Shown: piece by piece, positions 1 through 64,000 of the stretch | How the letters are laid out: every line of letters starts with the position of its first letter | Numbering within the stretch: the first letter of the stretch is position 1 | Origin: Selaginella moellendorffii | Lineage: Eukaryota > Plantae > Lycopodiophyta | DNA: 64,000 bases | Direction: 5' to 3' | Assembly: GCF_000143415.4 (NCBI RefSeq) | Contig: NW_003314317.1 | Coordinates: 788,296 to 852,295, forward strand | Notes under the pieces: model-generated | Database searches by the model: none | Seen by the model: only the letters and a program-made list of their open reading frames with translations | Told to the model about the DNA's origin: nothing | Made by a program: the position numbers and the translations under genes

Positions 1-908
1 ACACAAACGAGAAAAAGAAGTACTTACAAAGATCACTGGAAAAAAGTGAACTTGGCCCTCCGGCTTGGTTTGTGTCTCCTTGAAGTAGACGAGGACTGGA
101 AAGCTCGGCCACCATAGCTCCCAGTTTGTAAAGGTTGAGTACCTAGACAAAGAAGAACACAGTGAAGAGACCGTGACTTTCCTCCTCTAGATGCTTACTT
201 CCACCGGTTTTTTCCGCCGACGAAGACGTTCTCTCCGGATTCCTGTAGCTCCGAGCCGATCTTTACTTCCTGGAGAAGCTCAAGTAATGTTAAATCCAGC
301 TCCAGCGACACAAAGAGAAAGCAACACAGAAGCTTACCAGAGCTTCGTCATCGAACACGAATTTCACTCGGGTAGTCTGTTTCAGCATAGAACCAGGAGT
401 TAACTCTCATTCCTGTGAAGAGGACACGGACCTGGAATAAGAGAAGAAGGCCGAGCAAACCAATTGGAGCTGCTGGAAGCAAATTGTCCGTGTAAACTAG
501 AGCACCAGCAGCACCTGTAAGGAAGAACACCGTTTGTTTCTCTCTTTTTTCCACAAAGAAATCCTTTCTACTTACCAAGAAGAACGACTGGAATGCGATA
601 ATCAGGTGCTGGAATGACGGTCTCCCTCACGATCTTGGCTGCTTGTTTCCTTTTAAACTACACGAGACTATCGCCTTCGTCAGGACTATAGCTCTCGAGA
701 AACCAGAGAAATTTAAGTACCAATGCTTTCACAGCCCCAGGTCTTGATAGCCTCCTCGGCGAAAAGATCAAAGAGGAACTTGGAGCTCTTGGCTGCAATC
801 CAATCGACCCAGCGCCTACATTTATCATATGTTAAACTCTAGCTAGAGCACGAGATTCTACGTACCAAGAGCTGGACGAAGAACGCAGGAGCATCCCGCC
901 ATAGCCAT
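1..908 (-). CDS. DUF3119-family (probably plastid) membrane protein, multi-exon, 3' end runs off the window
   Basis: Minus-strand exons splice to ...NLLPAAPIGLLGLLLLFQ...RVRFDDEAL...LQESGENVFVGGKNRW..YSTFTNWELWWPSFPVLVYFKETQTKPEGQVHFFPVIF. ATG at 908; GT-AG introns. Confidence 0.8.
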
Positions 909-1104
909 CGCCAAGAAGCCCTAAACCTCGAGAAAAATATATTCGTTGTCTGTTTAAGAATATTCCTGTGTGATTACTATTTCTCACTACTTTTTAACCA
1001 CCTTTAAGGATTCTAGAATGTCTAATTGAGAAGCAATCATTGAAAAGTTTAAAGCTGCAAGGTGGCGGCATGGGTTTTGTAAGCAAACGCGCAAAAACAA
1101 AGAC

Positions 1105-2053
1105 CATGGGCATATCCGAGCTTGGTGCGAGCTGACGTCACCGTGTCCACCACTGCGTCATACATGTTGCTGTAGGTAGTGGACGCGTCCGTGACGCTCG
1201 CTCGGAGCCGACGCGCGCGTATATTCCAGCGGTACGTTGGTCGGGTGGCTGAAGAAAGGATAGACGTTGATCATAAATGGGCTGCCTGACGTGGACAGGA
1301 AATCCACCACTGGTTTGAGGCGATGGTTGGAGACCACGGTGCCGGCGGTACGCAGCGCGGTGTACGACTGTACGGCAGACGGATGTCCCGGAAGGATGAC
1401 GCGTCCATGACGTTGAAGGCGTGCGGCGTGGAGACCACGGTGCCGGCGGTACGCAGCGCGGTGTGCGACTGTACCGCGGACTGGACGTTCTGGAGGGCCT
1501 GGAGGAGGAAGGGGACGTACCGCGCGTTGTTTGTGAGGACCTCGTTGCCGATGGAGATGGCGGGAAAGCGGGTGGCGGGGATGAAAGGGCGATGGAGGCG
1601 TCCAGCCAGGCCTTGGCGGCGGCGGGGCTCGAGGCGGTTTGCTGGAGCTGCTCGTTGGGGATGGAGACACTGAGATCGATGCCCGAGTTTGCGAAAGCCG
1701 GGATCAGCGTCGAAGATGCGCGCCTTGGTGATGTTGTTGGATTTGAGCAGCGCCACGACTTGCGCCGGCGATGGGAGACTGTCGCCCAATCTGCCATAGT
1801 TCACGCCGATGCTCGATCCCCTTTAGAGGAATAAAATCGAAATCGAAATCCAAACGCTTTGATTCAACCAGATTTAAAATGTGACCGTTTTGTGTCTGGA
1901 AATGAAAATGCGAGAGCTGGAAGACGAGGGATCGTGGGGAATCTTGCCAAGAGGATCTATAAACTCACCAGGAATCCCCTCCAGCGCAGCCAAAACCGCG
2001 ACGAGCAGCACCACTATCACCAGCAGCCGATTGAATCTCACTCCCGCTTCCAT
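1105..2053 (-). pseudogene. GH17 beta-1,3-glucanase pseudogene (degraded copy of 7390-8605)
   Basis: Near-identical to 7390-8605 but spread over several frames, with deletions, a ~45-bp internal duplication (1330-1373 / 1431-1474) and no C-terminus. Confidence 0.9.
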
Positions 2054-2254
2054 GGAATCAATCAATCAATCAAAGAGAAGGAATCGCCCAAAGCGTTTAC
2101 GATTGATCATTGAGCGGAGAGAGAGAGAGAGAGAGGTGATGAACTAAAACGCTTGTTCACTACATCGGCTGAAAGTAAAAATTCTTCATTTGATCCAGTA
2201 AAAATTCTCCACCATGGAAGAACTCTTTCACAGGAAGGATCGTGATCATGGTGG

Positions 2255-2470
2255 TGGGATTTAGGGTTCCAAGGCTATTCAGCGGCCAGAATCTGAGTGA
2301 CAAGCTCAACAGGACGCAGCAGAGCTTCGAGAGTGATAGGTTGATATGTGGGTTTTTGGATCTCACGCTCACGGCCTGCGAGTGGAGTTACTGAAAAAGA
2401 TGACACCAAGAACGTATGTCGACGGCTTTTTGGAAATGCTCTAGTGACGATCACAGAGCGACAGCTGCGA
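2255..2470 (+). pseudogene. Collapsed remnant of the CID/RPRD gene (copy of parts of 9255-9910)
   Basis: ggatttagggttccaaggct / attcagcggccagaatctgagtgacaagctc / ctcacgctcacggcctgcgagtggagttact match 9255-9410 and 9755-9910, with large deletions. Confidence 0.85.
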
Positions 2471-2530
2471 TAGGGATTTGTCGACATGGCGCTCTCGTAA
2501 TACCCTAGGGGCGCGGTCTAGCAGATCACG

Positions 2531-2951
2531 ATGAGCGCCGAGGTCCAGACGTGTGGCAAGCCCATACAGACTCTGGTCGAGCACGTCGTCAATGTTAACA
2601 TTTTGTCGTCAGAATACTTCAAGGAGCTCTACCGCCTCAAGACGTTTCACGAGGTCGTGGACGAGATTTACAACCATGTCGCCCATGTGGTGCCCTGGAT
2701 GACTGGAAATTCCCGCGGCCCTTCTCCAGCGTTTTGCCTCCTTTGCAAGTTTTTCACCATGAAGCTCACTGACGAGCAGGTCCAGGAGTTTCTCAACCAC
2801 GCTGATTCTCCTTACGTTTGTGCGGTATGATCGCTGTACATTGCTTCCTTCGGAGCTCTTCTCATTCGTTGCTCCTGTTTTCCTGCGTTATTATGGTGAT
2901 CCAAGTACTCTCTTCTGGCAATGGTTCAAGCCTTATATCGAAGATGATGAG
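2531..2951 (+). pseudogene. PRP38-family pre-mRNA splicing factor, 5' part only
   Basis: MSAEVQTCGKPIQTLVEHVVNVNILSSEYFKELYRLKTFHEVVDEIY...PWMTGNSRGPSPAFCLLCKFFTMKLT...DSPY, then FLRYYGDP..WQWFKPYIEDDE followed by a GT donor. No later exon is visible before AT-rich DNA. Confidence 0.75.
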
Positions 2952-3078
2952 GTGAGCTTTCGCTTTTTTGGGTTTAAATTCTACTATGGTTTAAGGAATT
3001 GTTATATAAACTAGATTAGATTAATGGTGTTTTAAAAGATAATTACCTATAATAAACATTTAAGTGAATTTCTTAGGA

Positions 3079-3936
3079 CTAAATTTTACATAATTTGTGA
3101 TTAGATGTATGTGAATCCCATAAAGCTATATTTGGATATTTTGCTTTATAAATAACTAAATTGCAGTCATTTTGAATAGTGAATAAGGTCGGTAATAAAC
3201 AGAGTTTCTTATTACATGATATAGTTGTAATCATGAAATAATTCTTATTATAATACATTAACAAATTTCCATCGTTATTTAATTTAACATAACAGTTATA
3301 AATATTATCAATAGAAGTCTTAAATGTCCAAATGAGTTTATCTTCTGAGTATAAAATCAAAATACAGTTTTCTTTTAAAATTAAAATATTCTTTCTGTTT
3401 GCAGAAACTAAAAAGTTATCTGCATAAATAACTGAACCAGGATATAAAGTACTTATTCTAAGATAACAAATTAACACATTATCAAATGAGTTTAAAAGAA
3501 AAACATTTTCAGCATCTTTTAATTTATAATATATAACATATTTTTGGCTTTCTCCTTCAAAATAGTCTGAAAGATTTTCATAGAGTTTATTCTTATACTT
3601 ATCTAAAATTGTTTCTATACCCGCTATAATATTTCCACCTAAAATTTTAGTAGGTGTATCTTCAATAGTGCATTGATCTTTTGTTTTAATTATTAATTCA
3701 ACAAGCCCTTTTGATGTATCTATTTCCATTTCATCTCCAAAGGTTGAAGAATAATCACTTTTGCGATTGAGTTTGAATAATAATTCAGATACTCCTGCAA
3801 TTATTTTAGTAATATCTTGTGTATTTAAGATTCTGACATTTCCAAATTTAGGTGTATATTTTTTTGGAGCAATCACATGTAAAATATAAAATGAAAACAA
3901 TGAAAAATAGATGAAAATAAATATGAGCTTCATCAT
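3079..3936 (-). CDS. Secreted protein: signal peptide + unknown ~130-aa domain + C-terminal bulb-type (GNA/B-) lectin domain
   Basis: Uninterrupted ORF in very AT-rich DNA. Hydrophobic N-terminus MMKLIFIFIYFSLFSFYILHVIA. Lectin pattern STLYPG...LIWTFKT...CYVKLNNDGNLLMY...IQNDCNLVIY...LWDSHT, with one intact QxDxNxVxY site. Confidence 0.75.
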   Translation of the reverse strand: MMKLIFIFIYFSLFSFYILHVIAPKKYTPKFGNVRILNTQDITKIIAGVSELLFKLNRKSDYSSTFGDEMEIDTSKGLVELIIKTKDQCTIEDTPTKILGGNIIAGIETILDKYKNKLYENLSDYFEGESQKYVIYYKLKDAENVFLLNSFDNVLICYLRISTLYPGSVIYADNFLVSANRKNILILKENCILILYSEDKLIWTFKTSIDNIYNCYVKLNNDGNLLMYYNKNYFMITTISCNKKLCLLPTLFTIQNDCNLVIYKAKYPNIALWDSHTSNHKLCKI

Positions 3937-3989
3937 ATTTATATATATGTATATATGTGTGTGCGTGTGTGTGTGTGTGTGTATATGCA

Positions 3990-6290
3990 TACATTGATAT
4001 GGGTTTATATTTATTATAACATCTAGTTTATAAATTTAATTAAATATTATTTCTCATAATTATCATCTTTTACTATTTCTATTGGCTATCTGCTCAAATA
4101 TATACCTTAGTTTAGAAATAGTTATCCTTATTTGAGTTTATTTCCTTTGGGGACTTGTATGGTGACATACCATAATTCATTTACATTATTGCATGGTCTA
4201 TAAATCCTTAAAACTTGTAGGAAACAGTGTAAATATTAATAATGAGAACTCTTTGGTTATTTTTTTCAGTAAGGTATATGATAAATGATATTTAAGCATA
4301 TGGTGCCAATGAGTTTAATTATTATTGATTGTGCCTAATAAAATATTTTATATCTCTAATTAAAATGTATGTGTTTTCTTCTATGTAATGTATTTATACA
4401 ACTCTCAAATTCATTTAATGAATTAAATACTTTCATGAACTAGTAGGAGAGCTAAAAGAATGAGATTTTCATGAATAGTTTGATGTTTAAGATTTAGATT
4501 CAAATTAATGCTTGAATAATAGCTAAACTTGGAATACATGTAAAATATTTGGAGTCTTTGATGATTTCTAGGGTTAAAATGTTGTGTTTGCTGTAAAATT
4601 GAACTATATGACATTTTTAGTTGAAGTCTTGCCATTTTGAAGTCATTTTTACTAATATTTTATGTTATATATATTTGTTTCCCAATTGTGAGTGCCGCTA
4701 AGAATTATTGATACTTAGAAGTTTGTTTGTTCTTTTGAGAATGTGAAATTTTCCTTTCATTTTCTCATCTTAAGTATTGAGTTAATGTCAAAAAACTTGA
4801 ATGTGGGATTTTCTTGTTTTGGCCAAAGTATTTTATATTATAATGAACTCTATTATTCAACCTTGAAAAAAGTCTTTTATAATAGAAGATCTCATATTAT
4901 CCAAGCTTTAAAAACACATTTTCTTCTTTTATTTCCCTGTTTTTACTTTAACTACTGCTAAAGTTTTTGTTTTTAGTGTTTTTTATTTATATTTTGTTCT
5001 TCTACATGCTTTCTTCCTCAATTTTTCCAACTTTTTCCTCTTTTCTCTAATGTTTTAAATTCTTTTATACTAAGGAGGGATGGATAGGAGTTTGATGTAA
5101 GTCGCAAATTTTTCTTTTGTGATTTTTTAACTTACTTTGCCTACTTAAACATTTTTGTCTTGGCTGTAATAAAATTCTTTTTGCCAAAATCTAATCTTAA
5201 TATACAAACCTTACTACACAAATAATAGAGTGTGTGGTGGTTGATCATTTGGTCCCTCTTCCATATCTATTAATTCATTAACTGGTGAAGTTAGTGGTGA
5301 ATCTACTGGTGTTTTTACATCTGGTACTTCAGTAGGAGGATCATCTATAAAAAAGGAAATTAGATGAACTTAACTACCTTATTTACCTGAGTTTAGATGT
5401 GGATACTTATTATCCCATTGTTTTTGAATAAGCTTGATATATATATTAATATAATCCATCAAAGACTGTTATACTCTTCTTTCAACCAACTTTAGTCTAT
5501 ATTAAATGGCAAGTTTAGATTTAAACTTTGGCAATCAAGTTAGTTCTCTGAGTAAGCTATTTCACTTTTAGTTCTCTTCACAATCAACAAAAACAAACAA
5601 ACTTTTGTCTCTCATAAATAGAGCCATGGTCAATATTAAAAACTTTAGACTTTACCCCTTTTAGCAACAATGGTATTGGTGGTCAATTGTGGTATTTAAC
5701 TTGATGATTGTTGAAGTACATTTTGTGAAGATAAACTTTTTTCTTGCAATTTGGATGCAAGCAAACATGACTATACAATTTGGAACTATCATCACAATTG
5801 ATTCCCTTTGAGAGCAAATCCAAACCTTTCCAAACTAATTGATGGCTCTTTTTAATACCTCTACTAAGAAATGTACTTGATTTGAATTTTCCTTACTTGT
5901 GGCCATGATGGTGCCTATTGTGATGCTCTAGTGCTCTCCTAACTTTGAGATCAAAAGGCAATTAAATACCCTAAACCGTCAAGGCATGTTGAGGATTTTC
6001 AATATAATTTGTCATCCTTACAAATACAATTTGGCATGCAATAAATTATAACTTATTATTTATATATAATTAGTTTTGTTTAAACATATTTGGTCATACA
6101 ATATATTTAATTTGTCATCTAAATATAATTTGCCATACAAATATAATTTGACATGGTTACTTTGGAATTTATCATGTGGGGAAAATAGTAATTTGTCATG
6201 ATAATCTATAATGTGTCACCTGGTCATTTTGGAATTTGTCATGGAGGGAAGTAGTGTGGCACATTAAATTTATAATTTGTCACCTAATTT
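3990..6290. mobile_element. AT-rich degenerate repeat/transposon island
   Basis: Very low GC and no long ORF. 4690-5030 resembles 38790-39200. Ends in an array of AATTTGTCAT-like motifs. Confidence 0.5.
5998..6285 (+). repeat. Array of about ten degenerate AATTTGTCAT motifs
   Basis: aatttgtcat, aatttggcat, atttggtcat, aatttgtcat, aatttgccat, aatttgacat, aatttatcat, aatttgtcat, aatgtgtcac, aatttgtcat, aatttgtcac within ~290 bp. Confidence 0.75.
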
Positions 6291-6364
6291 GGAGAACAGT
6301 TTAGTTGGGCTAACAACTTCCTCGTACAGCATCCTACAACAAAATGATTTTCACACACACAAAA

Positions 6365-7050
6365 AGTAGACGAGGATTGGAAAGCTCGGCCACCATAGCT
6401 CCCAGTTTGTAAAGGTTGAGTACCTGGAATTAGAAAAACACATTGAAGAGACCCGTGACTTTCGTCTTGATGCTTATTTTTTCCACCAACGAAGACGTCC
6501 TCTCTGGATTCCTGTAGCTCCGATCCGAGCCAATCTTTACTTCCTGGAAAGCTCAAGTAATTTTAAATTCAGCTCCAGCGACACAAAGGGAACAAACACC
6601 ACAGAAGCTTACAAGAGCTTCGTCATCGAACGCGGATCTTACTCGGGTGGTCTGTTTCAGCATAGAACCAGGAATTAGACTTTCATTCGTGTAGAGAGCA
6701 CACGGACTTGGAATAAGAGAAGAAGGCCGAGCAAACCAATTGGAGCTGCTGAAAGCAAATTGTTCGTGTAAACTAGAGCACCAGCGGTACCTGAAAGAAA
6801 GAACACTCCTTGCTTCTCATTTTTTTCCACAAAGACCCAGAAGAACGATTGGAATGCGATAATCAGGTGCTGGAATGACAGTCTCCCCAACGATCTTGTT
6901 TTAAACTACACAAGGACTTCGTCACGAATATCGCTCGAGAAACCAGAGAAATTAGTACCTGATTCCACAGCCCCAGGTCTTGATAGCCTCCTTGTCGAGA
7001 AGATCACAGAAAAACTTGGAGCGCTTCACAGCAATCCAGCGCCTACATGA
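6365..7050 (-). pseudogene. DUF3119 pseudogene (copy of 76-800)
   Basis: Colinear with the gene at 1-908, but the first exon is missing, the GGKNRW exon end/donor is deleted and the copy stops after ...PILVY. Confidence 0.85.
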
Positions 7051-7389
7051 GAACGGTCGGGATCATGGCATATTCGTTTTTCTGTTTAAGAATATTCCTG
7101 TGTGATTACTATTTCTCACTACTTTTTAACCACCTTTAAGGATTCTAGAATGTCTGACGTGAACAACCACCTAATTGAGAAGTATCTTCGTCAATCGTTG
7201 AAAAGTTTACCTCAAAGTTGCAAGGTGACGGCATCGGTCTTGTACGCAAACGCGCAAAAACAAAAGGCAAGCAAACAAACAACTTTTTTCTTCAATCGCG
7301 TGGTAAATCCCATCGAACTTATTAGACATCACACCATCATCCTTCTAGATCGAAAAAAAAAAGAAAAAGAATCTTAAGGCAAGCACCAA

Positions 7390-8605
7390 CTATGAGAGTG
7401 TGATGGTATACACTTGGGCCAGGCTGGGCTCAAACAGCCCAAAATTCCTCTCGGACACCGGCCCGGTCTTTTGGTCCTCGTTGAACAGCGCAAAAATGTA
7501 AGTCTCCGCCGTGACGCCGGGCCGCGCGGGAGTGCCCACACCAGACACCACATGCCGGATGAGATTCTGGTTGTACCGTGCGGCATTGGCGGTAGTGGCG
7601 CCGGGCTCGTCCCCCTTGCTAGGCCACCCGGTCTCGGTTACCACCACGGGCATATTCGGGTAGCCGAGCTTTGTGAGCGCTGACGTCACCGTGTCCACCA
7701 TTGCGTCATACATGTTGCTGTAGTGGAGGTTGGCGGGCGCGTCCGTGACGCCCGGGTCGGAGCCGAAGAGCGCGTATTCCAGCGGTACGTTGGTCGGGTC
7801 ACCGGCGTAGCTGAAGAAGGGATAGACGTTGATCATGAAGGGGCTGCCTGACGTGGACAGGAAATCCACCACTGGCTTGAGGGCGATGGTGGCGTTGAAG
7901 GCGCCGTTGGAGGGCGGGAAGGATGACGCGTCCATGACGTTGAAGGCGTGCGGCGTGGAGACCACGGTGCCGGCGGTACGCAGCGCGGTGTGCGACTGTA
8001 TCGCGGACTGGACGTTCTGGAGGGCCGGGAGGAGGAAGGGGGCGTACCGCGCGTTGTTTGTGAGGACCTCGTTGCCGATGGAGATGGCGGGGAAGCGGAC
8101 GGCGGGGATGAAAGGGGCGATGGAGGCGTCCAGCCAGGCCTTGGCGGCGGCGGGGCTGGAGGCGATTTGCTGGAGCTGCTCGTTGGGGATGGAGACGCTC
8201 AGATCGATGCCCGAGTTTGCGAAGGCCTGGATCACTGCGGGATCGGCGTCGAAGATGCGCGCCTTGGTTATGTTGTTGGATTTGAGCAGCGCCACGACTT
8301 GCGCCGGCGATGGGAGATTGTCGCCCAATCTCCCGTAGTTCACGCCGATGCTCGCTCCATCCGCGCCTGCCAAGAGAGGGGTCAAATCGAAACGCTCTGA
8401 TTCAACCAAGAGAGAGGAAGAGATCTAAAAATGTGACCGTTTTGTGTCTGGAAACGAAAATGCGAGAGCTGGAAGACGAGGAATCGTGGGGAATCTTGCC
8501 GAGAGGATCTATAAACTCACCAGAAATGCCCTCCAGCGCAGCCAAAGCCGCGACGAGCATCAGCACTATCACCAGCAGCCGATTGAATCCCACTCCCGCC
8601 TCCAT
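7390..8605 (-). CDS. Glucan endo-1,3-beta-glucosidase (GH17), 2 exons (8605-8521, 8366-7390)
   Basis: Signal-peptide exon MEAGVGFNRLLVIVLMLVAALAALEGIS, then IGVNYGRLGDNLPSP...IGNEV...INVYPFF...YSNMYDAMVD...VVTETGWPSKG...YIFALFNEDQKTGPVSERNFGLF. Confidence 0.95.
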
Positions 8606-9327
8606 GGAATCAATCAATCGAAGGAATCGCCCAAAGCGTTTGCGATTGATCGATGAGGAGGGAAAAGAGAGAGAAAGAAGTGACGAACGAAAACGCTTGC
8701 TCGAGCTAAACAGAGGAGCAGTGGCAACACTACAGCGGCTTAAAGACAGTCCGTTGTGCTTAATAATTCACGGTTTAATTAGTCGAAGACTAAGGTCCAC
8801 ACGAGTCAGTGCCAGTATACTACAGGTAAAACGTAAAAAAGAAAAAAAGAGAGAATCTTTATTTCCAGTAAAAATTCTCTATCTACATCTGTACATTCTC
8901 CACACCGCGATTGGGATCTCGAAGAACTCTTTCACAGGAAGGATCGTGATCTTGGGCAATTCGCGCAATTCTAGCGATGGAGTTTGCGTCGATCGAATTG
9001 GGTAAAGGATTGAGCAGCAGCTCTCGCGAAGGGTGCCATCGATTGATACAGATGCGGTGCGCTTGGAATGATAAAGAGGACGAAAGAGCTCGCCCTAATT
9101 TTTGGCATTTAGAAGATATCGATCCTCGGACCCTTTTATAGAGAAGGAGGAGCGATGGGCGGCTCTAGGGCAGTGCTATGCGGTCCGGCAAGGGTTGAGG
9201 CGCTCTTGGCACGGCCGCTCGAGGCGCCAGGCTGCGGCTGCTAGAGGTAGGCAAGGATTTAGGGTTCCAAGGCTGAGATTTTTTTCTTCCAGGGGATTCG
9301 GCGCCCTCGATTTTGGGCTTCTTCGCC

Positions 9328-11246
9328 ATGCAAGGGCTATTCAGCGGCCAGAATCTGAGTGACAAGCTCGTCAAGCTCAACAGCACGCAGCAGAGCATCG
9401 AGAGTAAGATCTCTTCCGTTTCGCCTTCTCATGGTGGATTCTTTCTTCTTTTTGCTCCTCAGCTCTGTCACATTGGTGCATTTTTCATCGGAAGTATGCA
9501 AAGCAAGTCGTGGATATTTGGGAGAAGGAGTTCTTCCAGGCGCCGAGAGAACAACGCGTCCCTTTCTTGTTCCTCGCCAACGACATCTTGCAAAACAGTC
9601 GCCGAAAGGGCTCGGAGTTTGTCTCCGAGTTTTGGAGAGCCTTGCCGGGTGCGCTCAAGCTCGTCATGCAAAATGGAGACGATAGCAATCGGAACACGAT
9701 CCTTCGACTGGTTAGTTTTCTTGTTCATGCGAGCTCGATATGACTCCATGCTTGATAGATTGATATATGGGAGGAGAGGCGGGTTTTTGGATCGCACGCT
9801 CACGGCCTGCGAGTGGAGTTACTGGGAAAAGATGACGCCAAGAACGTATGTCGACGGTTTTTTGTAAATGCTCTAGTGACGACTCTTTCTGGCTTGATCA
9901 CAGAGCGATGCGCTTATGCCAGAAAAACTCGTTGCAGTGTACAAAGCGTTTCAAGACAAACTAACTGACGAGGACGCGACGGTCTACAAGTGCCAAACCG
10001 CGGTTCTTCACATGGATGCCTTTGAAAAAGAGATAGACACGACGACCATATCAGGTGATTGTCTGCGTCTCCTTTGGTCCACAACTCGTTTTTGAACAAG
10101 GATCTTGCCTGCCAGGGCAAGAGAGTAGCATTATCTTGATAGAGGAGCTGCAGCAGCGAGAAACAATCCTTTTGGAGTGTGCTCAGCAGCTGGAAGCTAT
10201 AGAGATTGCCCGCTCCAGCATTGTTTTCCAGCTTAAGGAAACTCTCCGGGACCAGGTGTGTGAAGCGAATTTACTTTCCAAGTTACTCTTTTTCCCCTTC
10301 TAAACACTGTTTGTTCTCGCAGGAGGACAAGCTCGAGAGAACACGACTTTTGCTCCAGGTTTGAAACGTGCTAGCGATCCAAAACTTCACAACCCAATGA
10401 TCCTCGTCACAATTTTCGCAGGCTGCTCACACTCACGCCGACCAAGCTAGGATGATGCAGCAGCAAATCTATGACGCTGCTAGCGGCCAAGCTTACCAGC
10501 CAGTAGTAGCGAATGGCTCGACTGGCGGCGGCGGCCTTCTAGCTCACCACCATCACTACGATTCGAGCAACCAGCAGCACAGCGTCCCATCTCTCTTGAG
10601 CAGCGAAGCCGAGTGTTACGTCCCGACCGAGGCGAAGATGTTTGATCCGGCCGCCGCGGCCGAGGTCGCAGCTAAGCTGGTAGCGTCGAGCTCGTCAGCA
10701 GCGATGATCTCGTCTGTCTTGTCGTCCCTTGCAGCGGAGAATGTGGTGAAACTACAAGATCCGCAAGACAAACATCTGCAGCAGCAGCAGCGCAGCTTTG
10801 ATGATCCGACCGAGAACTACGGTCAAAACCCAGAAGAAGTAGCGATCGAGGAGGAAGTAGAAGAGGAGGAAGATCCGGGGCGAGAGCCGCCAGAGAAGCG
10901 GCAGAAGGTGGATGAGGGCGAGGAGGAGAGTGAGTCGCTCTTGGGGCCGGCGGTGGAGCTGGAAGAAGAATTTGGGGAGGAGGTATCGGCGGCAGAAGTG
11001 ACGAGCTCCATCCCATTGTCGCCGGCGGCGGTGGTGGCGGCTGTGGCGGCGCCCCCAGCGACAGAAGCGGTGACGACCGCGACGGCGGTGGCGACAACGA
11101 TAATGGGCTCGTCATCGTCAATGTTACTTCCCTTTAGTTTTGGAGGGCAAAGCTTGGGATTCCCATTGCCAGTGGCGGCGCCGCCGGGCTGTGCTCCAGC
11201 GAGCGATCATACAAGCACTAGTTTGTTTGCTCTCCCGCGACAATGA
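9328..11246 (+). CDS. CID (RPR)-domain, RPRD1/CREPT-like RNA Pol II CTD-binding protein, multi-exon
   Basis: MQGLFSGQNLSDKLVKLNSTQQSIE|LSHWCIFHR...FLFLANDILQNSRRKGSEFVSEFWRALP; coiled-coil exons; AAEVAAKLVASSSSAAMISSVLSSLAAE motif in the last exon. Confidence 0.9.
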
Positions 11247-11547
11247 TCTTCCTCCTCGAAGGGCTATAAAAGGTTTGGTGTGCTCGCTGGATTCGAACCC
11301 CCGTTCTTTTAGGGTTTATGGATTTGCATCTCTTAGAATAAAGGTATCCGGCCTTTTAGGGTTCTACGGAACAAACGGCGAACTGCCAACGCATAACCGG
11401 ATGAGTTTTGTTGTGTCTGTTGGAGAAAAATTTGGCCGCTTTTCTTCGCATTTCTTGGAGCTGCCGATCTAGGCGCTGGGTAGGCGCTAGCTCGGAGTGG
11501 GAAGAATCGCGCGGCGGCAGGCAGGGTTGCTTTGATCGGCCGCGGCG

Positions 11548-13261
11548 ATGGTGAAAATGGACGAGTACGAGATCATGGACAAGATGGAGGAGCTCAAGAA
11601 GCTCCAGAAGGAGCAGGAGGCGATCAAGCTGGAGAATGCGCTGCTGTCGGAGCATCTATCGGTATGTTTGATCCTTCTTTCTCGGGGATTTGGGCCTCCC
11701 GATATTTCGATCGATCTTGCGGTGTCTCGGGGGTCTGGGGTTGGATTGAAATATCTGGCTCACGGATCGATCTCTTGCAGCGGATCGTGACGCGCAAGGG
11801 CAGTATGCAAATCCATCTGGAAAATCTGGAAGCCGAAGAGCAGGAAAGAGAGGCCGAGGAGAAGGAAAAGGCGGATGCCGCTGCCGCCCTTGCGGCGGCG
11901 ACTGCAGCCGATGCTACAAAGAGGAGGAGGAGCACGAAGAGATCGTTTCGGGTTTTCCAGGAGGTCCAGAGGCCCTCCGTCAAGTTCTTCTCGCCACTAA
12001 GAGATTCTCGCAAGCCTCGCGTTCGAGCTCCCATGAGTCTAGAGGAGAAGCTGGAAGTTGTGGACGACGAGATTGGGTGTCACAACGAGCAGATGAACCG
12101 GCTGAGGGCCGAGAACAATCGAGTGCTGGACGATCTGCGAGCGGTTTTCGAAGAGACTGACTATGGGATCAAGGATCTTGCCAGTGAGAAGAACACCATT
12201 CAAAGAGATTTGATGATCTTGGCGGAGATCAATCCTCGTCGAAAGCTCTACACTGAGGATTTCCTGAGGTACTAGCCTCTCGCTCCCCAAGTTCTCGCTA
12301 GTTTCTTCCTGGGTGACATAAAAGTTTCTCTTTCAGGTTTCAAGGAGAGAAGCTGAGGAAGAAAAGGAACATCCGGGAAAAGCTCCAAGAGAAGATTGAT
12401 ATACTTCACATGGAGGTCATGGACGCGGAGCACCAATTCTCCACCAAGAGGGATCTCAAGGACATTTTACACGTGATCGACTTTGATCAGCTCAAGATCC
12501 AGAGGATTCAGCTGCGATCGCGTATTCGTCTTCGGACAAGTGAAGTGTGGAGATATAAAGCTTTGATAAAAAATGCTGGCGCGGTAAGAACACTGGCACA
12601 CTGGCTTTCACTTAGTTTTTAGTTATAGTACTTGTGTTTGATGCAGCTCTTGATGAAAGCTCGCAAAGATCTCGAGGAGAAAGTCGAGGAAGGGAGGCGC
12701 ATAAGGCAAAGCATTGTGGACAGAACACCACAGATCTCGTCTTCGCAGGTGGAGATCAACGTGGAGAAGAAAATACAAGTCAGTCATTCTTTTTCTTTAC
12801 GGTTCAGGATTCTCATCTTTTAGTTTTCTGATCCCAGAGAAGCCTCAACGAGGACATTCTTCGGCTAATACAAGAACAAGACGGCCCTCCCCAGCCCCAC
12901 GTTCTAGATTACATGCGATATCGTATCAAAGTAGCGGAGCTGAGGAGAGAGCTCAAGACTTGGCTCAGCAAGGTGAGGCTTCTGCTCTCTTCTTTTTATT
13001 TCTTTTCGTTTTTTCTCTTTTTGTTTAGGCGATAGCATTGTAAGCCCTGAAATTGCAGGTGGACGTGATCGAACAATCGCACATCCGGCTGAGAAATCAC
13101 GTGAGATACGTCAGGAAACAACGAGACGCGATTCTTGCTGCATCACCGGACATACTAGCGTCACTACCGGATCGAGGTGCTACTCCTGTGCAACCCAAGC
13201 TCGCGCCTGTGAAAGTCAGTCCAATGCAAACCAGCTTCACTCCCGTCGCAGTTCACGGTTG
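11548..13261 (+). CDS. CCDC113: Cilia/flagella coiled-coil protein, CCDC113 (CFAP263)/CCDC96 family, multi-exon
   Basis: IKLENALL..., LSLEEKLEVV...EETD, and the signature LHVIDFDQLKI. Short GT-AG introns join the ORF pieces. Confidence 0.75.
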
Positions 13262-13577
13262 ATCTATGGCCAGCCAGTTGCGGGGCTCGCTGTTCAAGGC
13301 CAGGATTGCCGGAGGTGACGACATACTCAATATGCAGGTGATATTTTTTGGAGATTGTGTCTACTTCAAAACTAAGCTTTTTTCTTTCAGACTACAGCAA
13401 GAGAAAATTGATACACTTGATCAGAGCCACCAAGAACCATCCAATCGTGCATTGGAAACTTAATCGTACAGGTAAAAAAAAATGCTGAAGAAAGTCTTGG
13501 CCACGCTTATTGCCAAGAGCTAGATAGGTCGGGAGATCGCTCTCTTCATCGCAAGTTAACATCGGGGGTTATAACTT

Positions 13578-15494
13578 TCAGGGCTCGTTCAAGGCCTGTA
13601 TTGCCGGGTGCTCCGCGTAATAGCTGAGCGTTACAGGCCGGGAAGTTGGCGGCACGGGGGCCGGCACGTCTCCACTCAGAAACTGGCAACATTCTCGCAT
13701 CGTCGGCCTGCTATCCGCATCGGGATGGCAGCACAAGAGTCCGAGGGTCAAGACGCGCTCCATTTGCGACGCATCGAAGCACTTGATCAACTTCACGTCC
13801 GCGGCCTCGAGCAGCATTCCTCCGGTGTTGGCCTTCCACACCCAGTCGAGCAGAGTTATTCCATCGGCTTCGAAGCTCTTGTCCAGCGCGTGGAGGCCGG
13901 TTGCGATCTCCAAGAGGACCACTCCAAAGCCGTAGACGTCCGACTTTACGGTTGCTCTTCCGGTGTACGCCAACTCGGGAGCGATGTATCCCAAGGTTCC
14001 GACTTTGGTCATGTCCTCGGTGGTGGCGTCCATGAATCGAGCTAGGCCGAAGTCGCCGAGCCGGGGAACGAAATCAGCATCCAGCAAAACGTTTGCGGCT
14101 TTCACGTCCCGGTGGACGATCTTGTGCTCCCATCCTCCGTGCAAGAAGGCGAGCGCTTCGGCGATGCCTCGGGCGATGTTGTACCGCTGATCCCACTGGA
14201 GAACGCGCCGGTGGTCGAACAGGATGGTGTCGAGGCTCCCGTTGGGCATGAACTCGTAGACGAGGATGAGTTTGCTCTTCTCGTGACACCAGCCTCGGAG
14301 AGAGACCAAGTTCTTGTGCTGGAGGCGGGAGATGATGGACAGCTCCGATATAAACTGGTGGTGGCTCTCCTTGGAATCGTTGGCCAGCAGCTTCACCGCC
14401 ACAACCGAGCCGTCGCTGGACAGCACTCCCTTGTAGACGCTTCCCATCCCTCCGCGGCCGAGCAGCTCTTTGTCGCTGAAGTTCTTCGTCGCTAGCGCCA
14501 ACTCTTCGAAACTGAAGAGCGTGAAGGAGCAGCCGGCTTTGTTCCGTCTCTGGATACTCCGTGTCTTGATGTAGACCCGGAGGAAAGCCTGGAATTGTAG
14601 CAGCGCAGCTCCCAGCAGCAGCATCGCGACTCCCAGCCCGGCCGAGGACACCAAAACCGCGACTATGAAGTTCGTTCTACTGCAGTACCACGCCTTGCAG
14701 GCTCCCGGTGGTGCGCTCTTCTTCGGGGGATGGCTCACGTACCGGGTGGTGAAGCTCCATTTATAGATCTGGTAATACTGGTGACACTGGCCAGTGGATG
14801 CGGAGAAGCCAACGTAGAAGCTTTCCCTCTGGAGAATCGCCGGGAGCCTCACTCTCGGCAATTCCAGGTCTGGCTTTGCGGGTCTCCTGTTTCCGTTGCT
14901 AACTCTCACCTCTAGTGTGTCGTAGAGGCCCCAGTACTCGATCCACGCGGTGAGCGTGAGATTACTGGCCAGGAGCTCCTGCATGTTGCTTCCAGTCGTT
15001 TGAGCCGAGATGAGGCTGCCGAGATCCACACCGACGTGCTGCCAGGGCGGGTCCTCGTACACCATGTTCTGGTGCGTGTCAAACTCCACCGCAAACGTGT
15101 GGTTGAGGCTCCGGCCGGGGGTCATGAGGCCGAGGACGCTTCCGGGTGGAGGAGCCCGAGGCTTGGGGACGACGACGAAGGCGAATCCTTCTCCCTGCTG
15201 GCACGACGGCTGCGTGATCTTGAACTGAAACGAGGTGTTGAAGGTGACGAGCTTGACAGGGGCGTCGGCATGGCGGAAGCGGACCGGGAGCTTGTGGTAG
15301 ACTCGTCCGACGCTCCCTGGCTGCCCCGAGGTGAGGAAGATGCTCGTCTCTTTGCCTTTTGCGCTGCCTTTGAAAGCTAACAGGTTGCTGTTCTGGAAGG
15401 AGGGAGTGAGGGTGAAGGAGATGTCGTCGCCTGCTTGGCACAGGGGGAGTGTGAGTGAGATCCAAAACACGAGCACAGCAGCGGCAGCAAGCAT
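13578..15494 (-). CDS. L-type (legume) lectin receptor-like kinase, intronless
   Basis: Signal peptide, lectin motifs GEGFAF and FAVEFDT...HVGVD...YVGFSASTG, a TM helix, and kinase motifs GRGGMGSVYKG, VAVK, HRDVKAANVLLD, DFGLAR, GTLGYIAPE. Confidence 0.95.
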   Translation of the reverse strand: MLAAAAVLVFWISLTLPLCQAGDDISFTLTPSFQNSNLLAFKGSAKGKETSIFLTSGQPGSVGRVYHKLPVRFRHADAPVKLVTFNTSFQFKITQPSCQQGEGFAFVVVPKPRAPPPGSVLGLMTPGRSLNHTFAVEFDTHQNMVYEDPPWQHVGVDLGSLISAQTTGSNMQELLASNLTLTAWIEYWGLYDTLEVRVSNGNRRPAKPDLELPRVRLPAILQRESFYVGFSASTGQCHQYYQIYKWSFTTRYVSHPPKKSAPPGACKAWYCSRTNFIVAVLVSSAGLGVAMLLLGAALLQFQAFLRVYIKTRSIQRRNKAGCSFTLFSFEELALATKNFSDKELLGRGGMGSVYKGVLSSDGSVVAVKLLANDSKESHHQFISELSIISRLQHKNLVSLRGWCHEKSKLILVYEFMPNGSLDTILFDHRRVLQWDQRYNIARGIAEALAFLHGGWEHKIVHRDVKAANVLLDADFVPRLGDFGLARFMDATTEDMTKVGTLGYIAPELAYTGRATVKSDVYGFGVVLLEIATGLHALDKSFEADGITLLDWVWKANTGGMLLEAADVKLIKCFDASQMERVLTLGLLCCHPDADSRPTMRECCQFLSGDVPAPVPPTSRPVTLSYYAEHPAIQALNEP

Positions 15495-15875
15495 GGTTCT
15501 GGAAGATGGAAGATCGATCTAAACAGGTTGGGTGGTCGCACGAACTTATGTTGGAAGTTCCGGTGGACGGACGGCGGACTCCCGCAAGGCCGCATTATTG
15601 GGAGACAGGACAAAGACCAACAGTTAGAAGCAGTTTTCTTCGTTACCTCTTACAAACGAAGTCTATCGGGCTGGAGGAGGAAGAACTCTCAAGTTTTCCG
15701 TATCGTCTCACAGACTTCATTGATAAAGGTAACGACATAGTAGTTTATGATCTCCTCTTACATGTTTTTCTTTTCATTGTTTTTCAGGCGCCATGCTTCC
15801 AATTTGAGGAAACTTGCGGAGTGTTACAGTGAAGAAAATGGCAGGACGGGGGAAAAGAACTGCTAGACGAGGGTC

Positions 15876-16364
15876 TTAGGAGGAAGCTCTGAGAAATCTG
15901 GCCACGGCCCTTTGGCCCTCCACGACGGCTTGCTGGGACAGCTGCCCGGGCAAGGCGAGCTTGCAGGCGGTCTGGATGTCCTTGGAGGAGAGCGTGGCCG
16001 CCTTGTTGCGCCGGACCAGCTCCGCCGCCTCTCTCGCCAGCCTCTCAAACATGTCGTTCATGAACGTGTTCATGATATCCATGGCCGTGGCCGATATCTT
16101 GAGATCCTCGTGCGTTGTCGACCGCAAAACCTTGAGGATGTAGCGCTTGTACGTGTTGCTCGCCGCCGCCTTCTTTCGCTTACCGGATCCAGGAGCTTCT
16201 GCCGGAGTCGCTGGAGCTTCAGTTTGGGGCTGCGCCGCTGGAGGAGCTTCGGATTTCGTCGAGGGAGTCTTCTTGGCGGGAGCTTTCACCGGAGGCTTCT
16301 TCATCGTCTTCGCCGGCACCTTCACTGGCTCCGCCACCCGGGCGCTCTTCGCCACCTTTGCCAT
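15876..16364 (-). CDS. H2B: Divergent histone H2B variant (162 aa)
   Basis: Lys/Pro/Ala-rich tail plus histone fold TYKRYILKVLR...ISATAMDIMNTFMNDMFERLAREAAELVRRNKAATLSSKDIQTACKLALPGQLSQQAVVEGQRAV. ATG at 16364. Confidence 0.9.
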   Translation of the reverse strand: MAKVAKSARVAEPVKVPAKTMKKPPVKAPAKKTPSTKSEAPPAAQPQTEAPATPAEAPGSGKRKKAAASNTYKRYILKVLRSTTHEDLKISATAMDIMNTFMNDMFERLAREAAELVRRNKAATLSSKDIQTACKLALPGQLSQQAVVEGQRAVARFLRASS

Positions 16365-16391
16365 GCTGCAAAGGCAAACACAGCCCAAGCT

Positions 16392-16510
16392 GTATATATA
16401 TATCCCTCCATTATAAAAAGTCACTCTCAAGCTCAGGTATGTCCGTATAGAATATGTTGTCCGTACGCAACCCCTCTCCATACGGAATACGTCCGTACGC
16501 AAATTAGGAA
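16392..16510 (-). promoter_or_regulatory. Putative H2B promoter: TATA tract plus clustered TCCGTA(C) motifs
   Basis: TATATATA about 30 bp upstream of the ATG and four TCCGTA/TACGGA motifs at 16442-16498. A similar module lies at 17213-17286. Confidence 0.45.
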
Positions 16511-17358
16511 ATGTGATGTGCCTACCAAGATTCTTTACAACAACGACAGTAACACGAACCCGAAAAACATCATGCATATCTCTCGTTTGAGCATAGTTTG
16601 GAGGCTCAGAGAAGGAAGTTAGGCGTTCCTGTAAGTGAAGTACAATGCATAGCTGATGAGCCGGTTAAACTAACTTTCTATTCAAGAGAGCGGAATTTGC
16701 TTCGTAAACAACAATACCCTTACACTGTATAAGCCTCGTTGTCGTCTGGAACATAAATGGGCACCTCAAGATCACGTTGAGCAGATACTTGTCGCGCGAA
16801 TATCGTCCACGATGATGTTGCTACTCGACAAGTCCTGCAACAAGGTGTTGCCGGTAGAGTCTGTGCGAGAAGATTGGATCCAAAACCTGCAGCGCAGCCT
16901 CGGCATACGGCTGCGCCGATGCAGTCCACAAACCAGCTCGTACAGCTCGGCCATGGCGTGCAAGAAAGAATCCGCACCGGGTCTCTTGGCCATGTAGAAA
17001 TCGTCGCCTTCTCCACACAGGCAGTCAAAAAGGCAGCCTCGCGCGCATCTCATGTAGACCCAGATCGAGCCTCTCTTCTGAGGTGAGCACGCTTGTTCCA
17101 GCAATGGCTGCCCATCGTTCGGTGCCGACGCTACACGGCCAATAGTCAATTTGATGTCAAAGCAGCGCCGCAGCTCCCCAATCTCGACGTCCAACTTCGA
17201 AGAGGAAGAAGAATATTCTTCCATAAAAGGTTATCCGTTCAGAATGTTTTATCCGTACACAAAGGCGTATATTCCGTACATTAGGTTTCGGCTCACATTT
17301 TGCCATAATCAGTCAAACTATACGTGTGTTTCTTGTTGCAAGAGTAAGCACAGCGCAG

Positions 17359-20061
17359 CTAAACCAGAGTATGGTGATGGTGGTGAGAATGGTGGTGCTG
17401 GTGCTGCGAGTGATGGTGATGAGCGATGTTAGCGTCGGAGCGATCGCAGCAGCTTGCCCCTGGATTGTTGGCGGTGGGAGCGGCAATGATACCGCTCCCT
17501 CCGCCGCCACTTCCACCGCTCGGATGGTGCTGGTGATGCTGCTGCTGCTGCTGCTCCAGAGCTCCTCCTCCTCCTCCTCCCGCCATGGCCGACTGCTCGC
17601 CTTCTTCCTCCTCCTCCTCCGCCTCCTCCTGGCTGCTGCTCTCAAACTCCTCCGCCCGCTGCACCAGCGACAGCTCCATCTTGTCCATCTCGCCCTCCAC
17701 CTTCCGCCGGAGGATCTGCAAGTGCTCCCCGGTCACCATATGCACCACCGACATCTCGTCGATGAGGCTCCGGTTCTGCGCCTCCTGCAGCCCCTCGCCT
17801 ACCCGCGCCGCCACGTCCGGGTGCCGCCGGTTGAACCACACCCACCACTTCTTCACGGGGATCCCGTCCTTGAACGGCGAGCCTTTGTTCACCGACAGCG
17901 GCGCCACCCTCCGCCGCAGCGAGTTGAGCGTCATGAGCGACTGCGATACCTGCTGGATGCTGAAGAACCACTCCACGATCGCCGACTCCTGCTCGCCCCT
18001 CGTCATTCCTCCGTGCGGGCCTCTCTTCCTCGAGTGCGTCCTCCCGTTGAGCCAGTTCCTCAGCGTCGTCCTGGGGATCCCGTAGCACTGCCCGGCCTTC
18101 CGGATGGAGATCCCGTTCTTGATCGCCGCGAGAGCGTTGTGGAGCGCCTGCTCCGTCCACCCGTTGCTCTTCCTCGACTTCTCGTCCGACTCTTTCATCT
18201 CCCCGGACTCAAACTGGCCCTCGTCTTCCTCCTGCTTGCCTTCACCACCACCACCACCACCACCACCACCACTCGGGCTTCTCTTCTGTGCACCGTTGAG
18301 CGTGTACTTGATTGTCGAGCGCGGGATCCCAAACTGCTGCCCCGCGCTGCCGATAGTGCAGGAGCCACTCTTCACGGCTTCCACGGCATCTAGCAGCGCC
18401 TGCTCTGTCCATTTGCCACCTTTTCCCCGCTTCTTGCCTCCGGACATGGAGATATCCGCGGACTCGAGCTGCTGCTCCACGCAGGCGTCGTCTCTTCCAG
18501 GCGTAAGCTCCTCGCTAGCGTCATTGTATGGGAAGTCTTCCCCAGTCATCCTACCACCTTCTTCTCCCAAACTAGAGTCTCCCTGCTCGAAAGCGAGAGA
18601 TGTGTGCGGGCCGCGTTTCCGGGACCTTGTCCGACCTGTTATCCAATTCCTGAGCGTTGTCCGTGGTATGCCATAAGCCCGGCTTGCTTTGCAGATCGTC
18701 AAGGTGTTGTTTTTAATCGCTTCCATAGCCTCCATCAGCGCCTTCTCCGTCCAGCAGCCAACTTTCTTCTTCCCTTCTCTGGCCTTTTTCTTCAAACGCT
18801 CCTTCTTCTCGCCACCATCAGGAATCTGATCGTCACCACCGTCGTCCTCGTCGTCATCTTCGTCGTCTTCCTCATCATCCTCATCGTCATTCATCTCCGC
18901 CACAGCCATTGCATAGGCATCCTCCCTGCTACCATGGAATGGCTGCCCGTATACAGTAACCTCGGCCCCTGACGACGATGACTTCTTCTCCTGCTCCTTC
19001 ATCCAGTAGTCAAGCGTCGAGTTTGGAATGCCGTAAACCTGTGCTGCCTTGCTCACAGGCATCCCCCCGTTCCTCACAGCGTTGAGTGCCTCAAACAGCG
19101 TATGCTTCGTCCACACTCGCCTCCTCTTCCGCAGCAAACTATCCTCCTTACTGTCACTCCCATGCCCCTCCTCACCGGAGTTTATCGTCACCTCGTTCCC
19201 CATCATCAGCGTTCCGGGATGCTGATCGCCCTGCATCTCCTGGCGACAAAACGAGAGAGCCTCGTCTACTTTCGGCCCGCGCTTCCTAGACCTGTTCCTC
19301 CCGTTCAACCAGTTCCGCAAAGTCGACCGAGGAATCCCAAAGTCCTTGCTCGCTTTGTAGGCTGTCAAGGATCCACTTTTCACAGCCGCCACCGCGTCGC
19401 ACAGAGCCTGCTCCGTCCATCGGACTTCCCTCGTCCGCTTCGAGTCGGGCTGGTCGCTATCGTTTCTCAGCTCGTCATCGTCGTTGGCATCGCAAAGAGA
19501 AGGATCCTCCCACCTCCCACCCTCCGCTTGCATGACTACGTGGTGCGAGCCATCTAAGACGTGGTGAGCTCCTTCCATCACCGAGACGCTCTCAGCCCGG
19601 CCACTGTAGAGTGGCTGCTCCCACCGGACCTCTTTCACGATCTGGTGCTGCCCTCCACCGCTGCCATCGCCTCTAGCATCGCAGAACCCCTGCTCGGTCC
19701 ATCGGAGCTCTAGTTTGTTCACGGCCTGGTGATGATCATCGTGGGAGCCGGGAGCTACCACACCCATCCCTCCTGCTAGAGCCACCAGAGCCTGCTGGCT
19801 TCCTTGCAATTCGCCCTCTCGCACGCCATACTGCGCTGCCACTCCCTGGAGATCCTCCCGGAGCACAAAATGCTGGCCATCCCTCACGACGTACTGACCA
19901 GGAATGTGGTGGTGGTGATGCTGCTGTTGCTGCTGCTGATGGTGGTGATGGCTCTCCGGTGCCATGGCGAAGTGATGCACGCCCTGGAGGTGATGCTCGC
20001 TCCCATCCCTCACGGAATCCATCTGCTGCTGGCTCAGCGACAAGACATTCACAGCGTCCAT
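17359..20061 (-). CDS. Multi-Pipsqueak HTH (x5) + CENP-B/Tc5 HTH DNA-binding protein (pogo-transposase-derived, no DDE domain)
   Basis: Five WT..AL..A..AV..G.....KA...YGIP.(S/T)TL repeats, then TRGEQESAIVEW...FKDGIPVKKWWVWFNRRHPDV. His/Gln-rich and acidic tracts. One long open frame; first in-frame ATG at 20061. Confidence 0.85.
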   Translation of the reverse strand: MDAVNVLSLSQQQMDSVRDGSEHHLQGVHHFAMAPESHHHHQQQQQQHHHHHIPGQYVVRDGQHFVLREDLQGVAAQYGVREGELQGSQQALVALAGGMGVVAPGSHDDHHQAVNKLELRWTEQGFCDARGDGSGGGQHQIVKEVRWEQPLYSGRAESVSVMEGAHHVLDGSHHVVMQAEGGRWEDPSLCDANDDDELRNDSDQPDSKRTREVRWTEQALCDAVAAVKSGSLTAYKASKDFGIPRSTLRNWLNGRNRSRKRGPKVDEALSFCRQEMQGDQHPGTLMMGNEVTINSGEEGHGSDSKEDSLLRKRRRVWTKHTLFEALNAVRNGGMPVSKAAQVYGIPNSTLDYWMKEQEKKSSSSGAEVTVYGQPFHGSREDAYAMAVAEMNDDEDDEEDDEDDDEDDGGDDQIPDGGEKKERLKKKAREGKKKVGCWTEKALMEAMEAIKNNTLTICKASRAYGIPRTTLRNWITGRTRSRKRGPHTSLAFEQGDSSLGEEGGRMTGEDFPYNDASEELTPGRDDACVEQQLESADISMSGGKKRGKGGKWTEQALLDAVEAVKSGSCTIGSAGQQFGIPRSTIKYTLNGAQKRSPSGGGGGGGGGEGKQEEDEGQFESGEMKESDEKSRKSNGWTEQALHNALAAIKNGISIRKAGQCYGIPRTTLRNWLNGRTHSRKRGPHGGMTRGEQESAIVEWFFSIQQVSQSLMTLNSLRRRVAPLSVNKGSPFKDGIPVKKWWVWFNRRHPDVAARVGEGLQEAQNRSLIDEMSVVHMVTGEHLQILRRKVEGEMDKMELSLVQRAEEFESSSQEEAEEEEEEGEQSAMAGGGGGGALEQQQQQHHQHHPSGGSGGGGSGIIAAPTANNPGASCCDRSDANIAHHHHSQHQHHHSHHHHHTLV

Positions 20062-20633
20062 CCCGCGCAACGCTAGCGCTCTCACATCCTGCCCAAAACG
20101 CGCGTCAGAGCTAGAACCCTAAAATTTCTTGCAAGAACTGGAGAAAGTGGGGAAGAAATCTCTCCAAGAAAACGCCCCCGGAGAGCTGGGAATCCCGAGA
20201 AGGAGCGCGGCTTGCTCACCTCGACATCCGGAGGACGCGCCAAGAAAATGCCGCAGAGATTAGGGCAAGAGATCCAGGAGAAGCGGCGATCGTAGCGCCG
20301 GCGTCACGAAGCATCCTTACTCAAGAACCCTGGATGGAAACCAAAGAGAAAAAAAATTTGATCCGAGAGAAGAGCTCCCACTGTGAGAAAGAGAAAAACA
20401 TTTCATTTATCTCGCCTAGTTTAAGCTACAAAATGCTTCGCATCTGCGCCGTCCGATGCCAAGCGGTACCAACGGCCACGATCCAGAGCGACATGGACGG
20501 ACGAGATTGAGGTGCAATCTTTCCGTTACAGTCGTGGCGAGTTCCCAGCCGTTATTTTTCTTGCCAGTTCCAAAGTTCTGGGCTAAAACGAAGAGTTTCA
20601 AACAAAACAAGTACCCATAGAACGATGAACGAT

Positions 20634-23600
20634 TCAAGGCACGTAAACAAAAGGCTCGGGAGGAGCTGGCTCCAAATCGACGCCTCCCATTGGGATTGGA
20701 GCGGCGGCGGGAGCTCCATTTGCTCCTCCTGCTGGAGCTGGCGACGCTGGCGAATCGGTGGAGACGAGCTCCACTGGCTCCGACGGCTCCAAGTCTCGCA
20801 GCATCACGAATCCCGCCGGAGTTCTCTTCACTGGAGCGTAGCGGCAGCCCTCCGGGAACCGGACATACTTCTCCTGGAGTGGGATCACTCGCGCTGGATT
20901 GCTCAAAACCTCGGAGGTGGCCTCGGGATTTACAGCCTTCTTCTCGACAGCACTGTCCACCTGGAACGGGATTCCAAAGTTTCAGCACAAGAACAAGAAC
21001 GGAAAGAGAGAGAGAGAGGAGAGATGGAGTTACCTCCATAGCCTCGCTGCCATCTTTCGCTGCTTCTTTCCCTGAGGACGATTCCTCCGGAGGTTCAGCA
21101 GTAGAAGCTGCTTCGGACGTGGCTGCCGTGGCACCTGTGCTACTGCCGACGTCCATCTGCGAGCTCGTATCAGGCTGCTTCTCTGCCTTCGTCTTCGCGT
21201 CTGTGTCTTTCTTTGCTTTCGACTTGGAGCGGCCGGACGTGGATAGAACCGCCGTGGGGAGCTTGATGTTCACGTTGACGGATGGAGGCGCTGTCGGCGC
21301 AGGATATGCAAACAACGCGGGCTTCGCATCAGAGATGATGTCAAACTTCGGCATCCTCAGCTCGTGGTTGAGTCCGATGAATGCTGTTGGTGCGAAAGAG
21401 AGGCTGACGAAGTACGTCAGCGGGTACCAGTACCAAAACTGGGTGAAAACGGCCATCCCCACGACTGCCATCACCCGGTCGTGACCAGTTCGCGACTGCA
21501 GAGATATGGTCACATTCCTGCCTCCGGCATCTAGTATACCATACGCCAGTATGGCTCCCATCTTGCTCATCGTGTCCTCGTGTTTGTCACTAACAATTTT
21601 GTCGAGTTGACGCCTGCGAGAGGAACATCACTTCTAAGCGTTATACTGCAAATAGCTGACAAACCTGAAAACAGCAACGTGAGGCTCTCGGGCTTCGGTA
21701 GCCTGCATCAGAACCATCGCCATAGCCATAAGTGCTCCCTGGCGAACAAAGTCCACAGCGTCTGACGTCAAAGGTTCCAGAAGCGAGATCGCCTCACTGG
21801 ACGCAGTTCCAGCACAGGAGATTCCGACAGCCATAGCCGCGCCGTAACGAACGTGAGCGTTGTACGACTCCGACAAAAGGGAGACAATTTTTGGAGTCTA
21901 AGAAAAAAAAGAAAAAGTTAGACGTCGTCATATGCAAGAGAAATAGTGAATCTTACCTGAGTAGGATCAGAACATAGCACGAATCCAAGAGCCAAAACTG
22001 CTGCTCTTCGGACATCGTCACTCACGTCCGAAACGGCAAAATGCAGCAGACGGCGGATAGCACTGTTGTTAGACGTGCCTCTATAAGCCAGAGCCAGGGC
22101 GTACATGCCACCATAGCGAAGAATAGGATCCTGATCCCTTGTCATCTGCTCGATCAAAGTATCTGCTTCTTCTTCACGACCATAGACAACCAGCGCTATT
22201 CCAAGAGCCAGCCCCCTTATAATCTTCTCGTGTTGTGTATCGTGAGCATACGTGAGCATTTCTCCGGCTTTATCGCTGGCGCTTCCAACCATAAGCAGAC
22301 CCATAGCAATCCCTGCCGCCTCGCCAGCGATGGCGCTGTCTGTATACAGTACATGTTTTATGTCTTCATAGATTTCATCGTCGGCAGTGCCCAGTGCGGC
22401 TAGTCCTAGTCCAAGACAAGCACCATGTTGGATCACCTGCATCACAAGTACCAAAACATTATTTACAAACGTCTTACTGAGAATGACGCTTACCTCATTG
22501 TTTGTTTTTCTCAAGCTTTCTAGTAAGAACGACTTGATTCCTTCACCGTGGTTAGCATGTATTAGTCCTAAAGCGTAAAGAGCTCCACCTTCCGAGTATG
22601 GACTTCCCCCACCAGTCCCACCATCTTGAGGTAGATATGGGGCCATTAAAGAGCGGCCCTGCTGCAAATGACCTCTGTGAATAACACCCAGCCCAGCCGT
22701 TGCACTAAACTTTGCCCAATTGGTGGCCCGACTCAGCCAATCCTAACAATATGCTCTTCAATCAGCCGCAGCATTAACAACAAAAAAAGAACGCTCACCA
22801 GATTATCGCGCAAAAACGTATCCACTGTTGTCCCCGCATGCATCAAAGCATTGGAGTATATTGTAGCGCTGTGACAAACACTGTTTCTCGTTTCAACTGA
22901 ATGCTTGATAGTCTTCAGAATAAGGAGGTCGGACCTGAAAACATAGCAGGCATAAGAATCGAGAAAGATAACAATGGTCTTACTTGTTACGGCTGTATAA
23001 AAACTGTAAAGTGAGATGGATAGGTGTTTCTCCAGAAAGAATGCCCTTCAATTTCCCCATCCTGTCGACATAGATATTATCCTGGGAATCCTCGACGTTA
23101 GTGGCTGCTTCTGCACTTGTTGAAACGTCCATCATTCCGTTTTGTTCTGTAGTTTCCGTATTTTCACCCCCGCCTGAACTACTTCCAGCCCGAGCCTCAG
23201 GCAAACGGTCCCTCACGTTTAGTAGGAACAGCTGATTCTCGTTTTCAAACAAATCGAAGGCGATCTGATAAGCCAAAAGTGCTTCGATCTGCCAATACGA
23301 GTAACAACTTCAGTATCAACGTTAACGGAAGCATTATTACCTTGTCTCCTTTGATAAGCTTGTCAAGAATATTAGCGACAGTTTGAGGATCATTTAGAAA
23401 CATTAGGCACTGGCAGACTGTGAGATAGTCCGGAGAATGGAGCCCCTGATGCTGGTTTACAATTAAACGGAGAACCTAGTCAAAGAAAAGGAAGAAAAGA
23501 TAGAAAAGGTTAGAGCTGAGTATGACAACACGGCTCGTTCACCTCTTGCCGAAACTCTCGCTTGTCAACATGAGTCCGAGCCAGCCGAAAGCAGTACGCA

Positions 23601-24344
23601 AGCATTCCTGGCACATTCTCACTCTTCCGGATGGCCTCCTGGAGTTTGTCAAGCCTTTGCGAGTCCAACGCCATGCCTATTGCTTGCTGATACTTTCTAT
23701 CCTGCATGCACCTAAGACGACACACGGTAAAAAAAATGATCAAAGACTCGCAGCAATGCCAGCTCACTTGTCAAGCATCCTTTCCACGATTGCAACAAGG
23801 CGAGGATCAATGGCGGTTGCCCCTTCCCCTTCTCGTGTTTTCCGAAGAGCGATATAGTGATCCAGGCATTTGGCTAAGAACAAAAGGATCAAACTCCATT
23901 CGCAGAAGGACGAGAAATAAAATTGCCATACCCACGAGTGTTCTGACATAGTCGGAGTCTTCCAGAACATCGAAGAGAGAGTTCGCACCTAGAGCGTAAG
24001 TTAGCGAGTCGTTGTGCTCGCCCAAATAATAGAACACCTAGAAACCGGTGTTAGAAAATTCCGCAGCTTGTAGAAAAATTCGCTCACCTTGGAAGCCACA
24101 AGCGCAGCGAGCTCTCTCTGCTCAAAATACTCATCCTCGTAGAAGCTCTCGCTGCCAGGGCACAGGATTTGTGAGAGATCTAAACGTGAGCTACAAACGC
24201 TTACATAGTGGAAATGCTTGCCGAAATCTCGTGCCAGAAGGAATCCGCGAGAGAGTTGAGATTGTGCAGCGCGTATTTCTTGAGCTGCGGCTGCTGCTCC
24301 TGCAGCATCGCCAACAGGCCGCTCGCCGTGCTGGCGACCGTCAT
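20634..24344 (-). CDS. RPN2: 26S proteasome non-ATPase regulatory subunit RPN2 (PSMD1), multi-exon
   Basis: [16 protein letters not shown]...[12 protein letters not shown]; PC-repeat region [78 protein letters not shown]...PPEPFVY. Confidence 0.97.
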
Positions 24345-24406
24345 CGTTGCTCCTCCCACCAAACCCTAGGGGATCCAAGAACCCTAAAAACACAATTTAC
24401 TGCTAA
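24345..24406. promoter_or_regulatory. 62-bp head-to-head spacer with telo-box (AAACCCTA) motifs
   Basis: RPN2 ATG at 24344 (-) and neighbour ATG at 24407 (+). AAACCCTAG at 24361 and AACCCTAA near 24380. Confidence 0.55.
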
Positions 24407-26388
24407 ATGTCCTTCCTCCGGGCCGATGATGCGGAGTGGATGCGCGAGCTGCCCGCGATCCCAAAGGCGCCGGCGGCCGCCACGACGCGATGCTTCGCGA
24501 GGTGAGGTCCCACATTTCTCTGGATCGATCGGCGCATCGCGATTTCTTTTTGGATTGCCAGGCGCGGCAAAGTGATTCGGCTGGATGACCTCGTTGTGGA
24601 CAACGATAAGGAGAAGCGGCAGAAGGAGCAAAAGAAGAAGCGGCGAGATGAGAGTAGCGAGAGCTCGGATGATGACGACGATGCCGCGACCGAGAGCCAG
24701 AAGAAGCTCGCGGCGCTCATCAAGAAATGCTCCGACGAGGTATGGGAGGGAAAGAAAAATTTCGTGGCTCTCACAAGAAATTCTTCCTGCGCAGCTGGGA
24801 GATGAATCCAGCATGAGAGATGCTCCAAAGTGGGGAGAGCAAGTTTTTGGAGCTCAGGTAATCTCACAAAGTTCTCTCTTTCTTTGTTCTTCTGTGCTAA
24901 CTTTTTCTCTAAGCAGGATCTTCCAGTGAGTCGTCTCGAGCTGGAGTCTATCCAATGGCTATCACTGGCCTCAAGGACTTCGCGTAGGGACCAAGCTAGC
25001 GAGGACGACGGTATATTTTTTCCAAGTGTAAGCTAGTCATTCTATCGATATTCTTGCGTCCAGGGGAAGAGTTTTTGCTGGATCTCCTTACCGGACAGTG
25101 GATGTTGCCGCTCTTTCTTCACGGAAAATCGAGCCCAGCTCTTCTGCCATACATCTTTGACAAAAGTAAGCTTTTGTTTTGGCCAGTTTCTCTCACTGAC
25201 GCCTTGAACAGTGACGTACTCTTCGAATACGCGCATCCAGCAAGCAGCCTGCTCACTGCTTTGCGAATACTTTCGTAAGCACGTAAATATCTGTTGTCTT
25301 GTGTTTTTCTCTTTGAAGCTATTATTTCTTTTTCCAGGGCGGTGAACTAGACTGGCACCCAGATTTTGTTCGGGTTCTTCGTTGTTATGGCTATCAAGAC
25401 GCTACTCCTCAGGCTTCAGGTCTGATCCTGCCCCTTTGATAATAAGTTAAAGAAAGCGATGTACAGATCCCGCGGGAGCAATTGGACCACCTACAAATTT
25501 TTCATATGTTCTAGAGTTCTTGGCGGTTTTGTCTCGATCAAGGTGAAATCTCTTGTCCTTGATCCAGCTCTCGTCTTACTGACGCGTTTTTATTCATCAG
25601 TTTCTTGCAGAAGTCGGAACCTGAGAATTATATTTTCATCTTGGCACGGTGTTTGCTGGATAGGAAGCTCCTTCCTTTTTTCTCCTCGATCCAAGACTGC
25701 ATCGCTCTTCTTGTCAACTACTTAACCGAGGATGAGTGGACGTTTTGCCTACCGAGGCTCGCACACTCGCTTGCAAGGTCTGGAAAAAATTATATCCATC
25801 TCTCTAAAGTTCTAACACTTGCGAGTTTGCACGATCCAGAGTTAGCAAAGAGCTCGTGAACGTCCTCCACGTAACCAGAAAGCTACGGGGTGCTCGCAAA
25901 CGGATACAGCAGCTTCGAAGGGAAATATCCTTCGAGCTCTTGTCAATGACAAACAATGAGGTATTCATCCTGCAAATTATACAAGAGAATACAAGAAAAC
26001 TGACCATACAGCTTTCGCGTTCTCCAGCTTGAAAGGCAGCCAAAACAGGTGATCTTCGCACTGGAAGGCTACGATCTAAAAGACAGTGTGGATTTCGTCC
26101 AGCTCTATTACCATATGGAGTTGGTTGATATGTGGCTGAGATATGATCCATCATTTAAGTCCGACGAGGAAGCCTTTAGCACTTGGATGTCTCTTTTGAG
26201 AGGCTTTTCCTTGCGGATCTTTTGTGGAGACTATCGAACTTTCGCCAACAAGGTTCTGCTTCTTGGGCATTTCTCTACATTTTTCTCTTCGTCGTTCTTC
26301 GTTTTTTTTTTTTTTTCCTGCGCAGGTCCGAAATCGAGCAGCATTCCTCGTCTCAATCTATTCGGAGAAATCAAGTTCTACTTCGTGA
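24407..26388 (+). CDS. Conserved plant protein resembling SMC5/6 accessory NSE6/SLF2 (CANIN/FAM178-type), multi-exon
   Basis: Exons splice to ...KVIRLDDLV...PKWGEQVFG...GPPTNF...ARCLLDRKL...LTEDEW...DFVQLYYHMELVDMWL...W..LLRGFSLRIFCGDYRTFANK|VRNRAAFL. The family call is from recalled similarity only. Confidence 0.6.
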
Positions 26389-26892
26389 TTTAAATCTGTG
26401 ATCTTCACTAGAGAAGAATTCATTTTTGTGGAGCTATCACGCGGAGAAGTAAATCTCCACGTTTTTGTGAATGCCTTCAAAAATTGAAGAAACTTCTTGA
26501 GTCTCTAAATTGGATTTTCCTTATTATTCTATCGTGCCCAGTTGTAGTTTGCTGGGAAGTATTTAGCCAAGCAAAAACGAGCTAGGGTCAGCCGCATTGG
26601 TCAAGCAAATTGCTGACCGAGATGGTCAATATGTCATGAAGCGTCGGAAAAAAAAAAACAAGAAAAAAAAAAAAGGACGCAGAGAAATGCACAAAACTAG
26701 AAAAGTTCGACAAAAGATCTGCAAGGAGAAACCTTTGAAAAGAGACATCCAAGTGTTAAAGGCTTCCTCATCGGACTCAAACAATATCAACTAGGCGATA
26801 GAGTTGAACGCTCTGATATGTCATAAAAATGTGGTGTTCCCGTTAGGGCAGCCGGTAGCAGCTCTTTTCTTCACGGTCTTCGTGAGCAGCCA

Positions 26893-28320
26893 ATGGTCCC
26901 CGAGCCCACTCATAGCAGAGGCGAGGACGGCGAGAAGCTCGAGGAGGCATGGCGTATCGCCATGGATTTGTTCCTCGAGTGGGACGAGGAGCTCCCACTC
27001 GCCTGGAAAGCTTTTCTCCAGTACCCCAAGCCGCTGCCACAGCTCCCCCAGCAAGTCATCGACACATACCCCGCCGTCTCTCCGCCGCCACTCCCCGAGC
27101 TCTGCCCGCTCGACTTCGAGATGCGCTGCTGGGGTTCCTTCAAGCACGACATGGATCGCTGGCTGGACGAGCAGCCGGACGACGAGCAACGCCTGGCTCC
27201 GCCACCTTGTCCCGCATCAAACTTCCGCGACGTCCTGAGCTCCATGCTCCATATGTCTGGACAGATCGAAGGCGTCTGCTGCGCGGCTCTGGGATGCTAC
27301 CCCGACTTCATGAACCGAGATCGTTCTTGTGATTCTGGGCGTAGGATGCGGCTGGTTGGCGTCATGGCCATGGAGATCGATGCTGCGACACTGGAGATTC
27401 AAGTTGCGCGGCTATACTCCTATATGCTGCTCACCGATTGCTACTTCGGCCTTGTCTCGTGCTACACCCAGACCTTTGCTTGCAAGAGGCTGCCGGGGTT
27501 GGAGAGATGCGTGTGGGTCTCGCCTCCAGTTCTCTCCGACAGTGGCGACGCGCTCAAGGCCTGTGCTTTTGTGGCTTCGCTGAGCCAGAGCTTTTCTCTT
27601 GGAGAAACTCCAACTCTCCCAGAGCTCCGAGTTCCAACGTACTGCAACTTCTTCTTTGCGAGCAGCACGGGGCCTCGCCCGTTTGATCGCGCGCCGATCC
27701 TTGCAAGGCTCCGGGTGCTGGGGAAGGAGCTGAGTGTCGCAAACATGGACAAGCTCGTCGAGGGGCTTGCATGGCTGGATGAGATCGTGGGGCGAATGGA
27801 GCAGCCTTCGTTCTTTTCGCACACTCGGGGAAGGATCACAGCTATGGGGGTGTATAAGGGCGAGTTCGTGCTTGTCAAGTTCCGGGATCTCTCAAACAGC
27901 CGGTTCAAGGACACGGACTCGTACCTCCGGAAGTTCTTGCGCGAGGTGGACGTGTATATGAGGCTGCGCGAGTTGCAAGGCGAAGTGATCCCCGAGCTGC
28001 TCCAGTATGGATTCATCAGGGGGGCGATGGTGTGCTTTGTGGTCATCACGGACCACGGCCGCGCCGTGAGAATGAAACCATGGGAGCAGCGTTTCTACAA
28101 TGGTCCCGAGCTGTGGGAGCACAAGAGTAGCATGGTGAAGTCGTGCTTGCGCAGGGTTCATGCTCTCGGGGTGCACTTTGGGGGAGAGCCCCTGTGGCTG
28201 AAAAGCGATCGAGGGAGTGAGTATATACTCATTACTATGTCGCATGGTTTTGTGGATGGTGATCGTGCCGGCATGGCCAAGGATATTGAGTTCGTTAACA
28301 AGGTATACCCTCAGCCATGA
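26893..28320 (+). CDS. Intronless restriction-endonuclease-fold + atypical (pseudo)kinase protein
   Basis: YPDF...QVARLYSYM...YFGLVSCYTQTF...VWVSPP, then VLVKF...FLREVDVYMRLRELQGEVIPELLQYG...LRRVHALGVH. The HGD and DFG catalytic motifs are absent. Confidence 0.65.
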   Translation: MVPEPTHSRGEDGEKLEEAWRIAMDLFLEWDEELPLAWKAFLQYPKPLPQLPQQVIDTYPAVSPPPLPELCPLDFEMRCWGSFKHDMDRWLDEQPDDEQRLAPPPCPASNFRDVLSSMLHMSGQIEGVCCAALGCYPDFMNRDRSCDSGRRMRLVGVMAMEIDAATLEIQVARLYSYMLLTDCYFGLVSCYTQTFACKRLPGLERCVWVSPPVLSDSGDALKACAFVASLSQSFSLGETPTLPELRVPTYCNFFFASSTGPRPFDRAPILARLRVLGKELSVANMDKLVEGLAWLDEIVGRMEQPSFFSHTRGRITAMGVYKGEFVLVKFRDLSNSRFKDTDSYLRKFLREVDVYMRLRELQGEVIPELLQYGFIRGAMVCFVVITDHGRAVRMKPWEQRFYNGPELWEHKSSMVKSCLRRVHALGVHFGGEPLWLKSDRGSEYILITMSHGFVDGDRAGMAKDIEFVNKVYPQP

Positions 28321-28491
28321 GAGTACTCAGACTGTTTTGCGAGATTTATAAGCTCATAAACTATATGCCGGATCCTAGTCAATTAAAAGTCAAAAAAGTC
28401 AAATAAAGTCAATGAAAATTTTAAAAAATCCACCTTTTGGAGTCTTTATCGAGTTTGATATTGATTCGAACGTTTAATAATTATTTCAAAT

Positions 28492-30258
28492 TTAAATATT
28501 CAAAAAGAGCGCACTTAGTGATACTTCATCGGCCACGAAAGGCATTGTTGCAGCAAGCTCCATGGCCTCCTCGACACGCCCTGCCCTCGCAAGCACGTCC
28601 ACGTATCGATTGAAGTGCTCGCGGCTGGCCTGAATGCCCCCATCCCCTTGCATCGACGCCACACACTGCGCCGCCTCCTCCACAAGCCCGGCGTGGGCAA
28701 ATGCCGCCAACGCACTCAGGTAGCTTGCGCCGCTAGGGCTCCATCCCTCGAGCTCCATCGCTCGCAAAGCGCTCACGCAAAGATCCACCCGGCCATTGCG
28801 CGCATATCCCTCGATCATCGCGTTCCAGGAGGTGAGATCGTGGCGAAACTGGAGCCCGGAAAAGAGCCGCTCCGCCGTGTCAAAATGCCCATTCGCGGCA
28901 CTTGCGACGATCATTGCGTTTGCGGCAGCCGCGTCTCTGTGAGGCATTCGAGAGAAGAAATTCACCGCCTCTTCCCACGACTTACTCTCGCCAAATCCTG
29001 CGATCATGGTGTTCCACGACACAATGTTTCTATCTCTCATCTCATCAAACAAATCTTTGGCTTTGTGCATATCTCCCCTCTCGGCTAATGCCGCTAGCAT
29101 CATATTCCAACACACTGTCGGCGCACGCTCCTTGATCCCCTCGAATATCCTCTCCGCGCCGTACGCGTCGCCATGGCGGAGATATGCTTGGACCAGCGTG
29201 GTCTCGGCCACCGCGTCCCGTACGGGCATCTGATTGAACACCCACTGGGCTTGCGCCACGCGTCCGGCTAGAGCATATACCGAGAGCATCGCCTTCCACG
29301 CCACGATATTCCACTGGGGCATCCGCGCGTGTGTGTTCCTGGCGGATTCCACGCGGCCGTGGTGAGCGAATGAGGGGATCATCGCCGCCCAGCAAACAAG
29401 ATCCCGGCACGGCAATGCATCGAAGAGCTCCTTGGCGCGGATCAATCGGCTGGACAGCGCAGTTGCGACGATGACACAGGTCCAGGGCGCGGCTCCCTGC
29501 TGCGGCATTCGCTCGATAATCCCCTCCGCTCGATCGATCCTGCCACCGCCCGCCAGCGCCGCGACGATCGCGTTCCAGGCGGCGGGATTTCGCTGCGGCA
29601 TCGCGTCGAAAATCTCCATGGCCAGCTCCGGCAACGCGCTCTTTGCGACAAGATCCATCATCGCCGTCCAGGAAACAGTGCTGCGCTCCGGCATCGAGTG
29701 GAAGATGGCGCTGGCGCGGTCGAAATCCCCGGTGACGGCATAGGCCTGGAAGATCGAGTTCCAGGACACGAGATCCTGCGCGGGCATCCTCAAGAACATA
29801 TCAGCGGCCGTTTCCATCCGGCCAGCGCTGGCGAATGCCGTGATCATCGTCGTCCAGGAGACGATATTTCGCCCTGGCATCGATAGAAACGCTTGCTCCG
29901 CGTGATCGACGCAGCTGCCATGCGAGAAGGCGAGGATCAGAGCGTTCCAAGACGCGACGCTCGGGTCGGGGATCTGATCAAACAGCCACATTGCATTCTC
30001 CATTTGCCCTTTCCAGGCAAATGCCGCAAGGAGGGAGTTCCAAGACACCGAGTCTCTCTGGGGCATCTTGTCCAGAAACTCTCTGGCGGTGTCTAAGAAA
30101 CCTAGCTTCGCGTATGCTGTGATCATAGAGTTCCAGGATACCTCGTTACGGAGCTCCATGGAATCAAAGAGGGATTTGGACCACTGGAGATTCCCGCTTT
30201 GGGCATATGACGTTAGGAGAATATTCAATGCCTTTGTGCTGCGCCTATGTCCCAGCAT
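28492..30258 (-). CDS. PLS-class pentatricopeptide repeat protein (tandem ~31-aa motifs, truncated E domain, no DYW)
   Basis: Repeated VSWN.M..A.A..G....A...F..MP.R units. Ends EHFNRYVDVLARAGRVEEAMEL...MPF..DEVSLSALFLNI*. First ATG at 30258. Confidence 0.85.
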   Translation of the reverse strand: MLGHRRSTKALNILLTSYAQSGNLQWSKSLFDSMELRNEVSWNSMITAYAKLGFLDTAREFLDKMPQRDSVSWNSLLAAFAWKGQMENAMWLFDQIPDPSVASWNALILAFSHGSCVDHAEQAFLSMPGRNIVSWTTMITAFASAGRMETAADMFLRMPAQDLVSWNSIFQAYAVTGDFDRASAIFHSMPERSTVSWTAMMDLVAKSALPELAMEIFDAMPQRNPAAWNAIVAALAGGGRIDRAEGIIERMPQQGAAPWTCVIVATALSSRLIRAKELFDALPCRDLVCWAAMIPSFAHHGRVESARNTHARMPQWNIVAWKAMLSVYALAGRVAQAQWVFNQMPVRDAVAETTLVQAYLRHGDAYGAERIFEGIKERAPTVCWNMMLAALAERGDMHKAKDLFDEMRDRNIVSWNTMIAGFGESKSWEEAVNFFSRMPHRDAAAANAMIVASAANGHFDTAERLFSGLQFRHDLTSWNAMIEGYARNGRVDLCVSALRAMELEGWSPSGASYLSALAAFAHAGLVEEAAQCVASMQGDGGIQASREHFNRYVDVLARAGRVEEAMELAATMPFVADEVSLSALFLNI

Positions 30259-30289
30259 TGGATTTTCATTGAGTGAAAAAGCGTTGAGG

Positions 30290-30885
30290 ATTTCCTTCTC
30301 CGTGTGATAGCTCCGCAAAAATCAAACAATGAATTCTTCTCTACCAAAAACCACAGATTTAAATGAGTTTGATTTTTCCGAATAGATTGAAACGAGGAAT
30401 GCTGCTCGATTTCGGACCTGCCCAGGAGAGAAGAAAAGAAAAACGACGAGAAGCATGTAAGACGCAGAGAAATGCAAAAACCCTGTTGGCGAAAGTTCGA
30501 TAGTCTCCACAAAAGATCCCTTTTTTCCTCATCGATCATATCTCAAAACCAGCTCTATACCTGGACGAAATCCACAGTCTTTAAGATCGTAGCCTTCCAG
30601 TGCGAAGATCATCAGTGTTAAAACTCTAGAAAGCTGGAAATAATTTCTCAGACCTTGCAAGCGAGTGTGCGAGCACTCATCCTCGGTTAAGTAGTTGACA
30701 AGAAGCAGGATGCAGTATTAAATCGAGGAGAAAAAACGGAAGATGAAACTATAGTTCTCAGGTTCCGACTTCTGCAAGAAACTGATGAATCAAAACTAAT
30801 AGAGAGAATTACTAGTTTACAGTTCGGAAAAAATACGCCATCGTCCTCTAGCACGAAAAAAAGAAAACTTTGAGATTACCTCACC
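30290..30885 (-). pseudogene. Fragmented copy of the 3' part of the NSE6/CANIN-like gene
   Basis: Contains VRNRAAFLVSIYSEKS, gatcttcgcactggaaggctacgat and gaagtcggaacctgagaa, matching 24850-26460 with deletions. Confidence 0.85.
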
Positions 30886-31460
30886 TTTCAAAGAAATTCC
30901 TCTAGGAGCACTACGAGGACAAACTAAATGCCGTTGATTTTATAGTGCTCATAGAGGAAATCCTTTGGAAGACCTAGCGTGGTTACTTTAATGACATTTA
31001 ATTAGAGTTGGAGAATTAACTTTATGGCTCTGGGGCAAGAAGATCACAGTTGTCTGGGTCTCTTTGAGCTTCACAATAGGCCTACGAAGAGAGGGAAATA
31101 AAAGACGCCAGTCATTCTCAATCCAGACAGAAGCTCCAGCAGGCAAGCTTCTTCTTGGGAACTCACTGGAAACTTTCAAGGAATCTGCAATGAGCTTGCA
31201 ATCCCTTGGTCACTGGTTCTGGACCTGGAAGAATCCCCACTCCTCGCATATCCTCTTTCGTTGGAGCTCCAAGACCTCGGGAGCCTAGCAAGATCGATCA
31301 GTGGACTTCCAGCATCACAAACCATTTCTTCCAGTTCCAGGCAAAGAGATTAGAGATAGAGAGAGGAAAAGCTTGTGAAAGAACTACACGAAGCAAAGGT
31401 ATGGTGGTCGCGAGCTCTAAATTGACTTGATCAAGAGAGAAAGAGATAAAGAAAGTATGC
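30885..31460 (-). pseudogene. Fragment of the 2OG-Fe(II) dioxygenase gene (5' UTR, part of exons 1 and 2)
   Basis: Reverse complement matches 41300-41710 and 42215-42400. Confidence 0.85.
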
Positions 31461-31669
31461 ATATAGATTGTTCATTGGAAGAAATACATTTAGTAACTTT
31501 GATCCACATTATGCAGTTGATATAAATATTACTCAAATTTATGACTTAAAAGTTTGTAACTATAATTAATAACCAACATTTTAGTCATTACATAAAAGTT
31601 ATAAATTGCAACTCTAACTAGTAACATATATGAAATTATCTAGTTTTAAAGTATATATTGTTAAACTGC

Positions 31670-31672
<3 letters not shown>

Positions 31673-31713
<41 letters not shown>
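31673..31713. repeat. (TA)n microsatellite
   Basis: Seen directly. Confidence 0.95.
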
Positions 31714-31717
<4 letters not shown>

Positions 31718-32029
31718 AAAGATTAACTCTATTTTTCAACTAAATTTTGTATAAATATACAAGTTATCACAAATTACAACATAAACTAAAGCCAATTTTC
31801 TAAGTTTATAGCAAGTAATTAAAATTTACAATTAAATTTAAAAAACACAAATAATTTATTAAAAAAATCATTATAATACTTTGTTTAGTAACAAATGGAC
31901 AGAATTTTTGTAATTTTGTATAAATTACTAATAGCAATATGAAATCAGAGGAAATCACCATCAAATTCTACACAATATAAAAAGAATAAAATAAAATAAA
32001 AGTAAGAAAGCATTTTCTATAGAATCTCT

Positions 32030-32840
32030 ATTGTTAGTGGTGAGAAGAGTTCCTCTCACTGGAGGATCAATGATTCTCCCACCACTTTATTTTGAGGCAC
32101 TAAATAAGAACACTACAATGGAGATGGACTTATCTGGAAAGCGCTACAGGATCTGTTTAATTTTTTATGCATACGGATTATGGATTAAAGTGTGCATACT
32201 TTCTTTTCTCCTCTCTCTCTCTCTCGATCGAGTCGATTTATAGCTCACGACCACCATAGCTTTGCTTCGTGTAGTTTTTTCGCAAGCTTTTCTCTCTCTC
32301 TCTCTCCCTCTCTCTCTCATGTCTTTGCCTGGAACTGGAAGAAATGGTTTGCGATGCTGGATCGATCTCGCTCCATTTTTCAGGCCGAGGCTCCTGAGGT
32401 CTTGGAGCTCCGACAGAGGATAGGAGAGATTGCAAAGGACCACGAGGAGTGGGGATTCTTCCAGATCCAGAGCCAGTGACCAAGGCCTGGATTGCAAGCT
32501 CATTGCCGATTCCTTAAAAGTTTCCAACGAGTTTTTCCATCTTCGGCTGGAGGAGAAGAAGAAGCTCTCTCTGCCGGCTGGAGCTTCTGTCTAGATTGAG
32601 AATGACTGGTGTCTTTTTTTTTCCCTCTTCATAGGCCTTTTATGGTTGTCTGGGTCTCTGTGAGCTTGACAAAAGTTTTGACAAGCTCAAAGAGACCCAG
32701 ACAACCACAATCTTCTTGCTGAATCTCATCTCCCAGAGCCTGGGCCTTCCAAAGGATTTCCTCTACCAGTTCTAGGAGGACAAACTCAACGGCGTTGAGT
32801 TTGTCCTCGTAGTGCTCGTAGAGGAAGTTCTTTGGAAGGT
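32030..32840 (+). pseudogene. 2OG-Fe(II) dioxygenase fragment (3' flank fused to 5' UTR/exon 1/exon 2 pieces)
   Basis: 32030-32190 matches 43345-43490; 32200-32600 matches 41270-41710; 32590-32790 matches 42215-42390. Confidence 0.85.
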
Positions 32841-33470
32841 GAAGTAATCTCACAAAGTTTTCTCTTTTTTCGGGCTAGAGGACAATGGTATATGTTTCCA
32901 AACTGTAAAGTACTAATTCTATCTATATGCTTGCTTCAACTTAATTTTGATTCATCAGTTTCTTGCAGAAGTCGGAACCTGAGAACTATAATTTTCATCT
33001 TGACACGGTGTTTGCTGGATAGGAAGCTCCTTCCCTTTTTCACCTCGATCCAATACTGCGTCGCGCTTCTTGTCAAGTCAACTACTTAACCGAGGATGAG
33101 TGCCTGCCAAGGCTCGCACGCTTGCAAGGTCTGGAAATTTATTTCCAGCTTTCTAAAGTTTAATACAGGTGATCTTCGCACTGGCAGGCTACGATCTTAA
33201 AGACAGTGTGGATTTCGTCCAGGTATAGAGCTGGTTTTGAGATATGATCGATGAGGAAGAGAGGGTTCTTTTCTGGAGACTATCGAACTAACAAGATTTT
33301 AGCATTTCTTTGCGTCTTACATGCTTCTCGTCGTTTTTCTCTTGGGCAGGTCCGAAATCGAGCAGTTCCTCGTTTCAGTCTATCATTTAAATCTGTGGTT
33401 TTTGGTAGAGAAGAATTCATTGTTTGATTTTTGCGGAGCACGCGGAGAAGAAAATCCTCAAAGTTTTCCC
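32840..33470 (+). pseudogene. Second fragmented copy of the NSE6/CANIN-like gene
   Basis: gtaatctcacaaagtt, gaagtcggaacctgagaa, ccgaggatgagtg and gtccgaaatcgagcag match 24858-26460. Confidence 0.85.
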
Positions 33471-34730
33471 ATTCAATGAAAATCCTGGAACAAAGGTGCA
33501 GCACAAATTGAATATTCTCCTAACGTCATATGCCCAAAGGTTCAGTGGTCCAAATCCCTCTTTGAATCCATGGAGCTGCTTAAGCGGCTGCGTCGATCAC
33601 GCGGAGCAAGCGTTTCTATCGATGCCAGGGCGAATATCGTCTCCTGGACGACGATGATCACGGCATTCGCTAGCGCTGGCCGGATGGAAACGGCCGCTGA
33701 TTTTTTCTTGAGGATGCCCGTGTCGTGGAACTCGCTCTTCCAGGCCTATGCCCGCGCCAGCGCCGTCTTGCACTGGATGCCGGAGCGCAGTACTGTCTCC
33801 TGGACGGCGATGATGGATCTTGTCGCAAAGACCGCAATGCCGGAGCTGATTTTCGACGCGATGCCGCAGCAAAATCCCACCGCCTGGAACGCGATCGAGG
33901 CGGCGCTAGCGGGCGGTGGCAGGATTGATCGAGCGGAGGGGATTATCGAGAGAATGCCGCAGCAAGGAGCCGCGCCATGGACCTGTGTCATCGTAGCAAC
34001 CACTGTCCGGCCGATTGATCCGCGCCAAGGAGCTCTTCGATGCATTGCCGTGCCGGGATCTTGTTTGCTGGGCGGTGATGATCTCCTCATTCGCTCACCA
34101 CGGCCGCCTGGAATCCTTCAAGAACACACGCGCGGATGCCCCAGTGGAATCTCGGCGTGGAAGCCTATGTAAGGTGACGCTAGTAACAACGGCCTAGTGA
34201 CGCTAGTAACAATGCCCGAGTGCTGACGTGGGCGTGCGGAGGAGGAGAAAAGCGATAGGCGTTAAGTGTGAACACATGAAGTGTTTTATAGTGTGTTCTT
34301 GTGCTTTAGAAATTAATCTCTCTTGGTTTCTTTGCTTGTGTCCGTGAATGGAGAGTCGGACCACTACAGCGATGCTCTTAGCATATACTCTAGCCGGACG
34401 CGTGGCGCAAGCCCAGTGGTTGTTCAATCAGCTGACCAACCGTATTTCCGCCATGGCGACGCGTACGGCGCGGAGAGGATGATTTGGCGAGAGTAAGCCG
34501 CGAAAAGAGGCGGTAAATGTCTTCTCTCGAATGCCTCACAGAGACGCGGCGCTGCCGCAAACGCAATGATCGTCGCAAGCGCCGCGAATGGGCATTTGGA
34601 CATGGCGGAGCGGCTCTTTCCTGGGCTCCAATTTCGCCACGATCTCACTCCTGGAACGCGATGATGAGCGAGGGATATGCTCGCAATGGCCGGGTTGCAA
34701 ACGATGGAGCTGCGATGGAGCCCTAGGGCT
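33470..34730 (+). pseudogene. PPR pseudogene (inverted, deleted copy of 28492-30318)
   Basis: Shares NIVSWTTMITAFASAGRMETAAD... and GGRIDRAEGIIERMPQQGAAPWTCVIV, with frameshifts, deletions and an insertion. Confidence 0.9.
34168..34368. mobile_element. 201-bp TG...CA insertion (short solo-LTR/TRIM-like)
   Basis: Absent from the parent PPR. Begins TGTAAG, ends ACTACA, and has an internal repeat gtgacgctagtaacaa x2. The TSD is not clean. Confidence 0.6.
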
Positions 34731-34744
34731 TTCCCTCTGTTAAC

Positions 34745-35795
34745 TTTATGTTGTACATTTAAATCACCTCAACTTATGCATATAGATTGTTATTTGATCA
34801 AAGACCTTGATCCACAATCCATATGCATAGAAAATTAAACAGATCTTGTAGCGCTCTCCAGATGAGTCCATCTCCATTGCAGTGTTCTTATTTAGTGCCT
34901 CCGATCAAAGTGGTGGGACAATCTTTGATAGAAAGATCTCACCACTGCTAAAGTTCAGTAAAACTCAATCTATGTTATGCTCTAGTCAAAAGTTGAATAG
35001 TTCCAAGCTCAAGCATAGCCGTCAACTTTTTCTTATGTCATGTTAGATTTAGAACATTGCCCAGCTTCCGTCAACTTTTCGTAAACTTAGTAAGCAATAG
35101 GAAAACGCTTTCTTACTTTTTTTTGTTCTTGTCTTTTATATTGCGTAGTATTTGATGGTGATTTCCTCTGAGTTGGGACCTCCAACCTTCTTGTTCTCGA
35201 ATCTGACCATAATGTATTCGCCGTATCGAAACTCTTGGTGCTTGTTGACACTTACAGTGAGCTGCGGGAGTGGGCATACTTGAGTGGTGACTCTGGGAAC
35301 GCACGAAAAAGAAAAAGAGCAGCGAGTTCCATCACGTAATGTAAGACAGTCTTCTAGCGACCGTTGCTCCACACCTGTGAAACTCTAATCCAGAAAGTCG
35401 AACAAAGAACAATCGAAGAACACCAGGAACTTTCGAACTTGCTGAACGAATAGGCATCTAAAGCAAGAAGTAAGAACTTATATCCGTCACAAAGAGAACA
35501 TTCAAGAGCATCAAGAACACCAATCGATCGAAGAAGAATTTCGAGCTTGTGCTGAAAGAACAGGCATAGGAACGAATGGGACGAGTATATCAGAACCATG
35601 AAAACAGATTTTACCAGGACTATATCACCAACGTTGACAACAAGGCAGTTTGGTCAAGGCCGGATGATGATCCACTTATCATCCTTGAGGATTTGGAGGC
35701 CTTCTACCTCGCTTTGTGCAACAACGCGGAGGATGTTCCCGTCCTGGTGCTTGGACAGGCCGATCTCGTCGGTGGAGTGAGACGGGGGATACTGG
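34745..35795 (-). pseudogene. 2OG-Fe(II) dioxygenase pseudogene, 3' half plus 3' flank
   Basis: PPSHSTDEIGLSKHQDGNIL and EFRYGEY..VRFENKKVGGPNSEEITIKYYAI; matches 42395-43540 in reverse. Confidence 0.9.
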
Positions 35796-35809
35796 ATCAT
35801 TATCAAAGA

Positions 35810-36012
35810 CCCGGCCGAATCACTTTGCCGCGCAATCAAGAAAAGAAGCCGTTCCTTGCGATGCCTCGATCGATCCAGAACAATGCGGGACCTCACCTCA
35901 CGAATCATTGAGTCGTGGCCGCCAGCGGCGCCTTTGGAATCGCGGAGTAAAATGTGTTTTTAGGGTGGTGAGAGACGTTGGCGATGCTCCAGGAGCAGCA
36001 GCCGCAGCTAGC
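35810..36012 (-). pseudogene. Fragment of the RPN2 / NSE6-like head-to-head junction
   Basis: ccgaatcactttgccgcgc...gacctcacctc...ggcgatgctccaggagcagcagccgcagct is the reverse complement of 24283-24580. Confidence 0.8.
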
Positions 36013-37009
36013 TACAGGGCCTCTAACACAATGTAACGGCGTGGACACGTTTGCTGTCCAGCAGCTCGTGGTACTGAGCCTTTCTTCGACGGTGGCCCCA
36101 TGTATTATAACGCCAAGATCTTGTTCGGGTTACTGAATTGGAGCGATCATGAGCTTGCGCATGCTATACTAAATCTTCCGTGGGAATGATCTCTTCTGGA
36201 AATGAGCAGCTTTGAGAAGGCTTCGAATATAGTCTGGCTACCTTCGCCTGCGAGGAAAGAGGATAGACCGGAATACAACATGTTTTGTTCCCGTATATAG
36301 TACCACATTTTTGTATATTCCTCAGAATCCCGGAGACCGAGCCAGATTGAGGCCGGAAAGGCGAGCCTTTTTTGCTCTGGTCCTCATTTTCCTGGAAAAA
36401 TACACAACAACTTGTTGCACGATGCAAATGAAAAGCCAAAGCTTACTGAGTGCAGCCAAGAAATCTGATCAATGACAATCTAAAATGCAGCTCGCGGGAC
36501 GCTTGCAGAGGAGAAGCAGTGAGCTCGATCGATCGATTCGGCAATAGAACCCTGGCTCAGAGCTTCTGAAGGCGTTGCCTGTCAAGAAATCTGATCAATG
36601 ACAATTCAAAATGCAGCTCGCAGGACGATTACAAAGGATTTGGAGGCGCCGCGAACTCGATCTAGCGATTCCAAAGGCTTTTCAACCAAGTTGTGTTCGA
36701 TTCCTGTTTCGTGAGCGTGATAGGACGTGTCCTTCGCGAACCAGCTGCGCCCATGTCCTACTCCACTGCACCGGCAGATCGCCGATCGATTGCGGGAATC
36801 TCATCGTACAAATATATGGCGATCTGGTATCTCTGGCTCCACGGATCGGCCCAAATTGATCGGGCTCCTCGAGGGCGCTTGGCGAGATCCTCGGGGACGC
36901 GCACCTCGGGGCTGGGCCGCATTCCTCAAGTCGGTAATAATATTCCAGGCAGAGGCAGCGCTCAGATCTTTTGCCAAAGGACACTGATTCGAGTCAAAAT
37001 ATATCAATT

Positions 37010-40000
37010 ACTAAATGCATAAATGCATATAAAGATTATGAATTATAGAATTGATTTTATAATTCCAATCAATGACGTTTATAATACCTTTATCATAATT
37101 TAGTAATGAAAAGATTTCTTGACGATTTAATAATGAAAGATTTTCCTACATTTTATAGTATTTTTAAATTCAAAATACTTTTTAAGTATAATTAAAAATA
37201 TAAAATAAAATCAAAAGGTCAAATTCTAGCTATCACCATTTCTATTTTTATTCAAATGAATCTTTTTTTCATATGTTTGTTCTTTTCAATTTGCTCCTTT
37301 TACTTTTCTTTCCCAATCCTAAGAAATATTATATGTGTTTGTTTATTTTGAGTGGGTGTTGTTGAAGCCATCTTTATTCTAATAGTTTAGAAAGTATTTA
37401 AGAATTTAAATATATAATTAATATTTGTAAATTAATGCACATTATTAAACTATTTATCACATGTTAGTTTGTTGCTTTGTTCATCACTGTATTTATAATA
37501 ATTTATGATTTTATTGTTTTTAATTAATTTTAAGCTTCTAAAACTATGTAGTAATTCTATAAATTTATTTCAAAGAAGATATCATTTACCTTTAACTCAT
37601 AAATTTATTTATTTCAAGTGTATAATTCTAGGTGTCAACTTAATAAAGAGATATATAGCTACAAAGAATAAAATATAATATTCAAGAAAATTAATATTAT
37701 ATTTTATAGTTATATAAAAAATCTTTAAATAAATTTATATTGTTATATATGGAACTAAATCTAATCTATCTATACTTCTATATAAGCAACAGTATAAACC
37801 CCAATAAATATATCTATTCTTATATCCTAAACATTCACATTAGTGGTGATGAGGGCATTGTGATTTATTCTTTGAAGAGCAAATTTTTTTGGCAATACTT
37901 TGCTTTAGTGATCAGAATTGTGTTTTTATTTTTATTCCTTCATTCTCTTTTAAATTTACATCTATATTAACTTTATGCAAGATTTATAATTTTAGCTATC
38001 ACTATACTTAGATTTGTTCTTCTTTTTTATATTCATTGCATTGCCTTCTTCTGCTATATTATGCTATCATTGATTAAAGAATATATCACTTAAGGCTATT
38101 AATACTATTTTGTTGGATTGAGCTTTTGGCATAATGGGGCATGATCATATTGCTGTTGCACTTATCCTTGATGTATTACCATCTTTAGCTTTTGTGGGAC
38201 ATGATTAAATAACTTTACTATTCTTGATGTTTGTCATCTCCCATTGATGTGGATTATGATCATGATATTGATTGAAGAACTATAAATGATGTAGTTTAGC
38301 TTTTGGAAAATGTTCAAAGATTAAATTTATGGGAAAACAATTTTTACAAGCTTGAATGATTCTAGATTGTGATGAAAAGTTTAATTATTATGAAGATAGT
38401 TTTAAAGATAAAATAAAGATTTTGTGGAGTAAATGTTAATCCTTTAATCTATTATTTGATAGTTTTTCTTTACCATTTACATTTTCCCAACCTTTTTCTT
38501 ATTTCTCACCTAACCCACCTTCTTATGTTCCTAGTGTTTCATCTTCATTTATAGTGTTTTCTTCTCCTAACATATCAATTATTTGTGACTTTTATAATTT
38601 TTATTCTCATTCTTAGTCTAGTATTGAGTTGAATATTTTTTGTCATCTTTATACTAATTTAGATATTAAGTATATACATGAAGTTAAAATTTTTGTTTTG
38701 TTTCATTGATAAAGTATTTAATCAATTCTAGTGTTGAGTATTCCCATGTTCCAAGGCTGAATTACTTTAGTGAATGTTCTGAGTTAAATATGTGTCCCCA
38801 CTTGTGAATCCCACTAAAAGCTTTTGCTTTACCATTATTGCTAAAAAGTTTATATATTCTCGTGAGAGTGTAGACATTTTTATTCATAAAGGTTTAAACA
38901 TAGAAGGAAAAGGCTCATGAACAAAAGTAAATTTTCCCATCTTAAATATAGAATTATGTATTAAGATGGTTGAGTAGTGTAAACATTTTATTTATATTGT
39001 AGTGGCTAAAGTATTTTATAACAAGAAGTCCCTTATTTTCCAAGCTTTGAGCATATATCTTGTTTATTTCCCCATTTTTGCATTGATAGTTATTGAAAAA
39101 AGTTTTTTAAATGTTTTTTCATCCACTTTTTCTCCTTCCACAATATTTATTCTTTAATTTTTTTTGTTTCTTCTCTTTGCTTTAATTTTTTAAACTTTTT
39201 TTTTCTTTGGAAGAAGGGGTAGAGGTGATAAACCCTGATAATGGAGTGAGGATAAGCAAATACAATGAACAAATGACATGGTTTGTGAAATGAGGATGAA
39301 TATAACAAGTTTGAATGGAATATTTAACCTTGATATAATGAGGCCAAATGGATGCAACAGTGAAGTGAGGTTAAATATAAATAGTAGAGTGCGAATGAGT
39401 GTAGCAAGTCAAAACAAAACTAATGCATTAGAAGGATAAGAAAAATATAGAGAATTGACAAAGTGAGTTTAACCTTCATATATATTGCTAAATGAGAACA
39501 AATGTCGTAACTCTAAGTTAACATAAATCTTAAATATTAACCAAAGGGAAGATACAAAGATGAGTTCTATTTATAATTGTGAGTTTGAAGTAATAGTGGT
39601 TTTGAAGGATTGTCAGTGAGCAAATGTATTATTTATTACAATAGTGCTTTATGAATTGCAATGGCTTTTGAAGTTTTTTGTTTCAATTCAAAGTTATAAT
39701 TTCAAGGTTGGTTTAAGCATTTGCTAGTTGCATACAGAATTGCAATTGGTTTATCAAGAGTTTATAATCAATTGATACTTATGCCATAATTTTAGGTTTC
39801 ATTTATCAACAACTATATTAATATCTATGGGAGTTTTGGATTTTTATAGTAAGTTCATATTTGTCCAGCAAAAACATTAGATATTCCACTTGATTTATTA
39901 TCATCACTTTTTCATCTTTCAAAGAAAAGGATGGTTAAGGTCTATATATATATATATAACCCTACCTAAATCATATGCTAATTATAGTTTATAAACTATT

Positions 40001-40690
40001 CCTTTGGATTGAATATAGTCTATCCATACTTGTATATAAGTTAGGGTCTAAACCCCAATTAATATAACTATTTCTATATCCCACTCATAATATGTATTTT
40101 AAATTATACTATTTTAGTTAAGTTTAATAAAAAATTTGATATTAATTTTAAAATTTATTTGTGTATAGATATTGTTGTAAGTTATCTATACTTTCTGAAA
40201 GTATAACTTTAAACTTTATTATTTTTATTCTTTAATAATCATGGTGTTTCTTCTTATTTGAGTTATATGATTTAAGACATTATTAAGGTATAAAGCAGCA
40301 AAACAAAAAATTTATTGACTATCCTTCTATACTGAAAATGTAGTGGACTCTTTTATTATATACACATTTAAATTAATATTACAAAGTTTATATATAAAAT
40401 ATTAAAATTAATTGTTGGTATTTTTATTTTTATTAAAATATCATAAAAAAACATTTATGGTGTTGTTACTAAAGAAGACACAACTTTAGTTGGTACACCT
40501 AGGAGGTATTATGTTTTTTATGTGGCTAGAAGGTGTAAATAAATAATAATATTTATTTTCTATTAGTTTTTATTTTAAAAATAACTTAAATTAATTTAAA
40601 AATTTAAAGTAGATTAATGTAATTTATTTCTAATAATGTTTTTGGAAAGAATAATATTGAGAATCTTGAATTTGTAAATTAAAATAGAAA
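37010..40690. mobile_element. AT-rich degenerate repeat island
   Basis: 37740-38460 aligns in inverted orientation with 54900-55160 + 56288-56760. Related short segments lie at 37740-37830 and 39945-40090. Confidence 0.6.
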
Positions 40691-41282
40691 AAGTTCATGC
40701 TACTTCTAAAATGGTAATATGAATCTTGTTGCAATGATGCTTGGAAGCAATCAAAGCGCAGTCGGCGGGCCAATCTTTACACCAGGATAATCGAATCTCA
40801 TGATCCCGGTGAGGAACAAGCATATATGCTCGAGCACAGTGGGGTACTTTCCAAAATTTCACCACCCACGGACACACGACACACGACACGAATAAGAAGC
40901 AGGGATCCAAGTTGAGAATCGCAGGCTTTGGTTTTGTATTGTTTTCTTTCCCCCAGGGACAACACGCAAACAAAAATGTGTTTATTTTGGCCTTCCAGTG
41001 TCCTGGGAAAGAAAAAGAATGCGCACAGCAATGGGTCAGCGAGAGAGAGCGGACGGTATGAGCCACCAGACGTGGCGATTCCTTGGCCGTCCGCTGGGGG
41101 TTTTCCCACCGTCCATTGCTCTTTTCCTTTCCCCTTTAATTTTTTCCGGCATCGCAGCTGTAATGCATGATTTCCAAGAAGGCGGTCTCTCGAGTATGTC
41201 CACCGGACGAAGAAGATCGCATTTCTTTTGAGCAATGAATTCTACGCCTCTCGTGGTGCCGGGTAAGCCCCAGCTTTTCTTT

Positions 41283-41286
<4 letters not shown>

Positions 41287-41320
<34 letters not shown>

Positions 41321-41386
41321 TGAGTCGATTTATAGCTCGCGAGTCGCGACCACCATAGCTTTGCTTCGTGTAGTTCTTTCACAAGC

Positions 41387-41422
<36 letters not shown>

Positions 41423-41432
41423 TCTCTCTCTC
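41287..41432 (+). repeat. (CT)n tracts in the 2OGD 5' region
   Basis: Seen directly. Confidence 0.9.
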
Positions 41433-41461
41433 TGATCTCTCTGTGTCTAGAACTGGAAGAA

Positions 41462-43179
41462 ATGGTTTGCGATGCTGGAATTCCACTGATCGATCTCGCT
41501 CCATTTTTCCAGGCCGAGGCTCCCGAGGTCTTGGAGCTCCGACGCCAGAGGATAGGAGAGATTGGAAATGCCTGCGAGGAGTGGGGATTCTTCCAGGTCC
41601 AGAACCACGGCCTGGATAGCAAGCTCATTACCGATTCCTTGAAAGTTTCCAGCGAGTTTTTCGATCTTCCGCTGGAGGAGAAGAGGAAGCTCTCGCTGCC
41701 GGCTGGAGTTTCGCCTGTCCCGATTGGATTTTGCTGTGATAGTGGCCTGGATGACAAGGTGGAGAACAAGGAACATATGTTCTTCTTTGCCGAGGATGGG
41801 AAGAAGGCGACCAAAAATGGTGGTAGCTACGCTCAATACAATGTCTGGCCTGACACTCCAGCGAGCTACAAGTAAGCAAAAAATGTCTCTTCCATTTTCT
41901 TTCTGGTCCACCATCTTTTTTCTCTATTCTTCTCGATTCTTCTCTTTTGTTTTGGTTGCTTCATGCTGTTTGATTGTTCGTGGAGTTCTCGCTTAAACTA
42001 TTCTTGTTGCTCGCTCGATCAATCTCTACCTTCTCATTTTTTAGTCTGGATTCTATGAGCGTGGGATGATGTTGTCATTTGCTTTTAGTTTTTTTTTCTT
42101 CTCTCTGTAGATAGATTATAAAGCTTCGCTTCGCTTTCTTCTTCTCTCTCGTCTCATCACGCTCACAGATATATTTTCCGGTTTCTGTTCTCTTTTTCCA
42201 CAGTTTTCGTACTGTCTAGATTGAGAATGACTGGTTGTCTGGTTGTTTTTCCTCTCTTCATAGGCCTATTATCAAGGACAGGCTTCTCAAGGAGACCCAA
42301 ACAACCGCAATCTTCTTGCTGAGCCTCATCTCCCAGAGCCTGGGCCTTTCAAAGGACTTCCTTTATGAGCACTACGAGGACAAACTCAACGCTTTGATAA
42401 TGCTCCACTATCCCCCGTCTCACTCCACCGACGAGATCGGCCTGTCCAAGCACCAGGACGGGAACATCCTCAGCGTTGTCGCACAGAGCGAGGTGGAAGG
42501 CCTCCAAATCCTCAAGGATGATAAGTGGATCACCATCCAGCCGCGACCAAACTGCCTTGTTGTCAACGTTGGTGATATAGTCCAGGTAAAATCTGCATAT
42601 GTGTCAAGCATAGTAATCAGGAAATCCCTTGATCCAATTCGATTCATGTTTTCATGGTTCTGATATGCTCTTCCCGTTCGTTCATATGCCTGCAGCACAA
42701 GCTCGAAAGTTCTTTGTTCTTCTTCGATCGATTGGTGTTCTTGATGCTCTTGAATGTTCTCTTTGTGATCATATCTCCTACGTGACGTGTTGTGGATATA
42801 AGTTCTTAGTTCTTGCTAGATGCATATTCGTTCAGAAAATTCGAAAGTTCTTGGTGCTCTTCGATTGTTCTTTCTGGATTAGAGTTTGATGCTTAAGTAT
42901 TCAGATATTTTCACACAGGTGTGGAGCAACGATCGCTACAAGAGTGTCTTACACCGCGTAATCAACAACAAGGCAGGGACTCGCTACTCTTTTTCTTTTT
43001 CGTGCGTTCCCGGAGTCACCACTCAAGTATGCCCACTGCCGCAGTTCACTGCAGGTGTCAACGAGCCGCCCAAGTACCGAGAGTTTCGATACGGCGAATA
43101 CATGATGTTCAGATTCGAAAACAAGAAGGTTGGAGGTCCCAACTCAGAGGAAATCACCATCAAATACTACGCAATATAA
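41462..43179 (+). CDS. 2-oxoglutarate/Fe(II)-dependent dioxygenase (DOXC type), exons 41462-41871, 42264-42585, 42919-43179
   Basis: IPLIDL...IGNACEEWGFFQVQNHG...EFFDLPLEEK; HYPP...GLSKHQDGNIL (HxD); EVEGLQI; VVNVGDIVQ|VWSNDRYKSVLHRV...RYS. Splice phases are consistent. Confidence 0.95.
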
Positions 43180-43599
43180 AAGAAAAGAGTAAGAAAGCGG
43201 TTTCTAATTACTAAGTTTAAGAAAAGTTGACAGCTGGGAATGTTCTAAATCGGACATGACATAAGAAAACGTTGACGGCTATGCTTGATCTTGGAACTAT
43301 TCCACTTTTTACTAGGGCATAACATAGATTTGTGTTCTGCTAAACTTTAGCAGTGGGGAGAAGATCCATAATCTGGATTCCTCTCACTTTGTTTGGAGGC
43401 AGTAAATAAGAACACTGCAATGGAAATGGACTCATCTACAAAGTGCTATAGAATCTGTTTAACTTTTTATGCATATGGATTATGAATCTTCAAATAACAA
43501 TCTATAGGCACGGAAGATTGCAGCCTGGTGATGATTAAAATTTACAACATTGCTAAAAGTCAGATTAAGTTAATCTTGGCTCCAAACCAAAGAGTTTTG

Positions 43600-44275
43600 T
43601 AGAGGGAAAGAGGTTTTAGAAATGCCAACGGTGGAGCTAGATGAGAGCTCCCTGCTGGACGTCTTCACCAAGGTGGGCAATGCACAGCAGCTCGCGATAT
43701 TCACTGGCGTGCAAGCAACGGTGGCAGCTGCGCAGGGCCACACTTCGAATTTGATTGAGGTTAGTGGCAGGGAGGAGCTGAGGGGCTCTGAGGATGCCAT
43801 CTCCCCAAGTACAAGGCTGCCGGCTCAAGGAGCTCAGAGTCGTTAGCGGAAACGTGACCAGGTTGAAGCTAACGGTTACCGGCTTGCCTGGGCTGCTGAC
43901 TACCTTCAATGCTTTCCCTCGAAGCTTGGGAATCATGGGGACCGTTGAAGAATCCTGTTTGGTCGACACCTCTCGGCTCTGGTCTCATCCAGGTCTTCAC
44001 CAGCGAGCAAAAGATGACCATGGACAATTGGTTTGGCTGCGTGGATGTTGATTCTTTTCTTTCCAATGGTGTTGCACTCAATGGGAGTTTCGTCTTCTTA
44101 CCAATGGTGTTGCAGTCATTTTGGGGGTGTCTCAAAGTGCAAGGACTTAACTACTACACCCAACGCAATGGTTCTCAGGGATTTACTTGAAGATCATCAA
44201 GTCAAAGAGCTTGTGATTCACTGCAAGAAGATAGAATGTCTAGTTAGCAAACAAGTGAGAAACATAAACCTATAA
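43600..44275 (+). pseudogene. Frameshifted coding-like remnant of unknown family (possibly F-box-associated LRR type)
   Basis: GC-richer segment whose protein-like text (LKELRVVSGNVTRLKL..., VKELVIHC) is split over three frames. Confidence 0.3.
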
Positions 44276-44279
44276 ACCA

Positions 44280-46400
44280 TTTTTTGCAAATTTTTAATTT
44301 TATTATTGGTTAAGTTTTATTTAATAAATAAATAAAAATAAAAATAACTATATATTTACAAATAATAAGGATCTTCTAGTCTACAACTGGTTCTTACAAC
44401 TCTACCATTTATATAAAAAGTTTAATGCTTACAAACATATCTATTTATTCCTATGACTTGTTGACCATGTCCCTGAGGGCAACCCCCATTTAATGGTGTA
44501 CATAAATCAGTCTCCTTGATTAAAAACCCATAACAATAAGATATAAGTGTCTTTATACCCTTCACTTTACCTTAGTAGAAGATTGAAACTTGAATTTAGC
44601 TTTGCTTTACTAGGGGGTTGGGATTTAAACCCAACCTCTGTAGATTATGTTTATGGATTTGACATCCCTTTAGGGAGCTGGGTGTAGCTCTTTATGCATT
44701 ATCGACCTAGCTAAACTTATATTAATTAGTTTACCTTTAATGCACCTTCGGGTCCTAATATATGACATTCCTCAATTTCATAAATGGATGCTTTAATTGA
44801 ACTTTGCATAAGTACATAAAATTTTACTTTGCAAAATTCCTCTATTAGATTTTGAGTGTTTGCCAGGTTATCTTTCGATTCCTATATTACTTTGCAAAGA
44901 GGAAATCCTTTTCATTTCATATGAAATTCTTTCACCTCACATCCTTGTTGTTTACTCTTGTATGCATTGAGGATGGCTTTAACTTTGTATTTCTCCTCCC
45001 TTTAAATAACCTTGGATAAAGGTCTTATTTAGTTTTTGTGAAGCAGATCCTTAAAGTACGGCCTAAGTAAGTTCATGTGGAATATCATCTTTAGTTATGT
45101 TTGGCTAGTGATACTTTCTCTTGAGTAAGCCCATTGTTTTAGGCATTCCACTGTGTTTTATAAAAGGTCCATCATGACACTTTTTTAATGTTACCTTCTT
45201 TAATTCCTATGGAATATACACCCTCATTTACTTATAATAAATGAGTCTATTGTATTTCATATAACCCATTTTCTCTTCTTTAAGTAACTTGACTCTTTAG
45301 TGGGCATCCTATGCCTTTTAGTTCCTTAATAACACTTCCTATGCTAGACCATCATCCTCATATGTGTAAACAACTAATGAAAACAATTTAGGAGATGATC
45401 CATGGAGTTCAAGTATAAAGGGAAAGGGCTTATAAATAAGAGGGTTAAGGGTCTTAAGATATACATTCTTGGGTTTGCTATGTTGAGTGACTTCCCGGGA
45501 AGTCCAAACTCAGAAACTTACATTGGGTTTTAAGTTCAACTTTGTTAGTTAGTTAAAGAAATCACACCATATATTAATTGATATCTGGCAGGTTTAGTTT
45601 ACTTTGGCTAAGTTCAACCCAAAGGGTAAAGTGTCAAGAGAGTGGGGCTTTTGGGAGAGCTACAACTCTTAACTTCCATTCACGAAAGCATAAACTTGTA
45701 GGGAAGCGTCATAGATTATAATCAATCAAAAACAATAATTTAAAAGACAATCCATGGAATTCAAATATAAAGGGAAAGGGCCTATGAATAAAAGTGCACC
45801 CCCTTTTTCAATCAGTTAATAGTTTTGGGATATTTGGAGTTAAATGTCTTTAGGTTTGAATAGTACTGGTTGAGTGACCTCCAACCCAATCCAAACTTAG
45901 GGGTTTACAATACATTGTTTGCACATTATCCCAAAAAATTGTTGTTACATTGAATATTGCTAATTTTAAGCTTGCTTTTTGACTTAGAGCATCTGCCACA
46001 ATATTGCTTTTCTCATGTTTATATAGAATTTCACAATTGAACTCAACTAAAGTATTGGCCCACTAACCTTGTTTTCCTCAGAAGTTAAAAAGCTATGATA
46101 AAAAGTGTTTTGTTGCCACATTATCCATATATGCTTTGAAGTGCCTCACAAAGTAATATCACTACTTTAAACACAAAAATATTGTCTTAGTTCCGAGTTG
46201 TCCTCTTGTGAACATCAAATTCAAGTAGGAGTATTTAACTTTACATTGCTTTACCTTTAGATCTTGGACCACTAGTCTTCAATCTCTTGAAGACTAGTGG
46301 GGGGTCTTAGTTCATACTTGGGAACTATTTGAAGGAACTTTTTCTTATAATGCTGGGACATAAAACAACACACCAAATGAATCCAGATGAGTAAAGACAA
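44280..46400. mobile_element. AT-rich degenerate element, possibly a LINE-like RT relic
   Basis: Faint LQRG...LSP...LFTL and FADD-like traces near 44890-45120; degenerate direct repeat 45380-45520 / 45730-45910. Confidence 0.3.
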
Positions 46401-47032
46401 CATTTTTTGTTTTTCACAGTTTATAATTTATATTATTGCTGAACTCATGCACCAGCACACGTCCACACGTTGCTATAGACTTCACTGCCACTAAAAAAAA
46501 ATAAAAAATCCAAATAAATAGTTGGATCTTGACAATCTTTAGAAGAGAAGTGTATGTTTCATTTCATTTTCGATTGAGAGAGGGGTGTTTTATATACGTG
46601 GTTGGTGTATGTAGTTGCTAGACTGTCTTGGGAAAGAGATCAGATTCGTTGAAAATTTTGTCTCCACTACTGCGTCATATTTCCATCTTGTTGCTTATCC
46701 AAGTACCACGTCAAGACTAAGATGGCAGTGTCCACAACTTTTGACAAAAAAATATTGACTCAATATCCCATGGATAGATTGACTCGAGATTTCTTACTTG
46801 GCTTTCTTTCTTTTTAATTTTTCATGTTCTAAATTCATTCTGGTCATTCTGGTCACTGCGAACGTTCAACAACTTTCCAGAAAAACATTAACATTTTCAG
46901 GGCATGAACACGTATATAGAGATCACAGAAGACTCATAGGACTCCACTCATCCGCTGTCAACCCAAATTTTCATGATTCGAGATGATCCCGTGGTTCTTC
47001 GAGAGCCGAGGCTAACTAACTTTGGCGATTCT

Positions 47033-47260
47033 TCAGCGGATGCAGCGGCTGCCATTCCCCTCGCTGATATCGATGGCATCTGTTGTCATACCCGTACCAA
47101 TTGCATTGCGCAGCGAAAACCATTCCAGTAACATCCTCTGTGTAGCGCTGCGCCATATCGGATTGATCGCTTGACAAGAGTTGATTGGAGCATCACAACC
47201 AGGCCTAGGCACACCTAGCGGTGGGAGTGGAGGTCGGGGGGATCACAAGGCACCAATGGA
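47033..47260 (-). pseudogene. Decayed paralog of the Trp-rich peptide gene
   Basis: Frameshifted pieces AQRY..RGCYWNGFRC, WYGYDNRCHRYQRG and NGSRCIR*. Confidence 0.7.
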
Positions 47261-47515
47261 TTGATTGAAAGTCGAGGGATTTGGAGAAGAGAGGAGGAGG
47301 AGCAAGAGAGATTCAGATATTTTATATCAAGGCCTGGACAATTTATATATTATTGCTGGAACTCATGCAATGCCATCCAGCATCGCATGATACATAAAAC
47401 ACGTTATCAGTGTCTTTATTCTTGTTTCCAGACCTTTGGCACTGCAGAATGATGAAATCAAAGGCAATTATGATGCTGATTCTTAACTTGGGCTTACCCC
47501 GTGAAACAAGAGGTT

Positions 47516-47713
47516 TCAGTTGCGCCAGCAGCGATTGTTGCGCCAGCTCCAACCCCTCTGGCAACGGTGGCAACTATTGTCATACCAATACCACCCCGAC
47601 TGGCAGCGCTGGGCAGCAGCCTTTGTGATTCCTCCCACGTCCACGCCCATGGCCAGCATCATCACAAACATGGCGAGCGCCAAAAACAACACGAAGAAAG
47701 CCTTGTTCTCCAT
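47516..47713 (-). CDS. Small secreted Cys/Trp/Arg-rich peptide (65-aa precursor)
   Basis: Signal peptide MENKAFFVLFLALAMFVMMLAMG; C-terminus QRCQSGWYWYDNSCHRCQRGWSWRNNRCWRN; TATAAATA at 47781-47774. Confidence 0.8.
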   Translation of the reverse strand: MENKAFFVLFLALAMFVMMLAMGVDVGGITKAAAQRCQSGWYWYDNSCHRCQRGWSWRNNRCWRN

Positions 47714-49599
47714 GATTTGCTGACAGACTAAGAGAAGAGAGAAGTGGTTGATCTGTGAGGCAGGAGGGGCTCATATTTATAGCTCGAGACAGCACACAAT
47801 GCTTAATGGAGTCTACAGAGTTGTCTTGGGATGGTAGTCCTTATCTTGTAGTAGAGCTCCGTGTTTGGGAATTTCTTCTCTTTTCTATACTGCTGGGATC
47901 CACATAATATCTTATGCGCTCTCCAACCCTTCAAATGAAGTTTTGATTTGTTTATCCAAAGTCAGTCACTTTAGCTCGCCATTCCTCTTCTACCGTTTCA
48001 TACTACAAGGTTGGAGATAGAGAAAGCCAAGGAATTTAGCTCGAAAGATCCTAGTGTTTGAAAGCGACACGTGTTCTTGTAAGCCTTGGCCTGTGAGTTG
48101 TTGGTGGTATTCCACTCTCTCAGTTATGTTGTTTCTTTGTCTCCATGCTCTCTCAGTCATCCGTCCATGGAACATTTCTTGTGAAACCATGCTGTTCTCA
48201 AAACGTAAACAAGTAAGTGCCCAGCAAATGTTGAACGGTTGGCTAACGTAGATTTGGTAGAGAGTGGACATCTAATTCTGGTTAGCTGATTAGACTAGCT
48301 AGAAGTGCATGCATATGGCTATGACTGAATCTCAGTGATTAGCTAGTAGATATGATAGGAGAAAGCTTCTATTTCTCAGCACCACCAACAGTGGCAGCAA
48401 CAGCATGAGCATGCCTATCATGCCTCTTCTTCATGGCAGTCCATTCCAGTTTTGCCCCCAATTACTTGCCCAATTCCAACAGCAATGCAGCAACACTATT
48501 ACACCCCTCTTCTGGTGCAACCAAACATTGCCTCTCCCTATACCCTGCAATGCATGGCTGAGGCCAAAGCATATGATGTGGCATGGTGATTTTGATGATA
48601 CTAGGCCTGATCCATCACCTACAGCTCATTCCGGGCCGGAAATGCCATAATCACCAAGCAGAGAGATTGCAGTAGCGCAATGCCACCAAGTGGATGGTTA
48701 TGCCTAAGCTCTGAGCCCACCTCCTCCGCCCTCTTCGCATTGTCACAAGACACTGTTTTGTAGCTTTTGCACGTCATTAGGGTATTGGGAGAGTGATGAT
48801 TTTGTTCTCACAAAGTTGCTGATAGTGCAACTCTTCACTAGAGAATGCTTAAGTCTTCAAGAAGCAGAGAAGGAGAACAGAGAACGTGCTGACCTATATT
48901 GGCAACCCTCACCAAGGCATTTGGCAAAACCAGCACATGTTTGCCAGCAAGTGATGCTCCACGTTTTCTTAAGGCATCATGATGTCTTTTGTAACACTAT
49001 GGTAGAGGCCATGTGCATATCCCACCACCTGCTATGAGAGATGGCCAAATTTCCACAATTTGTATGCAACTTATGAATTGTGAGCTTTTTGCCACTATCT
49101 GGAAAACCAGGAAACATCTTTGATTTTGAGGCCCTCTTTCTCCTGGCAAATAGTGGTCTACACTCAATGGGGGCATGTGACAATGCCTAGTGTGCTTGGA
49201 GTGACCTCTAGGCATCTACCAGCTTTGGCCTCCAAAGAAAATGTTGCTGCCATATGGCATGTCATGTAACAACACAACACCAACTGGCTCATCCAAGCTA
49301 TTGAAGGCTGCTTGACTGCTAGAAGCTTGGAGAATTAGAGGCATAGTTTCAGCAATTACTTACTCTAGGCATTTGATAGGAATTATGTGAGTTTTTTCTG
49401 GAATGGCATTTATGTATCCAAACTTTAGCAGGAACTGTAGCAAAGCTTGTCTAGAAGTATAAGGCAAGGAACTGGTTGCTTACCAGAAAGGGGTCCGGGC
49501 AAATCATGTGGTGCAATCAGCTGAGCTAGTCTTTGCCTTTTATCCTTTGTTATGAGATTTAGGAGCTACTACAATATGTGTTAGAACCTTGACACTTCT

Positions 49600-49960
49600 T
49601 ACACAATACATCATGTTCTTTAGAACTCAAGTACACACCTAGCTCCACCCTTTTCACGTTGACTTAGTATACTCGAGCAAAAGCCTTCCCTTTTGATCTA
49701 ATAAATTTAGAACATTAAAAGTGTTTTAAATGAATCCAAAACTTAGAGCCAAAAGTGGCTAGTATATAAACCTGCATACCAAGCTGAAAAATGCTCTTTG
49801 GATCAAGCTTTCATAGAATTCTTGGGCTATATTGTCTTGGATCCTTCCAAGGTTCACATTGTAGTTTATTGGAAGCAACTATCAAGTGTTTATGATATCC
49901 AATGCTTCTTGGGCTTTGTAAGTTTTTATCAATGACTCATTTGTGACTTCACTCTTCCTT
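49600..49960 (+). mobile_element. Ty3/gypsy reverse transcriptase relic
   Basis: Degenerate EFLGYIV.DPSKV....W......DIQCFLGFVSFY at ~49815-49930. Confidence 0.7.
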
Positions 49961-51724
49961 TGGTAAATTTCACTTTTAAATTATGTTTAGATAGCTGAGA
50001 CAAATCTCTACTTTCAAATTCGCACATATTCTATTGCATTTGGATAACAACAAATTATATTTTAGAATGTTGTCTATGCATAACTAGCCTTTTTGAATAT
50101 GTTCGTGCTTGTCCATATTTCCATTTTTTGTGCTTGGGGTGTTATTTTTATGTTAGACAAGTATATAACTTGATGATATGAGCATAGTGTTTAGGTTTTG
50201 TGAAGGTAAATTGAAGAGTGATTATTAGTTGCTTTGTGATTAGTGATTGTTTGTAGACCTCATCAAAGACTATTAACACTTGCTTCACTTGATAATGATT
50301 TAGCAATGATAAACTTACTTTGTCGGATGGTATTGCAAAGGATTGTGTCATTGTCCTTACATGGTTTTTTCCAAGTTAGCATATTGATTCCATCTCTGAC
50401 GATTTCATTTGGTTGCATTTAGTCTAGTGATTCATTCTTTGATAATATGTTATCTATAGCTGAGTATTGTTGAAGGTTTGGTCTCAAATACTAAATAAAG
50501 TATTTTTGATTTCGGTTAGCTTGGTTGTTTGAGAGTGTTGAGTGGTGATTCACTCTTACTTTCTTTTAGCTTTGTTTTAGTGTTGATGATGTTGAAATGA
50601 TGCCTTGCTATTGACATTATTGAAGTTAATATTGAAGTGAGATGGAATGTTTTTCTATAGAATTAATATTAAATTTCATTAGTTTTGATGTAGATAATGT
50701 TGAAGATTTTAGTTATAGCTTTTTGTTATTGGCAACTCAACTCATTTGAACACTAATATAGTTGCTAACTAATAAATGTATAAAGACAATTTAAGTTAGT
50801 CATGTTCTAGACAAAATTGTTTAGTAGGGGTTGAATTATAGATTATACTAGCTTTAGAGAGGAAGAGTTAGTGATCGATATAAGAGTGATTGAATCCTTA
50901 TTGAATTTGAATTAAGATTATATTGATCATTGATGATTCTTATTGCATTTGTTATTCAAAAAGAATTCATAGAGGATTATTTAATAATCAGTTGTTGAGT
51001 ATAGTTTTGTTATATTTGGCTTTTTGGTTGATGCAGACATGCTCTTCATTAACTTTTGCATTATAAAGTTTAGCATTTGGAGATGTTGAAGAGGATGTTG
51101 TGAGTTATATTATAATTTCTTTTTTGGTATTGATATTAGTTCATGCAAGATTTGTGATCATTATTAGGTAAGACATAGCTATAATCTTCTTTAAGCTTTT
51201 GGTTCTTTGAATTTTATGTTCATTGTTTCATTTGTTAAGAGTTGTTAGGGAAGGCATTTTAGCTCATTCGCTTTGATGTTTAAATTGGTATTTACAATCA
51301 TTGGTGGTAGTTGATTATTATCTCTCTCTCTCGATGTTTTGTATTCTGTTTTAAAAGGGTGTGACCATGTAAACAACTTTAACTGCCTATTTACAATAGT
51401 CAATCTAAACCTTACTGATGGGTTTAATTTTTTTGTTCATAAGGGTTGTGATTTGTAAATAGGGGCATATCATCTTTTATAAGCTGGATGATATCTAGAG
51501 TAACAAAGGTGGGTGACTCTGTTGGTCATTTTTTTATCAGTGATGGCTAAAAGGTGTTTGAGTTGGTAATGCATTTGCATTAAACAAAGAAGTTACCCTC
51601 TAACTCATTTAAGTTGGCACATTTCTCACAAAGTGTGAATATCTTGAATTTTTTCTAAAGTTGCAATAGTCTAGACTAGAGTAAATATTAACAAGGATGT
51701 CAATCTTCCCTAAGAGGGGGAGAG

Positions 51725-52960
51725 TGTTGCAAACATAATTATAGGTATTGAAAGATATTCATTGGCAAATCTTTTCAAATATTCTTTTCTTACTACCAAG
51801 ATGGCATGAAGTTAATATTGCTAGACCTTTTATCAATTCCCCTTATACTAGTGGAGTTAACTAGGCATTTTAAGTGTTAGATTTCCTATATATTATTAGC
51901 TAAGCAACTAGTCTAGAAGCAAGAATGAAGTAAGCACCCAATGCAAAGTGCTCCATGGCATTAACATCTTGCAAACTTATCTAGCATAGTAAAGAGTTCT
52001 TGTCTTATTGTGTTTTGCACTGGCTAGTGAAAAAAACCCTTATGTATTATGACTAATCCTTTAATATTGCTAAATGATATTTTACCGTGTTTGCTAAACA
52101 CTTTTGCTATTAGGCCTCTTATTCTGGTCCTATTGGCTACTTATGGAAAGTGTTTAAATCTGTTAATTGGGCATATCTACAAAATTTAGAGATTGTCCTT
52201 AGTACAATGGTGTTGTTTTTACTTAAACTTCATAATGCCAAAGCTAGTGAAGAGCATGTTTGCATCAATACAAAAACTAAGCATAATGAAGTTATGCTTA
52301 ACAAGTGATCATTTAATTGATCCTTCACCAGATTCGCAATATAACATGATTCTGTATTTAATAAGTTTTTGTGATTGTCTCAAAGACTAACTCCTAAGAC
52401 TAAGGTGAAAGCCCAAAACATGTGTTCCTCTAGAGGAGGGGGTTTGGGGGTTTCAAATATATAGTAAGGATAATGAGTAGGTTGAGCAATAGTTGACCAA
52501 CTTAAGGTATAATCAAGCTCCCATTTGCATATCTATGCTTGTTTTGTGTTTAATTTGGGTTTAAGCCCAAGCTCTATACTATGCTAGTTGGTGAAGTACT
52601 TATATCCTCACATTAAACCACTAGTATATTGAGATAGCACTAAACTTTGTTTGGCTTTGCTTTATGTATTGGTCTTGGAGTTGGGATGTTAAATGTTATG
52701 ACTGTTTTTATATCATTTAGTATTCCTATCCTTTTGCTCCTTAGGTTGTACACTTGATAGTTGTTTTATGCTTCAGTTGCTTACACTTGGCTATATGCTT
52801 AGGAGTTTGACTCTGTCCTTTCATTTAGTGGCCCAAGGCCTTGAACTTGGGTTCAGCTCTACTACCCTTAATCCCTTAGTTCACATGTCCAAAGGTTTAC
52901 ATTTTGCTTTATGATTATCCTTTAGTAAATCACTATAGGGAAAACTATATGCACTAAACA
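51725..52960 (+). mobile_element. Old 3' LTR preceded by a polypurine tract (same family as 55166-56282)
   Basis: AAGAGGGGGAGAG (51712-51724) directly before TG; ends gcactaaaCA; colinear with the solo LTR. Confidence 0.8.
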
Positions 52961-53049
52961 TGCCATTACACTCCTACTATAGGTCATTTTTAGATAGGTA
53001 AAACTATTGATCTTGCTTAACATTTATTTTAGTGTTAATACATGGAGGA

Positions 53050-53570
53050 GTTTATCCATACTTATAATGATATCTATCAACAAAGAAAAGTGCCTCAACT
53101 TGCTTTTATAGGTGTTCTTCAACCACTCTCTTTAGCTCTAGGGCTTTGATAATTTATTTTAACAAATTTGCCACCATTTTGCAAGGTAATAAATGTGTTA
53201 TTTTAGAGAAATAGTCCACAAACATTAGTAAAACATTAAATCCTTTAAAAAAGTTTTACAAAAGTAGATTTCACAAACTTTATTTTTGTCTACATAAACT
53301 ACCTAATGATTTTATGAACAATCGAGAACCATATTTCATCTCCAGCTTTTGGCAATAACTACTTCAATTACTCTACAATAGAAGTAAGATTTTCACCTCC
53401 CATCACTTTCAAATAGATAGATAATTAGAATGTGCAACTAGACATTAGAATAATATCTTCATTGTTCATCTTTCATCAATAGAATGATTGGGTTGACTTC
53501 ATTTTGCAAAATTCGGCTACAACTCCCAACATAAATTCACAAAACACTCAACATTTTGTGGTTTGCATCC
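53050..53570 (+). mobile_element. Ty3/gypsy integrase relic
   Basis: Degenerate LPNDF..NREPYFISSFWQ.LL...TSHHFQID..LE...DW.....KFGYNS. Confidence 0.7.
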
Positions 53571-55165
53571 TCAATAGTCTTATTCTTTTCCTACATCTCC
53601 TAAATCCATTTCTAATGATTTAGTGTAGCTCAATATACTTTATGATGAAATTCATCCCTATCCCTAAAAACTTACTGATAACATATTGATAAATTTTAAC
53701 TCCTAACACCTAATTTTAGCATTGGGTCTAAGGTTTAGCTCCTTCATGATCATCATAATAATTCTTGACTGAAGAACTCATTAAATGCTTGTGAGATTTT
53801 TGCTTTAGACTGATCAATGACCCTCTCTCTCTCTCTCCTCATAATGATCAAGATGAAACTTAACTACATAATCCTTTAATACATATCCATAATAACAGTC
53901 ACAATTAGCTATAATAGAGGAAAAATATCTTCACTAGGTTGTGAGCAAACCAAAATGCTCAAAGAGCAAGTGGAAAGCTAAGGGTTAAATTAGGGCATAG
54001 GGACAAAAAGATAGTGTAGAGAGAAGAGATGATATAAGTGAGTATTAGTGTTTCCTAAAGGAATACCATCAAGGGGTTTCAGCCATTTAGATACTTGCTT
54101 TAGTATGGAAGCAAACATTCTTTTGACCTCAGAGAAGTTCTTTCTTTGGGCATATATGCCAATTATGGAGGTTAACAACCAAAGGTTCCATAATAGTATT
54201 TAACATATATCTTCTACTTCCAAAAGCTTGTAACAACTAAGAAATCGGTATTATTCCCTTTCTTTTTCTGGAGAAGAAAAAAACAAGTTAGTATAGCCTT
54301 GTTCTATGTAAAGTTACTATAGTTATTAATTTCCTTATGATGGAATATTTTGAAGTTGCTTTATATATATGATTATTTTCATATAATCTTTCTTTCTTTC
54401 TATATTGATACTTGTATTTCTATAAGATTATTTCTTCTTAATATGTCTTGTTTTATTATTATTTTCAGTTTTGCAAGATCTTGATTATTCTCATATTATT
54501 TCTCATGCAAATAGGTTATTAGTAAGCAGTGATTTCAAGCCTATGCTACTCTTGATATCTCACTATTACTGTTTCTAATCCTTCTAAGGTTTTTCATAAG
54601 TTAATTCTTATATCACTAAAGATTTATATATTGTATTTTATTTTGTTACTTAAATTTAAGCATTTTACTCTCTTGTATCAATCAATTCAGCTAACAAATT
54701 TGTATTTCTGATAGCTCAACACCATTGACAAAATTTCATAAAATATTTCTCAGGTTGAGAATAAGAATCATAAACGTCACAAATGATTGATGTGCTAAGA
54801 AAAGGAAAAATTGTAAATTAAGAAGAAATACTAACAACATGAAAAGGTGGCTCAAGCCAAAAAAATAAAAAAAAAGGTTGAAAAAGAATAAAAGGTAAAG
54901 AGAAAGAATTAGATGGTAGATTGAAAGATGTACATTACCTCACAAAATCTCCAAAGATATCTCCATAATGATTAAGTTATTCATCACAATTTGAAATTCA
55001 TTCGAGCTTGTAAACATCATCTTCTAATAAACTTGGTTCCCAAACATTCTTCAAGAACCAAACTACACCATCCATAACTTTCTAATCAATGTCACAATCA
55101 TGCTTCACATCAATAAAAAATGGTAGAACATTGAAAATAAGAAAAATTGTGTAATGATACCCTAT

Positions 55166-56282
55166 TGTCGCGCATGTGACTTCGGGTATCGAAAGTTACC
55201 TATTGACCAATCCTTACGGACACTCTTACCTTACTGCCACGATGGCAGGAGGTCGGTATTGCTGGACCCTTTATCAGCCCCTCTTGTTCAAGTGTTAGTA
55301 AATTGAACTTTGCATCTGTACTTGGCCGGATGAGCATAAGGACGGAATTCCTAAGTGTCTATTCAGCCAAGCATACTTGGCCTGGCTTTTTAGTTCTCTT
55401 TTGCTCTGTCTTGCATTGGCTTGACAAGATTGAGATTGGTCCCTCAATATCGCTACATGATAGCTTACCGTGTCTACCAAACACCCTCGCTATCATGTTA
55501 GTCTCATTTCGGTCCCAAATGCTATTTATGGAAAGTGTCTAGATTAGCTCATTTGGCATATCTATGGAATGTAGAGATCGGCCTGAAACACATGGATGTC
55601 ATCCCGTGTCCAAATCACAATCTAGTGCCCATCCCATAATTATAAGTTTTGAGCTTGTCCAAGAGACTAACTCCTGATACTAAAGGAGGCTTGGGGTGAA
55701 AGCCTAAAGCGTGTGTTCCTCAAAGGGGTGGGGGGGGGGTTATGGGGGGTGGTTCCAAATGTATAGTAGGGATAATGGGTAGGTCGGGCATGGCTGACCA
55801 GCCTGAGGCATAGTCTAGCTCCCACTTGCGTGCCTGTCCTTGTTCTGCGTCTGGCTTAGGTCTAAGCCCAAGTTCCATTCCATGCTAGCTGGTGGAGTAC
55901 CCATGTCCTCGCGTTAGGCCACCAGTATGCCGAAATAGCACCAAACTCTGTTTGGCTCCGTTTTGCATGTTGATCCTGGCATTGGGATGCTGGTTACTCT
56001 AGGACTGTTCCAAGTCGCTCCGGGCCCCTGTCCCTTTGCTCCTTGGGCTTTATGCTCGGGAGTTGCTCCGTGGTTCGGTTCCATCACTCCTTGGCTCCAT
56101 GCTTGGGAGTTTGGCACTGTTCCTTCATTCAGTGGCCCAAGGGAACCTCGGGTTCCTATGGACACGTGGCATGTGACACGTGGCATCTGTCACGTGGCAC
56201 AAAAAGGGTTTAGGTTCCGCTTCGTGGTGTTATCCTATGGTAAATCACCATAGGATAAAGGGTCAAAACCACGTGCACTACA
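55166..56282 (+). mobile_element. Solo LTR (1117 bp) with 5-bp target-site duplication CCTAT
   Basis: CCTAT (55161-55165), TG...CA, CCTAT (56283-56287). The flanks rejoin to match the uninterrupted copy near 38200. Confidence 0.92.
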
Positions 56283-56744
56283 CCTATAAAAATTGAAGAT
56301 GGCAAAACATTAAAGATGGGTGCAACACTAGTATAATCACGCTCTACAACATTAAAAACTCAATCCTATGGAGTAGCATTAGCAATCTCAAGTGACATAC
56401 TCTTTCATCGATGATGGGGTGGTATGGTGGAACAAGAGAATATAATAAAGATTAAAAAAATAGCAAATTTAAGCACAATAATAATTGAAATTCTAATCTT
56501 GCAAAAACCTAATATAGATATAGATTCAAAAGAGAATGAATAAATAGTTACAAAGCATAATCTCAAACACTAAAGCAAAGCACTACCAAAAAGCTTTGAG
56601 TGTTATATATACGAAAATAGGTATATTATTTGGGGTTATATTTGGACTGTCGTAAACCCTTGCTTATATACAAAAATGGATTAATTAAATTCAATCTTAA
56701 ATGGACAATCTATATGCTATAATACTTTTATTATTTAGGCAAGG

Positions 56745-56745
<1 letters not shown>

Positions 56746-56781
<36 letters not shown>
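56746..56781. repeat. (TA)n microsatellite at the end of an AT-rich repeat
   Basis: Seen directly. Confidence 0.95.
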
Positions 56782-56783
<2 letters not shown>

Positions 56784-58819
56784 GACCTTACATTACTACA
56801 ATTTTATGTATCCTTTAAGTAGATAAATTAAGGTTTACTGAAGCTTTTTAATTTTATATTGATCCCAAGCGTATGGTAGATCACTGATTGTCATGCCATA
56901 CCAGTTTCTTCATCAGAATTAGTTTAATTTTAATTTACTTTAAGTTAATTTTAAAAGCCATGCTATAATACCAAATTTTACTCTTTTGAACTTGTTAGCT
57001 ATCACATTCAAAATTTAATACAAATTATATTCATTAATTATAAAATTAAAATAGGAAAAGCATGAAGTAATACAAATGTTTTTGGTTTGCTTAAGTGAAT
57101 TGGCAATGAGTATACTTAGAATTTAGTATATTCTACCATCTAAGATATTATATACATGTTTATATAAACACCCCCAAATATATTCTAACATATTCTACAA
57201 TCTAATGGCTGATATACATTTAGATTATCTAGTGTTTATTAGAATAAAAATATTTATAATTTATCAATTTTCTTGAACAAATTGTAAGCTTTCTTGTGGG
57301 TAATGCAAAATTCAAAGCTTGGTAGGGAAGCTCCCTCTTCACCATCAGTGAGGAGTACTGTAAGTTTGCAGCTTTTTATGTAGCCTTTCTATGAAGGATG
57401 TAAATGCAATATTTGTGGACATTCTAAACTAAATTAGCATCTTCTTATATGCAAAGTAAACAATTTTCAAAATTCAATTTTTTTTTACTATTATATGCTT
57501 TGAGGCCATCTAACAATTCCTCTAGACTCTTTCACTTTCTCTATCTTCATGATTTCTTTTGTAGATTCAGATTTTCCTAATATCTTCTTTAGTGCCCAAG
57601 ATCAGTGTATTCTCAAGATAATTATTATAAACTATGTATCTTTTGAATTTAAAATTATATAAAAAGATTCAAGTAATTATAAAAATTACTTATCAATTTC
57701 TAGACTTAAGTATATTTCAAGGCTATAAACAGTTTTAGATCTTGATAATAGAATAATCTACATAATTTATATAATTGGTACAAAAACACTAACCAAGCGT
57801 CACACAGAAAAGTTTTTGAATTAATACCTGCACTCCACTTTATTATTTTTATTTAATGAAATTGACTATTACTACTTATAAATTTGAAAATATTCTAATA
57901 TTTCATAGTTTTCTATACATAATTTTTTTTAATCTACTAAAGCTGTTTTTTGGTTTGCTTAAGCAAACATGTAGTGAATATACTTAGAATATTGAATTTT
58001 TTTTCTTCCATCTAAAAACTTAGATTAATTTTATGTTTATAAATTATAAAACCAAAGTTTTGTGTTTTATTATAAACATCTAAGTTGCAACTTCCATGAC
58101 ACTAGCATGGCCAACTTGTAGCCCCCATGTCCTCAAACAACCCTAGCCACCATCACGGCTAGGCCTACCTTCTCAAGCTTTACTACTGAATGGTTTGTGG
58201 ACAGGTTACTAACCATTGATTGCTTTTCTTTTTTAAAATCTGTTGGCTGGTGGTGCACCAAGATTACAGCCCAATCTCACAATGAAGGAACTATTACCTC
58301 ATCCCATATCCTATTTATAATAGATTCAAAATTATAAATAATCTACTTACCGCCCCCGCCTTGCTTCCTCCTCGTCGGGCTCCTTGCAATAGTGGCGAAA
58401 CGGAACTAACAAGCCACGCTCTTTATGCCAAGAGCTGGGATCAAGTTCGTCATTCGGATGATCCCACTCAACGATGACCTCTGCATTGGCCCTGTGGATG
58501 CGTTGTCGTGGCAGTATGACGTGGCAGATTTGACAACGTGGAGGATGACGCAATTAAGAACCAGCGCAGGAGTTCTTCGGGGTACGTTTGTAGCCGTCAT
58601 CAAGCCTAGCAGCCTGGGTGGATCTGAGAGCAGCTGCATTTCAAAGTGCGTGGGCCGCAACATCGAAGCTACCGGGATTGTGAGCAAAGCCCTCTTCAAC
58701 GCTGCCGCCAAGAGAGTGAGTGAGTCATGCTCTTTCTCTCGATCCAATCCGTTTTGCCTTTATCTCCGATCCTTGGTCTTTAGACATTCCAACAAGTATA
58801 AATGTGCCAGTCGTGGTTT

Positions 58820-58940
58820 CGGATGGTGTGCAAGGAGAGAGCGTCGGTGATCTAGGACGAGCTCTTCCGGACGAGGACTTCCACCAGGCGGTGGTGCTCG
58901 TCTTTGCCAACAAGCAGGATGCTATGGCTCCCGCGGTGCA
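58820..58940 (+). pseudogene. ARF/ARL small GTPase fragment
   Basis: DEDFHQAVVLVFANKQD.AM (G4 NKxD in ARF context); no P-loop nearby. Confidence 0.65.
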
Positions 58941-59319
58941 TCCAGCAAGCAAAGAGGGAAACAAGTTAACTCGGAAAAGCCAGTTTGTGGATTCAAAATC
59001 CGTGCTTCGCTCGAAGAACAACGTGAATTTCAGGGGGTAACCAACAAAGACGACGAGTATCCTTGTTGTCCGGGGGAACTACGCAAGCGCCATCCGGCCA
59101 TCCCCTACAGGGATGGAGTAGAGGAAATCAGACGTGCGCTCCATCGCTTGCACTTACTGCCTTAGCCGCGAAATGAGACACCGCCATAGCAAACCCTATG
59201 CCGAAGTTCCTCCTTTCTTTTAATAAGATCGTGCTTGGCTAACCTTTGTTCTTGCGGAGATTCTTCTTACTACCGCGATTTCAACTTCTCTTTCGAACTG
59301 CTTTTTGCTTTTTTTCTCA

Positions 59320-61086
59320 CAGATGCCAGGAGTGCCAGGGAGTCACGTACTGCCGAGGAGCACGATATTGGAATCGCCGTGATCTGCTCTAACTTACACT
59401 CTTTCTGTGAAGCGGCCGATTTCATGGAGCAGCCAGGCCTCTCGCAAGAAACCTACGAGAGGCTACGGGAATGCTGCATCTTCAAGCCTGTGTTTGCGTC
59501 CCCCCGTGGTTATCGTGTACATCATGCGGGGGAGTGGCGTCGGCATTGTATTAGCAAGATCATACGCTGCAAGAGTGCAGTGAACATCATCGCCGGAAAG
59601 ACATGGCCAGAGCGACGTTCTTCAAGGGAAGAGTGAGTGAGAAGTTTCTTCTTTCGTCTCGTTTCACCAAGTTTTTCTTTAAATGCTTTGTTCACCAGCA
59701 TCGTTCAAGACCCCGGAGCATAAGATCTTCCCATCCGTGGCGCCAGCGACGAAAGGTATATCAGCCTCTAGATCACCTTCGCTGATAACAAGCTGAATGT
59801 TGCAGGTCACGGATTAATCGAAGCCTTCGTCTCACGTGTACTTGCGAGTCCGCACAAAACTATATCGTACAAGTTTGCGCTGCTAGGTACCAAAGGTCGT
59901 GCTGATCCCCCAGTCTGTTACGACCTTGATCCCCAGTCGGCTCCTGTTGCGAGAGCATTGACATTGACCACTGTTTTCCAGGTATGCTCTCTTCCACGCA
60001 CTGCAAACTAAGTTTTCACTCGCTCTTATCACAGGGTCTCGAAGACAGTACATGTCGTTGACAGGTTTGCTGTCCCTCTTAATGCGTAGATTTCATGAAC
60101 TTCGTGCATCCTCTTCAGAGACGAGCACTTTGCCAATCCGCAGTACGAGCTCACCATGGACAAGCAGCGCCTAGGGGCACTGTGTGACTGCTGCAGGGGC
60201 AAGCCTTTCTTCGGCCTGGAGTGCAACTATTGGACCGAACGCATCCTTTGGTCGAAGGGCGACCTGTGGTGCGCGGATTTCGTCATGAGTTACCTCTGCA
60301 AGAGCCCGGAGATGGTGGACAGAATCATTTCCGGGGACGTCCCTCTGCATGGCCAGCCCTTTACCGAGCTGTTTCCAGGTCTGTTTTTTTTGTTCGACAC
60401 GGATTGCAGATGCAAGATTCTACAAGAGGTTTAAGAAAAGAAAGGTTTGAGAGAGGGAGTTGAGTTGATTTGATTTACAGGCTGACCAAGAAGCTTGTCC
60501 TTGGTGCATGCAGTGAGGGTGTATGAGGAAGAGGACTTACCTCCCGGCTCAGAGCAATGCAGGCCCAATCTTCGAGAAGCTCCGAGGCCGGCCTGTTTTT
60601 GCACCCGACATCGACGACGAGGATGGGGAGGAGCTGACACGGGAGTGGGTGGAAGCTGGCACTGAGTTTGTGCTTGCGGACCTGGGCTCGTCAAGTTGCA
60701 GGACAAATCTTTGAGAGCTTCCAGATCAGTGGCAACGTTCCGCTGGATGGCCCAAGCCCGCCCATGCCATGCTATTGCAACGACGAGACGCGCTGGGAGA
60801 GGCATGCTTTTGCGGAGAAAGAGACGTATGGGCGGGGATGGTGCCGGAGTGGCTGGTGTGGATGACGGACGAGGAGTACCTCGAGCGCGTGAGGGCGGCG
60901 GCTTATCCACTTGCTGTGCTCGTCGTTCCGGATGGTTATTACGGTTGCCGCATGTATTACAATGCCAAGCATTGTGGTGTCATTGGTGGCATGTTGTCCG
61001 GGTTACTGGATTGTACCGATCATGATTGCGTGTGCGCTATACTGAATCGTGGAAATGACCGGTTTATTCCTCGGTGGGTAGAATAA
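59320..61086 (+). pseudogene. Multi-exon gene of unknown, probably lineage-specific family, with frame disruptions
   Basis: GC-rich exon-like blocks with GT-AG borders. The reading frame shifts between the ORFs at 60523, 60668 and 60769. Confidence 0.45.
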
Positions 61087-61218
61087 TCACCCGCAGAAAA
61101 CGAAACGAAATATAAAAACGAAAGAGCTATCACGCGCGAGGTATATTCTGGCTACCGATAGCTGTTTCATTTTTATATTTCGTTTTCGTTATCTGCACCC
61201 ACCGAGGAATAAACCGGT
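61058..61218. repeat. Long imperfect hairpin (fold-back)
   Basis: accggtttattcctcggtgggt pairs with acccaccgaggaataaaccggt; the inner arms gcagaaaacgaaacgaaatataaaaacgaaagagctatc and gatagctgtttcatttttatatttcgttttcgttatctgc also pair. Confidence 0.9.
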
Positions 61219-62261
61219 TCGAACCGAAAGAGCATTCATGCGCGAGGAACTACCGCCAATGTTTTGTTTTTTCTTTACCCTTTTTTTCTGGTCTCGTCAC
61301 TAAACACACCGTAAAGGGATGGCCGATTTCAAGCTCCTTGAAGCACAAAGGAAGAATTCTTTTTGTCGGTATGAAGCTGAGCTCCGAGTGCCGCAGAGAA
61401 AGCGTTCGCCATCGAATTTCTGTTGCTTGTGGACTAAGTTAAAGAAAAGTTGACGCGAGTAGAACTGGGAATGTTCTAAATCTCGTAGTTGTAACACCAC
61501 ACATATAAGAAAAGCTGACTGTGACTAGTGTATATCCATGAACTTTGAATTATTTGTTTCTAAAGGACTGGACTAAGTCAAGTCAATCTTATTTTATTGA
61601 TTAGAAAATGTAGCAATCCAAAGACAAGACTCCCCAAGGTTAGATCCAACGAATCTTTGTCCTTTTTACCCAACTTCTCTTTGCCTTGGAAGAATGGAAA
61701 AGCAAACCTTTGCAACCAACCAGACCTGCCGAGGGAATCGAACCGGTGACCCGTCAATTCCTCGCTCCAGGCATTATTCTAGTTTTCCATTAATGCGCTA
61801 ATTAAGCAGCGTTACATTAAAATTAATCACAGTTACTTGAAGAAAGAAAGAGAACCGCCAAGAAAGGGAGCTGCGCGAGCGCGCTCAATTAGAAATTTAG
61901 ATTGGAATCGTTTCTGGGCATGGTTGTTGGATCGGTTTAAAATCGCCTATCGCTCTCTTCAATCGCTCGCTCGCTCCACAGATTTCGAGTCGAGAGCTAT
62001 AGCTGAAAGAAAGCGACCCAGCAACGAGCGAGCGTCCGTTTTTTTTTCCCTTTTCCCTCCTTGGCCGCTCGTTTTTGGGGCCAGATTTGATCGCCCTTGT
62101 GAGCGCTTTCTCGTGATCCCATCGGTGAGGTGATGAATTCGCTGCGATCGGTGGAAGAAAAGAGAGAAGAGTAAAGAAGGGAGAATTTGCGAGGAGCGAC
62201 TCGCAATGTGGCCGATTTCTTCCAGAGGAAGAAGAAGAAGAACAAGGTGGTGGTAAGGAAA

Positions 62262-64000
62262 ATGGCGAAGATTTCTTCTTCTTCTTCACCCGCAAAGCGA
62301 ATTCTTCTCGTTGGTATGAAGCTGAGCTCCGAGTGCCGTGAGCGCCTGACATGGATAGTCGCAAGGCTCACGATCCCGGGAGATCACGTCATTGCTGTTC
62401 ATGTCCTCCAATCTTCCTCCTCTACCGGTAAGCAAACTTCCATTTTTCTTCCGTTTTTCAATCTCAAACTTCTTCGTGGCTCATCTGAAAGAGAGCTCAC
62501 GTTAGATAGATCTCCTGCCTTTCTGCAAAGACAGAGCTTTCCTTCACATACCTTTTTCATACGAAAAACCCTGTAAAACTTTGTAACGTTTTGGCAGCAC
62601 TGTCTTCGGAGCTGGATCCGGCCACCAGAAAGGAACTGGACGAGACCTTTCAAGGTGTTTTAGGAGTGTACCAGGGCCTCTGTACGCTCAAGCAGGTAAT
62701 CACTCGTCAGCAACAAAAAAAAATCAGAGAAACAAAAGCTGCTGCTAGCTCTAGAAAATGCGATCATACATACGTACCTCACACCAAAATTTTAATGGTT
62801 CTTCTTTCCTCACTCTTGTCTTTGCTGCTTTTGCTTTGTGTGTCGCAGATCAAGTTGGACATTAAAGTGGTTGTTGGAGCCAGTGTTAAAGAGTGCCTGG
62901 TGGATGCTGCCAAGTTGGAGGACGCTACGAAATTGATCCTCGGTACCAGCAGATTTGTGCCGACTGGGTAAGCGACCACTCCCATTTAACACGCGTTGAC
63001 GGGAAGCTTCCATCCATCTAGAGAGTTTAGCTTCGTTACAACTTCAAAGCTTGAATCGCTTACTTACGAGTGGTTTTCTTCTTTGCTTCTTCTGCTGTTT
63101 TGGTTTTGTCGTGTGCGGTTTAGTTTGTCCACATCCCTCGCAAAATACTGTTTGAAGAGGCTCCCAAGCAGCTGCTCAGTCACGATAATTGACCGAGGGA
63201 AAGTGATATTCGAGAGGCCTGGATATCGCAGCAGCAGCAGCAGCAGCAACAACACTGGTAAGTTGCAATTCTAAAGAGAGAGAGAGAGAGAGAAGATAGT
63301 GGTTTTACCGCGGTTCTTCATTCCAGGGAAAGAAGTAAGCTCCTGCGCACAAACATGCACGCCTAGTGTTCTTCAAAGAGGAATCATGAAGCGCCTGAGC
63401 TGCAGCAGCAGTCACCACCAAGCTTCGGAATTCGATACCAGTGGCACTGATAATGACTCGCCTGGCGGGAGCAACGACAACAATCCAGGCTCCTCAAACT
63501 CTGGTCGCAGCAGCGTTGTGTTGGAGGCCAACTTGTCCGACTCCGACAGATCCTTCTCAGCTTCTCCTGTCAGCGTTCTTCACCCCAACACGGACGAGTT
63601 CAAGCCCCCGGAATCGAAAGAGAGCCAAGAGCACCTGTCGAGCTCGCAAGGGAGTTCGATGACCTGTGAAGATGGGAAAGCCTTGCAGGGATGGCCACTT
63701 CGCGCATTTCCTCTGGACAAAGTTGTTTCTTCGCCGTCGAGAGAGCCCGAGGAGAGGGAGCTGTCCGTAGTTAACTGGGCCTTACAGCTTCCAAACAGGT
63801 CCCAGAGGCGACGCCAGGCGCTCGAGTGTTCCTCCGCCAGAGACAGTGTTTCGTCGTCCAGCAGTGAGTTTGGATGCGAACAGAAACTCTTGTCCAAGTG
63901 CAGGAGTGCTCCTCCACCGCGGGAAAGATCTCTTCTTCTCGAGTGTCTTCGGCAGGAAGTCGCGGCTCCTTTTGAGCAGGAAGAGGCGAGCAAGCTCAAC
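62262..64000 (+). CDS. USP (AANH-like)-domain receptor-like cytoplasmic kinase, 5' part; kinase domain expected beyond the window
   Basis: ILLVGMKLSSECRERLTW.....PGDHVIAVHV, GVYQGLCTLKQ|IKLDIKV..GASVKECLV...ATKLILG, SLAKYCLKRLP..CSV..IDRGKVIF, GWPL...ELSVVNWALQLPNR. Confidence 0.88.

Follow-up and report, generated by a model that had tools for sequence, protein, structure and literature searches.

The uncharacterised gene LOC112344834 of the lycophyte Selaginella moellendorffii is expressed, non-mobile and single-copy, as expected of a domesticated transposase gene; it is probably a host gene derived from the DNA-binding head at the N-terminus of a pogo-type transposase. The annotated gene is 98-99% identical to a minus-strand coding sequence (17359..20061) within the window, i.e., the whole 64,000-nucleotide stretch of DNA that was analysed. 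An earlier, sequence-only reading of this DNA had proposed a domesticated transposase module here, and the proposal is borne out in that the hallmarks of a transposable element have been lost, the gene is expressed, it is found at a single syntenic position, and most differences between its alleles are synonymous.

The minus-strand open reading frame (17359..20085) comprises 908 aa when begun at a GTG, and the first in-frame ATG, at 20061, gives a protein of 900 aa, the same frame of roughly 900 aa, at identical coordinates, that had been read initially. Contigs of RNA type from four runs in four studies cover 17251-20087 colinearly; they are given without strand or expression level, and the run type is labelled as a guess. 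The neighbouring RPN2 gene appears with its intron removed by splicing in each of the four runs, demonstrating that the runs are RNA, and the contigs carry variants of both alleles. Two findings that the sequence-only reading had held would count against it, namely a lack of expression and a spliced-in DDE exon, did not materialise: spliced RNA contigs from the four studies cover the gene, and no downstream exon was found in them, the transcript contigs ending 108 nt past the stop codon. Exon 1, for its part, holds an in-frame stop codon, and an upstream ORF of 33 codons begins within it, according to frame analysis. The features of the locus are collected in Table 1.

Table 1. Features of the LOC112344834 locus, in window coordinates and in the order of transcription.
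Feature	Position	Strand	Basis or remark
Exon 1, 5' UTR only	20220..20356	minus	20220 joined to 20088 in an RNA contig (run X2)
5' UTR intron, 131 nt, GT..AG	20089..20219	minus	skipped in RNA contig; GTGAGC...GGGCAG
Single-exon CDS, 900 aa + stop (17361-17359)	17359..20061	minus	colinear RNA contigs, four runs
N-terminal His/Gln-rich low-complexity region, aa 1-118	19708..20061	minus	H+Q 30%
Three truncated psq first-helix copies, aa 119-209	19435..19707	minus	RWTEQGFCDA, RWEQ.., RWEDPSLCDA
psq unit 1 + basic linker tail SRKRGP, aa 210-266	19264..19434	minus	Pfam HTH_psq
psq unit 2, without basic tail, outlier, aa 312-368	18958..19128	minus	best Pfam HTH_psq stretch
Acidic D/E run, aa 392-411	18829..18888	minus	repeat family D6
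psq unit 3 + basic linker tail, aa 432-488	18598..18768	minus	Pfam + module HMM
psq unit 4, degenerate tail then Gly run, aa 546-602	18256..18426	minus	Pfam + module HMM
psq unit 5 + basic linker tail, aa 630-686	18004..18174	minus	Pfam + module HMM; model helices 18-53
Divergent Tc5/CENP-B-type HTH, aa 687-750	17812..18003	minus	alignment, profile, model
Predicted long helix after Tc5 HTH, aa 748-789	17695..17820	minus	model helix 129-170, pLDDT 83-89
C-terminal acidic, Gly, Gln, His low-complexity tail, aa 790-900	17362..17694	minus	sequence; allelic indels here
3' UTR, about 108 nt	17251..17358	minus	transcript contigs stop here in two runs

The protein is dominated by its psq array. Pfam assigns HTH_psq (PF05225) to five separate stretches (167 bits against a cut-off of 20.4; whole-protein E 6.3e-50), far above chance, in agreement with the five psq-type HTH units first recognised by eye. 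Their W..GIP(R/N)(S/T)T cores begin at aa 215, 317, 437, 551, and 635 (900-aa numbering). As had been noted, the tail TLRNW..GR..SRKRGP follows units 1, 3, and 5 and is missing after units 2 and 4, unit 4 keeping a degenerate version of it (..IKYTLNGAQKRSPSG); unit 1 is also matched by the module HMM (E 4e-17) and lies in DNA repeat families D1 and D2. Units 1, 3, 4, and 5 are mutually nearest among 234 psq units and are, as judged from these comparisons, products of internal duplication, so that the proposed internal amplification of the array holds. The A-B-A-B-A arrangement that had been described stands for the tails, which do alternate, but not for the units themselves, as units 2 and 4 share 33% identity and form no single "B" class (unit 4 shares 50% with unit 1), and unit 2 is an outlier (33-40% identity to the remaining units), so that the pattern is not a duplicated pair. 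The unit copies are 62-71% identical in DNA and all five still score as psq, indicating that the frame has been kept open over a long history. A Tc5 remnant was also sought behind units 1 and 3, where the module HMM reaches at most 8 residues past the linker (unit 3), so earlier full modules at these positions cannot be shown.

The vestigial RWTEQ, RWEQ, and RWED starts reported upstream of the array are located at aa 120, 146, and 183, and the first of them shares 81% DNA identity with the beginning of unit 1 (repeat family D4). The His/Gln and acidic tracts are likewise present (Table 1), with H+Q making up 23% of aa 761-900. Low-complexity sequence accounts for about half of the protein, whose whole-length ESM Atlas model has a mean pLDDT of 0.49 and yields look-alikes that score below the lead threshold of 0.9 and repeat only the family assignment. 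Pfam searches of the C-terminal 219 aa and the N-terminal 232 aa returned noise only (GP38, POLQ_helical).

Unit 5 and the domain that follows it form the first and second halves of a complete pogo-type bipartite module. HTH_Tnp_Tc5 (PF03221) was not matched by Pfam in the whole protein at E 1, in aa 682-900 alone (690-908 in the 908-aa frame) at E 10, or in the 171-aa module at E 0.001. Nevertheless, unit 5 plus the following domain align end to end with the psq+Tc5 modules of more than 100 proteins, and Pfam calls PF03221 in 69 of 79 aligned homologous modules. The family profile matches both HTHs of CENP-B (1HLV, residues 17-130; E 4e-4). In addition, an AF2 model of the module (pLDDT 84.6) folds into two three-helix bundles, and 1HLV is its top VIA-align structural match over 106 aa, with a middling Z of 6.8. 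A Foldseek search of the model against the PDB gave nothing under E 0.046, global scores being lowered because the two HTH bundles are joined by a flexible linker. The CENP-B/Tc5 HTH that had been claimed after unit 5 therefore fails by direct Pfam search and stands by the profile match, the aligned modules, and the fold; by homology and modelled structure, the domain is a divergent member of that class. The last 20 residues of the long helix predicted behind it are thinly supported by the alignment. Separately, drift of the Tc5 HTH below Pfam detection could mean decay.

What remains of the transposon is confined to this head. Pfam finds no DDE_1 in the protein, and a custom-built DDE HMM, which recovered the DDE of a related element as a positive control (E 1e-27), matches nothing in any of the window's six frames (64 kb), nor in the 6 kb flanking the reference allele on each side. 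Such inverted repeats as surround the ORF are low-complexity or at chance level. Both absences had been noted correctly from the letters, and the many near-identical copies that would have spoken against domestication did not appear: protein searches and the reference assembly recover only a single locus with two alleles. These alleles both lie between RPN2 and H2B, the reference assembly showing the same gene order (RPN2 - gene - H2B).

Comparison of the alleles bears on whether the gene is under constraint. Of the differences between them, 10 are synonymous and 7 non-synonymous (NG86 dN/dS 0.19; binomial p 0.001, on 17 differences within one species), and their indels are in-frame and confined to homopolymer runs, leaving the 2.7-kb frame intact in both haplotypes. 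All seven replacements lie outside units 1, 3, and 5 and outside the Tc5 HTH; three fall in units 2 and 4. The last figure is one of several that would suit a transcribed relic of a DDE-deleted pogo-like element, its head expanded internally, functionless and not yet decayed, as would the divergence of the Tc5 HTH, the abundance of low-complexity sequence, the fact that the closest relatives of the gene are transposases, and the failure of protein searches to find a cross-species orthologue. Such a relic is nonetheless unlikely, given the unbroken frame, the deficit of replacements, the single locus flanked by housekeeping genes, the spliced 5' UTR and expression in four studies, the lack of terminal inverted repeats, and the persistence of psq scores in all five units despite their divergence in DNA.

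The pogo-transposase origin put forward initially is well supported by the relatives of the gene, many of which are DDE_1-bearing pogo transposases. DDE_1 is present in seven of ten longer single-module matches scanned, and the custom DDE HMM matches 38 of the 161 related proteins fetched. The nearest relative by identity (P0006, 42%) is the first exon of a pogo transposase, with a DDE_1 ORF 300 bp downstream. On these alignments, the module is a descendant of a pogo transposase. Protein searches found no orthologue in another species, the relatives being no closer than 35-43% identity. Word-index searches with the array and with the module returned the allele only, and neither blank is informative on relatives, the array query being swamped by low-complexity words. 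With the module alignment as query, the same kind of search returned 36 short proteins, none of them a Selaginella fragment; where the alignment was substantial, their identity did not exceed 38%, and one short match among them had 54% identity over 23% of the query.

The best full-length non-self match, CAK9198581.1 of the moss Sphagnum troendelagicum (35% identity, E 1.8e-82, a score summed over 5-6 modules), raises the question of common descent. A single ancient land-plant domestication, predating the bryophyte/lycophyte split, would make the Selaginella gene orthologous to this protein and to LOC112276029 and KAG0597716.1. The moss genes are likewise DDE-less (within 6 kb either side), intron-bearing, and placed among ordinary genes, and the Selaginella and moss modules all fall inside one larger, well-supported clade (98/93). 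However, that clade includes DDE-bearing transposases as well, the plant DDE-less rows are united in none of 200 bootstrap trees, and the Bryopsida clade lies outside the clade containing the Selaginella and Sphagnum modules (94/91). The Sphagnum modules, moreover, group together (100/98), which marks the Sphagnum array as its own expansion. A single origin accordingly has little chance of being correct. As an orthologue, the Sphagnum protein is unsupported, showing no specific grouping with the Selaginella gene and a different architecture. The independent domestication that had been suggested is upheld only to the extent that the trees keep the Selaginella gene apart from the moss DDE-less genes; such an origin is compatible with the data. 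Proteins of this kind are not confined to Selaginella, as a Sphagnum protein with five psq+Tc5 modules and short DDE-less proteins of Physcomitrium and Ceratodon also exist.

The gene can be placed among several known systems. In comparison with the pogo/Tigger head (HTH_psq or CENP-B_N plus HTH_Tnp_Tc5), unit 5, the RK.GP linker, and the three-helix domain align throughout, whereas the Selaginella gene lacks DDE_1 and terminal inverted repeats, sits at one locus, adds four psq units and three truncated starts upstream, and has a Tc5 half below Pfam detection. Human CENP-B (1HLV), Jerky/TIGD, and fission-yeast Abp1/Cbh share their two-HTH fold and ancestry with the Selaginella protein, and they too are transposase-derived and non-mobile. 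CENP-B and its kin retain a DDE-derived central domain, a dimerisation domain, and one bipartite head. In contrast, the Selaginella protein carries a five-unit psq array, and no DDE-derived region of the kind in CENP-B proper was found by Pfam or by the DDE HMM over the window. Drosophila Pipsqueak and other tandem-psq factors likewise have a tandem psq array as a multivalent DNA-binding region, the role predicted for the array in Selaginella, and animal proteins with 4-10 psq units, as well as ones with an array and a terminal psq-Tc5 module, occur among the matches. Unlike Pipsqueak, the Selaginella protein belongs to a plant, has no BTB/POZ domain (no Pfam match at E 1), ends its array in a psq-Tc5 module, and has units duplicated within its own lineage. 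The solved structure best matched by unit 2 is the psq HTH of LCoR/LCORL (2COB; E 1.6e-6), LCoR being an otherwise unrelated animal corepressor with one psq HTH.

Among mosses, Sphagnum CAK9198581.1 (1534 aa, "HTH CENPB-type domain-containing protein") is also a DDE-less, multi-module protein amid ordinary genes; its repeated unit is the complete psq+Tc5 module, present in five copies (one truncated), whereas Selaginella repeats the psq half only. Ceratodon purpureus KAG0597716.1 (409 aa) and Physcomitrium patens LOC112276029 (266 aa), the latter encoded by an intron-bearing gene that turns up in RNA assemblies, are DDE-less proteins with one psq+Tc5 module; both are uncharacterised and form a strongly supported moss clade of their own outside that of the Selaginella module.

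Under the preferred reading, a host gene built from a pogo head, the DDE catalytic domain and the element ends have been lost, the complete bipartite module (psq HTH, basic RK.GP linker, and Tc5/CENP-B HTH) survives at the C-terminal end of the array, and the psq half, with or without the linker, has been copied internally to give five psq HTHs. Several K/R clusters suggest that the protein is nuclear. From what is known of the family, the six HTH units and their basic linkers, which would contact the minor groove, are predicted to bind double-stranded DNA, and six such units would read a long or reiterated site. The disordered arms, acidic and His/Gln-rich, may have effector or condensing functions in what would be a regulator of transcription or chromatin. 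As for the target, the most economical guess is a repeat related to the ends of pogo elements still in the S. moellendorffii genome.

Truncated transposases are known as repressors for other DNA transposons, and what the gene retains is precisely the transposase region by which element ends are recognised. Pogo-like sequences have, moreover, been reported in S. moellendorffii (PMC7325037). Even so, it is quite improbable that the protein is a DNA-binding-only derivative that occupies pogo terminal repeats and represses or titrates transposition rather than regulating host genes, as the five additional units point to a target that is longer and different, and with only about 42% identity to the nearest transposase found, a shared DNA specificity is doubtful. 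An equally long shot is a lycophyte-specific, CENP-B-like six-HTH factor that reads a satellite or pogo/MITE ends and nucleates silencing or centromere-type chromatin.

The well-studied plant regulators of transposase origin stem from Mutator, hAT, and Harbinger elements. No plant psq factor or pogo-derived plant host gene was described in the literature searched, which is not proof of absence, and in surveys of pogo elements the only domestications reported are those of mammals or vertebrates (PMC7386202, PMC7325037). The gene, already publicly annotated, does not represent a new class of system. Animals and oomycetes commonly have tandem-psq arrays and DDE-less pogo heads, and this kind of transposon domestication, of which the gene is an uncharacterised case from a plant, is well known in animals and fungi. 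With six HTH units and two alleles in one species, it offers a tractable case for learning what a psq array reads, and the Physcomitrium relative, with its single module, could easily be knocked out. Were the CENP-B-like reading true, no pogo-derived chromatin factor would have been shown in a plant before this one, and the CENP-B/Abp1 story would have repeated itself independently once more. Taken together, the Selaginella and moss genes suggest recruitment of the pogo DNA-binding head in non-seed plants as well, probably on more than one occasion, and tandem amplification of the head as a way in which multivalent DNA binders arise repeatedly.

The gene under study lies on the minus strand, and its protein is 98–99% identical to that of LOC112344834, an uncharacterised protein of S. 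moellendorffii. The open frame runs from 20085 to 17359, giving 908 aa when counted from a GTG and 900 aa from the first in-frame ATG, in exact agreement with the coordinates assigned to it in the sequence-only reading. That reading had also counted five Pipsqueak-type (psq) helix-turn-helix (HTH) units, and Pfam HTH_psq does match five separate stretches of the protein (whole-protein E 6.3e-50); HTH_Tnp_Tc5, DDE_1 and BTB are all absent from the whole-protein result. The basic tail TLRNW..GR..SRKRGP closes units 1, 3 and 5 and not units 2 and 4, literally as described, with a degenerate form retained at unit 4. The three vestigial unit starts proposed upstream were located as well, the first sharing 81% DNA identity with the start of unit 1 (repeat family D4), and the low-complexity tracts are present as His/Gln-rich ends of the protein and one acidic run.

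The earlier placement of a CENP-B/Tc5 HTH after the last unit was essentially correct, although the domain is divergent and was not recognised by Pfam even when the region was searched alone up to E 10. An exhaustive HMMER search returned 1136 matches at E <= 1e-3, most of the best of which align in a single block to unit 5 and the next ~80 residues. The aligned block in these matches consists of HTH_psq followed by HTH_Tnp_Tc5, with a Pfam Tc5 call in 69 of the 79 aligned modules. The alignment profile matches the CENP-B DNA-binding domain (1HLV) across both HTHs (E 4e-4); it also matches LCoR at its psq HTH. AlphaFold, run on this alignment, gave a model (pLDDT 84.6) with two groups of three helices separated by a linker and followed by one long helix. 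Foldseek matches were weak throughout, with bipartite HTH domains at the top of the list; VIA-align placed 1HLV first, at a middling Z of 6.8, over 106 aligned residues spanning both bundles. Homologues, profile and model thus identify a divergent Tc5/CENP-B-type HTH, and the SRKRGP tail is the counterpart of the conserved RK.GP inter-HTH linker in the family's alignment consensus.

The duplications that built the array are old, since the unit copies are just 62–71% identical in DNA (repeat families D1 and D2). In a comparison of 234 psq units from every fetched protein, units 1, 3, 4 and 5 are mutual nearest relatives (46–61% identical; 35% for units 3 and 4), and unit 2 is an outlier, with 33–40% identity to its neighbours and foreign units just as close. 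On sequence similarity, unit 4 is a unit-1-like copy with a decayed tail. The A-B-A-B-A pattern suggested earlier therefore holds as an alternation of tailed and tailless units, but not as the product of a duplicated A-B pair. No Tc5 remnant is detectable after units 1 and 3.

Of the words sampled from the stretch, at least half occur in each of 17 runs (9 studies), and contigs from four runs (four studies) were aligned to window 16000–21900. These four are taken to be RNA assemblies (a guess in the run records), because in each of them the very short GT..AG intron of the adjacent 26S proteasome gene RPN2 has been removed by splicing and, in three, depth is zero over intergenic 16591–17181. 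The contigs are colinear with the window from 17251/17302 up to 20087, so the CDS is intronless; one contig connects 20088 with 20220, across a 131-nt GT..AG intron, and then reaches 20356. Exon 1 has a stop but no ATG in frame, which places the translation start at 20061. A 33-codon upstream ORF crosses the splice junction in the 5' UTR, where a minimal ATG-TGA also lies directly upstream of the main frame. In two runs the contigs end at ~17251, 108 nt past the stop. Some RNA contigs show variants typical of the other allele, which means that both are transcribed. An H2B-type histone gene directly downstream has RNA contigs in three of the four runs.

Expression, left to be checked by the sequence-only reading, is thus evident from contigs that cover the CDS, one of them with the 5' UTR intron spliced. 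A spliced-in DDE (catalytic) exon was also considered there; the contigs of the four runs add no downstream exon, and a DDE HMM found no match in six frames of the entire window (control found at E 1e-27). The flanks of the gene contain no inverted repeats, so the reported lack of both DDE domain and terminal inverted repeats stands. The gene order in the reference assembly (RPN2, the gene, H2B, lectin kinase) matches that of the window, so the gene occupies a single syntenic locus and exists as two alleles. Between the two, 9 codons differ synonymously and 7 by replacement; all indels are in-frame and restricted to Gly, Glu and Gln runs. Allelic dN/dS (NG86) is 0.19, and 7 of 17 changes are replacements against 78% non-synonymous sites (p = 0.001); no replacement affects units 1, 3 or 5 or the Tc5 HTH, and units 2 and 4 carry three of them. 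The dN/dS comparison proposed earlier accordingly argues for constraint on the gene, albeit from a small within-species sample of 17 changes. Protein searches of a representative library collapsing >50% identity found no closer relative from another species.

Positions of features in the window (nt), in the 900-aa protein (aa) and at the fetched loci of relatives
Feature	Position	Remark
Gene (CDS)	17359-20061	minus strand
5' UTR region	20089-20356	minus strand
RPN2 intron	21613-21663	minus strand, 51 nt
H2B-type histone gene	15876-16577	minus strand
Low G+C (27-28%)	4001-6000, 38001-40000	sharp falls; genic parts 50-59%
Truncated unit starts RWTEQ, RWEQ, RWED	aa 120, 146, 183	
psq cores of units 1-5 (opening W)	aa 215, 317, 437, 551, 635	
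Block aligned in homologues	aa 625-769	unit 5 and next ~80 residues
Sphagnum troendelagicum gene	L004:6001-11955 (OZ019904.1)	1534 aa, between PRP39-like and SYF2 genes
P0006 loci	L005:5610-7751, L006:6494-8635	
L005 DDE region	6357-6542, 6546-6635, 6639-7103	three reading frames

The proposed descent from a pogo transposase is borne out by the relatives. Pfam DDE_1 occurs in 7 of 10 longer single-module matches scanned, and the DDE HMM built from those DDE_1 proteins matches 38 of 161 fetched proteins. Closest to the Selaginella module (unit 5, linker and Tc5-type HTH) is P0006, a 42% identical protein encoded on environmental contigs of a eukaryote; a DDE_1 ORF sits 300 bp downstream, so this "short" protein represents exon 1 of a pogo transposase, as may further short matches. 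Identical flanks of the P0006 loci are repeated across several metagenome samples, and the frame-split DDE region at one of the loci reflects either the presence of introns or decay of the pogo copy. Pogo-like sequences (clade 38) have been reported from S. moellendorffii itself (PMC7325037).

Named plant relatives include proteins of Sphagnum, Physcomitrium (266 aa) and Ceratodon (409 aa). The Physcomitrium and Sphagnum genes have introns and ordinary genes as neighbours, and the 6 kb to each side contain no DDE. The S. troendelagicum protein has a ~600-aa repetitive N-terminal region followed by five tandem psq+Tc5 modules, in the second of which the initial half of the Tc5 HTH is missing. 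A careful tree built from 58 modules (an alignment of just 136 columns, 200 bootstraps) places the Selaginella module alone on its branch within a 94/91 clade, where it forms a polytomy with a Sphagnum clade and a clade containing DDE transposases; the Physcomitrium/Ceratodon clade falls outside the 94/91 clade. DDE-less plant rows were monophyletic in 0 of 200 bootstrap trees, so a single shared plant domestication is unsupported. The independent domestication put forward earlier is thus consistent with these 136 columns, the data being compatible with several events in land plants.

By analogy with their families, the psq and Tc5 HTHs would bind double-stranded DNA sequence-specifically, and the basic linker would lie in the minor groove, as in related bipartite heads. 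Six HTH units on one chain should recognise a long or reiterated site; the K/R clusters point to nuclear import, and the acidic and His/Gln-rich arms resemble typical effector or self-associating regions. Given these features, we infer a transposase-derived transcription or chromatin factor; the most economical specific guess would be that it acts at repeats related to the ends of pogo elements. This proposed working is like that of the pogo-derived DNA binders CENP-B, Jerky/TIGD and Abp1/Cbh, and of Pipsqueak and other tandem-psq factors. CENP-B proper is ruled out by the lack of a DDE-derived domain, and a BTB-psq factor by the absence of BTB.

The architecture is not unique, since animals too have psq arrays closed by a psq-Tc5 module. 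For example, a Nematostella protein ends its array in this way but retains the DDE, and the 1417-aa protein P0003 has eight psq units and a terminal psq-Tc5 module. P0005 (1972 aa), with ten psq units, shares 1.07-Mb and 0.49-Mb eukaryotic contigs with P0003 (ENA sample ERZ25878582). No described pogo domestication in plants was found in the literature searched. The novelty, then, lies in an expressed and seemingly constrained lycophyte example, together with DDE-less relatives in mosses.

What the first reader, a model, noticed from the sequence alone, without database searches (positions are those of the whole stretch)
46420..47830. Secreted Trp/Arg-rich CxxGWxWxxxxC repeat peptide with decayed tandem paralogs
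Seen: a signal peptide and short linker, then a 31-aa tail with 4 Cys, 5 Trp and 6 Arg, built from two 14-aa units (CQSGWYWYDNSCHR / CQRGWSWRNNRCWR), with a TATA box ~60 bp upstream. A frameshifted paralog with apparently three units lies at 47033-47260. Matching 3'-flank text (tatattattgctg.aactcatgca at ~46430 and ~47348) suggests a further lost copy. I do not recognise this Cys spacing as defensin, thionin, hevein, snakin or hairpinin. Inference: a modular disulfide beta-hairpin antimicrobial or glycan-binding peptide family under birth-and-death evolution, small enough for annotation to miss.
Basis: partly seen in the sequence, partly recalled or inferred. Interest (0 to 1): 0.8.

Follow-up and report, generated by a model that had tools for sequence, protein, structure and literature searches.

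The report
Spikemoss secreted double-hairpin peptide gene
This stretch of spikemoss (Selaginella moellendorffii) DNA holds one intact, unannotated gene for a tiny, secreted, positively charged peptide predicted to fold into two tryptophan-rich, disulfide-stapled hairpins, next to a decayed copy. It is another member of a plant peptide family not described in the papers searched; it probably acts in defence or surface binding, but its function is untested and no transcript of this copy is on record.

Summary
Window 47516-47713 (-) is a 65-codon ORF: signal peptide, short linker, then a 31-residue tail with 4 Cys, 5 Trp, 6 Arg and net charge about +5. The tail is two 14-residue C-x2-G-W-x-W-x4-C units. 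These are the only two strict motif hits in the window; shuffles gave none. Third-position GC (0.76) matches real neighbouring genes. A TATA box, a good start context, AATAAA and a canonical 56-nt intron after the stop are present.

A decayed, frameshifted copy lies about 500 bp downstream. Only one unit there is clear, not three. The 24-nt flank match is real.

The genome is Selaginella moellendorffii. One homologue was found: the first 51 residues of a chimeric RefSeq pectinesterase model. AlphaFold predicts two beta-hairpins (pLDDT 83). Their shape resembles TNF-receptor and ephrin-receptor-like cysteine-rich repeats, but no Pfam family matches.

This scan found the same family at least eight times on other pieces of this genome. 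This copy is a diverged extra member. Unlike what those notes report, no transcript or protein record exists for it.

Most likely it is a real secreted defence or binding peptide gene. Function and expression are untested.

The parts
47774..47781 (-). TATA box (TATAAATA), 61-68 nt upstream of the start codon
   Evidence: sequence
47516..47713 (-). Gene A coding sequence, 65 codons plus TGA stop (47516-47518). Start context is A at -3 and G at +4.
   Evidence: GC by codon position 0.45/0.48/0.76, like neighbouring real genes
47645..47713 (-). Signal peptide, residues 1-23: MENK, an 18-residue hydrophobic core, then A-M-G. Cleavage after G23 is the most likely site; A34 is an alternative.
   Evidence: hydropathy and -3/-1 rule computed; no SignalP available
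47612..47644 (-). Linker or possible propeptide, residues 24-34 (VDVGGITKAAA). This is the best conserved stretch between family members.
   Evidence: conserved in P0002; inverted relic LAVGVEVGGITR
47564..47605 (-). Hairpin unit 1, C37-R50. Predicted strands are W41-Y44 and S47-R50, with the turn at D45-N46.
47522..47563 (-). Hairpin unit 2, C51-R64. Predicted strands are W55-R58 and R61-R64, with the turn at N59-N60.
47442..47497 (-). Candidate 56-nt intron (GTAAGC...TCTGCAG) starting 18 nt after the stop codon, at a codon boundary of the coding frame. Predicted from signals only.
   Evidence: The donor is lost in copy B (CACGGGATC against CACGGGGTAAGC), alignment.
47343..47441 (-). Second exon / 3' untranslated region, with AATAAA at 47415-47420. 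In the coding phase it reads CQRSG...SCDAGWHCMSSSNNI and then a stop, so it may be a relic of former repeat units. It includes the 24-nt flank motif at 47346-47369.
   Evidence: (14-mer score 28, rank 7 of 127,918)
47016..47148 (-). Copy B, a decayed paralog: one clear unit (47073-47114), a partial next unit with Cys replaced by Tyr, and frame changes. It has no start codon or signal peptide in this orientation.
47215..47250 (+). Inverted fragment of the signal-peptide end and linker; reads LAVGVEVGGITR on the plus strand
   Evidence: 76% over 34 nt, inverted
46429..46451 (-). Second copy of the 3' flank motif. It is the end of the second-exon relic, belonging either to copy B or to a lost third copy.
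   Evidence: reads ...CWCMSS... against ...WHCMSS... in gene A

Best explanation
Gene A (47516-47713, minus strand) is a real, intact, unannotated gene of Selaginella moellendorffii. It belongs to a genus- or lineage-restricted family of tiny secreted cysteine-rich peptides.

Shown:
- The precursor has a classical signal peptide, a short conserved linker, and a 31-residue Arg-rich tail with net charge about +5.
- The tail is predicted to fold as two tandem beta-hairpins.

Inferred:
- Each hairpin is stapled by one disulfide (C37-C48 and C51-C62).
- The invariant Gly-Trp-x-Trp packs against that disulfide to make a tiny hydrophobic core.
- The variable x positions and the turns (Tyr, His, Arg, Asn) point outward and form the working surface.
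- After export to the cell wall space, the cationic, aromatic surface binds negatively charged or sugar-rich microbial or wall surfaces. That makes it a defence-type peptide: antimicrobial, or microbe/glycan binding.

The neighbouring copy B is a dead tandem duplicate. The locus therefore shows the gain-and-loss turnover typical of defence peptide families.
For: The ORF and motif are well beyond chance: 2 strict hits against 0 in 200 shuffles. Codon-position GC is 0.76 at third positions, against 0.70-0.83 in five real neighbouring genes. TATA box, AATAAA and a canonical short intron are present. Signal-peptide features are present.

A homologue exists elsewhere in the same species. Residues 1-51 of XP_024531936.1 (P0002) are 57% identical over 46 residues, with database-wide E 2e-7 against 1.8 billion representatives. 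The Cys, Gly, Trp and linker residues are conserved while the loop residues vary.

AlphaFold without an alignment gives the same two hairpins in the 65-mer and in the 35-mer, with pLDDT 79 and 83. Shape matches point to disulfide-hairpin repeat domains.

Under neutral change at 15% per site, the ORF plus the 10 key residues survive in only 0.2% of simulations, whereas copy B did decay. The species was confirmed.

A 2026 review finds Arg over Lys, Trp in strands and Asn/Arg in loops typical of beta-hairpin antimicrobial peptides (PMC13001179). Earlier notes of this scan report the same family on at least eight other pieces.
Against: There is no expression evidence for this copy. The exact protein is not among about 15 billion sequences, and nothing of 36-114 residues shares three 5-residue words with it. 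So no assembled transcript product of this gene or of a near-identical allele is on record.

Only one homologue could be retrieved here, and it sits in a chimeric gene model. Fold matches are weak in absolute terms (Foldseek E above 2, Z at most 3.0), as expected for 35 residues. If the conserved Trp residues are buried on the disulfide, the analogy with Trp/Arg-rich membrane-active peptides weakens. Function is pure inference.
Confidence: 0.6

Rival explanations
1. The gene is structurally intact but silent or dying. It would be a recent non-functional member of the family that has not yet picked up a disabling mutation.
For: No protein or transcript-derived ORF of this copy or a close allele is on record, whereas earlier notes call other members strongly transcribed. 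The gene sits in an AT-rich, gene-poor stretch of about 15 kb next to a dead copy. The second exon looks like decayed former coding sequence.
Against: All 4 Cys, both Gly and all 4 core Trp are kept. Start, stop, TATA box and splice signals are intact. Gene-like third-position GC is kept. Neutral drift at the A-B divergence level would rarely allow this.
Confidence: 0.2
2. It is a secreted signalling ligand, read by a receptor kinase in development or reproduction, and not a defence molecule. EPF, LURE and RALF peptides are examples of cysteine-rich ligands of this kind.
For: It has the same general design: a signal peptide and a small disulfide-rich mature peptide with variable exposed residues on a conserved scaffold. 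The fold resembles receptor-type cysteine-rich modules.
Against: There is no sequence match to any known ligand family. Tandem amplification with many decayed copies is more typical of defence genes. No partner is evident next to it; the nearest receptor kinase is 32 kb away.
Confidence: 0.12
3. It is a chance open reading frame or a fragment of a repeat element, and not a gene.
For: It is short, unannotated and has no transcript record.
Against: The motif statistics, the codon-position GC, the signal peptide, the homologue with conserved structural residues and the confident fold all argue against it.
Confidence: 0.03

Closest known systems
Other Selaginella moellendorffii Trp-hairpin repeat peptide genes: earlier notes of this scan, and the first 51 residues of RefSeq XP_024531936.1
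   Same: The signal peptide, the conserved GVDVGGI..AAAQ(Q)RC linker and the R-C-Q-x-G-W-x-W-x-x-N-x-C unit are shared. This copy has the two-unit, 31-residue mature form and sits beside a decayed copy.
   Different: It shares no three 5-residue words with any same-length protein in the database and is 57% identical to its one retrieved homologue. It lies on another scaffold as a single intact copy. No transcript is on record here.
TNF-receptor-type, ephrin-receptor-like (PF07699) and class-C GPCR (NCD3G) cysteine-rich repeats
   Same: The predicted shape is the same: tandem short beta-hairpins, each with a Cys-x2-Gly-aromatic start and a disulfide to the second strand. TM by query is 0.73 with rmsd 1.9 A over all 35 residues for an ephrin-receptor-like model. 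4-1BB, HVEM, CaSR, mGluR and EphA2 are the top solved matches.
   Different: There is no sequence-profile match even at E 10. Those repeats are parts of large animal receptors. This is a free 31-residue peptide, much richer in Trp and Arg, in a plant.
Beta-hairpin antimicrobial peptides: tachyplesin and arenicin in animals; only Ib-AMP and RCB-1 in plants (PMC13001179)
   Same: It is small, cationic and disulfide-stapled, with Arg favoured over Lys, Trp in the strands and Asn in the turns.
   Different: Those peptides are single hairpins cyclised by one or two disulfides across the two strands. Here there are two tandem hairpins, each probably with one disulfide reaching from an N-terminal arm. 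There is no sequence similarity, and activity is untested.
N-terminal hairpin of long-form C-type lectin domains (e.g. snake agglucetin, 6xfq)
   Same: It has the same C-x2-G-W-x7-C spacing, followed by an aromatic or basic residue (CLPGWSAYDQSCYR against CQSGWYWYDNSCHR).
   Different: The E-value is 4.1, which is not significant. The rest of the lectin domain is absent.
Environmental microbial or viral surface proteins with the motif EEC..AGWYWYDN.CH(RC) (P0003, P0006, P0007, P0004; loci L001-L005)
   Same: There is an identical 10-residue core, GWYWYDNSCH. In the 83-85-residue proteins a second C-x2-G-aromatic-x-W hairpin follows after H-R. Database-wide E is 2e-4.
   Different: The Cys spacing is x11 and x12, not x10. 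They are acidic, not basic. They are membrane-anchored or part of large Ig-like-domain proteins. Shared ancestry and convergence cannot be told apart here.

Membership tests
Selaginella secreted Trp-hairpin repeat peptide family (unnamed; known from this scan and one RefSeq model) | N-terminal signal peptide followed by a short conserved linker | tested here: met
   The hydrophobic core spans residues 5-22, with A-M-G and A-A-A cleavage motifs. The linker is conserved with P0002.
Selaginella secreted Trp-hairpin repeat peptide family (unnamed; known from this scan and one RefSeq model) | Tandem 14-residue units R-C-Q-x-G-W-x-W-x-x-N-x-C | tested here: met
Selaginella secreted Trp-hairpin repeat peptide family (unnamed; known from this scan and one RefSeq model) | Significant sequence similarity to another member | tested here: met
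   P0002 residues 8-52: E 2e-7 against 1.8 billion representatives, 57-59% identity.
Selaginella secreted Trp-hairpin repeat peptide family (unnamed; known from this scan and one RefSeq model) | Transcribed (reported for other members in earlier notes) | tested here: not met
   The exact product is not on record, and no similar protein of 36-114 residues is in the collection. Raw reads could not be mapped, so weak expression is not excluded.
Ephrin-receptor-like / TNF-receptor-type cysteine-rich repeats (PF07699, PF00020, NCD3G) | Match to the family profile | tested here: not met
   There is no Pfam hit at E up to 10 except DUF4215 at E 0.2.
Ephrin-receptor-like / TNF-receptor-type cysteine-rich repeats (PF07699, PF00020, NCD3G) | Fold of stacked disulfide hairpins | tested here: inconclusive
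   The hit lists are consistent, but the scores are weak for a 35-residue model: TM by query 0.73, Z at most 3.0, Foldseek E above 2.
Ephrin-receptor-like / TNF-receptor-type cysteine-rich repeats (PF07699, PF00020, NCD3G) | Disulfide pairing of consecutive Cys (1-2, 3-4) closing each hairpin | not testable with these tools
Disulfide mapping by mass spectrometry or NMR is needed.
Beta-hairpin antimicrobial peptides | A single hairpin cyclised by cross-strand disulfides | tested here: not met
   Two tandem hairpins are predicted, and the first Cys of each unit lies four residues before its strand.
Beta-hairpin antimicrobial peptides | Cationic, with microbicidal activity | not testable with these tools
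   Net charge of about +5 was computed. Activity needs an assay.
Classical plant cysteine-rich antimicrobial peptides (defensin, thionin, hevein, snakin/GASA, alpha-hairpinin, LTP, knottin) | Family profile match or the family's Cys pattern | tested here: not met
   No Pfam family matches. From established knowledge, the C-x10-C-x2-C-x10-C pattern fits none of their patterns.
C-type lectin domain | A full lectin domain beyond the N-terminal hairpin | tested here: not met
   Only a 17-residue hairpin aligns, at E 4.1. The peptide is too short to hold the domain.

The most novel reading that the evidence does not exclude
The family, this copy included, may be a lycophyte-specific class of plant host-defence or recognition peptides with a design not yet described in plants. 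In this design, free tandem single-disulfide hairpins keep Trp residues as a miniature core and present hypervariable residues outward. The module may share ancestry with a GWYWYDNxCH hairpin found in environmental microbial or viral surface proteins.
Probability: 0.3. Interest if true: 0.65.

Novelty: new variant of a known kind. Interest (0 to 1): 0.5.

Why it matters
Small secreted cysteine-rich peptides are central to plant immunity and cell-to-cell signalling, but almost all known families come from seed plants. A 2026 review lists only two plant beta-hairpin antimicrobial peptide families, both from flowering plants (PMC13001179).

A lycophyte family that standard annotation misses would add an early-diverging vascular-plant case. 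It is built from a minimal, confidently foldable 14-residue hairpin and evolves by tandem gain and loss. It would also offer a very small, modular scaffold for peptide engineering.

This particular locus adds three things: a diverged member, a clear intact/dead pair for studying turnover, and a caution that not every intact copy has expression evidence.

Tried and rejected
- The word-indexed homologue search with the 65-mer found nothing.
- Exact look-ups of the peptide among 15 billion proteins and 153 billion gene positions found nothing.
- The locus of P0002 could not be fetched. So there was no DNA of a second family member and no dN/dS.
- My last homologue search used an alignment of gene A, copy B and P0002. 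It was swamped by pectinesterases and gave no new family member. That was a poor choice of query.
- The ESM Atlas search by features gave no usable hit.
- The JGI metagenome scan returned only microbial surface proteins related to P0004, plus one chance match in L006.
- The PDB sequence search gave only non-significant hairpin matches.
- NCBIfam and PHROGs gave nothing for the peptide or its microbial look-alikes.
- tblastn of the P0002 pectinesterase part found no such gene in the window. This locus is therefore not the P0002 locus.
- Literature searches for the motif, and for Selaginella cysteine-rich or Trp-rich secreted peptides, found no description.
- Rejected: membership of defensin, thionin, hevein, snakin or alpha-hairpinin families (no profile match).
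- Rejected: the 'three units' reading of copy B (the third unit is not above background).
The coding sequence lies in one exon, and exon 2 was translated only separately.
Full report
**What is there**

On the minus strand, 47713-47516 is a 65-codon ORF. It begins with MENK and an 18-residue hydrophobic core, followed by small-residue cleavage motifs (A-M-G at residue 23, A-A-A at residue 34). A conserved linker follows, and then a 31-residue tail with 4 Cys, 5 Trp, 6 Arg and net charge about +5.

The tail is two 14-residue units of the form C-x2-G-W-x-W-x4-C-x2. In the register beginning at the preceding Arg they share 8 of 14 residues and 26 of 42 nt, so the tail arose by internal duplication. 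The strict pattern occurs only twice in the six-frame translation of all 64 kb, both times here. It never occurred in 200 block-shuffled windows.

**Is it a gene?**

GC by codon position is 0.45/0.48/0.76. Five bona fide genes in the same window have third-position GC of 0.70-0.83, while the flanks are 37-42% GC.

- TATAAATA lies 61-68 nt upstream of the ATG.
- The start context is A at -3 and G at +4.
- The predicted leader has no upstream ATG.
- AATAAA lies at 47420-47415.

A canonical 56-nt GT...AG intron (47497-47442) starts 18 nt after the stop codon. It is predicted from signals only.

After that intron the sequence stays open in the coding phase. It reads CQRSG... and later SCDAGWHCMSSSNNI before a stop. 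The latter 14-mer ranks 7th of 127,918 against the unit template. So the 3' untranslated exon may be a relic of former repeat units. This is suggestive only.

**The neighbours**

Copy B is real but badly decayed.

- Its best DNA match to gene A is 70% over 67 nt (47034-47099).
- One unit, AAQCNWYGYDNRCH (47073-47114), stands far above background: score 54, against 39 for the next best hit elsewhere.
- The next unit has Tyr in place of the first Cys and then runs out of register.

Copy B has no start codon or signal peptide in the same orientation. Instead, 34 nt of the signal/linker region lie inverted at 47215-47248. The splice donor is lost in B.

The 24-nt flank motif (47346-47369 against 46429-46451, 23 of 24 aligned positions, one a gap) is the end of the second-exon relic. 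In the lower copy it lies about 560 nt below B's hairpin remnant. Two readings fit equally well: B carries an insertion of about 450 nt, or the motif is all that remains of a third copy. I cannot tell them apart.

No further copy exists in the window. Gene A sits in an AT-rich, gene-poor stretch of about 15 kb, between a 2OG-Fe(II) oxygenase gene (about 42 kb) and a Tim10-like ORF (about 58 kb).

**Organism and relatives**

The window ORF 26893-28317 is exactly present in NCBI. Its 90% cluster mate is EFJ32966.1 of Selaginella moellendorffii. The peptide's one clear homologue is also from that species.

An exhaustive phmmer run over 1.84 billion representatives gave five hits. Two of them (P0001, P0005) are long repetitive proteins with no hairpin motif.

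The one clear homologue is P0002 = XP_024531936.1, 'putative pectinesterase 11'. Its first 51 residues are a family member: same signal peptide, same GVDVGGI..AAAQQRC linker, one full unit and the start of a second. Identity is 57% over 46 residues. From residue 52 on it is identical to a second model of the same pectinesterase, P0008, which has its own signal peptide. The RefSeq model is therefore a chimera that swallowed a family member's first exon.

Between gene A and P0002 the Cys, Gly, Trp and linker residues are kept while the loop residues differ. A crude neutral simulation shows that the ORF plus the ten key residues survive in only 0.2% of runs at 15% substitution per site. Gene A has therefore been under constraint for much of the time since it split from B.

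**Expression**

This is the weak point. The exact 65-residue product is not among about 15 billion proteins, nor on any indexed contig. No protein of 36-114 residues shares three 5-residue words with it. So neither this gene nor a near-identical allele has an assembled transcript product on record.

Earlier notes of this scan describe other members as strongly transcribed. I could not test that. It does not transfer to this copy.

**Structure**

AlphaFold2 without any alignment predicts the same two beta-hairpins in the full precursor (pLDDT 78.8) and in the 35-residue mature part (pLDDT 83.0). The strands are W41-Y44/S47-R50 with turn D45-N46, and W55-R58/R61-R64 with turn N59-N60.

From this register I infer the following:

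- W41, W43, C48 and R50 share one face of hairpin 1; W55, W57, C62 and R64 share one face of hairpin 2.
- The first Cys of each unit lies four residues before its strand.
- The likely pairing is therefore C37-C48 and C51-C62, with the conserved G-W-x-W packed on the disulfide.
- The variable residues are exposed on the other face and in the turns.

Shape searches give weak but coherent results.

- Foldseek/PDB: mGluR and CaSR cysteine-rich domains, EphA2 CRD, 4-1BB, TNFR1 and BCMA, all at E above 2.
- VIA-align over 48,161 chains: Meckelin, 4-1BB, CaSR, HVEM, RANK and EDAR, with Z of 2-3.
- ESM Atlas: an ephrin-receptor-like (PF07699) model at TM 0.73 and rmsd 1.9 A over all 35 residues, then NCD3G and BCMA.

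The building block is therefore the familiar Cys-x2-Gly-aromatic disulfide hairpin of receptor cysteine-rich repeats. From my own knowledge it looks like the single-disulfide 'A1' module of TNF receptors. The same spacing also occurs in the N-terminal hairpin of C-type lectins (E 4.1, not significant).

No Pfam or NCBIfam profile matches. Similarity is in shape, not membership.

**An unexpected look-alike**

Two independent groups of environmental proteins carry the identical core GWYWYDN[SA]CH.

- The first group is 83-85-residue, membrane-anchored, acidic proteins (P0003, P0006, P0007). Here H-R-C and a second G-Y-x-W hairpin follow the core.
- The second group is large Ig-like-domain surface proteins with three copies of the module (P0004, L004, L005).

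Database-wide E is 2e-4 for each group.

Their Cys spacing (x11, x12), charge and context differ from the plant peptide. The contig of P0007 looks viral, with many short co-directional genes and PHROG hits. Convergence on a stable Trp/Tyr hairpin is the simpler reading, but shared ancestry is not excluded.

**Function**

Nothing tests it. The design is secreted, small, disulfide-stapled and Arg-rich, with Asn turns. That fits the composition trends of beta-hairpin antimicrobial peptides. A 2026 review lists only Ib-AMP and RCB-1 for plants in that class (PMC13001179).

Tandem gain and loss also fits defence genes. Exposed Tyr, Trp and Arg would equally suit sugar binding. A weak CBM14 hit of the microbial look-alikes (E 0.007-0.01, below threshold) is only a hint in that direction.

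My estimates are:

| Reading | Probability |
|---|---|
| Real secreted defence or binding peptide gene | about 0.6 |
| Intact but silent relic | about 0.2 |
| Signalling ligand | about 0.12 |
| Chance ORF | about 0.03 |

**Novelty**

No paper found describes the motif or the family. The family is a new variant of a known kind: plant secreted cysteine-rich peptides built from a known hairpin module.

This scan had already noted the family at least eight times on other pieces of the same genome. The present locus is a diverged extra member with one dead neighbour.

Noticed in passing
window 47343-47441 (-) and 46429-46500 (-): After the candidate intron, gene A's 3' exon stays open in the coding phase and reads CQRSG... 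then SCDAGWHCMSSSNNI and a stop. The conserved 24-nt flank motif is the end of this stretch. It may be a relic of further hairpin units lost behind a stop codon.
   Followed up: partly
window 47215-47250 (+): An inverted 34-36-nt fragment of the signal-peptide end and linker (LAVGVEVGGITR) abuts the decayed copy B. This points to a rearrangement and not a simple tandem duplication.
   Followed up: partly
P0002 (XP_024531936.1) and P0008 (SELMODRAFT_94715), another S. moellendorffii scaffold: The RefSeq model 'putative pectinesterase 11' is a chimera. Its first 51 residues are a hairpin-family first exon. The older model of the same pectinesterase has its own signal peptide and is identical from GRREDDD onward.
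   Followed up: yes
L001 2624-2875; L003 5014-5268; L002 309-2054; L004 571-3741; L005 3-1115: Environmental microbial or viral proteins carry the same GWYWYDN[SA]CH hairpin core as the plant peptide. One group is small, acidic and membrane-anchored with two hairpins. The other is large Ig-like-domain surface proteins with three C-x6-C-x5-C-x11-C-H modules. No Pfam or NCBIfam family covers the module.
   Followed up: partly
L003 (Logan SRR16071516 contig, 17 kb): About 25 mostly short, co-directional, tightly packed genes with PHROG hits (phrog_9224 and a D5-like regulator), a transglutaminase-core protein and DUF2341. It looks like a virus or mobile element of a prokaryote.
   Followed up: no
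window 46269-46300: A perfect 14-nt inverted repeat with a 4-nt spacer (CCACTAGTCTTCAA / TTGAAGACTAGTGG) lies just below the gene cluster. Its meaning is unknown.
   Followed up: no
window 7390-8409, 13578-15494, 20416-21570, 28492-30318, 33570-34172, 42235-42663, 58425-58850: Ordinary plant genes surround the locus: GH17 glucanase, L-type lectin receptor kinase, RPN2 C-terminal exon, two PPR genes, a 2OG-Fe(II) oxygenase exon and a Tim10-like zinc finger.
   Followed up: partly
window 26893-28320 (+): A 475-residue ORF with no Pfam domain is annotated in NCBI as a hypothetical protein. The cluster mate on the other scaffold (probably the other haplotype) is EFJ32966.1.
   Followed up: no
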